A stretch of 64,000 nucleotides of DNA. It comes from Cirrosporium novae-zelandiae. Taxonomy: Eukaryota. Made by a program: the position numbers and the translations under genes. Below the pieces are notes generated by a model that made no database searches, was not told the DNA's origin, and worked only from the letters and a program-made list of their open reading frames with translations. Below, piece after piece: positions 1-64,000 of the stretch; within the stretch, counting starts at the first letter, position 1; each line of letters starts with the position of its first letter. Location: the NCBI GenBank assembly GCA_026023565.1, contig JAPETS010000005.1, positions 496,001 through 560,000 of the forward strand, in the 5' to 3' direction.

Positions 1-1030
1 CCGATGAAAGGGCATGTAGATGATCCAGCGACAAGACATGTTCATCCACACGAGTGATTTCTGCTTGTTTCCCCCTTTTTGTTTCATTCTCAGCCCTTTC
101 AAGTCCATCAGCCTCATCGTCCTTCCTAGCTTTGAGAAAAGCATATCTCTTTGCTTTATTCTCCTTGTACACCATATCCAAGATTTCCTTGATTCTCTTG
201 CTCTTTGTGTCAGCTAGCCCTCCACTCTTGATTGCCTGGAAGACGTCTTTCACATCTGCCTGCCGAACTGCGTTCCAATCAACACTGCCCTTGCCAATTC
301 CATCTTGAAGAATTCCGAATTTGTCGACTAAGCCTTGGAACGCTCTAGCAGAGTTTGTGCCTGTGGTTGCTGCACTCAGGAGAGTACGAATGAGTGCATC
401 TAGGATAGATGGTACCTCGCCACATCCAGACACAGTCAGAGATGGCATAGGGATCGTTTTTGGGGCCTCTACTTTTCCATGAATTTCGGCTAAAAGATCA
501 TTGACCTGTTGGCATTCTTCTGGAGTAGGATGTGGCCAATCCGGATACGGAGTCTCTCCAGGGGTCAGACCATATTTGTTAGCCTTTCCTTTCCTTCTTT
601 TCTTTGGCGAAGAGGATTCTGCTATGTGTGATGCAACGTCCCTGGAATCATCTTCAAGTTTGATGCTTTTTTTATCCTGTGGTACAGATTTGACTTTTGT
701 TTTCACAGAGACAGTCTCTAGTTTTCTTGAAAGTTCATTATCAGAGTCCCTAGTAGGAACCCGTTTCACTCTTCCCATATTATGGGGGAGTTCCATATAC
801 TCACTATCCTCAATCTTAGTTGGCTCTTGTCGCTTTCGCTTCGATGGGATTTCAAGGGAACCCTGTAGAGAAGCGCCTATCGTGTTCTTGCTAGCCCTTA
901 ACCTCTTAGGCGGGGTCACCTTTTTTGTAGGGGATAGTGTTGGCGAGAGACTAGGTAATTGAGATTCAGTTTCAGATGTGAGAGCTGCCGCAGCCTTAGC
1001 TGCAGCTGCCCGGGTAATGCGAACACTCAT
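1..1030 (-). CDS. HhH-GPD superfamily DNA glycosylase (endonuclease III/DEMETER-like domain), 3' end outside window
   Basis: Manual minus-strand translation from ATG at 1030 (MSVRITRAAAAKAAA...). A basic low-complexity N-terminus is followed by YGLTPGETPYPDWPHP...CGEVPSILDALIRTLLSAATTGTNS...SVDWNAVRQADVKDVFQAIKSGGLADTKSKRIKEIL. Absent from the ORF track because no stop lies in the window. Confidence 0.85.
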   Translation of the reverse strand, partial: MSVRITRAAAAKAAAALTSETESQLPSLSPTLSPTKKVTPPKRLRASKNTIGASLQGSLEIPSKRKRQEPTKIEDSEYMELPHNMGRVKRVPTRDSDNELSRKLETVSVKTKVKSVPQDKKSIKLEDDSRDVASHIAESSSPKKRRKGKANKYGLTPGETPYPDWPHPTPEECQQVNDLLAEIHGKVEAPKTIPMPSLTVSGCGEVPSILDALIRTLLSAATTGTNSARAFQGLVDKFGILQDGIGKGSVDWNAVRQADVKDVFQAIKSGGLADTKSKRIKEILDMVYKENKAKRYAFLKARKDDEADGLERAENETKRGKQAEITRVDEHVLSLDHLHALSS

Positions 1031-2170
1031 GATAAGAATTTCTGAGCTTGAATGCTAACAAATAGAAAATAAAATAGAGGGAAGCTGTCTGAAATGACTT
1101 GAGTAAATATTAGACAGGTTGCGGTGAAAATATTCAAAGCGGGAAGTAGGTGACGACAAGTCAAGAAATTCCAGAGAAGTAGGGACTAGGTGCTGAAGAA
1201 AATCATCTCTGGATCTCACAAGGCGTTTTAACTGTCATTTTTGATTATTCGAGATGCTGGGGAATAATTAAAAAGGGTGACGATGTATTTTGATATTCAA
1301 GAAGTTGAATTGGGTTGGTAGTGCTTTGTAATTGTTTGTGAGACATCCATCTTGCCTACGATGTATGGGTGTTCAAGGGTGTAAGGAATAGATAGCAAGC
1401 TGCGGATAATAGTAATTTCGGCTTGCACTAAGCGCGCTATGAATGAACTTGTATTCGTGCGGCTCTCTTGCAAAATGGACTTCTTCAGTAGCAATCTATC
1501 GCATATGTTATACACTAGCTTGTATTCTAGTTCACTTCTCAGACGTAATCTACATTCTTAAGACTACAACTGTAGTCTTATAAAGGGGTTGGAGGTTCCT
1601 ATATTAGATTACCGTAGCATGCAGTTGCCCGAAAAGGCCGCTTTCGCAAATTTGATCTTGTGGGTATGTAAAGTTTTTTTTAAAAAAAAACAATAATTAT
1701 AACAATATTATATAATAATTTAATGACAAATTCATTAGTTTACTAGTATTAATTATAATTATTTATTATTGTGTTGTGGTTAAATCCCGAAACACATTAA
1801 TAGAGTATTCCATGGGGAAATGGTGAGGAAGCATATAAGCTAACTGCCTAGGTAGTTTCCAATTGGAATAAAAATTTAAACCTGAAGTCTTAATCAATGC
1901 CTCTCGGCAAAATAAGCGCAGGCATATTTGTCGAGAAGATATAATGACCCGGAACTAAGACTTGGGGATCAGTGGATCAGGTAAGAGTAGTAGCTATATA
2001 CGAATCAATCTACTGGATAGAGTTTCTAGACTTGGGTTATCATCTCGGTACTGTGTATGTACATAGAGATGAAAAAGAACCATCCTATAGCAGGATCCGA
2101 AGGAATTTACATCCATTGATTGCTCTCTTCATTCCACCAACGCCTGCGTAGTAAAGCTAGCTTATCGCCA

Positions 2171-4070
2171 CTATCGGTTGTCTTTGTAGTCTCCGAAATT
2201 GTGAATGCTGATATCCATCTGATCATGAATACGAGGCTCAGTTTGGTGGTTTTCATAGAAGTATCCATTCACGTATTGGCGGTTGTGGTTTGGAGTCCCC
2301 ACCGTTGAATTGACATCCGACTGGGGTACAACCTTTCCATCGTCATTGACTTTGACACCGTTCATAGCCATTTTTTTCTCTTCGTCTGTCGCGATACCAT
2401 GAGCGACGGCTACTCTTGCCTTTTCCATTACTTTGCGCTTTTGCCCTTCTCCTCGAATTCTTTCTAGGTGTTCAAAATACCCAGCGTCAACAGGCGTTAC
2501 ATATTTGCCCGTAAACACTCCAACCTCAAACGAGTTTGGTATTTCAAGTTCCGTCCCATTTGATTCTTTTGTTGACCGAGAGGGGTACGCCGCTTCAATA
2601 CATGACGCTTTGAGATCGTTAAGAGTCTGATAAATGACTTTGTCAGCCCCTATACATTTCGCGATAGCATCTTCGTCACGATTATACGCAACAAGCTCTG
2701 CAGGCGAAGCAACATCAATTCCATAGATGTGTTGGTGCCTAGTTTATGTAAGCATGTGTAGTAAAGGTTATCGGATCGGGGGATGATACATACGTGATTG
2801 GTGGAGAAGAGCTGGCAAAATATACCTTTTCTGCACCCATATCCCTTGCCATGTTTACGATTTCGGTACTAGTTGTTCCTCTGACAATACTATCATCCAC
2901 TAGCAGCACTTTTCTTCCTCGAAACTCCATTTCCATTGGGCTTAGCTTTCGTTTGACGCCTCTCTGTCGCGCTTGTTGGTTTGGCATAATGAAAGTCCTG
3001 AAAATGTAACGATTCTTGACGAACGCTTGACAGAAAGGAATGTTCAAGTATGTTGCAAGACTCTGGGCAGACACATTTGATGTCTCGGGAATCGGAATGA
3101 CAACATCGATATCTTTGATTCCATCACCCATAACTACCTTCAGTCTCTCAGCTAGCTTGATCCCCATGTTTTGTCGGGCCCGATAGACACTTATATTATC
3201 GATAATCGAATCTGGTCTGGCAAAGTATACGTACTCGAAAATATCAGGAGCATATATCTTCGGGACCTGAACCTGATGAAAGACAGGCTTTGCACCCTTT
3301 TGGATGATCACAGCTTGCCCTGGTTTAATATCGACAATGTTTGAAAAGCCTGCTTGAGTCAAGGCACTAGACTCCGAGGACATCATATAGTCCATGGCAT
3401 CATTCTCGCCCGATTTACGAGAGCCTAGGACTAGTGGACGGATACCGTAAGAGTCTCGAAATCCCATAAGACCAAACCCGGCAAGCATAGCTGTACACGC
3501 CCACCCTCCCACACAACGGTCATACATCCTTGTTAAAGCAGCATATAAATCTTCATGGTTCACTCTAGCCTTCTTGGTTTCATTCAATTCATTAGCGAAG
3601 ATATTTAGCATCAATTCACTGTCGCTATCTGTGTTGATATGTCGATGGGCATCGTAGTCTAAGAAGTGTTTGAGCTTTGGCGCATTGATTAGGTTACCGT
3701 TATGCGCAAAACAAATGCCGTACGGACTATTAACGTAGAAGGGTTGAGCCTCGGCATTCGCGCTGCTACCAGCAGTAGGATACCTTTAATCCTTTGTGAG
3801 ACATTGTTTGAATTACGAACTAAACAGGAAGTACCGTAGATGACCAAGTCCCATATATCCCGGAAGATCGGTAGCTCGAGCTCCATCCTTAAATACTTCT
3901 TTTGCCATGCCATTCCCTTTGCATTGATATATTCGTCCCTGCGAACCACAGGTGGCTATTCCGCACGCATCCTGTCCTCGATGTTGGAGCACATAGAGAG
4001 CGTCGTGGATATCATATGCAACATCGGTTCTGGTCGGATCCGAAAGGATCATAGCAAGTATCCCACACAT
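2171..4070 (-). CDS. ade4: Amidophosphoribosyltransferase (spliced)
   Basis: N-terminal MCGI (Ntn catalytic Cys), [20 protein letters not shown] across an intron, [14 protein letters not shown] motif [13 protein letters not shown]; joins ORFs 3813-4070, 2739-3614 and 2171-2518. Confidence 0.97.
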
Positions 4071-4699
4071 TTTTAAGGTGACTGCATATCATAATAAGCA
4101 TCTAGATTGACCATACAGACAAGCGATATAAAAATCGATCACAGTTCACGGTTCAGATAATATGATTTTCCGCAATGAAGAGTTCAGAAGTCTAACATCT
4201 TAAAGTAATTTGGATCATCTTGTGAACAAAAGAAAATGAAGAAGGAAAAACAATGACTACACTCACAATTTCGGGTACTTTAGTATTCAATGGCAAACTT
4301 GAGGGTTAAGGAGGAAACTGCAGTGGAAGTTTCTTGTCGCAACAGATCAGAGGCTCTAGGTTAACGCAGCATATTGAGTAGTAGGTTGAAATATGAAGAA
4401 ATTCTCCGCAATTCAAACGCCGCTTTGAAGCTGACGTGATGTAATATGAGACGCCGAAGTTTCTCATGGTGTTGGTAGAACCTACAAGTTATACTTCCAT
4501 TCTCCCAGAAGAAATCCTTTCCACCAAGGGCCGAACCAAGAACTGCCCCACTAATTCAAATTTTAACTAGCTCGTAGGGTGTGTGATTAAGGCCCTCGAT
4601 CGAATTAAACGAAGGATTGCACGCAGGTAACTGGACCCTAACCTTTGTGCGGAAAAGGCAAACCCCATTTCTCTTAAACTTAGCACCAATATTTTTATG

Positions 4700-4709
4700 G
4701 TCACGTGAC
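4700..4709. promoter_or_regulatory. Palindromic E-box GTCACGTGAC (Cbf1/bHLH-type site) in the ade4-RID divergent intergenic region
   Basis: Perfect 10-bp palindrome containing TCACGTGA; function inferred from motif only. Confidence 0.35.
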
Positions 4710-5481
4710 TATTGTACCACTGTACGTGGGTGTATTTGCAAAATATCAACCGCGTCTATTATAATGTTAACAGATGCCCAGCTTACAACTAACCCTAAAA
4801 GGAACCATGCACCCTCTTACACCACCAAATGCCTGTTATATTCGCTTAAGGGGATGAATATTAATGGTCTGGCATTATATCGAGCGTATGGTTGATGGAA
4901 TATGGCGTTTCATCCATATCCACAAACAAACATTGACAATCCCCTAGATTGTGCTAGATGATGAGCCCCTCTAAAGGCCCAAAGATCCTTTTCGGGTTGC
5001 TCTTTTTATTACTGTTTGTATCAGTCATTTTCTAATAGTTATTCTATCTAAGTAACCTACTACCTTTCGTATATCTGATATTAATTTTCCCTCCTTGGTT
5101 TGATGCAAGTCTCCGACAAATTAATCTGAGAAAGCATTCACTCCTTGCACCAACAGAGACAGTAAAAGCTACCCATTGATTTCTCCTTAGTTGTCGATAT
5201 ACCTTTGTGAGCTTGCTTTGATAATACTCTAACCGTCACCTCAAAGCCTCCTTTAATCATCTCTCCCCCCACCTTCTGTAGCCCAGAACATCATTTGAGA
5301 AGATTCTAGCTAGATTATGTGGTCACTTCTATTTTCATCATTGGGTCACAATATATATTTAGCCGCCCTTTCTCAACTATAACTAAGCTGAAAGAGCGAT
5401 ATCTATAGAACCGCCAAAGACCGACTCGGAATTTTTTCCCTCTCACTTGCCTAATCCCCGTCTTCTTTCATTCTTGAGGGA

Positions 5482-7605
5482 ATGGACATTCCAGATGAAC
5501 AAATCCAGTACGACCCCTCCTTGAAATATCAACCCCAAGACAGTGTTATGTTTACTCAAAAACTTCCAAATAGGAAGAGGTTAGCAGTGGCTGTAGACCT
5601 TCAAGCGCCGAATTCAAAGGTTTCGCGTCGTAAGCTCAGTTCTAGTGAGCCACCTTTAGACCAGGAGATAGTGGACCTAGAAGAGAACACCATCTTCAGT
5701 TACAGTTCTCCCACCAGCAATGATTTTATGACCGAAGATGAATTTAAAATCTATCTACAAGACCAACAGAAGCCTCGCCAAAACAGCGGAAACAGTTTCC
5801 GAACTCAGCCTATACATGTGAAAGAATCACTGGAATCTTTCCGGACCGAAAATATGCAGCTCAGAGTTGGAAAGGTGGTGGAACTCTCGAGTGGAGATTT
5901 CCTTCGGATTAGGAAGATCAAGCAAGATCCGTGCACAACAGAGGTTTTCTTGAAAGGATCGCAGTTTCGTCGATGGAAGGATATGAATCGATTGTTGCCT
6001 CTTTATCTAAACGAAGTATGCTGGGTGATTGAACGGATAGAGAATTCCCTTCAAAATGAGGATGGCGATGTTGAAGTCCCTTTAGCTGAGGTCAGAAAAC
6101 TGCGACGGATCATTTTTACCAACTATCAATACCCCCAATTTTCGACCAAAACAAGACCTAACAAATTTTACGATAAACAAGATAGGTTTGAGAAGGAGGC
6201 ATTAGTATGCAGAATCAAGTTGATCACGATTTACCAAGATGATGCTTCAAAGACTAGGAACAATGTCAAAAGAAAATTGTTCGTCGCATTGACCCCCGAG
6301 GAAGCACACCCTACATGCCGCAAGAGTAGAGAGCTTCTTCGGTACGAATGGCGTGGTCAGGCAGCGCAGGGTGGCGTTTCTCCAAACATTGCAACCTGTT
6401 CTTCCCCGGTGATTCATCTTGATGATGATAGCCTGGATGGAGAAGATAATTGTAGCGAAAGCGCCTCATCATGTACTCTTCCTATGTCACCTCGTTCTTT
6501 ATCACCGCTACCAGATATCGAGATCGTTAGTAGATCCGAATCCCCAGTCGACCTCACAGATGACACCATTCCAGTGACTAAGCTTGCTGAAATGACTGTG
6601 AATGGAACCACGTTTAGGAACCCTTCTGCAGAGATACCTAGATTCCAGTACACATTTGGTGATGCTTTTTGCGGTGCTGGGGGGACTTCAAGAGGAGCAC
6701 TACAAGCGGGACTACGCGTCCTTTGGGGCTTCGATTTCAACATCGAAGCTATCAGATCGTTCTCACTCAATTTCCCTGATGCACTCTGTGAGCACGTTCC
6801 TGTGGATTGGTTTCTTGCTTTTGAAGCCGCGAAATATGTGGTCGACATTCTTCATCTATCTCCTCCATGCCAGCCATTCTCACCAGCACATACGATCGCC
6901 TCTGACCATGACGAGTCCAACGAGGCTGCTCTCTTTGCTATAGGTGGGTTGTTGGACATGACAAAACCTCGGATTGTTACCATGGAGGAGACAGCCGGCC
7001 TCATTGACCGCCATCCAAATTTCTTCCACTCCGTGATCCGGGAATTTGTGTCCCACGGCTACAGCGTCTCATGGCAACGCATCAACTGCATGCTGTACGG
7101 AGTACCTCAAGCTAGGAAACGTTTAGTTATAGTTGCAGCTGGGTGGGTCCCGCCTCACCCCTCCTATTCTGTACATGCTTGGGAGCTAACACTGACTTCC
7201 AGACCTGGCGAAATCATGCCCCCATTCCCAAAGCCAACTCACGGCACAACCGAGGGGCTCATGCCCCTAAACACGATCGGCAGCATGGTCCTAAATATCC
7301 CCCCAAACGCATCCCACAACGAAATCACCACAACCTATGACCCTCCAAAGCAACCATACGCATACGACCAGCTACTCAAGAGCTGCGTCACCACTGGTGG
7401 AGGCGTCGACAACTATCATCCTAGCGGCGAGAGACAATTCACAAATAGAGAATTCGCCTGTCTTCAGACATTTCCGTTGGAACACCAGTTTGGGAACCGG
7501 CAGGTTAAGAAACAGATCGGGAATGCGGTGCCGCCTATGCTTTCAAAGGCTGTTATGATCGAGATTGTGAAGTCTTTGAAGAAGGATGATGGGCTGAATG
7601 GGTAG
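5482..7605 (+). CDS. rid: RID/Masc1/DmtA-type C5 cytosine DNA methyltransferase
   Basis: Motif I DAFCGAGG, motif IV SPPCQPFS, motif VI EET (the RID/Masc1 variant instead of ENV), motif VIII PQARKR, motif X QIGNAVPP. A 60-nt in-frame intron at 7143-7202 (GTGGGT...GCTAAC...CAG) gives AAG-PGE after splicing. Confidence 0.92.
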   Translation: MDIPDEQIQYDPSLKYQPQDSVMFTQKLPNRKRLAVAVDLQAPNSKVSRRKLSSSEPPLDQEIVDLEENTIFSYSSPTSNDFMTEDEFKIYLQDQQKPRQNSGNSFRTQPIHVKESLESFRTENMQLRVGKVVELSSGDFLRIRKIKQDPCTTEVFLKGSQFRRWKDMNRLLPLYLNEVCWVIERIENSLQNEDGDVEVPLAEVRKLRRIIFTNYQYPQFSTKTRPNKFYDKQDRFEKEALVCRIKLITIYQDDASKTRNNVKRKLFVALTPEEAHPTCRKSRELLRYEWRGQAAQGGVSPNIATCSSPVIHLDDDSLDGEDNCSESASSCTLPMSPRSLSPLPDIEIVSRSESPVDLTDDTIPVTKLAEMTVNGTTFRNPSAEIPRFQYTFGDAFCGAGGTSRGALQAGLRVLWGFDFNIEAIRSFSLNFPDALCEHVPVDWFLAFEAAKYVVDILHLSPPCQPFSPAHTIASDHDESNEAALFAIGGLLDMTKPRIVTMEETAGLIDRHPNFFHSVIREFVSHGYSVSWQRINCMLYGVPQARKRLVIVAAGWVPPHPSYSVHAWELTLTSRPGEIMPPFPKPTHGTTEGLMPLNTIGSMVLNIPPNASHNEITTTYDPPKQPYAYDQLLKSCVTTGGGVDNYHPSGERQFTNREFACLQTFPLEHQFGNRQVKKQIGNAVPPMLSKAVMIEIVKSLKKDDGLNG

Positions 7606-8312
7606 ATTTGACTTAGTTGGAGGTGGGGGGAGGGAAAAGAATATGCTTTTTTTTTGTGGGGAATGGGAATGATGTATCAGGGGTAGACGATTGTTTATTG
7701 AGAGATGATTTTGTTAGCTTTGATGATCGAATGGATCAATGGGTTTCTGAAGAATTGATACCTCTGTGCTCAAATTTTATCTTGTAGCTCCTTTACGACG
7801 TAGGCTACTCAAGGTGACTTAAATACAATGTTACTGTTCGTTTATGTCTTATAGAACTAAGCCGTCGACATTGACTCTGTTGCCTACCATTATACTCCAG
7901 AGAGTCAATCAGGTAGGTGTAAAGGCTGCTGCTACCTATACCATATCCGCCGGCTAACATTGAAATAAGACCAAGCAGGAACGACAAATTTCACCAAAAA
8001 TCATTTTACGATTCAATTGATTATTACTATTACATTTGTGAGGGTTTGGGGGTTCTCCGAGACATGAAGTAAGCGATCGACTATAGAAATACGGAGAATC
8101 CCATGATTCATTCCTGTTGTTTTATGCCAGATTACAGGGCTGAATGCTAAATATGTCGAATTCCAAGCCTCTTTCCCCTCAGACGAGGTACTCTTCCTAA
8201 TAATTCCCTCTTAGTCCTATTTGAATAGCGCCGCGCGTTCAGTCAAAACGCAAGTTTGGTAATATTGTAAAGAACAAGTCCCGCAAGATACGGATTAGAA
8301 AATATGTACCAG

Positions 8313-9510
8313 CTAGAGTGGCACTTCACTGAAACTCCCTGTTGGACCTGGTGATGTAACCTCTGCTTCCTCGTGGGGATTTCCGGGCTTTAGTTTGCTG
8401 GGGGAGGTGACTTCTGCGGGTTTACTTTCAGCTTCATGCTCGGATTCAGATTCAGATTCAGACTCGTCTTCGGAATGGTCTTTTGGTGGAGGCATAGGCG
8501 GTTCTTTCGTTTCGTCTGTGTGATCGGTGGGCTCGTCTTCCTTTAAGTCGGCGGGTGGGGTAGGAAGCGGTGTTTCGGACTCTTTGTCTTGTTCGACTGG
8601 AACAGTTCGTTGCTGCTCCCTTGGTGGAGACTGTGCCTGTTGCTGTTGAAGTCCAACGCCTTGACCGACCTGTCGTAGCTTGGGGTCGGCATTGAGATAA
8701 TATCCTCTGACACCAACAATCCTGCCTTCCCGTTCGCAACCTTCTACCCATTCCGGTCGTACAACAGGAATGTTCATTTCCACGGCCTTTTCCCAAAGTG
8801 GCCCCCTGCCATCCGTACAGACGAAGTGCGTAGTGTCTATCCTGACTGTATCGATCAATTTTGCTCCTATCCGCTTCACCGCAGTAGCCAAACTCTCTCT
8901 CAAAGGTGGTGCTAATATGCCAGGTGTAACCGTGATGCCCGTCAGATCAGTCATTTTCTGAGTTTTTACAGTAAGCTTTTCGCTGTTAAAGGTGCCTGCG
9001 GAGGTCCTCAAAACAAGATGGAAAACATATTCGGTATCCACAGCCAGACCACTGATTTTCGTGCTCTTATTCTCGTGGGGCCGAGGGATGTTGCCAGCTT
9101 TACTCCCATTTCGATATAGGCTCAGTGAACGTAATTCTGCGGTGGCGAGTTCAATTGGGTCCCATTCGAGAACGACCGAGGTTTGAGTGGCATTCCGACA
9201 GCGCAGGATAGGCGGAGAAGGGGAACGTTGGCCGTACTTGGAGAATATCTTGTCTTGAAGATTGTTGAAAGCTGCAGCGGATACACCTTCTGCGTCGAGG
9301 TTTCGAGATACGTTGATATCAACAATTGAACCGGAGGAGATATTAGGGGGAAGAAGGATGGACGGAAATTCAATCTGATATCCGTGCCGAGTGTTAATCT
9401 GTCATTCACCACTACCAAATATAGAAAGTATTACCTACCAGTCGCTTGTCTTCAGTCAGGAGCACCGCAACGCCCGCATCAACCTTTCCTACAGTCAAAG
9501 ATACGAGCAT
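8313..9510 (-). CDS. chs5: Chitin biosynthesis / exomer protein CHS5 (FN3 + BRCT domains)
   Basis: Exon 1 MLVSLTVGKVDAGVAVLLTEDKRL (ATG at 9510), FN3 segment DTEYVFHLVLRTSAG, BRCT TTHFVCTDGRG...VVRPEWVEGC, acidic tail. Confidence 0.93.
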
Positions 9511-9835
9511 TGTGGGCTGAATCAATAACAGCAGGATCTTGGAAGTGTGTCGTGTTAAAGATCCGACTGGTTCAAGATGATATGTTGCACAATGAACCGT
9601 TTGATGTTTGCTTCCTGTTTGTTTGATGCTAATTTCTAGCGAGCCGTTAGCCGTTGATTCGTTGGACACTTGACTTCAGTACATGGTGAAATAATATTGC
9701 AACTTCACTGACATTCATTATTCATTCTTCTTCATCTTCTCTACTTCATTATACCTTCTCCCTAAAACCCTAGAAAGCTTTAAACTGTTAAAATAGAATT
9801 TAGAATCCTTTGAAATATTTGTTGCTTATGCTATT

Positions 9836-10542
9836 ATGCCATCCCCAGTTATCACGGCTGCTCTCCAAGCAGGATCTCTCAGTGCAACCTCCAACGTGCT
9901 TGCTCAAGCCCTGGCTGCTTTTCGACACGAGGTGCGCTTCATATAATTAATAATTCTCCATGGGCGTCAGTTATGACTGAGGGAACAGAAACCTTTCCAA
10001 TTGAATCCAATTCCCGTTTTCCAATTTGCGCTTTTCAACTTCTTGAATACACCGCCCAATTATGCCTGGCAACAATTTCTGGAGAACACGTATCCTGGTT
10101 ACACAGACCAGGGTAAACCCCATGATGATAAAGATATCGAGAAAGCCTCTGCGAAGACGCTAAATGTGAAGAACACATTTACAAAGTTCTTTCTCGACCA
10201 AACACTAGGAGCTACCGTTAATACTATCCTTTTCTCCTTAGCGATTGGGATCATGAAAGGGTTGAGTGTTTCGGAAATCCTAGGAGTCATACAGAGGGTG
10301 CGTTTGGAGCTTGACCGTACTAGACGCTCATCGAATCCCAGGATAGCGCAAGGAATAGGGTCCGAAGTGCTAACTAAATTGTGTCTCTTTAGGATTTTTG
10401 GCCGATAATTATAGGCGGACTGAAGCTATGGCCTGTGGTTTCAATACTTAATTTCACTGTCGTCCCGGTAGAGAAGCGAATAGTTGTCGGGAGCCTTGCT
10501 GGGCTGTTCTGGGGAATCTACTTGAGCATCATTGCTTCTTGA
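9836..10542 (+). CDS. Mpv17/PMP22 family membrane protein (3 exons)
   Basis: MPSPVITAALQAGSLSATSNVLAQ / PPNYAWQQFLE...KFFLDQTLGA / DFWPII..GLKLWPVVSILNFTVVP...WGIYLS; GT-AG introns with branch points. Confidence 0.88.
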
Positions 10543-12327
10543 TGCGGTTTTGTTCTACGATGACTGTATCTTGAAACCTATCCGCCTTTATAACCTGATA
10601 CAGTACTTGGTATACCCTATGTTGTCAAGCCGCGATCTTTAATTGGCCTCGATGAACTACCCAACAAGCTATATGGGCGCTTCGTTTGAAGACAGACTTA
10701 CTCCTCTAAACATGGTTTTTGCTATTAGCGATATGCTCAATACAGTTTTGGCTACTTTTGTGTTTTTCTCAGCTCTATTGAGCTTGGGACCGAGGTATGT
10801 ATGGGACTTGTACCCACTAACCTACATGTGCACCTAATAATATATTATTAATCACCATATTATGAATTATTGAATTGATGATGAATACTCTAAGATGGCT
10901 GTAAGCACTACATTTGTAATGTCTTAAGAAATAGCGCCACGATGCTATGGCAATACATGAAATAAAAAGAAGGAACTGGTAACGATGATACTGAGGTATA
11001 TTTCATGCTATTTCCAAGTTTATTTCACAGTGCTTTTAGCACTCGTCTCTTTTCCGGGTCTCTCGAGAAATGAGATAGACTAACAGTTATATAAAGTCCA
11101 GAGTTCAAGGTTCATATGAATAAACACAGGTTAGTCTCGGCGGCTATTGTGTTTCTACCGAAGACGGTAAGGGAATGAAACTGCAGAAATAAAAGAGATT
11201 ATTGGCTAAATTTTATTTAGAACTACCTGCTTTCGAGTGTTTAAAGACAACAACAACACCACCATACCACCAACCAGATCAAGCTCTCAATCCATCCAAC
11301 ATAACAGTCTTCTTTCGTTATCGGCGTACCCAAGCAAAATATATAGCCTTGACATTTTTAATTTTACCATGCCAGACTTACGACTCTCCGAAATAAAGAC
11401 CATAAATATCATGATCATAATCTCTGATGCTCGCTTATCGTTTTCTCTGAATTCAAATCTCTAACGGTTTTATACTACCCTGAATCATTGTGCGATAGCT
11501 TGTGATAATATTGACCCTCTACCATTATCGCTAGGCGTTTAAGGCAAGTAGTTTCTGGCCTAGGTACCAAACAATTAATGATGATCACCTTGATTAAGTA
11601 ACTCTATATGCATTTAGCTATGCTATTACAACACAACGAAGGAAATCACTACCCTAAGCCACGTTAAGGGGAAGCTCTCCAGCATCAATAATATATTACA
11701 TGAATTACATCCTCGCTATCTTCTCGTCCCTTGTTCTCTTATCACATGTAGCTGGCAACCTACCCCTGTCTGCAGGCTTACAGAAAATTGATATAATGAT
11801 ACAAGCTTACAACCCAAGATAAGGGGGCTTCAATTTTTATACGAAACTGGTTTAAGTTGTCAAGACGGAAATGTTCACAATGTGAGTTAAGATTATGTGT
11901 TTGTAAATATTAATATTCACCTAGGTACCTAGGTATTTTATGGGAAACTTAAGTTTATAGGCGTGGAGTGATTTAAGATTAAGAATTGCTTTCTATCCTA
12001 AAATGCTTTGAATGCTTAGAGTTTCGATAAACAACTCTGCTTATTCCCTATTTACTAGATATATCCTGAACTCCAACAGAGGCAACTGTCGAATGCCAAA
12101 TTCTGAAATTGTAGAGATAATACATCTTTTCTCCTCACTAACCGGCTGGAAGACATTTTATACCGCAATTGACATTATTGATGGGCCCGCTTAGCTTAGT
12201 GTTTATTTTCATCCGTGTACATTAAAATAACAGCCGGGCCCAATTTCCCTCTTTACTTTCTATCTTCCTCGTCTATAACTCTTCAGATTTGATCTGGATA
12301 CAAAATTTTCTAATCCCAATCCCAATC

Positions 12328-14292
12328 ATGACAACACAAACCCCGCCTCGTAATCTGTCAAAGTTCTATCTGCCGCTGAACTCCTCTATTAACGCCCAAC
12401 CCAGCCCCCCTCTTATTTCGCCTATCAATGCAATTCCCTACTCTCCTTTTATATCTACCGAGTTTGGTAGTTCGATATATGAGCAATCATTCCATCGATG
12501 GCCTGGACGAGCTCATGTCAATCGTCTCTTGCAGCATGCTAAGATATTTTGTGGCAGCCTAGGTTTCTGGCTCTCAATGATATTCTTTGCATTCGTGCTG
12601 TGGACGTTTAATGCAGGGAGAGATGGACTTGACTTCGTGAGGGTGGGATCAAACTCGCTGAAGCATGAACTTCTTGACTATGGAGTTACAAGAGGCCTGC
12701 ATTTCTATCCTGCCAATCACATGAAGATACGTTGTGTTGGGCGCTGGATAATGTCACCAAATTCGTTACGCAAAGATGGAACTTTCCCAGGTAAGCCACT
12801 CCAATGGCCATCTCAACCTTCCAAGGATCGCTTTTTTAATGACGAAGAAGGAGTCTATTTTGATGTCAAGATTACCAATACTAGCTTGCTGTTTTTGTCA
12901 TTGAACAACCACCCTATGCAGACACTATCATCCCATAGATCAGAACCCCTAGTATCCCTATCTTCAGTAAATCCAGGTCACATATTCCCCCAACCACTTG
13001 GTACCTCTCCAACACCCGCCCCTCCAATATCACTTCTTACTCAAACAAATCAAGAGGATCTTATTCTCTTACATAATTGTTCCGGGCTTGTACCTCTACA
13101 TCGTGATTTGAATAGAAGTGAAACTTACACCATCCGGGTTAGCGCGCTAATGGGAGACGGCATCGCTGATGGAGATCTCGAGTTTCGAGGTCTCTGGCTA
13201 AATAGGGGTGGCAGACTTCTCCACGTTAATAGGCCGCGGCTACCAGATGACACGGGAGATGATTCATTGGACGGATTCCCTGAGAGGCTTCCTCAATTAG
13301 GCGTTTCTAGGTCACACTCACTAACGGAAAAACCGTTGCCAAATCACTACCCAGATTTAAATGAGGTTGATCATAATGACAGCCACCGATTCAATGAAGA
13401 TACTAAAATAATAGAGATCGTCTCGGATTCTCCTGGACCTCTCCTAAAATCACGCAGGCTGAATCAGGCTGAGTTTGTGAGTAATATACTGGGTGAAGTC
13501 CTCGGATGGGGTTCTTTGGTTGCCAATATGTTTGGCATCGATCATGTGAACGTCGGAGTTGAGGATATGTGCCTGATTCAAAATTGTATTGGAGCACAGG
13601 GCAATCCAGTTGGCCTTGGAGATATGTTTTTCCGCAGTGGTATTAGCAATTCTCCCTCTTTTTCTCGGCCATGGATCTTTCAAAGTTATACACCTCATAT
13701 CCTACTACTCAGTATTGGAGACTCGGATTACTACTCTTTCGAGACTCATGGTCAAGAATACAACAAATCGCTGTGGGATCTACAGAGCCAGTTCGAAGAT
13801 ACTTATGTCTCTTTTGTCAAAGCCATCAGGCAATTTTCGTATCCAGCATCTCGATCTGCTCGCAACAAAAAGCCTGCACCGGCTTCTATCTTTATTGTAC
13901 GGCCTTTCAGAGGCCAACTTGAACATGCTACACAAGGTGTTGTGAATAGACTCCGCGCTGACGGGGACAAATTGATTTTCTGGCTAGACACTACGGGGTG
14001 GCTAGACGTTGAAAATACACTGAATGGTGGCAAGAGTGAAGATTTCTCATTAGACAATAGCATTGATCCTCCAAGATGGCGCTTGAACGAAAGTGGAAAC
14101 CGAAAGGTAGCTGTCTTTTTGCACATGCATTTGTGCCGCTATCTCTCCCAAACAGGGGGAAAATGTCCGTTTCTTGAGCATGAAGTCTACACTGGGAATA
14201 TGTACGATCCGACGGAAGTGGCTTTTAGAAAGTATATTGAAGATGAAAAGAAGAGAAGGCTCAAGGATCTGTTTTGGAAGGATACTACTTGA
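12328..14292 (+). CDS. Membrane-anchored SGNH/GDSL-like protein (CE2-like architecture), catalytic motifs degenerate
   Basis: One TM helix (LGFWLSMIFFAFVLW), VGRW...FPGVYFDV after removing a 60-nt in-frame intron (12791-12850), block-III-like HILLLSIGDSD and FEDTYVSFVKAIR. Confidence 0.6.
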   Translation: MTTQTPPRNLSKFYLPLNSSINAQPSPPLISPINAIPYSPFISTEFGSSIYEQSFHRWPGRAHVNRLLQHAKIFCGSLGFWLSMIFFAFVLWTFNAGRDGLDFVRVGSNSLKHELLDYGVTRGLHFYPANHMKIRCVGRWIMSPNSLRKDGTFPGKPLQWPSQPSKDRFFNDEEGVYFDVKITNTSLLFLSLNNHPMQTLSSHRSEPLVSLSSVNPGHIFPQPLGTSPTPAPPISLLTQTNQEDLILLHNCSGLVPLHRDLNRSETYTIRVSALMGDGIADGDLEFRGLWLNRGGRLLHVNRPRLPDDTGDDSLDGFPERLPQLGVSRSHSLTEKPLPNHYPDLNEVDHNDSHRFNEDTKIIEIVSDSPGPLLKSRRLNQAEFVSNILGEVLGWGSLVANMFGIDHVNVGVEDMCLIQNCIGAQGNPVGLGDMFFRSGISNSPSFSRPWIFQSYTPHILLLSIGDSDYYSFETHGQEYNKSLWDLQSQFEDTYVSFVKAIRQFSYPASRSARNKKPAPASIFIVRPFRGQLEHATQGVVNRLRADGDKLIFWLDTTGWLDVENTLNGGKSEDFSLDNSIDPPRWRLNESGNRKVAVFLHMHLCRYLSQTGGKCPFLEHEVYTGNMYDPTEVAFRKYIEDEKKRRLKDLFWKDTT

Positions 14293-14719
14293 ACGTACAG
14301 GTCGGATGTAATAAAGACGGCCTAGTTGAATTGTCGAATATAGTTTACTGCGAAGAGTGGCTGCAAAGTAAAAGTCGAGTTTGATAGGTCGAATAGTCAT
14401 TTCTGAACTTTACTGTGTAGTTTGTGTATCCTGGCGGTCTCGGAAAACGTAGCAATGACATCTTAACATGATAATTGACCCCACCAGCCCCTCCATCCGG
14501 CATCCCGTTTTGATAAAGACATGAATGATGCACTATCACTCGCATGATGCTACATCCCCACTACCATTTGTCATTAACATCTAAACAATTTCCACCCCCT
14601 CATTATTTATGAGAATTCGATCTTTCCTCCCATCTCATCAATTGTTTATTCCTCGTTCAACACGTCCATTCGTATTACCTAAAGCACCGACATTCATCCG
14701 AACTCACTACTGTGTAAAC

Positions 14720-15714
14720 ATGCCGGAACTTAGTAAAGCTTGCTGCAGGTACGAGAGTATCATCAATCTGACCAATGGTATATTTTAGAGCTAATTGAGC
14801 TAACCAATTTCTCGTAGTATTCCTCCCATCATTAGCAAGGGCTATAATCCCAAGGGGAAATATGAAACCATCGCTGGCTTCAAAACATGTATGAATTATG
14901 GATGTATCTCATTTTCAATAGCCACTTATTAACATATCTATTATAGATGTTACCGGGCCTGCAGATGCCAAAAAGGCCATCTTAATGGTCTTCGACATTT
15001 TTGGCTTCTTCCCTCAAACCCTCCAGGGTGCAGATATCCTTGCATACTCAGACGAACATACAAAATACCGCGTTTACATGCCCGATTGGTTCGAAGGAGA
15101 GCCCATGGACATCTCGAATTACCCACCCGACACGGATGAGAAAAAAGAGAAGCTGGGCAAATTCTTCGCTACAAAGGCTGCTCCTCCGAAAACTGTAGAG
15201 AATGTGAAAAAGGTGATGGCTGAGCTCAAGGGGAAGGCAGATTCTTGGGCTGGTTTGGGAATGTGTTGGGGTGGGAAGGTAAGGACATAGTGATATGATA
15301 ATAATTGGAAGAAGGCGCTCACGACTTGTCTAGGTTATTTCATTGTCAGCCCAACCCGGAACTCCATTCAAGGCAGTGGCCGAATGCCACCCGGCGATGG
15401 TAGACCCTAAGGATGCAGAGGGGGTTTCGATACCTCTCTGTATGCTTGCATCCAAGGACGAACCTGTAGAGGATGTCAAGAATTTTGAAAAGGCCTTGAA
15501 GGCCCCACACTATGTTGAGACATTCAGCGACCAGATTCATGGTTGGATGGGAGCTCGGTAAGTTTCTACAATGAGTGTTCTTTCATGGCTAGAAATACAG
15601 GAATATAAGCTAACGTTTTCAACCTCAAGCTCTGACCTGGAGAGTCCCCGGGTTCGCGAGGAGTATGAGAGGGGCTACAAGACTCTTCTTCACTTTTTCC
15701 ATGAACACTTGTGA
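14720..15714 (+). CDS. Dienelactone hydrolase family protein (multi-exon); an in-frame upstream ATG at 14609 may extend it
   Basis: MPELSKACC..., FDIFG, PDWFEG, nucleophile elbow GMCWGG, ECHPA, HGWMGAR. Confidence 0.9.
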
Positions 15715-16057
15715 GTGGTAAGGTTCGTAACACACCTTTACATCCATGGAGAATCTCAAAATGATCCACCATTCGAGATGCTAACAGCAGAACTAGAGCA
15801 AGCCATGCACTTTCAAGAATGTGATCCAATTCGAGTAGGCTGGAGGTAGGAACCGATTTGATTGCATTATGCGTTTTACATATCATCTCGCCTAGCATCT
15901 AAAGCAAAATCTGAAATTGAGATTCATCATTCAAGAGCAAAAAGCATTCTTTGTAATCTAATAAAACCGACGCAGAACGCTCAGCTTAGCACAAATGATC
16001 GGACATTCTATGCCACAAATATCGAGAGTATTATGTGTAGGAACACAGCTCAAGTGT

Positions 16058-17141
16058 TTAGAGTCGGGCATTGTTCTTGGGAGGTTTAGTGGGGGCACCT
16101 TCAGGGGTCACATAGGCCTGGAAAAATAATTAGCGTTGACCAATCGAACCGTGCAATGGAATCAACCGCAACGGACCTTGGTCATACCACCATCCACCAC
16201 AAAGTCAGCTCCGTTCACGAAGCTGCTTTCATCTGTAGCTAGGAAAAGAACGGCTTGAGCTTGCTCGATAGCTTCTCCGAAACGGCCAGTTGGGAAGTGA
16301 ATCTCTCGTCTCAACCGCTTTGGCTTGTCGTCACCTAGCCAGTCCTGAAGAAGGGGAGTGTTGAGGGGAGCGGGACAAAGGGAATTGAACCGAATACCCT
16401 CGCGCGCATGTACGATGGCCAATTCTCTAGTCATGGCGAGGACAGCCCCCTTGCTGGCAGTATAGGCCAGTTGTGGTGTTGCGCTGCCGACAAGCGCGAC
16501 GACGGATGCAGTGTTGATGATGCTGCCCTTGGCTTTCTTGTGCTTCCTCATGCTAATTACGGCGTGCTTGCTTCCATACCAGACACCCTTGACATTGATC
16601 TTCATTGTCAGATCCCATATTTTCTCAGGAGTCTCCACTGCATCGGCGTCATCGGCATGCATGATTCCAGCGTTATTGAACACGACATCAACACCGCCCC
16701 AGGGATCTACGGCCCCGATCATGGCAGCTACGTCTGATTCTTTGGAGACGTCGCACTTGAATGTTTCGACGCGAATAGCGTTGGGGACGAGGGACTTTAC
16801 TTTGGCAAGAGCTTTTTCGAGTGCGGGTTCGGAGATGTCGGCCATGAGGACGGAAGCGCCTTGCTGGGCAAAAAGGATGGTTGTTTCGAGGCCAATGCCC
16901 CTGGGGATTTTGGTTAGCTGAGTTAATGTGAGATGATATGTCCATGATGAATGCGCACAATTGACTTTGGAATTTAGGGTAATGTAATTTTTAAAGCACC
17001 AGAGCTGAATTGTAGAATATGGCAAGAACCAAAAAATGGTGGAAGCTTCATGAGCAAGATATGAGCATTTACTTACCCAGCAGCACCGGTGATAACAGCA
17101 TTCTTGCCTGCGAGGCGTCCTTGAGGAGCACTACTTCCCAT
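16058..17141 (-). CDS. Classical short-chain dehydrogenase/reductase (3 exons)
   Basis: Exon 1 MGSSAPQGRLAGKNAVITGAAG spliced to GIG, NNAG, catalytic YTASK, last exon AYVTPEGAPTKPPKNNARL*. Confidence 0.93.
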
Positions 17142-17618
17142 GTTTGATCAAGGAAACGAATGCAATAACTGGAGGTGTTGAATATTGCAGGTAGGTGCTA
17201 GAAGATGGGTTTTCTATGATGAGCTAGCTGTTAGTTTAGTTGATTCATGTACAGGTACAATCCTGTGGTAATAATAAGAATAATAATAATATTTTGCCGG
17301 GGGCATTTCGGCTAGTCCTCCGATAACGGTTTGATAGGACGGAACGAACTCGGAATTGATAATGATTAATTAGAAGTTGCTGTTACATACCTGAAAACAA
17401 TTGTTTTGTGTTTGTGTCAACGATGTCAAAGAAGCTTGATGAAAGAGCTCGAGTGTAAAAATCAGTCAGTATTTAATAGCATTGTTGCTGGTGGGTTGTT
17501 GGCTCCCACAGCTCCTCACCTTATCTTCTTTTAGTGAGGCCAAATGAGTAGGCTTAGGTCTTGGTCTAGTCCCACATTGTTAATTACCGTAAGCCTGGTT
17601 GTAGACCGCTACAGCGCT

Positions 17619-17646
17619 GTGGTAATGGTAATGGTAATGGTAATGA
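17619..17646. repeat. (TGGTAA)n hexanucleotide microsatellite, about 4 copies
   Basis: Direct reading: gtggtaatggtaatggtaatggtaatg. Confidence 0.8.
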
Positions 17647-17946
17647 CCAGTCCTCCAGTCCTCACGTGCCCCTCTATCCACTATCCCAGTAGCGCCCGGG
17701 CCTGTAGATAAGATTAGCGTCAACAATGACGATAGGCGAGTCCAGCTGCAACTGATGCGACTCTGTACGGAAATACAAGGATAATAGAGATACACAGTCT
17801 TTTGAATAAGAGAATGAATAAATAATTAATTAATCCACCCACGATTTTTAACTCTTGATATTATTTATCGTTCCCCCCGTTGACGTACACGGCCTTCAAC
17901 TATCTCCTCGTTTCCTCGCCCATTCCTGAACAACAACCCAAAGATA

Positions 17947-19752
17947 ATGGCAGAAACTACGTTGGAATCGCTACCACAACTCCTAGAGAATGACACTAAG
18001 GTCAAATTAGCAGGCGTCGACGCTGACGGCATTTTGCGCGGGAAGCTCGTATCGAAGAAGAAATTCCTTTCGATAGCCAAGGATGGATTCGGTTTCTGCT
18101 CTGTCATCTTTGGTTGGGATATGAACGATGAGACATATTTCAAAGAGCTTAAAATAAGTAACAAGGAGAATGGATACAAGGATCTCATTGCTATTCCTGA
18201 TCTTTCCACCTATCGAAGAATTCCCTGGGAGGGTGATGTTCCGTTTTTCCTTGTCAGTTTTTATGACCCTGATACAAAAAAGCCTGTTAGCGCATGCCCA
18301 CGAGGGTTGTTGAAGACAGCTTGCGAAAAGTTGGAAAGCCAAGGGTATAGCGCAATGGCAGGATGTACGTAGAGCCCGTAGCTATCTAAGGCTGCTCTAT
18401 CCGCAAAAAATATTTTGTCATGAGTTTTTTTTTTTTTTTTTTGCTAACGACACCGTGGAAAACATAGCGGAATACGAATTCTACTGTTTTAGGACACCTG
18501 AAAGCCGCTCATCACCAGCGTCAAACCGTGATTCGACAACAACAGCCAGATTCTTGAAAGAGCAACCCGTGAACTCGTTACCATCCCTCTCGGAGGGAAT
18601 GTTTGGTTATAGTATTTTAGATCCCGTGCATAATCAAGATTGGTACTACAGTATCTACGACACGTGCGAGAAGTTTAGATGTGGGATAGAAGGGTGGCAT
18701 ACCGAAAGCGGACCAGGTGTCTTCGAAGCAGTACGTTGCGCGCTCAGTGGTTCAATCCAGTTCTGAAGGGACGGTCTCGGCCCGCTAATACACTTAAAAC
18801 TTCCCAGGCGCTGGAATTTGGCGAGATCAAAGGCATGGCAGATAAAGCCGGGCTTTTCAAGTCAGTCTAATTTTACGTTACTCCTCATATACCGTGCATG
18901 ATGCATGTACCATCAACCGTCAGCTGACTACAATCCAGATACACCGTCAAAGCCCTGAGCAGCAAGTATGGGATAACCCCCTGCTTCATGGCTAAACCGC
19001 GCCAGGGCCTCCCAGGAAACTCAGGTCATATGCACGTTTCAATCGTCGACAAATCCGGAAAAAACCTTTTCTACCGAGGGGAAAAAGACCCCAACCCAAA
19101 ATACCCCGACCTAGCCTACCTCTCGGACATGGGCCGGCACTTCTTAGCCGGGATCCTAGAAGGCCTCGCAGACATCATGCCCATACTCGCACCAACAGTA
19201 AATTCCTACAAAAGACTAGTGGAGAATTTCTGGGCCCCAGTTACCGTCTCATGGGGCCTGGAGCATAGAGCAGCCTCCATCCGCCTCATCTCCCCACCGA
19301 CATCGAGTCCCAAAGCCACGAGATTCGAGATCCGAACCCCAGGAGCGGACACGAATCCCTTCTACGTGCTTGCGGCAATCCTGGCCCTAGGTTGGAGGGG
19401 CGTCGAGAAGAAACTCGAGATCGGAATCCCACCCCTCGGCAAGGGCGATGATGTGGGCGGGCAGTCAGATCAAGGCTTGCGGCTCGCAAAGTCGCTTAAG
19501 GAAGCGAATGCCAGGTTCATGGCTAAAGAGAGCTTGGCTCGAGAGGTTTTTGGGGATGAGTTCGTGGACCATTTTGGTGGGACGAGAGAACATGAAGTCA
19601 AGCTTTGGGAGGAGGCTGTTACAGATTGGTATGTATTATTATTATTATTTTTTCATAGAGGGCCGAAAGGTGGAAAAGAAATAAGAGATGTTGTACTGAT
19701 ATGATATGTGTGCTATTATAGGGAAGTACGAAGATATATAGAAATGGTTTAA
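17947..19752 (+). CDS. Glutamine-synthetase-like (GSI-type) gamma-glutamyl ligase
   Basis: GVDADGILRGK, GFCSVIFGWD, EYEF, HTESGPGVFE, FMAKPRQGLPGNSGHMHVS, NSYKRL, WGLEHRAASIR, FEIRTPGADTNP; spliced end W-EVRRYIEMV*. Prokaryote-type GSI-like, not the GSII housekeeping enzyme. Confidence 0.92.
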
Positions 19753-20316
19753 GTGAAAAAAGGTTGCTTCTGTCCTCCCCCTGTGGCTGGATTGCTGTTT
19801 CCGCCAACTTATCTAGACTCTCTCTAGGTATAGGTATAGAGCTTTTATGAGCTAGCTCTGTTGTTGGAGGCGGAGTATGGGATACAATGCCCTTTTTTTT
19901 TCTTTCCATTGAAGCAGTTAAACGTGGCAACCGATCAACATTTTTCTTATATGTATCAGAAGAATATATTTTACTTGAAGATACCCCCCTGGTCCGACCC
20001 CGACCCCCAATTGTGGAATTGCTTTCTATGAACTGAATTTCAATTGCCCCTGTGATATATATTTATCATTGTCTTGTGTCCTGATTACTTCAATTTTTTT
20101 TGGTTTCTGTTGTGGGATGATGGTACGATTATAGATCTACATTAAGGAAACTTTATTTCTATAGTGCTACAAAGAACAATAAATGTTTGTTTGTTTTGAA
20201 ATATATTTGAATTTTTGGTTATGGTATATTTGCAAAAAAAAAGAAAGCCAAAGAGTAAAATGTAGTAGGTAGATGACGAAAAGATTTCGATGGGATGACA
20301 TGGTCACTCACCGTCT

Positions 20317-21666
20317 CTACCCCCTCCTACTCGGCATCCTCGCTTCGATCTTCTCTACGGTATCGAACTGGCATCCCGGTTCCCCGCATCTGCAAAGCCG
20401 ATCCTTGTGCCAATAAAGATCCCCATAATCGCACGTGATTTCTTCGAAGACCCCGATGCTCCTGACCGTAATCGCCAACATCCTCCGCTTCTCCCCATAA
20501 CTGAACAGCTGAAACACCGCCCCAGGATTGCAGGAATGGTTCATGAACCTCGTCCAATTCCCGAACCGGGTTGCGTCGACGGCGGCCACCCACCTGTTAT
20601 CGGTGTCGTCTGCGACGGGCACTTCGAGGGAGTAAATGGTGCCTCTGCACATGTGGGGGTGGCGAATTTCGCCGACGTACTCGCCGAGGATTGTGCCAGC
20701 GGGGATGGCCTGGAGGGAGCGGACGCCGATGCCTTTTCCCGAGTATTCTCTCAGCTCGATGTGCAGCTGGGGTAGGGAAGAGGGATTGCAGGGACAGATG
20801 TATGGGGAGTTGCAAATCTTGCAGTTGCGGTCGGCGGAGCGCCGGGTCATCGGGTCAATTGGGTAGGTGAGGAAGGGCCAGTACGGTGGACGGGCGCGCG
20901 GGAAGAAGCTGTGGTGGTAAATATTGGATGTGATGTTTGTATATGGGAGGCGGCTGGCTGTGCCTGAGAGGGTTAACGCCCACTGGTGCGGGTGATCAAT
21001 GCGGTTGATTGTGAGAGTTGACTTCATATTAGAGGCGAGAGAGGTGAGCCCTTTGTGGGCGGCGTGGAGGACCTCCAGTGGAGCCTGCCAGGGGAGGTCT
21101 CTGGATTTCGCGAAGAGCTCTAGGCTCAGCTTGTTGGGGGTGATAGCCAGGCAGAGGACCCTCCAGACGTGGTCTGGGTAAGTCATCACAGCCATGAGGA
21201 AGGCGTGCGAGTGGAGGCAGATGCTGAGGAGCATCCAGCTTAGCATTTTGGCGAACACTGCGAGCCGTTTTGCGGGTTGAGGACCCGTCCAGTTTTGGCC
21301 CGAGGAGAGAACGCCGTAGGCGGCGAAGGTTGATTCTAGGGCTTCTAGTACGTTGTTTAGCCTTTCTTGTATGCTGTTAGCGCCTTGGGCCTGATTAGCT
21401 GAGAAAATGCCTACCTGATTGATGCTGGTTGCGGTCTCATGGATCTCAGCGTACATGCTCTGCACACATTCCAAGGCCATGCTCTTGGCTAGTCCTGAGG
21501 TTTGGGTGGCCATGGTCGTTGGCGATCCAAGGTTGTTAGTTCTGGTTATCTTGTTTGTAGACTGGGTTTTCGAATCCCTAGTGAAGAATTGGTTTGGGGA
21601 TATGTTGGACTTCGGAGTTGTTATAACCATCAATGGCATTGTTTGGTTTCTTTGTCTACGAGACAA
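20317..21666 (-). CDS. SET-domain protein lysine methyltransferase (start uncertain)
   Basis: GKGIGVRS...GEYVGEI, RFMNHSCNP, EEITCDYG, post-SET CRCGEPGC, short Cys cluster CKICNSPYICPC. The ORF-track start is a TTG next to a possible splice acceptor. Confidence 0.8.
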   Translation of the reverse strand: MSRRQRNQTMPLMVITTPKSNISPNQFFTRDSKTQSTNKITRTNNLGSPTTMATQTSGLAKSMALECVQSMYAEIHETATSINQVGIFSANQAQGANSIQERLNNVLEALESTFAAYGVLSSGQNWTGPQPAKRLAVFAKMLSWMLLSICLHSHAFLMAVMTYPDHVWRVLCLAITPNKLSLELFAKSRDLPWQAPLEVLHAAHKGLTSLASNMKSTLTINRIDHPHQWALTLSGTASRLPYTNITSNIYHHSFFPRARPPYWPFLTYPIDPMTRRSADRNCKICNSPYICPCNPSSLPQLHIELREYSGKGIGVRSLQAIPAGTILGEYVGEIRHPHMCRGTIYSLEVPVADDTDNRWVAAVDATRFGNWTRFMNHSCNPGAVFQLFSYGEKRRMLAITVRSIGVFEEITCDYGDLYWHKDRLCRCGEPGCQFDTVEKIEARMPSRRG

Positions 21667-22041
21667 AGAAGTTGAATAATGCCTTGTTTAATATCAATAG
21701 CTTTGAGAGAGGTATAATGGATTGAAGAGGGATCCTTTGTTTTTTTTTCCCTTTTCTGATAATACAATGGCTATTGTCGTGACCGAGTTCTCATTGGCTG
21801 GACGAAAGTTAGGGGAATGGGAAGACTTCCAAGGCCTTATCTCAAAGAGGTTCATTTTCAAGTATCGATGGGGAAGGCCAACGTCGTCCATCTTGTGGTT
21901 CCATGCTAGACTTTTGCATTAGACACTTGCCTATTATTTTCGTACAACAGCTAAACCACGCACCAATGAATGGCGCTTATTAAAATGTCGCAACCAGTAT
22001 TGCAAAACACGAATATTCTCAATATATATCTTTTTCTGGAC

Positions 22042-23844
22042 CTAAAAGGCTGCTTCAGTATTTCCCTCGCCCATACTCCTGTTACTACTGCTCCCGCTTT
22101 GGATGGCTCCAACAATTCCATCCATATATGCCGCACCACTCCATTTCTGATGTGTTAGTACGTCCACCCCCAGCTCCTTCTCCCGCCGTTGGATGAGTTT
22201 CACATATGCCAACATCCCATCCTTTTTGAAATCTCTTGATAGCTCTGCAGTCACAGTTGCATTCGAATGAAGTCCGGCGAGAGATATTAGTTGAAGGATG
22301 AATCCTTCTTTAGCTAGGTCCCAAATAAAAGATTTGAGTGATGCCTCATCGAAGCCCTGGCCCATCCAATTGAATGAGGGACTGAGATTATAGACTAAAA
22401 GCTTGCCTGGATGTACTACCCTTATCCTTCTCGCAAAGTTGGAGGCCTTCTGTACGCTTGGATCACCCGTCTCAACCCAGAGCATATCAGCAAAAGGTGC
22501 AAATTCAATTGCCCGTTTGGTGGCTGCGGCTATGCCTGCCCGATAATGGTAGAAACCTTCTCGAGTACGTGGAATGTCCCACGAGAAGAAGACGGGAGTC
22601 CGTGTGTATTGCTCAGCAATCTTCCGGCGGCGAGATAGGGAGAGATTATGGTCTTTCGCAACTTGGGAATTATACTCTGCTATTTTTGACTGGGGGTCCC
22701 CTTCTTTTTCTAGATGTGTAATGACAGCCTCATCAAAAGTCATTAATTGGTGTTTTTTGACCCATTCGGCTTCATACGTATTGATTTCCTCCGCAGAGGC
22801 ACCCTGCAGTTCCATCGCCTGTAGGGTTTCTGACAGAGGCTCGACTTCCTCATTGACACCTAAAACGAATTCGTGATCACGTATATCAACTGCACTGCTG
22901 ATCAAGCGTCCGCTCTCAGAATCAGTACGAGCAATAATGAGGTTTTCACAACCCATCATGTCCCATTGGAATCTTGCTGCTACTAGCCGATTGATATGGT
23001 CACCCATTGGAACCAATACCTTGCCTGCTAGATGCCCGCATTTTTTTCCACCGTGGAGCTGGTCTTCAAAGTGGACTGCGGCAGCTCCATTCTCTGCCAT
23101 CAGCTTCGCCAACTTTGTAACCGCGGTCAGGCCTCCATGCCCAGTGTCTCCATCTGCTATGATGGGCCTCAGATAGTCAATATATGGGGTTTTAGCTCTT
23201 TCTTCTGCAGACATTTTTCTTCTTGCATCGAAATGTTTACGATCATGTAGCTGTTGGGCTTTAAAAAGACGTTGGACTTGGTTCGGAACCGTGTTATAAG
23301 GATAATCACCGAAATCGGGAGAAACCTCGTTAGTAGTCGTGAGTAAAGAGGAACAGGCCCACCCAGAGATGTAGAGAACCTCTTGGTTTGCAGCTTGCTG
23401 AGTCATTTGAACCGGATCAACAGCGCCTAGAGTGTGTAGGGGTTCTCCATTTTTAGCCCTCTCTTGCAACAAAGAGAAAAGTTTTCGGCCCGTCATGGAG
23501 CTTGGGTAAGTTTGGTATAGAGTCCCTCTTTTGCTGACAACTTGCTCAGCTGAATATGGTCTTGTTATACCCTCAAAACGTGGACTCTTCCACCATTGCT
23601 GTACTTCCCCCACCTGTTGTTTGAAAAGTGCATCTTCGGCGTCTCCAGCCTTGTCAGCTGTTGAAAGGAGCTGGAATGTTTCTGAAGCACTGATTGCTGA
23701 CCCCATTGGTGCTGCTGGGGCAAGGGATGTATGGATTATTCTAATAGTAGCCGTAGGTAAGGGAGTTGAAATTGGGAGTAACCGAATAATAGCTCGTCGA
23801 CTGCTGGATGGGCGCAGAAGCGTCCTAGCCGAACGGCTGATCAT
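22042..23844 (-). CDS. mcl1: Mitochondrial 2-methylisocitrate lyase
   Basis: ICL-family KKCGHLAGK and NLSPSFNW; ISLAG (Ser) rather than the ICL ITLAG; Arg/Ser-rich presequence; divergent from methylcitrate synthase. Confidence 0.9.
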   Translation of the reverse strand: MISRSARTLLRPSSSRRAIIRLLPISTPLPTATIRIIHTSLAPAAPMGSAISASETFQLLSTADKAGDAEDALFKQQVGEVQQWWKSPRFEGITRPYSAEQVVSKRGTLYQTYPSSMTGRKLFSLLQERAKNGEPLHTLGAVDPVQMTQQAANQEVLYISGWACSSLLTTTNEVSPDFGDYPYNTVPNQVQRLFKAQQLHDRKHFDARRKMSAEERAKTPYIDYLRPIIADGDTGHGGLTAVTKLAKLMAENGAAAVHFEDQLHGGKKCGHLAGKVLVPMGDHINRLVAARFQWDMMGCENLIIARTDSESGRLISSAVDIRDHEFVLGVNEEVEPLSETLQAMELQGASAEEINTYEAEWVKKHQLMTFDEAVITHLEKEGDPQSKIAEYNSQVAKDHNLSLSRRRKIAEQYTRTPVFFSWDIPRTREGFYHYRAGIAAATKRAIEFAPFADMLWVETGDPSVQKASNFARRIRVVHPGKLLVYNLSPSFNWMGQGFDEASLKSFIWDLAKEGFILQLISLAGLHSNATVTAELSRDFKKDGMLAYVKLIQRREKELGVDVLTHQKWSGAAYMDGIVGAIQSGSSSNRSMGEGNTEAAF

Positions 23845-24570
23845 GGTGAATTAGATATATGGAGAGAATATTAAAAGGCTATTTCATGATAACTGGGCCG
23901 TGAAGAAGACGAGAGACGCCTGATACAATTCTAGGATATGGGGGTTTAGCTTTCAAAATTAAGCACTTGAGATATCAAAGTACGATTTGATGAAATTGTT
24001 AATGATAGGGTGTTCATTGTCCTTCAAACCGAATGAATATCCTCGGTCTACGGATAATCGCAGTGTTGACTGTGTGTACTTTTGTCATCCCTGCCACCCC
24101 CGTTTTTCGCTTCCCCGCCAAATGCCAAACGATGGGGCCATGGGGAGCACTGGGGGGGGGCAACTGGGGGCTTCCCTATCTAATCTGAGATCCTTGTATC
24201 AATCCAACGCCTCCCCCTCCTCTATCTTCCATTACATTCATCCTTCTCAACCTCAACAAATTTCCTGATTGTTTCTCTGTCCGAGGTATTTATTGATATA
24301 TTTACCTCGGTCCATTGGCTCAATAGCCCCTTGGAAAAAGAAGTATTACTGGAACCCCCCTACAACTCCCTCAGCTTTCCTAGGTTACCAGATCTGGAGC
24401 TCCGCAATCATCATCCATGTAAAACGGTTCCTTGTCGTCCTTTCCACCGGGTTGGCAAAATTATACCCATTCATCCTCTATAAAACTCGCTACTATTATC
24501 CATATCTCTACTACTCTTTATCAGTTTTCTATTTTGCCTTGGTCAGGCCCTCGTCAGTTTTATCGTCAAG

Positions 24571-26171
24571 ATGGCTCCATTGAATCATTTGGTGTGCAAT
24601 GCTCTCCGAGCTGCTCGGGCATGTTCCCTCTCCACAAGCTTAGGCATTATTGAAAATTGCTGACTATCGCTTTCTGTAGGCCCCAACAGTTAAGCGTACA
24701 TCTACCCTTCTCTCCAGACACTATGCATCAGCTTCAGAACCATCTCTTAAGGAGACACTGGCGGGGGTTATCCCAGCTAAAAGAGAACTCTTGAAGAAAG
24801 TGAAAAGCCATGCAGGAAAGTCGATAGGTGAAGTCAAGGTTGAAAACACAATTGGAGGCATGAGGTTCGTTATGTGTTGAATCCCCTGATTATGCTGGTT
24901 CTAACACAAATGGTGGTGAATATAGGGGCTTAAAGGGAATGGTCTGGGAAGGTTCGGTTCTCGATTCCCATGAGGGTATCCGATTCCACGGCAAGACAAT
25001 CAAAGAATGTCAGGAGGTGCTCCCAAAGGGCACATCAGGCACCGAGATGCTGCCAGAAGCAATGTTCTGGCTTCTTCTCACTGGACAGGTTCCATCAACA
25101 CCACAAGTTCGACAGTTCTCCCGCGAACTAGCGGAAAAAGCAGCACTTCCAAAGTTTGTCGAGAATATGATGGACCATTTCCCAACAGATCTCCACCCAA
25201 TGACTCAATTTGCTTGTGCTGTGTCTGCGCTGAACCATACATCTGTATTCGTTAAAGCTTATGAGAAAGGGTTAAACAAAGCTGAATACTGGGAACCGAC
25301 TTTCGATGACTGCATCTCTCTGATAGCAAAATTGCCTACTATCGCAGCCAAGATCTATCAGAATTCCTATCGCGGCGGGGGGCCATTGCCTGCTAAAATT
25401 GATCTTGATCAAGATTGGGCATATAACTTCGCAGCTATGCTAGGAAAGGGGGACAAGGAGCACGAAAGCTTCCAAGATCTGCTACGGTTATACTTGGCTT
25501 TGCATGGAGATCATGAAGGTGGAAATGTATCTGCGCACGCGACCCATCTTGTTGGAAGTGCCCTCAGTGATCCGTTCCTAAGCTATAGCGCGGGACTTCA
25601 AGGTCTGGCGGGTCCATTACACGGGTAAGGCCCATCCCCCATTCTCATTAGGGATGTTGAATTTTAACGGATTTGTAGGCTTGCCGCGCAAGAAGTGCTA
25701 AGATGGACATTAGCCATGAAGCAGCAGATCGGCGATTCCTGTTCAGATGAAGAGGTCAAAGACTTCCTGTGGAAGACCCTCAAATCAGGACAAGTTGTAC
25801 CGGGATATGGTCACGCCGTTCTTCGAAAGCCTGATCCCCGCTTCTCAGCCCTAATGGATTTCGCATCTTCCCGTCCAGAAATAGCCCAAGATCCCATCTT
25901 CAAGCTGGTGAAGCAGAACTCCGAGATCGCACCACAGGTGCTCATCGAACACGGCAAGACCAAAAATCCATACCCAAACGTCGACTCGTCATCCGGCGTT
26001 CTCTTCCACCACTACGGCTTCCGCGAAACACTGTACTATACCGCCACTTTTGGCGTCAGCCGTGGCCTGGGACCCCTGGCCCAGTTGATCTGGGACCGCG
26101 CTTTGGGCCTCCCGATCGAGCGGCCAAAGAGTATCAATCTTCAAGGCATTCTTGATTTGGTTGAAAAGTAA
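24571..26171 (+). CDS. mcsA: Mitochondrial 2-methylcitrate synthase (4 exons)
   Basis: Presequence, [63 protein letters not shown]; context next to methylisocitrate lyase. Confidence 0.88.
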
Positions 26172-26771
26172 TTGGATCATCTGAATTTTCTTGTGGGAAG
26201 GGGTTTTGTTTCTGGATAGCATTGGCGTTAAATCTGGATTTACAATAGCTCGAGGTTGGTTGACTGTGGCAATGTAAAATTGTGTGTGCATCAGAGAGAG
26301 AACTTCTATTCTTTTGGGGGAATTTGAGAAATTAGGTAGTCCTAAGTATCAGTATCTATTTAAATCGGGAAGATCTTAACATGAAAACTCTAGAAAGCTT
26401 AGAAACTGTTGGATAACGTGATAGGTAGCTAAATAGATTGATAATTACTAGAAATACTTGAGACGGTTAGGTAATTTTGGTATGGTCATTTATGTATGTG
26501 ATCCACCAACCATCATGACTATGTCGGGGGATACCAGTAAACGAGACAAAATAAACAGACAGAAAAACAGGTAATAATTGGAAGAGTTATTATTTATTCA
26601 TATTATTATATACAAAAAAATATCTTCAAATCGGAGAGATTTTCATATCCGACCATCATAACCGTCACCTTCCTTAGCCAAGCCATACAAACAACCTAGC
26701 ACCGAGATAGGATCAGAAGTCCCATATACACACACACATTTATCACCGCCATCACATCCCCAAACCCGCAT

Positions 26772-29700
26772 TCAAATCCTCATCGACTCCGGCGGCCCCA
26801 TATAACTATCCCTAACCCCTCCCAAATCAAGAACGATCTTCTGGAACAGAACTCCAGGTTCCATCGCCCACAAATATAGTACATGCTCCCCAGCCTTCCC
26901 GAACCCCATTCCCTCTAGCGAAACCGTACTCTCCCAGACCCCATCCACGACCGCGTCATCCCACCCGTCTGGCAGTGTTCCCAGATCTGTGGTAGGGACG
27001 TACTGGACAGTAGTTAGGGATTTGGAGGTTGGCGAGGCATCGTCGATGGAGAATACATATTTGAGGGGGTTGGAGGGGGATGTGTTGAGGGCGGTTGTGA
27101 GGTAGAGGGTCAGGTTTGCAGTGGTGCAAGGGGTGAAGGTGTAGAGGTTGTAGGAGAGGTAGGGGGAGTTCGGGGGAGATTGCGGGGAGATGGTCTCCGG
27201 CATGAGGGTTATGCTGGAGTGGGTCCGGGAGAGGCCGGGGATGGTAACGTAGTGTGCGGCAGAGTCATCATATGAGGAGTTGGAAGAAGAAACGTTTTGA
27301 GAAAAGTGCGCAGCTTCAATTGAGACTGTGGCATCCGATTCGACAAAGCCGTGGAAGGTTTCTGGCGCTGCGGTTTTGTTTATGGGCAGGTTTACTTGAG
27401 GGAGATCGAAGTTTCCGTAGTCTGTTGAGGATGTGACATTAATGTAGCAGATGTTGGTGCCGTTGGGGGCGGAGGGCCAGTCTACGGAGACGAGGACCCG
27501 GGCGTCAGTGTTGTTTGCGGAGGCTGATAAGGTACCGGTAGTCGGCGTGACTGTGACCCATGGGTTTACGGGCGTGATAGTAAAGGTGAAGGCGCCGGTT
27601 CCCCGGGAATATATGTCGATCCAGCGGGTAGAGGGGCCGTAGGGGTCCATTGGTGGGAGCACAAGTGTGAAGTTTGACAGGCCCTCGTTGTAGTCGCTAT
27701 CACCGGGTACGCTGCCGTTGCTGCCTTCGACTGAGACGCCGAGGTTGCCGGCGAGACCCATTTCGAGGGTTTGCGTCCACATGAGTCCTGGGAGGGTGTT
27801 CCGCATTGGTTGCTGCCTTGAAAGAGGGTGAGTAGAATGTTTTGAGGCGTGCTTGGGTTCTGATGTGTTGGAGGGGGGGCTTACCAATAGTCATATCCGA
27901 GATGGGTTTGGTCCATCATATGGTTCCATTTTCCGTTTAACAAGGAATGATAACGGACTGTGAGGCTATGATCTTCATTGAAAGCTTGTAGGACTTCTTT
28001 TGCGACTGTGTTGGCAATGGTGCGTCGCTGTTCGGCATACATGTTATTTCTTGCAGCATTGATGTGGATGTAGTTGACTACATAGCCAGCAAGGCACGGG
28101 TGCAAGACGAGTTCGAAGAACGAGGGTTGTGCATCAGATGATAGTGCGTCATAAACGGTTTGGGCCTTGGCAATCATCGTCTGCCACTCCTCGAGCACGG
28201 AGTCAGCTTCGTTATAATTGATCAAACTATATGTTGAGGTATCAATGTCTTCGTATTTTCTTCTCCCAGCAAGAATGGAATAGTTGTACATGACTTCGGC
28301 GGTGGCATCTGCAACGTCGGTTCCAAACTCCCTAGCAGCCCATTGGCTGAGCCAGGAATAGATGCTGTCTGGAGAAGACCATGTGTCAATATCGAAAGCC
28401 AGATCAAAAAAGTGGCTGATTGGAATTTCCTACACTCATTAGTATACCCACCAAGTGGGGAAATATGGTGAGACAAACCAGGGCTTTGAGATCTCCAACA
28501 TTGACAATCCATATCTGCTGTACCCCTTTTTCATAGGCCATATGCATCTGTTGCCATGTCTTTTGCAAATTGATCGTATTGATCCACTTATAGTCCCGAG
28601 GGTCTCCCACATAGTCAAAATGATAATAGATGCCTGCACCACCGGCACGGTCTGTCTCGTTATCCAGAGGAAGCCTTTGGTTGTTCCCCCAGTTATCATC
28701 AGCCCACAGCATAGTGATATCATCTGGTACTGATAGACCTTGTTGTAAGTATTTTCCAACTTCTTTGTACAAACACCACATCTGAGGGATTGCAGAAATG
28801 TTTGTTGTGTTGTAGACATCAGCAAGAATTTCTTGTTGTACAGTGATGATATCCTCAAGAGATGAAGCGTTGAGGGTTGGAGAAGCAGTATCTTCAAATA
28901 GTTATGTCAACACGCTTTGCTCTTTTCAAATAATCATAAGTTTACTTACCTCCCGATCCTCGCATGCCCATTGTGAACATATTTTCATAGGGGGAGGCCC
29001 TCTCCGCACCATATCTCATGAATTCGGTGACGTTGGCTTTGTTAGTATTCCAGGCCCAATTTCCGTGGAGGAATGTAGATTGCTCTTTCGTAGCCCTCAT
29101 CATCGGTTCGGTGTGGCTTGTTCCCATAACAATGCCATACATATCAGCGGTGTATTCATTTTTTGGGTCGTCGACGTTGAACATAGAATCCCACATTGTT
29201 GGCCAACTTCAGGTTATTAATTAGCACACTGTCGGGCTCATCCAAAACTAGTCTTCGCAACAAATAAAGGGACGTTTTGTAGTAAAGTTATTTTACTAGG
29301 AATTCTTCCAAGCACATCACGAACATGGGTTCCTTAACGTGTATAATCTCGCTGCAATGGAAAAAATTCGGGAAACTTTTAGAGCACCTTCTAGCTCTCT
29401 GGCTTTTTGGCTTGGCCTGCTCTGTCTTGTTGCAAACACTCTTTGGAATAATGGAAATGGCTTACAGGTAGTTAGCTCGAAGTCTCAGCAAGAGCTCGAA
29501 AACGAGGGAGTAGAATTCCGCATTGTATCCCGGTCCATATTCGCCTTCAGGGTAATTGGCGTTGATCCAATTGGTAAGAGCGGGCTATCGAGGGAAACGC
29601 TTAATTAATAAAAGCATACTGATTCTGGTACTGGAGCAAACTTACCTGTTCGTCATTCAGAAACAGTCCTCTGTATTTCACCGAAGGTGGCCCGCTCAAT

Positions 29701-30263
29701 TTGGTGACATTTAGGGCATATATCTCATCATGTTCATCTGATGGGACATCCGCCCAAAAGTACCACGGCGAGACTCCTATCTGTTCAGATATATCATATA
29801 TGCCGTAGATCGTTCCTCGTTTGTCACTCCCAGCAATTATCAATGCCTCAGAGACCCCGTCAAAGGGGCTGGAGATAATCTGGGATTGGAAGGATTCCCA
29901 TTTACCCTTTGTTTCGGTCACGTCGAGCTTTCCACTTTGGATGAGAGAATCGATGAGAGTTGAATTTCCAATTGTACCCAAGATGATTGCCTTTGAGCCG
30001 ACTCCGGATAAAGATGTACCATTTAAAGTAGATAAGGTCAGGTTCGTTCCGACAACACGACCAAAATCGGCTGCTAGGTCCTTCGCAGCACGGATTACTC
30101 CTGGCCAATCATTTTCAGATAACACCAATGAGGTTGATGTGCCATCACCGACCAATTGTAGAGCTCCAGAAGATGAGCTAAAAGCAATGGATTTTTCCTG
30201 TCCAAGGCCGACGACAACAGAAGCCAGATAAAAGGGCAAAAGGAAAATTGGTAGCACCTTCAT
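26772..30263 (-). CDS. Secreted GH115 alpha-glucuronidase (multi-exon)
   Basis: Signal peptide; AGSDKRGTIYGIYDISEQIGVSPW, KYRGLFLNDE-QPAL, LLRLRANYL-WPTMW, GTSHTEPM, DDNWGN, YYHFDYVG, NVGDLK, GKWNHMMDQTHLGY. The junctions checked keep frame. Confidence 0.93.
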
Positions 30264-30686
30264 GGCGGAAGATTAACCAAATATGAAAGAAGGTGGCGGA
30301 GAAAACATGACTTGTAGCGCCAACTCCAAGTCCTTATATATTGAGGCATTGCGCGTCAAGTGATGGCAATAGCAAGTTGGAGATCTACCATGGAATGCCT
30401 GAATGCGTAAATGCTTTACCCAGAATATTAGTCCAAGAGACGAGGACTGCCATCCGGTTAAATGAAGATGGACGGAAGACATGTGCATGATAAAAGATTA
30501 GGAATGTGAAGGATATATAGAAAATAAAATCTGGAGATATCTGGGGAATGTGGAAAGTGCTCCGCAAATGGTGGTTGAATTTGCGGGGGGTGAATCTAGA
30601 ATTTAGGCATTTCAATATTTACCCGCCACGCCGCCATTTGGATGATGCCATTGTCGTTTGATCGGGTGCCTGCAGTAAATATGCGT

Positions 30687-30724
30687 GTGCCTGAATTGTG
30701 TGCCTGAATTGCGTGCCTGAATAT
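30687..30724. repeat. 13-bp tandem repeat GTGCCTGAATTGY, about 3 copies
   Basis: gtgcctgaattgt gtgcctgaattgc gtgcctgaatat in the GH115-GH53 intergenic region. Confidence 0.8.
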
Positions 30725-31467
30725 GAATTATCTATCCATGAGAAATCAAATACCTAGGTAATTAATGATTATATAATTCACAGTCCTTCCTCACCACCAT
30801 CTATCTACTCTTCACATTTTATGTTTCATTTTCAACCCCCCGTCGAAACCATCACCTCTTCATAATTGGGGGGATAATCTGTCCAACATGCTCCCTGCTC
30901 TGCCTCTTCTGTATATGGTGACATGGCGACAGCCGAAAACAGACTACGGGGGTGAATTTCAACGGAGAAGGTCTCGTTTCTGGTTGTTGGACAAAAGAAT
31001 CTTCAACCTTGTTATTCTACTAATCTATGAACGTCATTAGTCTACCTACACTGGGCCATGAAGATTCTTAATGGGTTAGGCTACTCATAATTCGCCTTAA
31101 CCCCAGAGTATTTCTCCAACCTCACCCCCGCCGTATTACCATGCTAAATATTGTATTATACCACTATATACCACCTTTCGGTATTGAACTACTCTCATGG
31201 AATGTCCCGTCCAAGGCAGCATCCTGAAACTACTACCTCCCACCTTGTCTCTCCCACATTCCGTCTTTCATTTCCAGTTTCATACGTGCCACTTAATAAA
31301 TATTTCGGAGAATTTATTCTGTTTCCTCTATGAATTTGCTTCTGATCGAGTGCGCATGTTTCTATATATTTCTTAGCCATGGCCGCTGTTAATACTATGC
31401 TTTCTGACCCTATCCTCAAGGAACGAGCCGTCAGTGATTTCGTTTCAGCATCTCCCTTTTCGCAAGC

Positions 31468-32595
31468 ATGAAGCTCTCAGCCTTCCTACTCTCCATCTGC
31501 TCCCTGGCAGCCGCAGTTGCTGCCAGTCCAGCCATGGAGCCCCGCAGTACTACCTTTTACAAAGGCCATGATCTTTCGTCCACCAAAATGCTCGAAGATA
31601 GTGGATACACATATTACACGACTGCTGGCAAGGAGGCCGACATTGAAGATATCCTAGGAGATGGTGGCATGAACACCGTCCGTCTTCGCCTCTGGGTAAC
31701 TGATGATGGAACATATGGTCTGAACTACAATCTTGAACTCGCCAAGCGATTCTACAAGGCCGGGTATAATATCTACCTGGACTTTTTTTTCAGTTCCACG
31801 TGGGCCGACCCTTCCAAGCAGTATATCCCAACTGGATGGCCGACTACCCTCTCCAAGCTCGAGACTAAGCTAAGGTCCTATGTCAAGTCTACTCTTGTCG
31901 CCTTCGACGATGCCGGCGTCGAACTAGCCATTATCTCGCTCGGCAACGAGATCACCGCCGGCATGCTCTGGCCTCTTGGCCGTGTGGACGTATCGCTCTC
32001 TGAAACAAAGCGTATAGCCAACTTCTCGAATTTCGCCAATCTGTGGATGGCTGCTCGTAATGGAGTCACTGATGCTGTGAGTGCTGGCGTAACACAGCCA
32101 AAGGTTATGATTCACCTAGATGACGGATATGACGAGGATAAGCAAGGAACGTGGTATTGGACGCTGATGAAAACGGGCATTGTCACCACAGATGACTGGG
32201 ATCTCATCGGTGTATCCTTCTATCCATTCTACGGAACATCTGCAACTTTTTCCAACCTAAAGGCCTCTCTCAACTACCTCGGCTCTGTATATTCTAAGCC
32301 AATGCTAGTGGTGGAGACCGATTGGCCTATGTCGTGCTCTGGAGTCACACTGAGCGAGTCCAGCATTCCGATCAGCGTCGCCGGCCAGACTACATGGGTG
32401 AAAGACATTGTGTCGCTCATGAAAAAATTGGATGATTCTTTGGGCGTGGGTGTTTTCTACTGGGAGCCTGGTTTCATGAACAACAGTGCCTTGGGCAGCT
32501 CCTGCAGCGATAATCTTCTATTCTCTGCAGATTGGGACGACTGGCCGGAAGTCACTTCCACGGCGAGAAGCAGCGTTAACATGTTCTCCTCATAG
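31468..32595 (+). CDS. Secreted GH53 endo-beta-1,4-galactanase (intronless)
   Basis: Signal peptide, KGHDLSS, TVRLRLWV, TWADP, acid/base GNEI, GVSFYPFY, nucleophile VETDW, GVFYWEP. Confidence 0.93.
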   Translation: MKLSAFLLSICSLAAAVAASPAMEPRSTTFYKGHDLSSTKMLEDSGYTYYTTAGKEADIEDILGDGGMNTVRLRLWVTDDGTYGLNYNLELAKRFYKAGYNIYLDFFFSSTWADPSKQYIPTGWPTTLSKLETKLRSYVKSTLVAFDDAGVELAIISLGNEITAGMLWPLGRVDVSLSETKRIANFSNFANLWMAARNGVTDAVSAGVTQPKVMIHLDDGYDEDKQGTWYWTLMKTGIVTTDDWDLIGVSFYPFYGTSATFSNLKASLNYLGSVYSKPMLVVETDWPMSCSGVTLSESSIPISVAGQTTWVKDIVSLMKKLDDSLGVGVFYWEPGFMNNSALGSSCSDNLLFSADWDDWPEVTSTARSSVNMFSS

Positions 32596-33738
32596 ACTAA
32601 TTTTAATCGTGAAGCCTGTTTGTTCCCGGGTTTCCGATTCCAAAGCCGACTGGGTAATGGTTAGCTCCTCACAAGTGTATATACCGATGACTATATAACT
32701 CAAGGATCTCCCCTAAAATTCCAAAAAGAAAAATCTTCCATCCATCTATCAAAAAAACTTAACCGTTTTGGTCCAAATCTCCATCTCCATCTTTCTTAAA
32801 AAGCCACTAATATACTGTAACCTAAACTATTGGATTCTATCTATCGTTTCAATAATAACAGCTAGAACTTTTAGATAGGATAGTGTCAATCTCACGAAAC
32901 GAAACGGGCAAATATCAAATGTAACTTGTCATAAATAGCCTAGTACACAAACAAGCCCACGTAGGAACTTGAGCTGGTAGTAGTGGGACGTTTCTTACGT
33001 AGCATACCTACTCAAGTAGTACATGGTACAGTAAAACAGAAATCGAAATCAGCCGACAGGGGGTGCGGGGGTGCGGGGGGGAGGGACAAATTATCGTGTC
33101 ATTATTTTCATTATCTTGAGAGCATAAATAAATCACAGCCAACCCCCTGACCCGTTTGAACTCTTCTAGAGTCGGTTAAGTATCCGCTTTCGTTAACACT
33201 TCGAAAAACTTCATTGTTTCTTCTTCTTTCTTCTTCTTCTTCTGGCTGTCGTACTTTACAGCCGACCATCTCGACTATATGGTTATCGTTATCAACATCA
33301 AAGCACAGTAGGTAGGTAGCACCCGGGTGGGCTTCAATAGGGTCCTAGATATCTCCAACAATCTACCTAGGTAGCTATAGAATTACTTGTTTGGGTAATT
33401 ATAATTATTCCAAGCAAACCCCGGGATCAATTACTATTAAATATTGTTTGTTTTTTTTATTTCTTTTAAATGGATGATTGCTTGCTCGTTTACTATGATA
33501 GGCTTGTTTGGATTTGTGACTACAGGGGCAAGAAATAAGATAATAAATGTGTTCAAGATGTTGCTGTGGCAAGTGATGAAAAGTATTAAAAATGCTCCGA
33601 CTTCCTTTCACTAGCTCAGTTGTCATGGCGAAAAAAAGTTCGAAAAACTGTCACCGCATACGATCTGAAGAATTCCACAACCTGAGGTTGGTAGAAAGGA
33701 GTCTTGTGTCCACTCAGTTACGCCCTAGTTCCATTGCG

Positions 33739-34314
33739 TTATATCGAGATAGCATACGCCAACTTTCTTATCTCCTCCGGCGCCGTTTCGTCCTCGGGAA
33801 CGATCCAGCTCTCTCTCCTCTCCCACATATTTAGATATCTCCTCAGCCCCCCATGCCCCTCCAGGATATCCATATCGTAAACACCCTTTGCAAATTGCAC
33901 CGTGGATAGCAACACACAATCAACCAACATCGGCCTCTCTGTTCCCATTAACCATCCCCCTCTCATCTTTCCATCCCCCCCAACATACCTCTCCAACAAG
34001 TCTAGCTGCTTATGCATCTTTTCGAGGCCCACGTTTGCAACAACCGCGAACTGTTTCTCGAGAGGGACAAACAGCTGGCGGCTTTGATGCATATACAACC
34101 CCAGCCAGCCAGTCGCTTCATCAAGTACGCCTAGCATGTCTCTCCCCTTCGCTCTCAACTCCGGCGTTGCGCCCCTCATATCCGGCTCCGGAAACCGATC
34201 TTCCAGGTATTCCAAAATCGGCACCGACTGGTGGATATACGCCCCCGGGGATTCGGGCGCGCCGATCTGGAGCATCGGAAAGGTTAGTGTTTCGGGCTGG
34301 GAGGGGGAAGGCAT
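33739..34314 (-). CDS. Glutathione S-transferase-like protein, apparently N-terminally truncated
   Basis: TFPML...QSVPILEYLEDRFP (cis-Pro loop and SNAIL-like helix), C-domain WLMGTERPMLVDC; no upstream exon found for the first beta-alpha-beta unit. Confidence 0.65.
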   Translation of the reverse strand: MPSPSQPETLTFPMLQIGAPESPGAYIHQSVPILEYLEDRFPEPDMRGATPELRAKGRDMLGVLDEATGWLGLYMHQSRQLFVPLEKQFAVVANVGLEKMHKQLDLLERYVGGDGKMRGGWLMGTERPMLVDCVLLSTVQFAKGVYDMDILEGHGGLRRYLNMWERRESWIVPEDETAPEEIRKLAYAISI

Positions 34315-35084
34315 GGTGGGGGTAGAATAAAAATGCTAGCTAAGAGACTGATAGGACTATCTGCCTTAGGCTTGAAGAACTTGAAAAGAATTTAGGGGAG
34401 AAGATAACCAAAATATATAGATTCGATATTCGGTTTATTTTTCGCGCAATGATGAATACTGCATACAGTATCTTCGATGAATTAGAGGAATGGTTCCGAA
34501 AAGTCCCCGAGTGCTGCTATATATTCCTCAAGAAACCTCCGAAATATATCCCGTTGGGAATATCATTTTAGGGTTGTTAGGAAACAATTGAGGAACCATC
34601 GTGCTTAACAAGGAGATTAGCGCTGGCTTGATTGTTCTAAGGCAGGTTTTGCATCTGGCATCCTTAAGCTGTTGCCATCCATGGGTCTCGCAAGGCACCA
34701 AGGCAGGATGAACAGAAATAGCATTCTGAGAGCATTGCAGATAAGAGTTTGGAGAAGGATTAAACCCAAAAGAATGCAAGTACCTAAGGTAAATATATTA
34801 TTCAACGGAAGGGCTAACAGATGCAAACAACGATTAGTAAAATGATATAATTTTAGGAGAGGGGTGGACGGCTTCGGGGCAAAGCCTGAGAGCATCGAAG
34901 TAAAATTTGACGTGGTTGAGCCCGACCTCGACCCATTACCAGTCGCATATCTGGCTGTACCTTGTACTGTGGTCTCAAGCGAAATAATCCATAGTACGAT
35001 GAAGCACTCCTGGTGTGCTCTGGTCTGGTTATGGAAGAGGGATTGATTGATTGATTAATCTAAGTCGCTTACAGTAGCGCCTAC

Positions 35085-35186
35085 AAACGGTACAAACATG
35101 TAAACGGTACAAACATGTAAACGGTACAAACATGTAAACGGTACAAACATGTAAACGGTACAAACATGTAAACGATGCAAACATAT
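35085..35186. repeat. 17-bp minisatellite AAACGGTACAAACATGT, 5 perfect copies plus 1 degenerate copy
   Basis: Direct reading; units start at 35085, 35102, 35119, 35136, 35153 and 35170. Confidence 0.95.
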
Positions 35187-35646
35187 AGATAACTCATACT
35201 CTCCACAGTCTTGTAACCAATTCCACACGGAATTTAACTATTTCAGGCAATTACTAGGCCTTAGACCACATTGCTAGAGAATACTTTCAAGCTGAGTTTT
35301 CGCTATGAATTATTTCGCCTCATACCACACAAATAGATACGACGTAACTATCTCTAATCTCCAACCCTCGGCCTAAGGCGATCGTCACACAAAGATTTAC
35401 CAATGATTCTGCTCGTCTATCTCGAACTAGTTGGATGGCTCCAACTCATATCTTGATAAGCCAACAAGAATGGCATGAGGCGTTCGGTTAGCAATCACAG
35501 CTACAAAAGCCACAAGTCCCCCTGTCGCACTTTCAGAAGTACCTATTTAATATTCACTTTTTGTGTACTTTGTAGCTTCGTCGGGATATCAGGTTGCCCT
35601 TGCTACATACATATCAAAGATCCAATTGATAACCCAAGCGGAAATT

Positions 35647-37825
35647 ATGTCGTCTATCCGTCCCACGGTTGAGGAGGAGCCGAAAGATAAGGAGGAAGTG
35701 AATGCTGATGATGATGTTTTAGTGCGTAAACACCTCAAGCACGATTGGTTTATTTTTCTAATAACAGTAATTATTTTCTAGAGAACTCTTGGATACAAGC
35801 CTGTACGTTGAGTCTGCCTTTTGTCCTGTCATCTACTCGATATTCTGGTCCCTTACCAACCTAAATAGGTTCTTCATCGAACATATACACTCCTCGAGAA
35901 TTTCTCAACTACATTTGGTTGGTCATCGTCTCTACTTTGTGGTTAGATTTACTAAATCTTGATTGAGCTGCTCTCTACTTTGTTGGTGGGGTCAGGGTCA
36001 CCTTCAGCACCGGCATCGCCGCTGGAGGGAATTTGGCATACTGGTTGTCATCCCTTTCCTTTCCAATGATTGTGATATTGATAGTTGTAGGACGAGCTAT
36101 ATCATCAGCGCTGTTTTCTCTTTTATCACTTCCGCCGTCATTGCGGAAATATGCTCGGCTGCCCCTTCCGCAGGGTCGATCTATCTCTGGGCTGCGGAGG
36201 CCGGTGGCCCTAAATTCGGACGACTCTTTGGATTTGTGGTTGCTTGGTGGAGCACCACAGCATGGACAACCTTTTGCGCTAGTAGGTTTCGTAGTAATAG
36301 TACCAGTTCTTTGCTCACAAAATTGCAGGCAACACTCAAGCGGCTGTGAACTATATGCTCTCTGTATGTGACCTCGATTATACTAGAGTAAGAGGGCTGA
36401 TATAGTTCCTAAGGAACTTACCGTATTTAACGTCAACTATCCCTTGGATTCCACTAGCATCAAATTTCGCGCCATCCAATGGATTTGTACTGAGATCCTT
36501 CTAGCTCTTGCCATTTTAGCAAACTTTCTCCCTCGTATGCCTTCCGCTAGCCTCAATTTATATTGCTCTAAACTCACTGTCAAATAGCACGAATGTTCAG
36601 ATGGGTGTTTTATATCTCTTCCATGATGGTTCTTCTTGATTTCATCCTCAATCTTATCTGGTTTCCCATAGGCACTGCCAACACCTGGGGCTTCCGAACA
36701 TCCCACGAAGCATTCATGTCAACCTACAATGGGACAGGAGCACCAGCCGGATGGAACTGGTGTTTATCATATCTAGCAACTGCGGGAATTCTGATTGGGT
36801 TTGATGCGTCGGGGCATGTTGCTGAAGAGACCAAGAACGCCTCGGTTACTGCTGCAAGGGGCATCTTCTGGAGTACGGTTGTGAGCGGTATTGGAGGATT
36901 TGCTACAATCATACTATTCCTTTTTTGTGCTGTAAGCGGAGACCATTCACCTCCAATTTTGATTGCGAGATTTCAACTTACAAGCATATTCAGCCAGATG
37001 CGGATACGCTATTCTCGTTTGGCTCCCCGCAGCCATTTGTTCCCCTATACGCTGTTGTGTTAGGGAAAGGAGGCCATGTCTTCATGAATGTTATTTGCAT
37101 TGTTACTCTGTGGTTTGTAAGTGACATTCGAGCTTACGATTGAAACCGAGCAGCAACTTAATAACGAGGAAATGGTAGAACACTGCTATTGCCATCTTAG
37201 CAGCTTCTCGTCTCATCTTCGCGGTCGCGCGCGATGGAGTTCTCCCCTATTCCAGCTGGGTATCTCGCGTCTCGTCTGAAGGCCAGCCACAGAACGCCGT
37301 CATTGTAGTCTGGGGCGTATCAGCCATTATAACTTGCACCATATTGCCATCCGAAGTCGCATTCACATCACTGATCTCAGCGGCAGGAGTTCCATCAGCC
37401 GCAGCTTACGGGCTTATCTGTATAGGAAGAGTTTTTATCACCCGGGACAATTTCCCCAAGGCGAAATGGAGTCTAGGACGGCTGAGCAGGCCGTTCCAGA
37501 TATGCGCCATCTTTTATAACGGGTGGGTCGTTGCAGTTTTGTTCTCGCCATGGGAGTTTCCGGTTACTGGAGAGACTTTAAATTGTAAGTGAAAATAAGT
37601 CGGTAGATAATAGTTCTTGCTTGGTGCTAACGTCGCTTAGATGCGCCAGTAATCATGGGCATTGTAACAATATTCGGCCTCATCTCATGGTGGTTTGTGC
37701 CAGAGGAGAAATGGATGCCTAGGGAGCGTCTCTCTCATTTCACTGCGAGTAGAGACGTCGATGAGAGCGAGGAAAGAAAGGAAGAGGAAAAAGTGACAGA
37801 AATTCAGGAACCGAAAAAGTCTTGA
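35647..37825 (+). CDS. APC-superfamily amino-acid permease (GABA/choline/polyamine-type, many introns)
   Basis: ENLGYKP-VLHRTYTLLENFSTTF, AEICSAAPSAGSIYLWA, GFDASGHVAEET, SRLIFAVARDGVLP; multiple TM exons. Confidence 0.9.
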
Positions 37826-39038
37826 AAACCAATGGCGCATAACGAATTTCGAAGCTGGTTATTTGAAGTGGCTTAAGTGCTGCTTAGTGGATTTATGTTG
37901 CTGTCGTTGTCGTAGGATGCACGCATGCAGGGATTTATTTACACAGTAGTCTTATTCCCGACAATAAGGGGAATGTGTTGATAATGCATGGTATCCGTAC
38001 CTAAAGGTTGAAAATGACGCATATAGTTTGAGAAAATGCCAAGATGCGGTATCCCAGAATGAAAGCAGTTAGACTAAGATAAAACAGAAAATAATTCAAT
38101 GGGATTGGTAGATTCGATTGGAGTTTTATGGTACTTCTTTTTTCCAACTTTTTGGATCGATCGGAGAACGAGTAGTCGAGTAAACCACTCAAACGAAAAA
38201 CGAGCCTATAAATCGGAGCTATGGTCCGAACCTTAAAAGAACCCTGCTACCTGCAGTAGTAAAAAATATCTCCGGTCAGATTCTCCGAGACCTGTACGCT
38301 CCAACGGGCGTTCTATTGTTCATTGTTCATGTTTTTTTTTGAAAATCTCTCATATTTGCAGGCATATAGCTATCTTAAATTTCCTCTAAGCTTAGCTAGC
38401 CAGTCGGACCTTGTCGGGTCGATGGACCGAATGAATCTAACACGCCAACAGAACAGGGGATGGAGGGAGAAAATGCCGCGCTTTCTCTGTGTGTATGTGT
38501 TTTCTCCGTTTCGAGCTGTGAAGAATGGAGGTTGGTTTTTTCTCCCTCTTACCACAGTAAACTAGGTGACGTGTGGGATGGATGGATAGATGGGCTTCTT
38601 GCTTCTAATCAATGGCCCAATGACGGAATCGATCATCATCATTATCATCGTCAAGTTAGAAGTTTGCTTTTTTTGTTATATTTTGTCTGCATAAATACCT
38701 CACCTCTCTCATCTCCCCTGAAACCTAATTTTTTTTATAATCATAGAAGAGAGAAAGATACATCTATCCTTTTCGAGTTGTGATTATTATTTTTTTCATT
38801 CCTATTTTATTGCTTCCTTGTTAGTGATACAAAAAAAGGGGAGTGAGTGGGGGAAAGTCAAAAAAGCACACAGTGAAGAATGAAATGGCCTCTTGGTATT
38901 TATAATAAACAGTTCATATCTAACAGAACTGGCTGCTACTGCTACCACTACTACTCTGCTTCCTGCTGGAGTGAATACTGCTTCTGTGAAATCTCGATTT
39001 GGATTTGAAAGGAAGTGAACAACAACAACTCGTGAAAG

Positions 39039-39761
39039 ATGGCGAATTCCACTACTATCACTACTACTACCACACATGGCACGATGAGGGTCATCGAGAG
39101 CAAAAATGCATTGTGTCCCATCACCCAGAGAGACATTGACGAAGCAATGCCTCGACTGGCGCACGGAGACTTGCCCGGAGATATTTTCAAAGGTCCGTAC
39201 CCTACCTCTGTTGTTATTATTGAGCTGCTGCACATGAGGCTTTTTTGCCTCCACCTTCCCCCCCCCCCCCCGGTTCCCCACCCCTATCAAAAACTTAAAT
39301 TGAGGCATAAAACAACCCAGCAATCAAGTAGGCAAGCAAATCAGATACCACTCAGTCGCCTGTGCTAACACATACCATCAAAAATAGCCCTGGAAACCGA
39401 ATCCTGCCTTTTCTGTTTCGAAGCTCCCAATCCCTCGACTCAGTACCGCTTGCTCCCCTGCCACCATATTTTCCACCTCGAATGTGTCGATCGCTGGTTG
39501 ACGGATCGAGATGCGAGCTGTCCGCTTTGTCGGGCTAGGTTCTATCACCTGGCGAGATGTGCTATTTGTCAGCACCACCTTAATGAAAACGATAATTACG
39601 ATAGGAATGGAGGTTGGAATGAGTCTGCTTCTTCTTCCTCTTCCTCTTCTTCCTCGCGTTCTCGTCACCATCAACAGCTACAACCCCCTGCCGGCCATGG
39701 GAAGAAAAAGATCGTGTATATCCTCAAGCGGTTGGGGGAGTGGGCGGAGAAGTACTCCTAG
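39039..39761 (+). CDS. Small RING-H2 zinc-finger protein (putative E3 ligase), 2 exons
   Basis: Splicing intron 39193-39387 yields CLFC...LLPCHHIFHLECVDRWL...SCPLC. Confidence 0.78.
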
Positions 39762-40636
39762 TCGCTGCGCCCATGAGTTGGTAGAGGCTTAGCATCTACC
39801 ACTGAACGAATTCGCGATTATGATTATTCGAGCCCCATGTTGGAATTTCTCTTTCAGAAGCCCACTCCAGTGAAAAAGCCAAAGCGTATATATATATTCA
39901 CCTGCCTATGGAGGAGACTTCACGGGTCCCTTTCCTGGTGTTAGCTAGGGAAGGAGGAAAATATACTAAGCCCATCATACACCAATCGTGTACGTATGAA
40001 GAAGGGGGCTTGACATGATCAGAGGATGGAGTTTACGTCCGGTTGGTTCGCAATTGTTCTCATTTCCATGGAGGAAAGAAATGTCCTGTGGCACTTGGAG
40101 ATGAACAAGCGTACACACAGACGGATGGGATCGTCAGGTCGGCAGGCAAACGAGGAGCCTTATATATAAAGAAAGCCATGAATAGATAAAGAGGGGGGAA
40201 GACGTGTTGATTTTCCATGAGATGTGTTATAGTACATTGAAGCACAGAATGGGGGAACGAACTTGAACTATAGGATACTTGTTCAATGAATTGATGTATT
40301 ATTATGACAATAACAATAATCTAAAGCAAAAGCTTTTTTGTTTTGTTTTTTGAGATCAAGATTGGCTTGTTAGGAAAAATTGTCTTGGCTAAGCTGTGGA
40401 TTCATGGCAGAGATTTCAATTTTTTTCGTTGGTTTGAAATGTGTTAGAGGCGGGGGTGGTTATGGCTAACCTCTTGTAATTAATACTAAAGCAGCCTACG
40501 GCAGCTCATAAAGACACTAATCAAACAATCAATCAATCAACCTTTCTTATCGACGTTAAGCTCCTCAGTTTACGTACCTACGATATCTCCTCAGTCAATT
40601 CCACTTCCTTAGCTTTCAATATCCAGCTCTTCACGC

Positions 40637-41662
40637 TCACCCAGCCAGTGTTGCTGCCTTCTCCGTAGCTTCAACAGTTGCCTTTGCAACAGTTCCTCTC
40701 ACTGCCGCCTGCTCTAGAACCGCCAATCCCCGAATGGTACAGCCCCCTGGACTGCACATACTTTCTCTTAGAAGTCCTGGATTCTCACCGCTACGCACAA
40801 GGGCTGCCAATCCCATCATGGCTTGGCTTGCAATATCCCGCGCGTCTGCCCGGGAGAGGCCTTTGTCTACAGCTCCGTCAAGAAGGCCGTCGAGGACCAA
40901 AGATACGAATGCTTGCGAAGATCCATTCAAGATGGAGCAGACGTCCATGGTGTTGGGTGGGAGGAACTTGACAGTACCAATTCCGGAGAAGATGTCGGAA
41001 GTTAGGTTAACGAAATCTGCGGGAAGGTTCTGAGGCTCTTCGATCACGGTCATGCCTTGACGAATGCGGGAGGCTATGTTTGGCATCACTCTAATGATGG
41101 GATATTGTATCTCATGTTTACTTGCCGCCAAGGCCGAGTTATAGGTTGCATAATCGCCACTGTTTAGGTATTGCTTTAGCTTGAGGGTAGTCACCCCAGC
41201 CAGCATGCTAATCAACAATTTACCACGCAAGGCTTTTTTCATGTCATGGTTCTGTAAAATACTTTCTGCCATATCGGGCTTACAACCCAGCAGAACTACA
41301 TCAGCTAGCTGGACGCCTGTTAGGCTTCCATTAGTAGACTCATCCAAGACTATAACTTCGCAAGGTTGGCATTTATCATGTGAAAAGGCTTTGCTGAGGG
41401 CTTCAGCTGATGAGGTTGTGCGCACGCAAGCGACAATGTGGGAAATTCGGATAGTAGGTATGCCATGGTTTAGGGCAGCCAAAAGTCCTGATAGCACAGC
41501 AGTACCCATCTCGCCTTATTTGCGTGGTCAGACGTTAGCCTGAGCCGTTGAGACCAAAACGAACAATAACTGCTTAAGATACTCACCACAGCCAAGAATT
41601 GTAAGAGTTATACCAGAGCCCGAAAGCTTTTCGGAAATAATAGAAGCCATGGAGTAATTCAT
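40637..41662 (-). CDS. Pyrroline-5-carboxylate reductase-like protein (2 exons)
   Basis: ILGCG-EMG Rossmann motif across the intron, LGCKP, ISMLAG, RVMPN, GSSQAF, SPGGCTIRGLAVLE. Confidence 0.9.
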
Positions 41663-42106
41663 TGGGTAGGAAGATTTACTATCGTTGTATACTGTTTCTG
41701 TTGTTATGACGACTTCACAGAATCTATAAGAAAAATAGATTATGAGTTAGTTAGATATGGCCTTGATTGATTAATTTTTATCAAGCTCCCGTGGCGTCAG
41801 GGCCTTTAATGTGGGGAACCGGTATTCCACCGGGAATATGCATTACTGCTCCGATTATCGGCATTTATAACAAGTAAACATATGAAATGAGCAACCATTA
41901 TGACAACGGAAATATAAAAAAAAGCCGAAGGTTGGAACTACTATGAAATAAAAAAGGTGAGATGGAATAGTGTAGCAAGTGTAGATAGTAATTAATAATT
42001 AGATGCCTCAAAGCTAGGAGAACTAGGCACGTGTCGGGATAATAGAAATGCCGCAGTCTATCCGGATACGGCTAATGCGCCAATCTTATCTCTCCTTTAG
42101 TGTGAG

Positions 42107-42121
42107 TGAGTCAATGACGTC
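42107..42121. promoter_or_regulatory. Gcn4/CpcA (AP-1) site TGAGTCA with adjacent CRE-like TGACGTC
   Basis: tgagtcaatgacgtc in the divergent P5CR/TF promoter; motif match only. Confidence 0.4.
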
Positions 42122-42638
42122 TGATTTTCTTAACTTTGTTCAAGTTATCTAATGGATAAGATGATAAATAATTATGTTTATGCCATAGGTGAAAGTAACA
42201 TGCACCATTCTACTTTCGATAACGCCTTGAAAATAATCATCGCGGCAATCGGCAAGTGATACTACCTAGTATGGATAAATATCTATTACAGGAATTGTTC
42301 CTTAACGATTTCTCTGCGTCGGCTATCAAACTAGGTGGTACCCCACAATTCTCTCCGCATTTTCTGTCTTCAACCCTGTCCATTCAAACCCCCCAAGAAG
42401 TTGCATTTCAATTCTTTCCTTTCTGTATAATCCCATCTGGATGGCAGCCTTTGGTTGTTACTATTGTTGCTATTAAATCAACATGAGAAGTCGTCAGACT
42501 TTGCTATTAACCTTACCATTTTTAAATCTCTCCTTACGGTGTTTGCTCTAAGAGGTAATAAACTCCGGACATATAGATATTGTCTCCTCAGTCTGGAAAA
42601 GTTCTCCGACTGTTTCTATTACTACATTCTACGTTGAT

Positions 42639-44917
42639 ATGCGACCTGGAACCGGATGGCAAGTTATTATCTTCTGCTGCTGATAGGGTTTCCCAGCTAA
42701 CCAGCATAGTCGAAATTGTCGATTTCGTCACAGCAAATGTAACCTTTCAGCTAATCTATGTTTGTTGGGGTATTAAAGATTATCCAGGTGTCGTTCAATC
42801 TGATTCCTCGGCCTGTGTGAAGTGCATTGAGGCAGGCCAGTCTTGCCATTTTGATCCTCGATTCCGATTCAAAGAAGTTCACCATGTCTACCACAGCCCT
42901 GGTGGAACTCGCCGACGTAAATATCAATTCTCCTATGGAAAACATCAAAATTGGGTTAATATCCCCTCCACAAGTGAGTCCATCGTCCTGTTTCTGCTGT
43001 AATATTCGTTTCAGTGACGTTAACAGTAGTCTTTTCAAGTCACCTTTATCGCAGAGAATGGTAATGAAGAGCCCCCGCTAGAAGAGACTAGTGGTAAGCG
43101 CGACAAGGAGATCTGTGTAGAGTCTGTTCCTCCCTTTCCATCGCCCTCGGAGCCACACTCGCCTAGTTCGATCGAGCGTCACTGTGGCCACCATAATTCC
43201 GACTCTGCCTCGCTCCAGGACGGGGGGCTGGTAGAGTCACCACAGGAGCACTTGAGAAGGCCTCGTTATTCGCGGCACCAAGAGAGAGGAGCTCGAAGAA
43301 CCACTTCCAATTTCTGGGAAAGTTATCTATCCAATCAAACCTTGGAAGCATTACCTACTTCTACTACACCACAGAATCAACAAAACGATGAACAGGAGAT
43401 TGTGCCAAATTCACCAAACTCGAATGAATTATTTCATTCTCCGACATATTCTCAGCTGTCATTTTCGCACTCAAGCGCCTCGTTACCCACACCGGAGCAG
43501 TCATCGTATACTCCAGGCAGCCTCTCAACAGTTCGAGAGATCTATCCGCACCCACTAAATAGCAGAGAAGCATTTTTGCTTCACAATTTTGTCCACAAGT
43601 TGGCACCTTGGGTACTGTCTCCACTTTCCAGGAGTTGGCGATATGAATACCGTTGCTGATAATATTAGTAGGCTGATGCCTGCGATTTAGCCTGTCATTT
43701 TGGGACAGAGGTTCCTCGGCGTGCTCTCCACACTCCAATGATCCTCTATGCAATTATGGCCTGTTCTTCGAGGCATCAAGCCCTCCTATTAGAAACAGAT
43801 CAAATAGAGTCTTCTTTGTATCATAGCCGATGTTTGAACCTCCTTATTCCTGCTCTTTCAGAAGATAGCTATGATGAGAACCTGCTGGCGACTGTGGTAG
43901 TTCTACGGCTCTATGAAGAACTTGACAGTCGAGAGGACACCAAATGCCATCTTCTGGGTACGACCAGATTGCTCAACTCGATTGCGAAATTCTCTTCTTC
44001 AGGTGGGCTAGGGGAGGCAGCCAGCTGGCTTTCACTCCGTCAAGCGATGTATGCATCATTGGTCCAGAAAGAGCCAATGAATATAAATTTGGAGAATTAT
44101 GAACATTCTGCTGCTTTCTATGAAAGCGATGATGCCTCATGCGCTAATGTGATTGTGTTCCTGGTGGCAAAAATCCTTTCGTTAGCACTACGCTCAGTTG
44201 ATGGGATAGATCCTGAAGTTTGGTCTCAATTGGAGAAAGAAATAGAGGCATGGAATGAGACAAGGCCACCGTCCTTTCAACCGATATGTCATCAAGAGGC
44301 AGATATTTCACAGGGTCGTCCGTTTCCAGAAATATGGCTTATGACTTCTGCTCAGGGTAAGTCAATGCTAGACTACGAAATTTTCCGAGTATTACGGGTC
44401 CAAGGTTGATTACTATATGTAGTTGTCGGCTTGCAGCACTATCATGCTGCAAAAATTATTCTTACATTGTATAAACCACCGTTGGGACCTTTGGGATTTG
44501 AGGCTTCAAGATCGAGAAGAAACGCTGAGGTGCGTACTCTGATTTTAAGAGTTGAAATATAGTCTAGCTGACATAAGTAAATCGATTAGAAAATCATCTC
44601 TTCCCATTTAGTGATTATAATAGGTATAGCAATCTCCAACCACTTCATCGAAAACGCAAACTTTACTGCCCACCATCTTCTTTCTCTTTGTGAGTGCCAG
44701 GGCTCTTTCCCCCTCTTCAAGATTGATTTACGAAGAACAAGAAAATATTAACATGGTAAATGTGAATGTAGGTGGTTATTGCCTCACACATCCCGTAGAG
44801 CGAGAACATGCAATAAAATTTTTGACTAGGGTGGAAGAAGTAATGATGTGGAGGACATGCTCGACAATCGAGGCACTCCGAAGGCAATGGCTAGACCTGG
44901 ATGGATTAGATAAATAA
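42639..44917 (+). CDS. Zn(II)2Cys6 transcription factor with fungal-specific TF domain
   Basis: Exons 42639-42658, 42710-42738 and 42788 onward give MRPGTGCRNCRFRHSKCVVQSDSSACVKCIEAGQSC (six Cys); later LAPW-ADACD..HF, DENLLATVVVLRLYEE, AASWLSLRQ. Confidence 0.88.
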
Positions 44918-45417
44918 TGAGGATATTTAATTATTCTGATTTGATACAATTGAACCAAAGTATTTTTTGAAACCTCTTTCATGTCTATAGACTAGACGGT
45001 TGAATTAGAGTTGAAGGAGAATATTTCCTTATCGGTAGAATGGATTAAATAGGTTAAGCGTGGCCTACGGGAAACAGAACTTCTTTCAGAGATCTCCCTC
45101 CGGTACAGTGTAGTGTAATCCCCCGCAATTATATGCACTCCACACTTTGTACATTAACCCATCATCTTTCGACAGCCATCCCCGAACTTTCCTCTTTCAG
45201 CAATTTGGGAGACCCTCGCCATAAGCCATTTCTTAACATAAATGGATGCAATATCATTTTCTTCCTTGTCATACGGCTCGTTCTATATTCATAGCTAGTT
45301 CGTTGCTTTATTTAAGAAACGACAAGGCATTCCTTGAATCCAAATGGCTTCTCTTCTACATCTCCTTTCCATTCTATCTCCTATATATCCAGTTCACATT
45401 CAATCAACTTGCACAAG

Positions 45418-47010
45418 ATGTACGGGAATATTATTGGCACAGCGGTAGCTGTTCTTTTAGTTCTTTACTTTTTTGGAAAACCTGTGTTTGACTACTTTCG
45501 AGATGTGAAAGGACTTCGACGATTCCCAAATATGGATCTCTTCTCTGGCATGACCAACTTATCCTTCATGATCGAATCCCATAAAGGTTTTCGGTCAAAA
45601 AGACTTTACGAGTTGCATTCAAAAGGGATGCCTGTAATCCGGACAGGTCCTAACTCTCTTTCATATGGAGACGTCAGAGCAATCAAGGCAAGTAATACGG
45701 TTTTACATGAAGCCGTGCGTCCATCCTGACCTTTTCAGGATATCTATGGCCACAGTACCAAATGTACCAAAGATGATGCCTACATCATCACTTCAGGCAG
45801 CCACTTTCACCTTGCAGATGTTGTCAATAAAACCGATCACGCACGGAAGAGGAAGGTTCTTTCATCGGCATACGCCCTCAAAAATCTCGAAGAATGGGAG
45901 CACAAAGTTACAGACAAAACGCAAAGACTAGTGAATCAGTTCGATAAGATCTGCAGGCAGTCAAAATCGACTCCAATCGTAGATTACCGATCCTGGACAA
46001 ATTTCTTCTCTCTCGACGCCATAGCTGATATCGGCCTTAGCGAACGACTCGGATTCCTTGACCGCGGCGATGATAAGTGTCTTGCTGAGCACCGCAACGG
46101 TAAAACTTGGGAAGTCAACTTCCGAGAATGCCTTTACGCCAATTCCCGTGCACAGTCAGGCATCATGTGGTCGTACAACTGGTACAAACTCCTAGTTAAA
46201 ATGACCAACGTCCTGTCTCCCTGGTACCGCCGTCTCTGGAAGCTGAACGAAGGCTGGGACGGAATCGTCCTCCGACGTGCCTCGGAAAGGTTCAGAAGAT
46301 ACCAAAAAGGGGAAAACCTCGATGACTTCTTCCGTTCCCTAATGGAAGACAAAAAAGGTAACATCAACAACCTCGAATGGGGTGAAATCGTAGCCGAGGT
46401 CTCCATCATGATGAACGCCGGCAGCACGACAACCGCTATCGCCATGGCCAACGTCTTCTTCCAAATCCACAAACACCCAGAAATCCTCCACAAACTCCGC
46501 TCCGAAATCGACTCCGTCCTCGATCCAGCCGAAACCATCGCCCCGTACGAAAAGGTCCGCTACCTTCCTTACTTACGCGCCTGCCTTGACGAAAGCATGC
46601 GCCTCTACCCTCCCACATCTCATGGCCTCCCCCGCTCCACACCCCCAGAGGGCACATCCATCCTCGGCGAATGGATCCCAGGAAACACAACCGTGTCGAT
46701 GAGCGCGTTCGTGGCCCACAGAGACACCACCGTTTTCCCAGACCCCGAAACCTACAACCCGGATCGGTGGCTCGGGGACGCCGGCAAGGAATTGCAGCCT
46801 TACTTCATAGCGTTCTCCGCAGGGGCCAGAGGCTGCATCGGCCGGAACATTTCCTATCTAGAACAGACGATTGTGTTGGCGACTATGCTGCATCGGTATG
46901 AATGTGAGCTGTTGCATCCCGGGTGGGAACCCGAGAGACGCGAGACTTTGAACTTGCATCTCGGGTCTCTGCCGATGAAAATTAGAAGGAGGGAGGTTTT
47001 ACAAAATTAG
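45418..47010 (+). CDS. Cytochrome P450, CYP53 (benzoate 4-monooxygenase)-clan-like
   Basis: N-terminal TM, IRTGPNSLS, AIK-DIYGH across GC-AG intron 45688-45738, I-helix AGSTTT, ESMR, PDRW, heme motif FSAGARGCIG. Confidence 0.93.
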
Positions 47011-47526
47011 ATGGATAGATGGATTGGTTACTGGTTACAGCAGGCCTATAATAGGAGAGAGAACTTTTTTTTCAAAATCTCGAGAGTTTCATTTTCATTT
47101 TCAAATTTTTTTTCGATGAATCTTCAAGTTCTCACTTCTATATAATCAACTAAATCAATCATCCTCAATTCGATATTATTTCCCTAACTGTAAAAATAGC
47201 CGACAAGAAAAACAAAACAAATAAAAAAGTAATTCCAACCTCTTTTTTAATACGTCGTATGCAAATCTAGCCCTAGACCTACCCCTCTAAGGGGTCTGTG
47301 CTCTATACAACAAACTAGGCAAACGCTACAAACTAAGTAAATCCGTAATAGAAATATTATAAAGAATAATAATTATGGATGAGATTATTCTTCGTGTTAT
47401 ATGTGAATAGTATGAATGTGCAAGTAAAGAAATAGTGAGTTTTAAATTTTTAAATTATGTAAGGACGCGCCCCTCCCCGCTTGGGACTTTCTCAGATTGA
47501 ACTGAACGTCCAAGTAAACTCTTTTT

Positions 47527-49449
47527 TTACGGCATCACTCTCCCTGGATCCCTAGGGAACAATGTCGCGAGCCTCACGTTCCAAGCCCCAACCAATTCAG
47601 CACGACTCTTTCAGCGCCAAATGCACCGCCCGCATGCGGTGGACATCCTATAATCATTCATTTATAAATCAACTTCCATCTCATACACCCAAAAGCCAGC
47701 AAGCAAGCAAGCGAGCAACAAAACATACCATAACCAAACGCCTGAACATAGTCTCTGAACCCCAAGCTATCCGGCTCGAGTCCCAAATGCAGCATACGCT
47801 CTCTTAGCAAGTCGTGGTCGTGGATACGCTGTGCTCCCGAAAGGACTTCCTGGCCGCGCATCATGAAGTCGTAGGAATGGGAGAATTTGGGATTGGTGGC
47901 TGAGGGCATGGTGTAGAAGGCGCGGACGTCGAGGGGGTATTCTTTTAGGATGTAGAAGTCGGTGTTGTATTTTGATTGGATGATGGTGCCGAGGAGCTTT
48001 TCTTGAGTGGAGCTGTGTGGTTGGAGGTAAGTGGGATGTATGGATGTATGGATGTATGAATGTGGGATTGGGTTTAAGGGGGTCGGGGGGGGGGGTTACT
48101 TTATATCTTCGTCTTCGGATATTGAGACGCCAGCTTCGTTGAGTAGTTTCACGCCTTCGGCGAAGGAGAGGATGGGGACGTCCTCTGGTTTTGCTGGGAC
48201 TTTGAATGGAGGGGCTTTATACTCCTTTCGTACTCGCTCGGTCTGTTTCTGATATCTGGTCCGCAGCCCATTGAGGATATATAGCAAAAGATCACGGATT
48301 AAGAACATGACTTCCGTGTAGTCATTTTCAAACTCCATTTCCAAGTCCAAGGACGTATACTCTGTAAGGTGACGAGAGGTGTTGCTGTTCTCGGCTCGAA
48401 ACACTGGTGCGGTTTCGAAGACACGCTCGTACCCCGCAGCAATCAACATCTGCTTGTACGCTTGTGGCGACTGGGCGAGGTATACTTTTTTGCCAAAGTA
48501 GTCGACGGTGAAAACTTCACTGCCGCCCTCGCTGGGTTCGCCAACTAGTTTCGGCGTGTCGATTTTCATGAATGGCGGGTCCTGTTTACGCAGGAATTCC
48601 TCAAACAGCTAGTGCACGCCGTCACGAATCTCGAAGATGGCTCTGCTCAGCGTACTGCGCAGACCTAGAACACGGTTATCGAGACGTTTGGACAGACTAA
48701 TGAGCGGCCGCCCGTTTTCAACTTGTTGCTCTTCAGCGCCTAAGGTTTCGTTCGGTAGCGCTTGCTTCGCGTCATCGATTTGAATAGGGAGTTGAGGGAT
48801 GACCTTGGAAACGATCCAGGGCTTCGTGACCTGCAATTCTCAATTGCTGATGGTGGCACTCTTGATAGGCTCTTTAGGCACTTTGACAATTCCGATTACA
48901 TCGACAATGGACTCTACGGGGACCGTAGCCACGAACTTGACCATTTGCCTGCTGAGTGAATCGCTAACCGCTACGACAGCCTGTATCGACTCGAGCTTAT
49001 TACGAAGATTGAGGAAAGCAAGCTTTGCGGATTGGCTGCGTGAATTGGTAATTCGGCAACGTACAGCAATCTCGACGCCATCTTCCGACTCCCCGACCTG
49101 ATTTAGCCGATGGCGTTTCCGACCAAGGGGCTTATAGTCCTTGGATCCTACGATCGGGAGCTCTCCATAGCTGTCTTTGGAAACGTTGTTGGCTTCGGCT
49201 TCGGCTTCAGCTTTTCGGGCGACCTCCTGTCTTTGCAATGCCTTTTCCGCCTGTAACGCTCGTCATTAGCTTTTAGAATATTGAAAGGGTACCTCTATCA
49301 AGAATTTGATGTTCTTTGAAATATCATGGGCGTACCTTTGCCTTTTCCTTCTCTAGCTTCTTAAGAGCATTCTTTGACAACTTTTCTCCCCCTTCGGAGG
49401 TCCCGGCTCCCTCAGCGGGTCTCTCAGGTAATGATTCCTGGCTGGACAT
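47527..49449 (-). pseudogene. Cytoplasmic-type aspartyl-tRNA synthetase with two in-frame premature stops (probable pseudogene)
   Basis: RLDNRVLGLR, YLAQSPQ, PVFRAENSNTSRHLTEY, GQEVLSGAQRIH, GCPPHAGG...LFPRDP. Exon 2 has TGA at 48840-48842 (ATISN*ELQV) and TAG at 48609-48611 (DGVH*LFEEFL), with no intron signals seen around either stop. Confidence 0.85.
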
Positions 49450-49558
49450 GCTATGTCGTGTTCTTTAGCAATTAACGTACCGATGTTGAGCTTCAGATAA
49501 TTAAGTATACTGGGGCCTTTAATAAACGAATCATCTATCCATGAATCATCCCCCTCAA

Positions 49559-49565
49559 TGACTCA
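49559..49565. promoter_or_regulatory. Gcn4/CpcA site TGACTCA about 110 bp upstream of the AspRS ATG
   Basis: Perfect consensus; aminoacyl-tRNA synthetase genes are known cross-pathway-control targets. Confidence 0.5.
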
Positions 49566-50256
49566 GAGCAGTACGTTGTACCAAATGCGGAATAGTCCAT
49601 TTATATTAGGCTATTGCCAGATACCAGTACGTCTGAGAAGAGCAAGGTGGATACCTAGGTATCCTATATTCACACTCTAACCAAATCGCTATCATTATTT
49701 TGAGTTGTCTCATTGGTTCGACAACGTTGTTGGGGGTGATGAATTGCCGATTCGATAGATATCGCGAAATCGTTGCCGAGTACCATAGATGGATAGAAGA
49801 GATACTACTAACAAGTGATGGTAACAAAAATTAACTTGATCGAGTAAAGTATGTAATTATAAATACATAAATAGGTACCTACGTATGTAAGTTTTCTATC
49901 AAGTCCACGTTTGGTTTCAATCCTCCCCAAACAGTGCTGCATTTCTTATCCTACCTAGGTACATTTCTTTCGATGTACTGTACAACATTTACATCGGCAT
50001 ACCAAGGTATTTTTCCTTCCCTGGCCGATAGTTACGCTTTGTTGTTGCATCCGCAACGCTGCAAGGTACTAATCGTACTAATAAGGGGAATCTGGTCCCT
50101 TTCCCGACTGATATTAACCTGCTATCTGTGCCTCTTTTTATTGCTTCCTTGAATCTCTAATAAGCTTGCCTATGAAACCGATTTCTTATAGTCCTACCAT
50201 CGTGATTTTTCTGAACCCTGGACTGCGTAAGCAATCTTCAAACTCATACTAGAGCC

Positions 50257-51337
50257 ATGACTTCAGATGAAAAAATTGATGGTGATGTCTATACCCTCAA
50301 TCGAGGATATCGGGCCTCTGGCAGGTAAGGGATCTGATCCCCCCCCAATATTGCTAGTCTATCCCTCGCTCGTCTTAACTGACGTTTCTAGACTCGTACT
50401 ACAACACGGTCTCTGGAAAGATCACCTGGGATGGCTGGTTCACCCATCCATTGACCTGACCAGTCAGCAGGATATAAAAGTTGCAGACATAGGAACTGGG
50501 AATGGGTTAGCTTCTATTTTTCAAATACTTGTCCTAGTCTTCCCTTCCTATAGCATTGAAGAATTGACAAGTCATTACCACCTATCCAGTATCTGGCTTG
50601 TCGACCTCGCCCGCCAACTCCCAGCGCCTGCTCATCTGGATGGATTTGATATCTCGCTTTCTCAGATCCCATCGAAAGAGCTTACCTCCAAGAATATTGC
50701 TTTCCACTACCTTGATGCCTGCACCCCTATTCCCGCGCATCTTGAAGGGCAGTATGACCTCGTGCATCTCCGTCTCCTTGTCTTGGGCATCCGTGACAGC
50801 AATCCCGGCCCTGTTCTCGACAATGTCATCCGTCTATTAAGTATGCCATACCTCAACAAGTGTATCCCTATTTTAAAAGCAAAATCCTAACAGTCTTTGC
50901 ATCACTACGTAGAGCCAGGTGGCTACCTCCAATGGGACGAAGGAGAAATTAGTTCCATGATCCCCACCAATCTTCCCCCAACAATCTCACTCTTTCACTG
51001 CCGTGAACTTCTCGCCCTTATCCGTAGCTTTCACAGCGGCCGCAAGGATTCTCATACCTGGGTTGGGGACCTCCCGCGGCTTTTCGAGGCTCATGGACTA
51101 CTGGATGTTAAGTACCATAATCCGCCTATAGCGTCCAAGTCGTTGAAATACTGGATGGATAACCAGTTGATGGGGTTCGAGGAGGCATCGGAAATGTGGG
51201 AGCGAAGTGAAAAGGAGGAGGAGAGAGAGAAAGGGAGGAAGTTGAAGGGGTTGATTGGGAGGGCTTTTGAAGAAAGTAAGAGGGGTGCGGCGATCTGTTA
51301 TTTGCCGATGGTTGTTGTGGGGAGGAAGGGGTTGTAA
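50257..51337 (+). CDS. SAM-dependent methyltransferase (LaeA-like/class I, 4 exons)
   Basis: MTSDEKIDGDVYTLNRGYRASGR-LVLQH, VADIGTGNG-IWL, GFDIS, YDLVHLRLL, PGGYLQWDE. Confidence 0.88.
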
Positions 51338-51582
51338 TGGTTAGATGTTGGAGAGATACAGTACCCCTGTCAGTTCTTGTTATGATGTTTTTATTGGTAT
51401 TATATTGCATATATGCAATCGAGTGAATCTTGTTAAGACATGGTATATATACTTAATTGTAGCACTTCATTATTCCATGTGCCATATGTACAGCCTAAGA
51501 AAGTCTAGGATATCAAAATCCGTAGCACTATCCCCCTAACACTAGTTTGAGTCTTTCTCAACCAATCGAAACCACATCCAAA

Positions 51583-52934
51583 TCAAGGCACTCCTTTCAA
51601 GGTGCTCTTGTCTGTGTCATCTTCATCTCCTTCCCTCACATCTACATCCACCGTTTTCACAACCTTGATCCCATCGTCGCCAGCCCCAGCATCCGCATCT
51701 CGCAGAATCATATCCTCACTACTCCCATCTCTACCATGACCCACATCCCGACTCCCACCCTCAACCTTCACGCCATCTCTCGGCCGATAATACATTAAAT
51801 CAATATCATTCTCGTCGGCATGCATGCGGTACCCAGAGCGATTGGAAGCATACCGGCTTCTTCCATATGCGCCGGTACGGCCGCGCGTAGTGGGGCTTGA
51901 GAGGGATTTGACAATGAAGACGCGGGAAATAAGGGTATCGAATCGGGGCTTTAGAGGTGGTGTTGAGGCAGTGTAGAGACCGACATTTAGTTCGGCAACG
52001 CTCCAGCAGACGAGGTTTACCGAAGCGTAGGTATAGTCCGTGGTGACAAGGAGAGCCCCGAGTTCGGTCGTTTTTACAACGGAGCAGACAGTTGCGCTGA
52101 AGGAGGGAGGTCAGGGATGTGGATTGGAAAGTTTAAAGGACATGGGCTTAAATTAATGTACTTACAAAAGGCCAAATAGGAATATCACCCGCAAGGCCCA
52201 TTGGTGCCATTTTCGCAATTTTGCTTTAGCAATATAGACCAAAGGAGAAGTGGTAAAGACTAAATCCGTCACAATATTGGCAACTATGATAGCTTTTTTG
52301 TCAGCAATGATACGCCGATACCCAAATTAGGTCATCATACTCACCTGATTGAGCATAACCAGTCCCCTCATTAACTGTAGCAGGCCAGCAATTCCCTGTC
52401 ACTCTCACATCCCAAGTTGACACGAAAGGATGACACCGACCCAACTGCGCGATCAGAGCTGTCAATGTGGCAAGAAAGTTGATAAGAACGGCAGTGTAGA
52501 CAGTCCATCTGTATCTTCTACCCAGATTGAGACGAAGCAACGAAATAGCAATACTAAGTTTTAAGAAAAACACAGCAAGCACATTTGAAGGCTCAGCAAA
52601 AAATGTGTACTTCAGAGCTCCGATAAGTTCGTCTACTGCGAGATATTCAACATGTCTACCAAAACCATAATTCACTGCTACAACGTTAAAGATGGATGAA
52701 ACTACCCCAATTACCTTGGTTCATCAGTTAAACACTATATTTCTGAATGAATTTCGCAGAGAAACTTACCATCGCAAGAGCAGCTAGATAATCATCCCAT
52801 CCTACTGCTCGAGTGACAAAGATTCTCGTATGTAGTCGAAAGACCATTTGAAACAATGCCAGTAAGGTCAGGGAGATGACTGTGCCATAAATGGTAGAAC
52901 CTCGACTAACGTCAAGAGGAGTCGACTCTGTCAT
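51583..52934 (-). CDS. PTH11-like (rhodopsin-domain) integral membrane protein without CFEM
   Basis: RLHTRIFVTRAVGWDDYLAALA, YGFGRHVEYL, LKLSIAISLLRL, CHP...WD...GNC, WSVAELNVGLYTASTPPLKP. Confidence 0.88.
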
Positions 52935-54949
52935 AGCTATGAGTATAGATATATAGTAGATAGATGGTCATAAAGATATCGAGCTGTTTGAGCCAAATGA
53001 GAATAGCCAACAAAATATCAGTGAAGGACAGGAGTATAAAGTATTGATTTCGGGAGCACCCCATCTCTGAAAAAGCTGTTGCAATCTACAGGCCTCCGTA
53101 TCATTCCATACACCCCATCGACAGAAATGTTCCCTTTTGAGACAAAGGGAGTGATCGAAATTATGAGATACATTGACAAGGAAGGCATCAGTGACTGCTT
53201 CACAATGTAAGGTACACATCTTTCACATTCTCATTTAGTTAACAAGGCCCAATAAGACGAAGTTCTAGCATTCTCGTGATGCTCTAGAACCCTCTGTAAT
53301 AGGATTTCATACATAATCAATGGATTCAAAGGAACCAAGCTAAACCATGCTAAAGTTCTAGAGAATATAGGTCAATGCATAGGAGTGGGTGAAAATAGGT
53401 AACACAAGAATATTTACAAAATTGACATGGCTAGTCAATGTAACGAAGTCAAGGTTAATCACAATGTCTGGGGAACCGTGAGTCTGGATTGGCGAATTGG
53501 CCAGAGAGTGGTGAAATAGTGGTCAAGGAGATGGATGTATAAATTTTCGATCGTTTTGTGATTGCATTTATGAAATGAACGTCGAGGATTGGTGGACGAA
53601 CCCTGGCCTGACTGTGCCGCCCAGATACAGGACATTTCTCTAGCGCCGTTAGATTCCGCAAAGCTTGTGCTGTGCCACAATATACCCTGCCAAGGCCCTT
53701 TATGTCCCTGTAAATCCTCTCCCGCCTCCCCTCCCGTGTCCTCCGCCCTTCCGCTTGCTGGCGTTACTTCGCTTAGTTAATAATATTTTATGTGATTATT
53801 AATTCACATCTTCATTTAATCTCTTATATCACACTTGAATACCTATCAGCTTTCCAAAACATGGTTCAAGGGTTGCCAGTCTTGTATTCCCTGGACCTCA
53901 ACCTCAATTTCAATTTCAATCTTGATGCAAAAGGCCCTTCGAGTCGTCGTCGCCCTTCCAATCGGATGGATCATTTCTGTCTCATCTTGAGTATATTCGT
54001 GCATTGAACTATTATACAATACACGAAGAAGGGTAATAGCTCACTTGCATATCTAGTCCCTGCACCATGTCGGATGCAAAACTCTACAAAGCATCTTCAT
54101 CCTTAGTTGGCATGTAACGCTCGAGCGCATCCGCATCAGCATCCTAGTCTCCTTTGGTTGTAATTTGACTGTTGCCAACTTGCAGGTGTATAGCTTCAAC
54201 TCAACCCGTCTGGAAAATCAGTTTCTTTTGGTGTCTTTTGCCAACCCCGGAAATATCTCCGAGGATGGAGAACCTCGGGTATCTAGGGAGGGCCACCAGT
54301 TCATGGTTTAGAATCAAAGCCAAAGGTTCCTGAAAATTTTTATTACCCGTGATGTTAGCGTTGCAGCCCAGAGTTTGTTCCCAGGACATCATACATGCTT
54401 CGCTGCCTGTGGAGGCAGGGACAACATTCAGGTGTCAACGAATTAGATACAGGAATCAGGACTAATCCTTTCTATTGACACACGAGAACATCGACCTTCC
54501 TCTATCCAGGGTAGACCAGTGTCAAGACTGTTGGTTGATACAATTATCTCCGAACCTCTGACAATACGACTGAATAGCCCGCTAGATGTCCCGTTGATTA
54601 ATTCATCCATTCACATACCATGCGAGATTTTTGGCCAATTGAAGGTTCTATGTTCACTTTGTGGTCTGATAAACCCTTGGTGCTGTAGAACAACGAGCTT
54701 TATAGCAGTGGGTTATTTCTTGCGTACACAGACTAAGACAAAATTTCTATCGATTCTCATCCTTTTCATCTCTTCCACAGAATTTCCCTGAAAGAAATAT
54801 CCTTCTTCACACTTTCTCTTATTATTCTTTTTGTGTTTCGTGTAGGTGTATCTTGATTCTCAGACGAGGGTACACTGCAGTTACACTCCACCTATTGCTC
54901 TTTGTTCTCGTAGAAATTCAAAGTCCCACTCGAAGATCCCTCTACCACC

Positions 54950-56716
54950 ATGGGTCTAGGTATACGTGAGCCAAATCACAAGGGCGAAGGCCGCATTCCA
55001 GGAACGTTGCATCTCTATGATGATGATAGCATCGATTCCAACGAAGGTCCAGATAGCCCAGAGCTCAACAGAAATGTCAAGCATGCAGGGTCCAGCAGCC
55101 TAATTCTCTTTCCGCAGCCATCTGAATCTCTAAATGATCCTCTGGTAAGTACGTCTATAGCCGTTTACTTGTCCATATATACTGACGTGGATCGAGAACT
55201 GGTCTCAATGGAAGAAGGACCTAACTCTTTTTTCCATCTGCTTTGCAGCTGGGATCGGTGCCTTGCTCGGCCCTCTTCTCTCACCTGTCAACGCCATCTT
55301 GGCAGAAGAGTATGGTGTCTCGATTAACGAGGCATCGGAATTGCAAGGCTATCCCCTATTCATGTCTGCGTGCGGTGCCGTCGTTTTTTCTGCATTCTCT
55401 AGAGTCTGGGGGAAAAGGCCGGTATATCTTTTCGCAATTATCCTAATCTTTGCCTCCACGCTCTGGATCATCTGGAATGGATCCTTCAAAAGCTTTCTGG
55501 GTGCCCGTATACTCTATGGGTTTGGCTTGGGAGCATACGAGGGCATTGTAACTGCCTCAATCGGTGACATGTTTTTTGTGAGTCAACACATGACTTAACC
55601 ATTTATGCTGAAATTAACTCATTAAATTAGGTCCATCAACGAGGTACCCGAGTTACAATTTACACTCTCTGGTTGCTCGGCTGCACCAACTTTGCGCCTG
55701 TCATTGGCGGTTATATTTCTCTCAAGCACGGCTGGAGAATGCAATTCAAGATCAGCGCAATATTTGTCGGCATTGCGGTCCTCCTCGTTACCCTGTTCTG
55801 TCCCGAAACAGCCTACGGCCGCCCGAAAGTGTTTGAAACGGATATTACTTCCGACACAAGCATACTCCATGCCAAGGACGAGAAAGGAGAAATAAAGACA
55901 ACAACCACTTCGACAACCCCAGCCGGCTCAAACTCCGACGCGCAATCCGACGAACCCCAAAGGACCTGGACCCAAGAACTCCAACCATTCTCGGGGCGCT
56001 ATTCCAACGACAATCTCTTCAAGTTGCTAGCTCGACCTTTCATCTGCATGCTATACCCCGCAGTCCTCTTCGGATTTCTCGTAATCGGGGTAATGACAGC
56101 CTGGGCCGTCGGGGTCGCTATCACCATGGCGCAAGTCTTCTCGGTCCCACCAGCCTCCTTCAACTCAGCCCAACTCGGCTACACCTTCACCTTCGCAGCC
56201 GTCGGCTGCGCCACAGCCTGCATCTTCGGCTCCGTAGCGCTCGACCCCCTCTCGAAATACGCCGCGCGCCGCAACAACCGCATCCTGGAGCCAGAATTCC
56301 GAATCATCCTCACCATCGTCGTGTACATATTCGCAATCCCAGGCATCTTCTCCTTTGGCTACTACGCAACGACCCCGCACCCGCACTGGGTCGTCGTGAG
56401 CATCCTCTACGGTCTCATCGATTTTGGAGATATCCTCTCCGCCAGCATCTCCTGCACCTACGTCCTCGACTGCCATCGGGACTACGCCGTCGAAATGACC
56501 GTCGGCCTGCAGTTGCTGAGAAATTTTTTCAGCTTCGCCGCGAGCTACTTCCTTCCGAACTGGTTGGAGAACTCGGGTACCCGTAGGGTGTACTACTCCA
56601 TGGGTGGCATCGAGTGCGCCATGTTTGTTGTGTGTTTCTTCATGTATGTTTTTGGAAAATGCTTGCGGAATTTCGTGCACAGGCATAGCCCGTTGAGGTT
56701 TTTTCATCTGGAGTGA
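54950..56716 (+). CDS. MFS transporter (HOL1-like / DHA1-related)
   Basis: ILFPQPSESLNDPL-NWSQWKK, SRVWGKRPVYL, IGDMFF-VHQRG, LFCPET, EPEFRI; multiple TM segments. Confidence 0.9.
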
Positions 56717-56753
56717 GATGAGGTTTTTTCATCTGGAGTGAGATGAGGTTTTT
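56694..56753. repeat. 25-bp tandem duplication spanning the MFS stop codon
   Basis: tgaggttttttcatctggagtgaga twice (56694-56718, 56719-56743) plus a partial third copy. Confidence 0.9.
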
Positions 56754-58384
56754 GGTCATGCCATGCACATATACAAGTACCTACTTCAAGCTTTTTGTTT
56801 CTTCACGTCATTTCTTGCTCGGCAGTATGTAACCAATGGCATACCCTGTACATACACCCCCCCTCCCCCCTGCCCAATTCTTTTATGTTTTTAGGAAAAT
56901 ATAGCAATGGATACGTCAAGAAACGAAGCAATTCCCCCCCCTCCCGTCTCCCTCCTCGCATAACCGAAGCCTAAAACAATAAAAGTGAACCAACTCTTAG
57001 CTAAAAAAAATTTTTTAACAAGAGTTGGGATAATGGGGTGTTGATTGCTTTTGCTATTTGCAAAGTTGCAAAAAAGGGCTTTTAATAAGTATAATTAGTA
57101 GGCTTTAGGTAATAATGCAAGAGAGAAAAAGTAGTTAATTAATGGTTCTAGTCTCAGTAATAACCCGTTGAGAGGTAGTCTAATGTAATATATCTATACA
57201 GTCCTATAGTGCAAACAATGCAAACATAAAGCCTAGATACTTCCACAATCTTTTAATTCGTGATCTGCACCAATGATTGATTGGTGTTCTGGGTTTGCAT
57301 ATCTTGTTATTTGGGGAAGGGGGGAATGTAGCTAGGCAGGTAGGCCAGTTAGTTACTTTACGAGTGAAGGTGAAGGTAAGTAAAGTAAATTTTAGAACTA
57401 ATAGTGTTTTTTTTTTTTTCATTTTCATAGAATATCAAGAATGATGGTTTGTAAGTAAAATAGTATATTAATGGAAAAAAGTACTTGGATACCACCGCCC
57501 TTCCCTCCCCCCCTTCCTCCTCATTGCTTGTTGCACGCAGGTGCTATTTTGGCAGCAAGTAATTAGTCTAAATCAACCCCTTCATCCACTCACTTATAGC
57601 CACGCCACAGTGTTCAAACACCTAAACCGCCCCAAATAAGCCCCCCAAGCAGGTCTTCTAAGTAAGTTCCTAAGTCGGTTCCCAAATAAACTTCCAAGTA
57701 ATTAAGTATCTAAGCAAGCAGCTAAAGTAGTTAAAATATTTCAAAACAAAAAGTAGAGTGGCACATATATAAATTAAATTATTTGTTTGTCTGCGTTGGG
57801 GGTAGAATTTTATATTTTTAACGTAGGTAAATAAATGAGGTACTATAGACAAACGAGAAGTACAAGTAAATGAAAGTTACTGAAGTTGGATACCTAAATT
57901 GCTAGTAATATCTACTTTGTAAATGGCGAGGATCTAGCTTTACTATATAAAGTAATGCCGAGCGTACGAGCGGTTAGGGGGGGAGTATCCGAGTTATTTT
58001 CCGATATATTAATATACCGATTACATTTTAATTAATTGAAGGAGGAAAGTGGAGGGTGTGGTGTATGAAAGGTAAAGTCGGTATGATATGGATTTAAGCG
58101 AGTAGACAAGCTATAATTGTGTAATAACTGTAATTAATTATAAGCAATACAAAATGACATGTCCTTAGATCACATGTTTTGATATTGATGTTGAATGAAG
58201 CATATTGTTTGTGAGCAAAGGGGATCCCCTTAATAGAAACCTAGTATCTGAGTAGCGTACCATATTGTCTGAGAAAACCTCCCAACCAACCAACCGACCA
58301 CCTTATATACGAGTGAAACAAACTCCATATCCACCGATTGCATAAAACTCCTAAACCAACTCCAGCTTCTTAACGGAATAGTTC

Positions 58385-60549
58385 TCAAGCGGGAACAGAC
58401 TCCATAAATGCTTTGACGTGAGGTTCGGGGAAGTACGGCAGGAATACGTCATGCCAGGGTAGATGGTCGGTCTGGGGTCTGGAGGTTGAGTTTAGATTAG
58501 CACGGGATGATTAGATTGTTCTTGAGGACGTAGGGGGGAAGAGAGGGAAGTGTTAATTAGGTGAAGGAAAAGCAAAAGCATACCCGGCAGGATCCATTTC
58601 GAGATTAAATTTCCGAATCATATACGCAAAGCCCAAGCGCATCTCACACCATGCTAGACTGTAATTAAAGTTAGCTAGGGATGGTCTTTTGTTATGGCCA
58701 ATTAATTGATGGAGGAATTGCGTGCTACGTACTTCATGCCTAGGCACATCCGTGGACCTCTTGAGAATGGAACAAGCCATTTTTCAAGAGCTGCTGAGTC
58801 TGACTGTAGCCATCTTTCCGGAATAAACTCGTCTGGGTCTTCAAAGAGGGTTGGGTTGCGATGGATTAGCCATTGGGACATGGAAACGCAGGTCTAGGAT
58901 TTCGTGTTAATATGTAGCCGAGAAATGGAAAAGATTACTTGTAGGGAATGCTTACGCCGCCGGGTATGTGATGTCCATTGATGTTAAATCCACCAGCTGG
59001 CACGATCCGTGGACATCCAGAGGGAATATTCGGCCCCATCCGCAAAGATTCCTTGATAAAAGCATTCTAGAAAGTCAGCAAAGGGTCATGAGAAACAAGA
59101 ATCTACATACCAAGTACGGTAGCTTCTCTACAGCTTTGAGATCTGGTTCATCGTTGATATTAGGCCAAAACTCTCTGAGTTCTTGCTTCAAGGATGCCAT
59201 GCACTTCGGGTTCTTCATAAGATAAAAAAGCCCAAGCATCATTACGTTTGCCCCAGTGTCACTGCCAGCAAATATCATTGCTTGGGACTCGGCGTACAAG
59301 CTCTGTGTGCTTGGCACTGTCTTGGTTCTGTATGCCTCCGGGTTGAGCAGAAGGTGATATATGGTAGTGGAGTGTGGGAGATGCGAGAGAGAAGCTGGAT
59401 CTTTGACATGAGCTGCAATTTGTCGTTCAAGCCGCTAGGGAAAATTAATCTAGACAGTTCTCCTTGAAGGGAAATATCCTTACTTGTTGCATCACGAGCA
59501 AAGCTGCAGACCCAGGAGCCACTATCATTGCAAGCTTGCGTGGGACATTCGCGATTATCCATCTATACAATGCAGAGTGCTTCATGTACACAGGAGTAAA
59601 GACAGAAGTGTCCACAGACTCGATAAGTGGCGCATGAAAGTCCGGTTCATCAATAGAATTAACCGATCGACCGAAGCATAGGTAGGTGATAATATCCATG
59701 GTAAGACATCTACAGGCGAGAAACATGTTTGATGATTTGCCCTCTTTGGCTCGCCTCTCAAGGACACTGAATAGGGCATGGATCTGACAATATTAGCACT
59801 ACTTCGGTGAATTACAGAAGGGAGGGGGGGGGGGTCGGGCATGATTGTGTGTTGGAGATAGCAAGAATAAAACTAAAACAGGGAACCGGTATAGAATTAC
59901 ATCTCAAAGTAAGAGCGTCAAAGTCGATAATCCAGACGAGTAACCATCAACTAGGGCATCTATACAGTGGTTTCCATTAAAAAAAATAAGTTGCGTACCT
60001 TTTCTACGACAAGTGGTTGAATATCTTCATGAATCGCCTTTGGTGCGAACATCTTTGAAAGAACATTTCGTCTCTCCTTGGCAGGTCGATAATCCAAAAA
60101 GCCAAATGAAGATTCATTGGCTCCGAAGCTATGATATAGCGTTTCCTCCTTCCTCCAGCGGTTCAAGTTGTTATAAATCTCATGGTAGGCTTCTGGAGCC
60201 GCAAAGTGCAACTGTGATAATGTTAGATGTGTCAACAATTCATGAACAAAAGAAAATACCTCATTGGGACCGATGCGGACAATATCTCCTGCAATCGAGT
60301 TAGCGGGCTGGAAGTTGAATGAAGAATGAAAAATAGACCATAGATCTTATGGAGATTCACGAGTTCATGTGTAAGTGACCTTTGTAAGACACACTCATAC
60401 CAAGACTTCCAAAGCTTCGTGATTGCCGCACCTCGGGGTCCGGGGTATTTGGCCAAAGGATGAAAATATAGGTTATAGAGGATGGTGCAGACCTGATAGA
60501 CGAACCAGGTAGCTGCCACGATAAAGGAAATATCTTGAAGCCAAGCCAT
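58385..60549 (-). CDS. Cytochrome P450 (multi-exon, secondary-metabolism type)
   Basis: HPLAKYPGP, IVRIGPNE-LHF, FAGSDT, KESLR, PERW, heme motif FSRGPRMCLG; the junctions checked keep frame. Confidence 0.92.
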
Positions 60550-61737
60550 GATTGCGAGTAAGATTATAGAAAAAAAAGGTCACTCTAGGAATGATATATA
60601 GGAATTCAAGAAATCATCATGTTGATAGCATAGAAGCTCTGATGACAAGGAGAACCAAAGTCATGTTTACACAAAAGGGATAAATTGCAATACATTGAGC
60701 TGAGAGAAAAGTCCTGTCAAAGGTGGCTTGTATGAAGGATGCGGATGATTATCCTTGACTTTGGTTTCAATCCAGAGTCCAGAGAGAAAAGCTTCATGTC
60801 AGTAGGAATCAAAGGTCCACCTGAGGAAGATAGCAAGAGGTTCCAACATTTCATCAAGACAGCATTGCATGGATAGCAATGGTTACATTGTTGGGATGAA
60901 CTGGCGAGATATTTCCGAGTATTTACTGTGTAGCGAGCTTAGTTGAATCCCTTAAGGGGGGTTTGGAAATACAAAAAGACTAAATAATTAAAATTAAGTT
61001 TAGGGCGAGTTTTTTTACTTTTTAATACGCTCAGGTACAATACCGTCAGGATGTGCATACTGTAATTAATTACTAGTACTGTTTGGCCGTTGGAAAGATC
61101 GCCCTGTACCAAAGAGATCACTAGCGAGCTTACTCTTCCTCCGCTAGTTTAATACCCGCTCTCCGAAATTCCGCAATAGTCCGAGAGGTCCAAATAGATC
61201 CGACAATTCAAGGTTATACATCCTCCTCCCAGTGGAACGCAGGTTCCATACTCATTCTCGACCGTACTAACGGCAACGCCCGGACTTGCATTAGTGCAAT
61301 ATAAAGTATTGCGTAACCAAACAAACTTCCTTGACTCAAAATCTTGATTGAAGGAACGCTATCAAGACACGAAGGAAGTACTAGAGCTCAACAACTAACT
61401 TCATAACAACAAAGTATATAAATTCAGCTTTTTACATTAGACATGCTATCCTGGTATGCATATCTCTTCCTAACTGCGCTTGACCGTGGATCAGTTACTT
61501 TCAATAATCTAACCATCTACGGAACCATTGCTTCCATTCAACCTCATTTTGAGAGAATCTATTTTCTATCCTCCTATCTTGTAATAGCGTACAGACAATT
61601 CATTGCACAAATGATAAGCAAAATCACTACCCATATAGTCTATACCATTACCCTACCACGCTTCCTAACCACAAGGCCCCCCACATAGCCTTGAACCCTA
61701 GTCCTGACTGCCTTGTTCTAATAACCCCAGAGTCTGC

Positions 61738-62409
61738 CTACACCAGAGGTTTCTTAGCCTTGAACAACAAAATAGCCCCTACTGTGCGGCTCTCAACCTC
61801 GTGAAAGTTTCGCCTCAATGATTCCACCACTGCCTCTTCACTATCTTTTCGATTGTCGAAGAATCCAACCGTATTACCAAGTTTCAGCACCGCTTTGCCG
61901 AACAAATTGTGCTTGACTCCTGTACCAAGGATAGTAGCTCCATACACCACGCCGTCTCTGGTGAGATTGAATTTAAGATGGTCAAAGATGGCAGTCTTTC
62001 TACTTGGGGGGCCGGGCATGCAATGTAGCAAGTAGAACATCGACACCGAATTGAACCGCTGTTTTGTTGGAAGCGGCTCGAAGATGTCATGGAGTATGCA
62101 CTCCGTATCTGGTCTGCCCATTTTAGCTTTCGAGGCTTCCAGAGCGTTGGGGTTGAGATCGGCGAGTGTCATGTGTACATCTGCTGGAATTTTGGCGTGA
62201 CTCAGGAAATATCCAGTTCCAACACCGATATCGAGATGATTTTTGCCCATATTCTCTCGAAAGAATGGTAGAAGAACTTTGGTGGTCCGGCAGCGCCATG
62301 CGTAGCTATTCACAACACCAAGCACCCACCAGTCATAGATAGCCAGTAGCCAGCGACTGTAAATGGCTGCGCCCTGCGCGCCAGTCTTCTCTTGTACGTT
62401 TGAAGACAT
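61738..62409 (-). CDS. Class I SAM-dependent methyltransferase (intronless)
   Basis: ATG at 62409; YDWWVLG...AWRC, HLDIGVGTG, LADLNPNAL, FYLLHCMPG, GVVYGATILG. Confidence 0.88.
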   Translation of the reverse strand: MSSNVQEKTGAQGAAIYSRWLLAIYDWWVLGVVNSYAWRCRTTKVLLPFFRENMGKNHLDIGVGTGYFLSHAKIPADVHMTLADLNPNALEASKAKMGRPDTECILHDIFEPLPTKQRFNSVSMFYLLHCMPGPPSRKTAIFDHLKFNLTRDGVVYGATILGTGVKHNLFGKAVLKLGNTVGFFDNRKDSEEAVVESLRRNFHEVESRTVGAILLFKAKKPLV

Positions 62410-63436
62410 TGAACGGGTAATTTTAGAAAGATAATTTTGCAATGTCTCTGTATAGGAAAATGGGATGATAACTTTGGTGGATGCAGCTTTTGGACGTTTG
62501 GTGTCTCTAATAGAAAAAAATTCCAAGATCTGGATAGTAATGTACAAAGTAGGTGGGGTTTTCAATTGACAGTAAGTAAGCTGGGTTGGAAAGAATCTAG
62601 CAGGACTAGATTATATAGACTGTTACAGTCCTCAGTGAAATCAACCTTCACAGAGCCGGCTGGTAATATTGGAAGGATTAAGATGCAAAGGATTTTGCCA
62701 TGGAGGTATCAGGATTGTAATCAAGGGGTAAGATTGATTGGTTTGCATCCTGAACCTCAAGAGAATATCAAACATATTTCTCAAGACTTCAGCTGGTATG
62801 GAGGATACTTTGGGGGCTGTCAGCCTATTGAACTCTGAGGGTAAGCGAGGCTTCACGGATATGCAGAGATTTGGATACGAAAACATAAACTAGACTTGAC
62901 CGATTTTTCTTTTGGCTGATTCGGATTTCGTTCAGTTCGCCTGCAGTTCCCTCGCCGTTACTTTCGAGATGTACCATATAAGAACTAAGGGTAAGGTAAG
63001 ACTAGACTAGGGCAACCAATATTGTTAACGGGATTGGCTTGTTCACTAGTCGGCTTCTTCAGCTTAAAGTGCCGAGGTGCCCTAGAAGTTAGATTAACCA
63101 AAAATGCATCCCTTTCGTCCTCCCTACATCCGGCTACTACTACAGTTCACAGCATATGCAACTACTTTAGGAACTAAAACCCTTGCCTTAGCTATAGGTT
63201 GATGCCTCTACTGAGTCGTGTTAGAGTAAATCAATGAAGTCAATCTGGTTTGAGGTATAGGTCATCATGTATTGGTTATCGAAGGCAATCACAATGAAGA
63301 TCAAAACAGCAACAATGACACTATTTATGGTTGCAGCAGAATCTTCTTTTGCTGGCCTATCTGTATTCTGTGTTGAGTATTAAAACTCTATTCTATAAAC
63401 CTCACAAGAAGAAATCAACTGGAGTAGCGCCATACC

Positions 63437-64000
63437 ATGTCTCTCCATAGTCTCTTTCCTCACCCTGACTATGCCGAAGAGCAACCCCTCCATCACACCA
63501 TTCTCACTTATCACGTCCTCCATCGGGGGTTCCAGGCCGGAGCTTTCATAGGCCTTCCGATTGGTATATGTCGGTCATATCGCAAAGCACGTGCAGCAGC
63601 ATCATGGTCATTGCCTACCCATGCCAAAAGCTCAACTGCACCCAAATGGTTGGAGCTTCCATATCTACGCTTCACACCTATATTTGTTCGCACTATCGGC
63701 TCGTCTTGTGTTGTCGGTACTGGCTTGATTATATTGGCACTTATTGGATGGATGTATGGCCGCGAGACCATTGAATGGAAAGATAGGAGTTGGAGGCTGC
63801 TAGCTAATGCCGGGCAAATGCGTGTGGATGATTGGAGTCTGGGTGGCATGGCGACTGCAGTAACTGCTACGGCAGCTATTAGCGGCAAGAATGACGTGAA
63901 GAAATTGGGATGGAAAGGCGGTATTGGTGTACTAGGACTTGGGACTGTGGGTGGTTTGGTCTTGATGGAGGTCTTTGGGAGCTTTCCTCAAGGCAAAAAG
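63437..64000 (+). CDS. Conserved fungal hypothetical membrane protein, 3' end outside window
   Basis: Open frame of 188 codons from ATG 63437 (MSLHSLFPHPDYAEEQP...HVLHRGFQAG...MYGRETIEWKDRSWRLLAN...) with Gly-rich hydrophobic segments; missed by the ORF track. Confidence 0.7.
   Translation, partial: MSLHSLFPHPDYAEEQPLHHTILTYHVLHRGFQAGAFIGLPIGICRSYRKARAAASWSLPTHAKSSTAPKWLELPYLRFTPIFVRTIGSSCVVGTGLIILALIGWMYGRETIEWKDRSWRLLANAGQMRVDDWSLGGMATAVTATAAISGKNDVKKLGWKGGIGVLGLGTVGGLVLMEVFGSFPQGKK

What the first reader, a model, noticed from the sequence alone, without database searches (positions are those of the whole stretch)
16058..19752. Divergent GS-like ligase + SDR pair: candidate fungal gamma-glutamylation pathway for amine (ethanolamine/polyamine) catabolism
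Seen: a GSI-type glutamine-synthetase-like gene and an SDR lie head-to-head across about 800 bp containing several HGATAR elements (e.g. near 17321, 17333, 17357, 17520, 17706, 17730). Known: in Streptomyces coelicolor the GS-like GlnA4 gamma-glutamylates ethanolamine and is clustered with an SDR and an aldehyde dehydrogenase; E. coli PuuA does the same for putrescine. From recall, the SDR here (INTAS..ALVGSATPQLAYTASKGAVLAMTRELA...LCPAPLNTPLL...VDGG...AYVTP) resembles that glnA4-linked SDR type. Inference: a bacterial-like amine-protection/oxidation module kept as a nitrogen-regulated bidirectional unit. I do not know of a biochemical characterisation of this in fungi.
Basis: partly seen in the sequence, partly recalled or inferred. 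Interest (0 to 1): 0.8.

Follow-up and report, generated by a model that had tools for sequence, protein, structure and literature searches.

The report
Fungal glutamyl-ligase and dehydrogenase gene pair
A mould carries two back-to-back genes, filed as "glutamine synthetase" and "oxidoreductase", that most likely attach glutamate to ethanolamine or a similar small amino alcohol and then oxidise it, a nitrogen-scavenging route described in bacteria and not yet tested in fungi.

Summary
An intact 484-aa GS-like gene and a 282-aa SDR lie head to head across 805 bp with 8 HGATAR sites. The layout recurs in 22 of 27 informative dereplicated fungal contigs, and GATAAG is four-fold enriched across 32 such gaps. 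The ligase keeps all metal, glutamate and ATP residues but lacks the ammonium-specific E327, Y179 and D50 loop, so it is probably a gamma-glutamylamide ligase. It is not a GlnA4 orthologue (AU p=9e-8). Its bacterial sister clade often follows an ethanolamine permease (28 of 54) and precedes an Fe-alcohol dehydrogenase (35 of 54), never this SDR (0 of 60). The SDR's nearest bacterial relatives sit beside GlnA4-type ligases. The pair is therefore a mosaic whose halves both point to ethanolamine; polyamines fit poorly. An unlinked ALDH of the operon type is present; no matching hydrolase was found. Substrate and co-expression are untested. The scan noted this pair before in four other genomes. 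Verdict: new fungal variant of a known bacterial pathway, interest 0.55.

The parts
17947..19752 (+). GS-like gamma-glutamylamide ligase, 484 aa, 5 exons (17947-18364, 18468-18730, 18808-18860, 18939-19628, 19722-19752)
   Evidence: Gene model; PF00120; residue mapping and tree; a close homologue (P0002) folds as GSI
16058..17141 (-). Classical SDR, 282 aa, 3 exons (17141-17077, 16900-16177, 16117-16058); TGxxxGIG, Asp after beta-2 (NAD preference inferred), NNAG, S, YxxxK
   Evidence: identical to P0121
17142..17946 (.). 805-bp divergent gap, presumed shared promoter
   Evidence: promoter function inferred
17321..17362 (+). Three HGATAR sites near the SDR start (17321, 17332, 17357)
17520..17526 (-). 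GATAAG/HGATAR site
17706..17735 (+). GATAAG site (17707) and HGATAR site (17730)
17865..17905 (-).

Best explanation
The pair encodes the first two steps of a nitrogen-scavenging route for ethanolamine. Step 1 (chemistry class well supported, substrate inferred): the ligase uses ATP to join glutamate to the amine, giving gamma-glutamyl-ethanolamide, which masks the amino group. Step 2 (inferred): the NAD-type SDR oxidises the free hydroxyl to the aldehyde. Step 3 (inferred): an unlinked bacterial-type ALDH (P0575, G000:C80) oxidises it to gamma-glutamyl-glycine. Step 4 (weakly inferred): an unidentified hydrolase, perhaps a class I glutamine-amidotransferase-like protein, releases glycine and glutamate. 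GATA factors of the AreA/NIT2 kind switch both genes on from the shared gap when preferred nitrogen is scarce (inferred from motif conservation).
For: Ligase: E141, E143, E219, E226, H275, H277, R337, R355, R360, E375 and R377 are kept, while E327 is W343, Y179 is F185, N264 is P270 and the D50 loop reads FCSVIFGWD. This is the pattern PMC6529630 and PMC6478659 give for gamma-glutamyl ligases. The genome also holds a GSII-type locus (L003). Fungal ligases are sister (100/99) to a bacterial clade. Among 60 GTDB loci scoring at least 280 bits, 28 of 54 with enough upstream DNA have an ethanolamine-permease homologue upstream and 35 of 54 an Fe-ADH downstream. All 6 permeases tested from this clade pass the TIGR00908 cut-off. 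SDR: sister (95/95) to SDRs beside GS-like genes; 7 of the 7 best plasmid hits lie beside a GS-like gene, and L008, L167 and L169 also carry a TIGR00908 permease. Linkage: 22 divergent, 2 tandem and 3 without SDR among 27 loci; in 37 loci of at least 4 kb the SDR is adjacent in 31, against 9 for the next commonest neighbour. GATA: HGATAR 176 against 87 expected (largest shuffle 114) and GATAAG 59 against 14 in 32 gaps, while the downstream control shows 51 against 66. GATAAG is the top de novo 6-mer, in 30 of 32 gaps. P0575 groups (SH-aLRT 99) with ALDHs of glutamylation operons, is widespread in ascomycetes and has 7 HGATAR in 800 bp upstream.
Against: No enzyme, growth or expression data for this locus. 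No member of the sister bacterial clade is characterised in the papers I read, and the clade is not uniform: 13 of 54 loci have a kinase-like gene instead, mostly followed by a HAD gene, and related plasmid operons carry aminotransferases, a GMC oxidoreductase or a deacetylase. Fungal ligases read FCSV where the bacterial clade reads FCDV or FCNV near the amine site. The role of SCO1611, the model for the SDR, is only predicted in PMC6529630. No C26 or FGase hydrolase was found in G000. Four copper amine oxidase loci offer another route for amines. The L007 and L091 permeases are not TIGR00908. The abstract of PMC13740247 reports that the M. tuberculosis GS4 isoform binds ethanolamine suboptimally, so family context need not fix the substrate. 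The pair sits in an old synteny block whose other genes also persist, it is split in Aulographum hederae, and the contigs are related to each other and are the best 80 of 556 matches.
Confidence: 0.55

Rival explanations
1. Same two-step chemistry, but the main substrate is another amino alcohol (for example an aminopropanol, serinol or alaninol) or several of them.
For: The fungal ligases are only 40-45% identical to the permease-linked bacterial clade and differ at FCSV against FCDV. Gene contexts within the clade vary. A citrate-synthase gene of the window's 24600-26171 type lies near the ligase in 4 of 37 loci, which would suit a three-carbon product if it is a methylcitrate synthase (my inference).
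Against: Both halves lead separately to TIGR00908 ethanolamine permeases. The citrate-synthase linkage is far rarer than the SDR linkage (4 against 31 of 37) and looks like plain synteny.
Confidence: 0.24
2. The ligase makes a gamma-glutamyl amide for storage, detoxification or signalling, as proposed for FluG, and the SDR is co-regulated but not the next catabolic step.
For: No C26 or FGase hydrolase was found and no pathway ALDH is linked. FluG is a fungal precedent for a non-catabolic glutamyl ligase (PMC6478659).
Against: The FluG-like locus L002 is only 21% identical and lies far away in the tree. The SDR is of the type that sits in glutamylation operons, and an operon-type ALDH is kept in the genome.
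Confidence: 0.1
3. A PuuA/GlnA3-like polyamine (putrescine, spermidine) glutamylation module.
For: Same enzyme class. One related plasmid operon (L006) lies near a transporter annotated for spermidine/putrescine and an aminotransferase.
Against: NF045547 scores 160 against a cut-off of 650. PuuA is distant in the tree. A glutamylated diamine needs an amine oxidase or transaminase next, not an alcohol dehydrogenase (established pathway logic; PMC9397018). GlnA3 itself was not in my tree.
Confidence: 0.06
4. A second true glutamine synthetase lying next to an unrelated SDR through neutral synteny.
For: Databases and fungal papers call the family glutamine synthetase. It would also be GATA-regulated. 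The best structural matches are GSI-alpha enzymes.
Against: E327, Y179 and the D50 loop are replaced. TIGR00653 scores 218 against a cut-off of 429. In M. oryzae, deleting MoGLN3 (probably this family, not tested by sequence) raised glutamine and gave no defect in appressoria or virulence (PMC8229676). Of 8 strong SDR matches in the genome, this bacterial-operon type is the one beside the ligase.
Confidence: 0.05

Closest known systems
Streptomyces coelicolor ethanolamine cluster SCO1610-SCO1615 (GlnA4 = SCO1613, SDR SCO1611, ALDH SCO1612, amidotransferase SCO1615; PMC6529630)
   Same: GS-like ligase without E327/D50/Y179, paired with a PRK06057-type SDR. The fungal SDR is 44-53% identical to SDRs of actinobacterial clusters with this layout. 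Streptomyces locus L162 matches the paper's GlnA4 numbering at R325, F331, R348, E359 and R361, so it serves as a proxy.
   Different: The ligase is only about 30% identical and not orthologous (AU p=8.7e-8). It has W, P and F where the proxy has F331, E265 and I181. The fungal unit has two genes on a divergent GATA-rich gap, with no linked ALDH, hydrolase, permease or GntR-type regulator.
Uncharacterised bacterial operons eat - GS-like - Fe-ADH - C26 hydrolase - ALDH (Bacteroidota, Bdellovibrionota, Myxococcota, Burkholderiales, Spirochaetota; L066, L100, L101, L113, L121, L136 and others)
   Same: Sister clade of the fungal ligases (100/99), 40-45% identical, sharing the GMFGYS, LPG and WAP motifs.
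   Different: They use an Fe-ADH, never this SDR (0 of 60), and carry their own permease and C26 hydrolase. Their function is itself inferred from gene context.
Phaeobacter / Chromohalobacter / Agrobacterium ethanolamine gamma-glutamylation operon (PMC10132767)
   Same: Same four-step chemistry: ligase, alcohol dehydrogenase, ALDH, amidohydrolase. PDB 5DM3, which I recall as the Chromohalobacter ligase, is the second-best PDB sequence match to the fungal profile.
   Different: The ligase with this operon layout in my set (L166, assigned by its RpiR and FGase neighbours) falls in the GlnA4-like branch at 31% identity. The operon uses a TRAP transporter; an FGase-type hydrolase was not found in G000.
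E. coli PuuA (gamma-glutamylputrescine synthetase)
   Same: GS-like fold and loss of the E327 flap residue.
   Different: Below the NF045547 cut-off and distant in the tree. Its pathway's second step is an oxidoreductase acting on the amine end, not an SDR.
Fungal FluG C-terminal domain (PMC6478659)
   Same: Fungal GSI-like protein proposed to be a gamma-glutamyl ligase.
   Different: A separate locus (L002, 21% identity; the FluG label is my inference). The window's protein has only PF00120 and no amidohydrolase domain.
Fungal 'Gln3' / 'gln2' genes (M. oryzae MoGLN3, PMC8229676; Y. lipolytica YALI0D13024g, PMC5311114)
   Same: Probably the same gene family: single-domain, conserved in fungi, dispensable in standard tests. 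The Yarrowia gene is 15-fold higher on ammonium than on peptone, and 2-fold and 5-fold lower in the gzf2 and gzf3 GATA mutants.
   Different: Both papers treat the gene as a glutamine synthetase, and the passages I read mention neither the SDR nor an amine substrate. Orthology to the window's gene was not tested by sequence.

Membership tests
GS-like gamma-glutamylamide ligases (what it works like) | GSI-type catalytic domain and fold | tested here: met
   PF00120; the model of homologue P0002 (pTM 0.83) matches GSI structures with TM about 0.72-0.74
GS-like gamma-glutamylamide ligases (what it works like) | Metal, glutamate and ATP residues conserved | tested here: met
   11 of 11 positions E129, E131, E212, E220, H269, H271, R321, R339, R344, E357, R359 kept, plus G265
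GS-like gamma-glutamylamide ligases (what it works like) | Ammonium-specific E327, Y179 and D50 replaced | tested here: met
   W343 and F185. The D50 column aligns poorly; the loop reads FCSVIFGWD and matches the equivalent loop of 5DM3 and 11ZS
GS-like gamma-glutamylamide ligases (what it works like) | ATP-dependent glutamylation of an organic amine in vitro | not testable with these tools
   Needs purified enzyme
GlnA4 (gamma-glutamylethanolamide synthetase) orthologues | One clade with GlnA4-type ligases | tested here: not met
   AU test on 9 fungal plus 11 GlnA4-type rows against 26 others: lnL 93 lower, p=8.7e-8. I had seen a quick tree first. SCO1613 itself was represented by proxies L162 and L169
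GlnA4 (gamma-glutamylethanolamide synthetase) orthologues | GlnA4 pocket residues (F331, E269) | tested here: not met
   W343 and P270 in the window's protein
GlnA4 (gamma-glutamylethanolamide synthetase) orthologues | Clustered with SDR, ALDH and amidotransferase | tested here: inconclusive
   SDR yes; operon-type ALDH present but unlinked; no C26 hydrolase found
glnA4-cluster SDRs (PRK06057 type) | Reaches the NF004713 cut-off | tested here: not met
   273 bits against 404, though it is the best of 195 families. The bacterial operon SDRs L007 (320) and L008 (356) also miss the cut-off
glnA4-cluster SDRs (PRK06057 type) | Groups with SDRs encoded beside GS-like ligases and shares their motifs | tested here: met
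   Sister 95/95 to L007, L163, L173 in a 26-row tree with few outgroups; motifs; 7 of the 7 best plasmid hits beside a GS-like gene; the one weaker hit I checked (L210) is not
glnA4-cluster SDRs (PRK06057 type) | Oxidises gamma-glutamyl-ethanolamide | not testable with these tools
   Only predicted even for SCO1611 (PMC6529630)
PuuA gamma-glutamylputrescine synthetase | NF045547 cut-off and clade with PuuA | tested here: not met
   P0002 scores 160 against 650; distant in the tree
Canonical type I glutamine synthetase | TIGR00653 cut-off; E327, D50, Y179 present | tested here: not met
   P0002 scores 218 against 429; residues replaced
FluG | N-terminal amidohydrolase fused to the GS-like domain; clade with FluG | tested here: not met
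   Only PF00120; the other GSI-like locus L002 is 21% identical
AreA/NIT2 (nitrogen catabolite repression) targets | Conserved excess of GATAAG/HGATAR upstream | tested here: met
   control is downstream DNA of 27 loci plus three other divergent gaps
AreA/NIT2 (nitrogen catabolite repression) targets | GATA-factor binding and nitrogen-dependent expression of both genes | not testable with these tools
   Only indirect data for a probable Yarrowia homologue

The most novel reading that the evidence does not exclude
Fungi hold a complete, unrecognised, B12-independent gamma-glutamylation route from ethanolamine to glycine. It is built from three genes of different bacterial affinity: a ligase found from chytrids to moulds and sister to the eat/Fe-ADH clade, an SDR of the GlnA4-operon type, and an unlinked operon-type ALDH. 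Filamentous ascomycetes have locked the first two on one GATA-controlled promoter. This would give the orphan fungal 'third glutamine synthetase' its function and show a pathway so far described in bacteria at work in a eukaryotic kingdom.
Probability: 0.45. Interest if true: 0.72.

Novelty: new variant of a known kind. Interest (0 to 1): 0.55.

Why it matters
The ligase family is present from chytrids, Glomeromycota and Basidiobolus to early-diverging yeasts and moulds and is annotated and studied as glutamine synthetase. If it is an ethanolamine glutamyl ligase, genome annotations and metabolic models are wrong for many fungi. The lack of a knockout phenotype on standard tests would be explained, and fungi would gain a route for recycling nitrogen from phospholipid head groups without releasing a free aldehyde. 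The hypothesis can be tested with two purified proteins and deletion strains of laboratory fungi. The chemistry itself is known from bacteria, which limits the surprise.

Tried and rejected
GlnA4 orthology of the ligase: rejected. Peroxisomal targeting of the SDR, suggested by its ARL end: rejected, since a canonical PTS1 occurs in only 4 of 114 full-length homologues. The ALDH adjacent to the pair in 5 of 37 loci as step 3: set aside; it is 24-33% identical to operon ALDHs, falls outside their clade, and its G000 copy has 0 HGATAR in the 600 bp I took as upstream. Ligase fusions with CHS5 or dienelactone hydrolase (P0006, P0024, P0030, P0050): read as merged gene models, because these genes are separate neighbours in the window. 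A second conserved promoter motif: nothing clearly above GATA; other top words may partly come from SDR exon 1 and its intron, which some gaps include. Linked hydrolase, permease or Fe-ADH: none in the 62 fungal-type loci. In G000: only two weak PF07722 hits, which look like GMP-synthase and PABA-synthase GATases (labels recalled), no FGase (71), no EutB (116), permease and Fe-ADH hits at most 28-30% identical (68, 74). RNA: no RNA holder listed. The fold search did not separate GS subfamilies. Searches with recalled Neurospora and Aspergillus locus tags found nothing in one spelling and only passing mentions in another. A Neurospora NIT-2 binding paper I recalled is not held. Look-alike stretches by place in earlier scan notes: none.
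Full report
1. What is in the sequence. The window is DNA of a filamentous ascomycete (G000, contig C74). A GS-like gene runs on the + strand from 17947 to 19752 in five exons (484 aa) and an SDR on the - strand from 17141 to 16058 in three exons (282 aa); both frames are intact and the ATGs are 805 bp apart. All six introns are GT..AG. The SDR model equals public model P0121. Public model P0001 of the ligase lacks 15 residues, including E141 and E143; 118 of 119 homologues have that motif, so my model is the more likely one. There is no RNA support for the introns. The gap holds 8 HGATAR sites against 3.0 expected (20 of 2000 shuffles; 6 of 158 window bins reach 8). The neighbouring divergent gap at 23850-24600 has 6, so in this window alone the GATA signal is modest.

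2. The pair is conserved. A metagenome scan kept the best 80 of 556 matches. I set 18 aside as bacterial-like; the other 62 collapsed to 55 groups at 90% nucleotide identity. Of 27 groups with at least 3 kb upstream, 22 have the SDR head to head, 2 in tandem and 3 have none (L024, L031, L053); with a 2-kb threshold the counts are 26, 2 and 5 of 33. In 37 loci of at least 4 kb the SDR is adjacent in 31. The next commonest neighbours are a dienelactone hydrolase (9), another ALDH (5) and a citrate synthase (4). Public locus tags or accessions are consecutive in four Xylographa species, Botryotinia narcissicola, Lachnellula arida and Penicillium psychrofluorescens, and two apart in X. pallens. 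They share a contig length but are not consecutive in L. subtilissima and Rutstroemia WRK4. They lie on different contigs in Aulographum hederae and Chaenotheca gracillima; two further cases had contigs too short to tell. These contigs are related to each other, so the counts are not independent events, and the pair sits inside an older synteny block. The ligase family reaches Glomeromycota, chytrids, Basidiobolus, Ramicandelaber and early yeasts (7 of 10 looked-up clusters had a named member). I did not establish the SDR or the linkage outside filamentous ascomycetes.

3. The gap. Across 32 divergent gaps (31 loci plus the window) HGATAR occurs 176 times against 87 expected (largest of 200 shuffle sets 114) and GATAAG 59 times against 14; 31 of 32 gaps exceed their own mean. 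DNA downstream of the ligase in 27 loci shows 51 against 66 and 5 against 11. GATAAG is the top word in an unbiased 6-mer search, in 30 of 32 gaps. Some gaps include SDR exon 1 and its intron. GATAAG is the site used by nitrogen GATA factors (PMC5311114, passages). Binding and co-expression are inferred. In that paper's supplement a probable Yarrowia homologue, whose family I did not test by sequence, is 15-fold higher on ammonium than on peptone and lower in both the gzf2 and gzf3 mutants (one supplementary PDF could not be read).

4. The ligase. It keeps all 11 metal, glutamate and nucleotide residues of GSI but has W343 for E327, F185 for Y179 and P270 for N264; the D50 loop aligns poorly and reads FCSVIFGWD. 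PMC6529630 and PMC6478659 (passages) describe this loss as the mark of gamma-glutamyl ligases. Homologue P0002 misses the cut-offs for GSI (218 against 429) and PuuA (160 against 650). The genome has a GSII-type locus (L003) and a distant GSI-like locus (L002, 21%) besides this one. The best PDB sequence matches to the fungal profile are 11ZS and 5DM3, ahead of canonical GS; the fold search gave GSI folds without discrimination. In a 46-row tree (chosen from 98 rows; a 76-row quick tree agreed) the fungal proteins form one clade (100/100), sister (100/99) to bacterial proteins from Bacteroidota, Bdellovibrionota, Myxococcota, Burkholderiales, Spirochaetota and Chlamydiota. Holding fungal and GlnA4-type rows together is rejected (AU p=8.7e-8). 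S. coelicolor GlnA4 was represented by Streptomyces loci with the same cluster layout; L162 matches five residue numbers given in the paper. Outgroup branches are long, so the root is unsure. Among the 60 GTDB loci (of 80 kept, from 600 or more) scoring at least 280 bits, 28 of 54 have an ethanolamine-permease homologue upstream, 35 of 54 an Fe-ADH downstream, 13 of 54 a kinase-like gene, and 0 of 60 the fungal-type SDR. All 6 permeases tested from this clade pass TIGR00908.

5. The SDR. It has the classical TGxxxGIG, NNAG, S and YxxxK motifs and an Asp after the second strand, which by established rules favours NAD. Its best NCBIfam model is PRK06057 (273 bits, cut-off 404) and its best PDB match is 4WEC. 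The 7 best plasmid hits (47-53%) all lie within about 3 kb of a GS-like gene; identity then falls to about 42%, and the one weaker hit I checked has none. In a 26-row tree with few outgroups the fungal SDRs are sister (95/95) to L007, L163 and L173; the actinobacterial glnA4-cluster SDRs are one unresolved node away. The ligases beside these SDRs are only 29-32% identical to the fungal ligase. L008, L167 and L169 carry TIGR00908 permeases; L007 and L091 carry a different permease type. The fungal pair is thus a mosaic: a ligase related to one operon type and an alcohol dehydrogenase related to another, filling the slot held by Fe-ADH in the first.

6. The rest of the pathway. No operon-type ALDH, hydrolase, permease or Fe-ADH is linked in the fungal loci. 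An unlinked ALDH (P0575; G000:C80, L203) is the best match among the fetched G000 ALDH loci for 6 of 7 operon ALDH queries, groups with them (SH-aLRT 99, quick tree), is 70-75% conserved in other ascomycetes and has 7 HGATAR in 800 bp upstream against 3.2 expected. The actinobacterial ALDH query preferred other loci. No C26 or FGase hydrolase was found; two weak class I GATase-like genes (L204, L205) resemble the amidotransferase of one related operon and are only candidates. EutB was not found, and four copper amine oxidase loci offer an alternative route.

7. Mechanism. Shown: anatomy, residue pattern, family placement, linkage, motif enrichment. Inferred: glutamate plus ATP plus ethanolamine gives gamma-glutamyl-ethanolamide; the SDR makes the aldehyde; the unlinked ALDH makes gamma-glutamyl-glycine; an unknown hydrolase frees glycine and glutamate; GATA factors induce the unit under nitrogen limitation. 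This is the route proposed for S. coelicolor, where only the first step is demonstrated (PMC6529630), and for Phaeobacter (PMC10132767, passages). I give 0.55 for ethanolamine, 0.24 for another amino alcohol, 0.10 for a storage or signalling amide, 0.06 for polyamines and 0.05 for a true GS. Against the main reading: no assay, an uncharacterised and non-uniform sister clade, FCSV against FCDV near the amine site, the missing hydrolase, the amine oxidases, and the report that M. tuberculosis GS4 binds ethanolamine suboptimally (PMC13740247, abstract and section 11).

8. Literature and novelty. Ten searches of the held library returned no paper describing this pair or amine glutamylation by this family in fungi; by title, all 8 papers naming gamma-glutamyl-ethanolamine or -ethanolamide concern bacteria or GlnA4 (listing). 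Subscription journals are mostly missing, so this is weak evidence. PMC8229676 (passages, sections 13 and 15) deleted MoGLN3, a single-domain 'Gln3' conserved in fungi and probably this family, and found higher glutamine and normal appressoria and virulence; I saw no amine test in those passages. PMC3601126 and PMC3289889 (passages) only list A. fumigatus AFUA_6G03530 as glutamine synthetase and AFUA_6G03520 as an SDR; the tags were recalled. PMC9397018 and bioRxiv 10.1101/2021.12.09.472016 (passages) gave pathway background. Earlier scan notes describe the same pair in four other genomes and the Bacteroidota operon in one. I read them after reaching my own reading; they are unchecked AI notes and add no support.

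9. Verdict. The feature is real and conserved. It is a new variant of a known kind: bacterial-type amino-alcohol glutamylation, reassembled in fungi as a GATA-rich divergent pair. Interest 0.55.

Noticed in passing
window 18340-18490 and public model P0001: The public gene model of the ligase omits 15 residues including the metal ligands E141 and E143; 118 of 119 homologues keep that motif, so the public model is probably mis-spliced.
   Followed up: yes
window 18124-18126 and about 18620 (ligase residues 60 and 191): The window's ligase has N60 where 114 of 119 homologues have H, and D191 where 107 of 119 have R or K (8 have D). Both lie in loops near the presumed amine site.
   Followed up: partly
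L077:9352-11450 and 13 of 54 close GTDB loci: A Bacteroidota subgroup of the sister-clade ligases is followed by a Pfam-less protein that resembles APH-family phosphotransferases and a HAD-IIA hydrolase, sometimes with GSII nearby, instead of permease, Fe-ADH and ALDH; the substrate is unexplained.
   Followed up: partly
L203:4400-6071 (-), G000:C80: Unlinked ALDH P0575 of the bacterial glutamylation-operon type, conserved across ascomycetes, GATA-rich upstream; candidate third step.
   Followed up: yes
L202:6078-7256 (-), just left of the window; L019, L027, L043, L045, L050: An ALDH that I recall as MSC7-like lies about 19 kb from the pair here and close to it in 5 of 37 fungal loci; it is outside the operon ALDH clade and probably plain synteny.
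   Followed up: partly
window 22042-26171: Divergent isocitrate-lyase-family and citrate-synthase-family genes, probably the methylcitrate-cycle pair (inferred). The synthase is near the ligase in 4 of 37 loci; a malate-synthase-like gene (label by eye) is near it in 3 of 37.
   Followed up: partly
window 14720-15712 (+): Dienelactone-hydrolase-like gene next to the SDR; near the ligase in 9 of 37 loci and merged with it in several public gene models (P0006, P0030, P0050), probably annotation artefacts.
   Followed up: partly
window 12226-14292 (+): A 688-aa open frame with no Pfam hit; a 40% identical homologue lies near the ligase in L053.
   Followed up: no
window 20317-21687 (-): SET-domain gene downstream of the ligase; a homologue lies near the pair in 3 of 37 loci.
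   Followed up: no
P0313, P0365, P0412: Library proteins of 1356-4424 aa with three to six or more GS domains in tandem; origin unknown, possibly assembly or gene-calling artefacts.
   Followed up: no
G000 contigs C35 and C47: Two searches returned hits at identical coordinates on both contigs, which suggests a duplicated contig in the assembly.
   Followed up: no
L204:4155-5150 (+) and L205:4563-5012 (-): Two class I glutamine-amidotransferase-like genes weakly similar (28-44% over short stretches) to the amidotransferase of operon L093; candidates for the missing gamma-glutamyl hydrolase.
   Followed up: partly

Follow-up and report, generated by a model that had tools for sequence, protein, structure and literature searches.

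The 64,000-nt stretch of Cirrosporium novae-zelandiae DNA that we analysed as a whole, hereafter the window, carries on its minus strand a locus of four exons (Table 1) that is by descent a eukaryotic cytosolic-type class IIb aspartyl-tRNA synthetase (AspRS). Exon 1 was located by tblastn with the AspRS proteins of Trichodelitschia bisporula (P0003) and Venturia inaequalis (P0006), whose residues 1-39/41 match it, and the public protein P0076 starts with exactly the residues that it encodes. The original prediction of three introns with valid splice signals was borne out by the GT..AG borders of all three. The donor of intron 2 is a weak one: GTAACC followed by a run of C departs from the usual fungal donor, GTRNGT, and in the metagenomic relative L001 the corresponding donor is GTAAGT. 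The split of exon 4 between two reading frames was seen by three-frame translation, by tblastx (HSPs in two frames) and by tblastn. A perfect TGACTCA upstream of the gene, to which attention had also been drawn, is present, but such sites do not exceed chance in the window (8 found, 9.38 expected).

Table 1. Features of the AspRS locus, in window coordinates.
Feature	Position	Strand	Description
TGACTCA	49559..49565	+	110 nt upstream of ATG
Exon 1	49336..49449	-	114 nt; ATG at 49449-49447; encodes MSSQESLPERP...KEKAK
Intron 1	49251..49335	-	85 nt; GTACGC...TTACAG; same splice used by public protein P0076
Exon 2	48100..49250	-	1151 nt; probable OB-fold anticodon-binding domain and first half of class II catalytic core
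False intron of public annotation	48831..48881	-	51 nt; GTGCCT...TTGCAG; steps over the TGA
In-frame TGA	48840..48842	-	End of OB-fold domain
In-frame TAG	48609..48611	-	Early in catalytic domain
Intron 2	48013..48099	-	87 nt; donor GTAACC, then a run of 11 C; ends CACACAG
Exon 3	47729..48012	-	284 nt; second half of catalytic core
Intron 3	47648..47728	-	81 nt; GTATGT...TTATAG; L001 lacks this intron
Exon 4	47527..47647	-	121 nt; motif 3 (GCPPHAGGAFGAER...) in one frame, conserved C-terminus NVRLATLFPRDPGRVMP* in another
1-base deletion	47579..47580	-	AA run; GGAAC where relatives imply GGAAAC
Premature TGA after frameshift	47574..47576	-	Product ends ...NWLGLGT*, without the conserved last 17 residues

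The class II (D, K, N) core, Pfam PF00152, was present with 124.8 bits in exon 2 and 51.6 bits in exon 3 (cutoff 25). PF01336, a domain carried by the nearest relatives, scored 23 bits on exon 2, which is under its cutoff of 27; the match of yeast AspRS (1asy_A) to this exon spans the OB-fold part (E 8.4e-86, query residues 27-387). Both VFRAENSNTSRH and GGAFGAER occur in the translation, and we take these stretches to be motif 2 (FRAE...) and motif 3 (G.G.ER), respectively. GAFGAER had been regarded as a drifted motif, a view that we could not uphold given that the intact relative L001 has an identical GAFGAER. GEPSEGG in the window stands where relatives have GAPSEGG or GSPSEGG. The gene belongs to the same family as the cytosolic AspRS of yeast (1asy/1asz, 1eov) and of human (4j15), with probably the same order of N-terminal extension, OB-fold anticodon-binding domain and class II core. 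Unlike these, it has two in-frame stops and a frameshift and therefore cannot encode the enzyme: the frame leading to the conserved C-terminus (...FPRDP.R..P) is interrupted by the two stops and by a 1-base deletion. The window gene is an AspRS by descent and not a functional member of the family.

Both in-frame stops were found in exon 2 as predicted, with homology continuing on either side in the minus-strand translation (...SATISN*ELQVT... and ...RDGVH*LFEEF...) and in tblastn. At the TGA site, the 18 clade relatives have R (11), K (5), V (1) or I (1). The TAG site is variable, with F (4), Q (3), D (3), L (2), I (2), H (2), N (1), K (1) and S (1) among 19 clade relatives; the expectation that homologues often have Gln here was right for three of these, among them the nearest two, P0001 and P0002. 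The earlier statement that there were no frameshifts proved wrong, as the spliced coding sequence of 1670 nt leaves a remainder of two on division by three and the last exon has lost one base. In tblastn with P0006, the frame changed from -3 (residues 46-544, down to 47583) to -2 (residues 546-562, from 47580), and in blastn against L001 119 nt aligned to 118 nt across this place. From this frame change and the unequal alignment we concluded that one base is missing at the AA run, where the Asn codon is kept in 78/78 full-length homologues. All three lesion sites are intact in P0001, P0002, P0004, P0003, P0006, P0009 and the translated L001. The DNA as it stands rules out a full-length functional enzyme, and the first stop by itself would cost the whole catalytic domain. 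The TGA stands in place of an Arg/Lys that is conserved where the anticodon-binding domain ends, the TAG in place of a variable residue where the catalytic domain starts (Gln in the nearest relatives), and the deletion in the last exon takes away the conserved C-terminal 17 residues. Each stop may have arisen by a single C-to-T change from a codon that is likely in the relatives (CGA to TGA and CAG to TAG).

In the public annotation both the pseudogene status and the AspRS identity of the locus are masked. The model P0076 is a 'hypothetical protein' of 234 aa that is drawn from the same DNA with the same exon 1 and intron 1, and its precomputed Pfam column reads '-'. It passes the TGA by means of a 51-nt intron and stops at the TAG. 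We regard this intron as a modelling artefact because the 17 residues that the stretch encodes (PKEPIKSATISN*ELQ) are conserved throughout the relatives. The locus should be flagged as an AspRS pseudogene instead of a hypothetical protein of 234 residues.

Among the alternatives raised at the outset, that of a recently dead paralog is the one that the evidence supports, with three lesions and no measurable missense decay, and we consider the locus very probably to be a recently inactivated AspRS pseudogene with three independent disabling lesions. At 124 columns invariant in the other 19 clade members the window copy has two private changes, and those 19 members have 0-5 private changes of their own at 89-127 columns. 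Its end branch (0.20) is not longer than the paths of its sisters (0.16-0.32). Since missense decay is not yet measurable, the inactivation should be recent. Pairwise dN/dS against L001 was approximately 0.05, a value without information given the saturation of synonymous sites (pS 0.749).

The nearest relatives by identity are the metagenomic proteins P0001 and P0002 (72-73%), followed by proteins of named species (54-64%), namely Trichodelitschia bisporula (P0003), Venturia inaequalis (P0006), Tothia fuscella (P0009) and Verruconis gallopava (P0014). These six proteins share with the window gene GGAFG in motif 3 and IVLNWL, and the intron after ...EDIK lies at the same place in relatives and window gene. 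They have R/K at the TGA site, which we counted as a feature of the clade, and unlike the window gene all six are intact. The named relatives belong to genera that we take to be Dothideomycetes, whereas the host of the window is Cirrosporium. A tree of 56 rows, like our other trees a 'quick' search under LG+G4, placed the window copy in a clade of 10 rows (SH-aLRT 100) that is sister to Rhizodiscina and Aulographum (99), inside the Dothideomycete/Arthoniomycete/Xylonomycete AspRS group (100). Placement of the window copy and its metagenomic kin outside that group, a grouping named only after the tree was seen, was rejected by the AU test (delta lnL 135.7, p = 1.5e-6). The position of the copy in the AspRS tree is supported and at odds with where published phylogenomics has placed the host. 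For comparison with a neighbouring gene we relied on a single one, a methylisocitrate lyase 25 kb away, which stood alone on a long branch outside the Dothideomycete clade (10 rows, 95) and had best matches to a mix of Lecanoromycetes and Eurotiomycetes. This gene shares a contig of 987,993 nt with the AspRS locus, P0076 and the window's own P0121 both being on it, and a 17-kb contig of sequencing run X1 spans the AspRS gene. GC3 of the AspRS gene (0.57-0.68) is within the range of the window (0.40-0.70) and is uninformative on foreign origin.

Because the AspRS tree places the copy inside the Dothideomycete AspRS and the neighbouring gene does not sit inside the Dothideomycetes, the copy is, on a narrow balance, probably foreign or redundant. 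It may have been dispensable as a second AspRS of Dothideomycete type, probably gained horizontally by a host from outside the Dothideomycetes. As cytosolic AspRS is essential, the host's own working AspRS should lie elsewhere in the genome. Taken as a whole, a recent pseudogene of such a second, probably horizontally acquired Dothideomycete-type copy is likely to be the best explanation of the locus. It would be a candidate for an aminoacyl-tRNA synthetase gene that was passed between fungal classes and later lost. Literature searches on horizontal transfer, pseudogenes or paralogs of aminoacyl-tRNA synthetases in fungi returned nothing relevant among the matches listed.

Sequencing or assembly errors in a metagenome-derived assembly could in principle account for the deletion and both stops, the real gene being intact. 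The public record is labelled MAG, and run X1, the only run with this DNA, may be the assembly's own source and thus no independent sample; runs X2 and X3 of the same study returned nothing on this stretch, which does not prove its absence there. A separately built Logan contig of run X1 (17,073 nt) nevertheless matches positions 47450-49600 exactly over 2151 bases, with 0 differing letters, 0 gaps and a mean word depth of 357, although contig and assembly may derive from the same reads and rare variants are lost from contigs. Within 1.7 kb, error would have had to strike three times independently, twice as a substitution, and the deletion sits in a run of merely two or three A's. Sequence error, which had been offered as an alternative, is in our view very unlikely. 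A gene that is functional through recoding is even harder to reconcile with the data. Here, A-to-I editing in the sexual stage would turn UAG and UGA into UGG (Trp), as A read as G makes Trp of both stops, and the protein is otherwise without measurable missense decay. The abstract of PMC11156358 and passages of PMC10776026 state that fungal A-to-I editing favours U at -1, and the UAG has U in this preferred position, but the A of the UGA is preceded by G. According to passages of PMC10776026, TAG stops corrected by editing often come from codons other than Trp, and premature-stop-corrected (PSC) pseudogenes of Fusarium graminearum are restored by editing in the sexual stage; the window gene resembles these in having an in-frame TAG inside an otherwise conserved coding sequence. 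Unlike them it has an additional TGA and a frameshift, and AspRS is a housekeeping enzyme and not specific to the sexual stage. The same source, in the passages concerned, reports that the editing machinery arose in the Sordariomycete ancestor and independently in Pezizomycetes, and Cirrosporium (class Xylobotryomycetes) stands outside the lineages reported to edit. The question whether the stops align to Trp in orthologues was answered in the negative, with Trp in 0/18 clade relatives at the TGA, 0/19 at the TAG and 0/81 rows of the wider alignment, and 41-nt folds at the stops did not exceed shuffles in stability (z -0.78 and -0.21). Above all, editing could not repair the 1-base deletion and the loss of 17 conserved residues. 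The overlooked frameshift brings recoding close to refutation, leaving it with next to no probability, and because of it the idea of an essential synthetase sustained by stop-codon editing outside Sordariomycetes fails.

The stops might also have been made in a duplicated copy by repeat-induced point mutation (RIP), aided by the RID-like methyltransferase of the window. The predicted RID gene is indeed found there as a DNA-methylase ORF without BAH domain (5455-7602), and CAG to TAG is a CpA-to-TpA change, so that the base change at the TAG fits the RIP signature claimed for it. A RIP footprint is found neither in the gene nor in the window. The gene has a TpA/ApT ratio of 0.74 and a (CpA+TpG)/(ApC+GpT) ratio of 1.17, and the usual RIP thresholds are above 0.89 and below 1.03, respectively. 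With a GC content of 0.50 against a window mean of 0.45 the gene shows no AT enrichment, and none of 127 windows of 1 kb combined TpA/ApT > 1.2 with a substrate index < 0.8. The putative CGA-to-TGA change lies in a CpG and not a CpA context, RIP does not make deletions, and no partner copy at a likeness of at least 80% was found among the contigs of run X1. RIP as the origin of the lesions is accordingly very doubtful. A further view would have the window copy as the host's sole cytosolic AspRS, inherited vertically or through an ancient replacement, with either a broken allele beside an intact allele or nucleus that is hidden by the consensus, or material that was not viable. No other protein named Cirrosporium was among the matches listed in three protein searches, and only 1 of 157,048 contigs of run X1 matched the stretch at a likeness of at least 80%; no second copy thus came to light in either, as this view would have it. 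The clade around the window copy could moreover represent the ordinary AspRS of fungi that are poorly sampled and count the host among them. In a search with the AspRS of Xylona, the best 120 of 6806 matches were all of the Xylonomycete/Dothideomycete/Arthoniomycete kind, and Cirrosporium, Venturia, Tothia, Verruconis and Trichodelitschia were not among these 120, which weakly suggests that the Venturia-group proteins are the only AspRS of those species. Against a sole copy stand the X1 Logan contig without alternative letters (with the caveat that contigs drop rare variants) and the disagreement of the gene tree with the neighbouring gene and with the host's published placement. Three lesions in an essential single-copy gene are implausible, and were it the only copy, the death of the gene would be left without explanation. 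We therefore judge a sole copy improbable, if somewhat less so than error or RIP, and keep to the recent pseudogene of a second copy.

The metagenomic relatives (P0001, P0002, P0004, P0007, P0008, P0011, P0013, P0016, P0019, P0020 and L001) form a clade sister to the AspRS of Venturia, Tothia, Verruconis and Trichodelitschia, and the finding points to an AspRS clade so far known from metagenomes only. In a metagenome scan, L001 (2.2 kb) was the one relative with DNA, and it showed no synteny with the window beyond the gene. The pseudogene might be the relic of a horizontally acquired accessory AspRS from this diverse clade that is otherwise known from metagenomes alone, which we hold to be rather unlikely. 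Such a copy may once have been a spare, e.g. an inhibitor-insensitive synthetase, next to the P450, the transcription factor and the MFS transporter encoded in its neighbourhood, and was lost when it was not needed. Among 31 long ORFs scanned with Pfam, none near the gene was a PKS, NRPS or terpene synthase, and a biosynthetic cluster is hence without support, and on self-resistance by fungal AspRS in such clusters the AspRS passages that we found concern bacterial microcin C (passages of PMC8597713).

The aspartyl-tRNA synthetase (AspRS) locus is an ordinary pseudogene: a copy that carries three lesions and died recently. Recoding of its stops, the source of the finding's appeal, was not supported. 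Because PF00152 matched exon 2 (124.8 bits) and exon 3 (51.6 bits) and the leading solved-structure matches of exon 2 were yeast 1asy_A (E 8.4e-86, query residues 27-387) and then human cytosolic AspRS, by descent the locus is an AspRS gene of the cytosolic type, class IIb. The OB-fold PF01336 scored 23 bits on exon 2, slightly below the cutoff of 27 (both domains from Pfam). The three introns (85, 87 and 81 nt) are all GT..AG. Intron 2 (48013-48099, minus strand) has the donor GTAACC followed by a run of 11 C, together with three copies of CATACATC, unlike the intact metagenome relative L001 (711-843), which has the donor GTAAGT and a GCTAAC branch-site-like motif; this could be one more mark of decay, or just an effect of the homopolymer run. 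L001 (1100-1140) has no interruption between its counterparts of exons 3 and 4, so intron 3 (47648-47728) was gained or lost inside the clade.

Positions of the AspRS gene parts, its lesions and other features in the window
Feature	Position	Strand	Basis or remark
AspRS exon 1	49449-49336	minus	sequence and alignment to relatives
AspRS exon 2	49250-48100	minus	sequence and alignment to relatives
AspRS exon 3	48012-47729	minus	sequence and alignment to relatives
AspRS exon 4	47647-47527	minus	sequence and alignment to relatives
In-frame stop TGA	48840-48842	minus	exon 2 read in frame: ...KSATISN*ELQVTKPW...
In-frame stop TAG	48609-48611	minus	exon 2 read in frame: ...EIRDGVH*LFEEFLRK...
1-base deletion	AA run 47579-47580	minus	tblastx, blastn and tblastn agree
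TGA reached after frameshift	47574-47576	minus	final 17 residues lost
False 51-nt intron (GTGCCT...TTGCAG)	48881-48831	minus	taken out in P0076 model, steps over TGA
C-5 cytosine DNA methylase ORF, 716 residues	5455-7602	plus	PF00145, E 2.7e-35
Five neighbours of the pseudogene, as a group	43030-47010, 51586-52110, 55631-56713, 61741-62610

Both in-frame stops of exon 2 lay exactly where the original prediction had placed them. Its statement that there were no frameshifts was wrong: the spliced CDS is 1670 nt (2 mod 3), and the last exon reads GCPPHAGGAFGAERVVLNWLGLGT* in one frame and ...NVRLATLFPRDPGRVMP* in the next, two parts that join as one sequence in intact relatives (L001, ...GAFGAERIVLNWLGIGNVRLATLFPRDPGRLMP*; Venturia inaequalis AspRS P0006, ...NWLDLKNVRLATLFPRDPSRVTP). 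With L001 against the window, tblastx HSPs at 47648-47580 and 47592-47527 sit in different frames and blastn pairs 119 nt of L001 with 118 nt of the window. In tblastn, the P0006 match stays in frame -3 as far as 47583 (residues 46-544) and resumes at 47580 in frame -2 (residues 546-562). Since all three comparisons place the break there, one base is missing, at an Asn codon kept in 78 of 78 full-length homologues. In the only public run with this stretch (X1), every sampled word was present, and the assembly may come from that run. Its one Logan contig (17,073 nt, mean word depth 357) agrees with the window across 47450-49600 without a single mismatch or gap. The contig was assembled separately, though from a sample that is not independent, and contigs of this sort drop rare variants. 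Three sequence errors in a single gene would be very unlikely at this depth.

The locus is also mis-modelled in public annotation. The 234-residue protein P0076, found with exon 2 as query, is in its source a hypothetical protein of a Cirrosporium novae-zelandiae MAG on a 987,993-nt contig, a length also given for the contig of the window's methylisocitrate lyase (P0121). It corresponds to exon 1 plus exon 2 minus 17 residues around the TGA, and ends at the TAG. As the skipped residues are conserved in every relative, the locus should be annotated as a pseudogene.

The protein of the broken gene has private changes at 2 of 124 columns invariant in all other clade members, against 0-5 of 89-127 columns for the other 19 members, and its terminal branch (0.20) is not above the paths of its sisters (0.16-0.32). 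Of the 179 columns conserved to at least 95% among 78 full-length homologues, 21 carry a deviating residue in this protein, which is a clade trait rather than decay, because intact clade-mates deviate at 9-19 of them. The motif drift claimed for the gene is likewise mostly a clade feature, GAFGAER occurring also in intact L001 and GGAFG throughout the clade. The dN/dS against L001 was approximately 0.05 with saturated synonymous sites (pS 0.749, 369 codon pairs) and can show only constraint over most of the shared history. Taken together, these results point to a recent inactivation.

The TGA column is filled in 18 of the 19 other clade members, by R (11), K (5), V (1) or I (1); at the TAG site, the 19 have F (4), Q (3, including the nearest relatives P0001 and P0002), D (3), L, I and H (2 each), and N, K and S (1 each). 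From these residues we infer that each stop is one C-to-T step from a plausible ancestral codon (CGA to TGA, CAG to TAG). RIP, which had been considered plausible as the origin of the TAG, shows no footprint anywhere in the window. The usual published thresholds are above 0.89 for TpA/ApT and below 1.03 for (CpA+TpG)/(ApC+GpT); the gene has 0.74 and 1.17, with a GC content of 0.50 versus 0.45 for the window, and none of 127 1-kb windows combined TpA/ApT > 1.2 with a substrate index < 0.8. The supposed RID gene does exist as a methylase ORF in which no BAH domain was matched; the closest Atlas clusters consist of ascomycete proteins 576-753 residues long that have PF00145 alone. Such a make-up would fit a putative member of the RID/Masc1/DmtA kind rather than Dim-2. 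The upstream TGACTCA is present (49559-49565), but at chance frequency (8 found versus 9.4 expected).

That A-to-I editing recodes the stops and keeps the gene working is extremely improbable. According to two published studies, the preferred targets of fungal editing lie in hairpin loops and have U at -1 (PMC11156358), and TAG is named at each corrected site (PMC10776026). The UAG fits the U at -1, but the A of the UGA is preceded by G, shuffled sequences fold as well as the 41 nt surrounding each stop (z -0.78 and -0.21), and the missing base is beyond repair by editing. Trp, which A-to-I editing would make of both stops, occurs at neither site in any clade member or in the 81-row wider alignment.

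Among the best 120 matches listed for exon 2, the closest named ones were Trichodelitschia (64%), Venturia (63%) and Tothia (61%), and metagenome proteins reached 72-73%; apart from P0076, we take all the named matches to be Dothideomycetes except Xylona, Chrysothrix and one plant record. A 56-row tree including outgroup representatives placed the protein in a 10-row clade with Trichodelitschia, Venturia, Tothia and metagenome proteins (SH-aLRT 100), sister to Rhizodiscina and Aulographum (support 99), both nested in a Dothideomycete/Arthoniomycete/Xylonomycete group (support 100). With the group defined only once the tree was known, an AU test rejected the best tree that excludes the protein and its metagenome kin from the 25 named rows (delta lnL 135.7, p = 1.5e-6). 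The metagenome sequences (P0001, P0002, P0004, P0007, P0008, P0011, P0013, P0016, P0019, P0020 and locus L001) form with the window's gene a diverse AspRS clade, sister to the Venturia/Tothia/Verruconis/Trichodelitschia proteins. This surrounding metagenome-only clade and the cross-class affinity of the copy are a modest curiosity.

The lyase P0121, 25 kb away, had mixed Lecanoromycete and Eurotiomycete best matches (71-80% identity). In a 37-row tree its isolated branch was long (0.41) and fell outside both the Dothideomycete (10 rows, 95) and the Eurotiomycete (11 rows, 90) clade; NCBI places the host in Xylobotryomycetes. Against this lyase behaviour and host placement, the Dothideomycete-type gene tree sets the AspRS copy at odds with its host. 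Somewhat favoured, as the simplest reading, is that the copy was horizontally acquired or otherwise redundant; GC3 does not discriminate foreign from native. Only the source contig, 1 of 157,048 X1 records, matched the stretch at a likeness of at least 80%, so any second copy would have diverged. A Xylona AspRS query returned only Xylonomycete, Dothideomycete and Arthoniomycete kinds in the best 120 of 6806 matches, with no second copy in Venturia-group species, which weakly suggests that the clade proteins are the only AspRS of those species. That the broken gene is the only AspRS of the host seems quite unlikely.

Elsewhere in the window (22045-26168), the methylisocitrate/isocitrate lyase (602-residue ORF, minus strand), on its long isolated branch amid Pezizomycotina classes, faces, in head-to-head orientation, a gene of the citrate-synthase family made up of two plus-strand ORFs; the two genes look like a methylcitrate-cycle pair. 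Near the pseudogene are a fungal-specific transcription factor domain, a cytochrome P450, a 'fungal rhodopsin domain' membrane protein, an MFS transporter and a methyltransferase; window ORFs of at least 150 residues included no PKS, NRPS or terpene synthase. A GH115 glycosyl hydrolase extends across three adjoining ORFs (26775-28901, minus strand).
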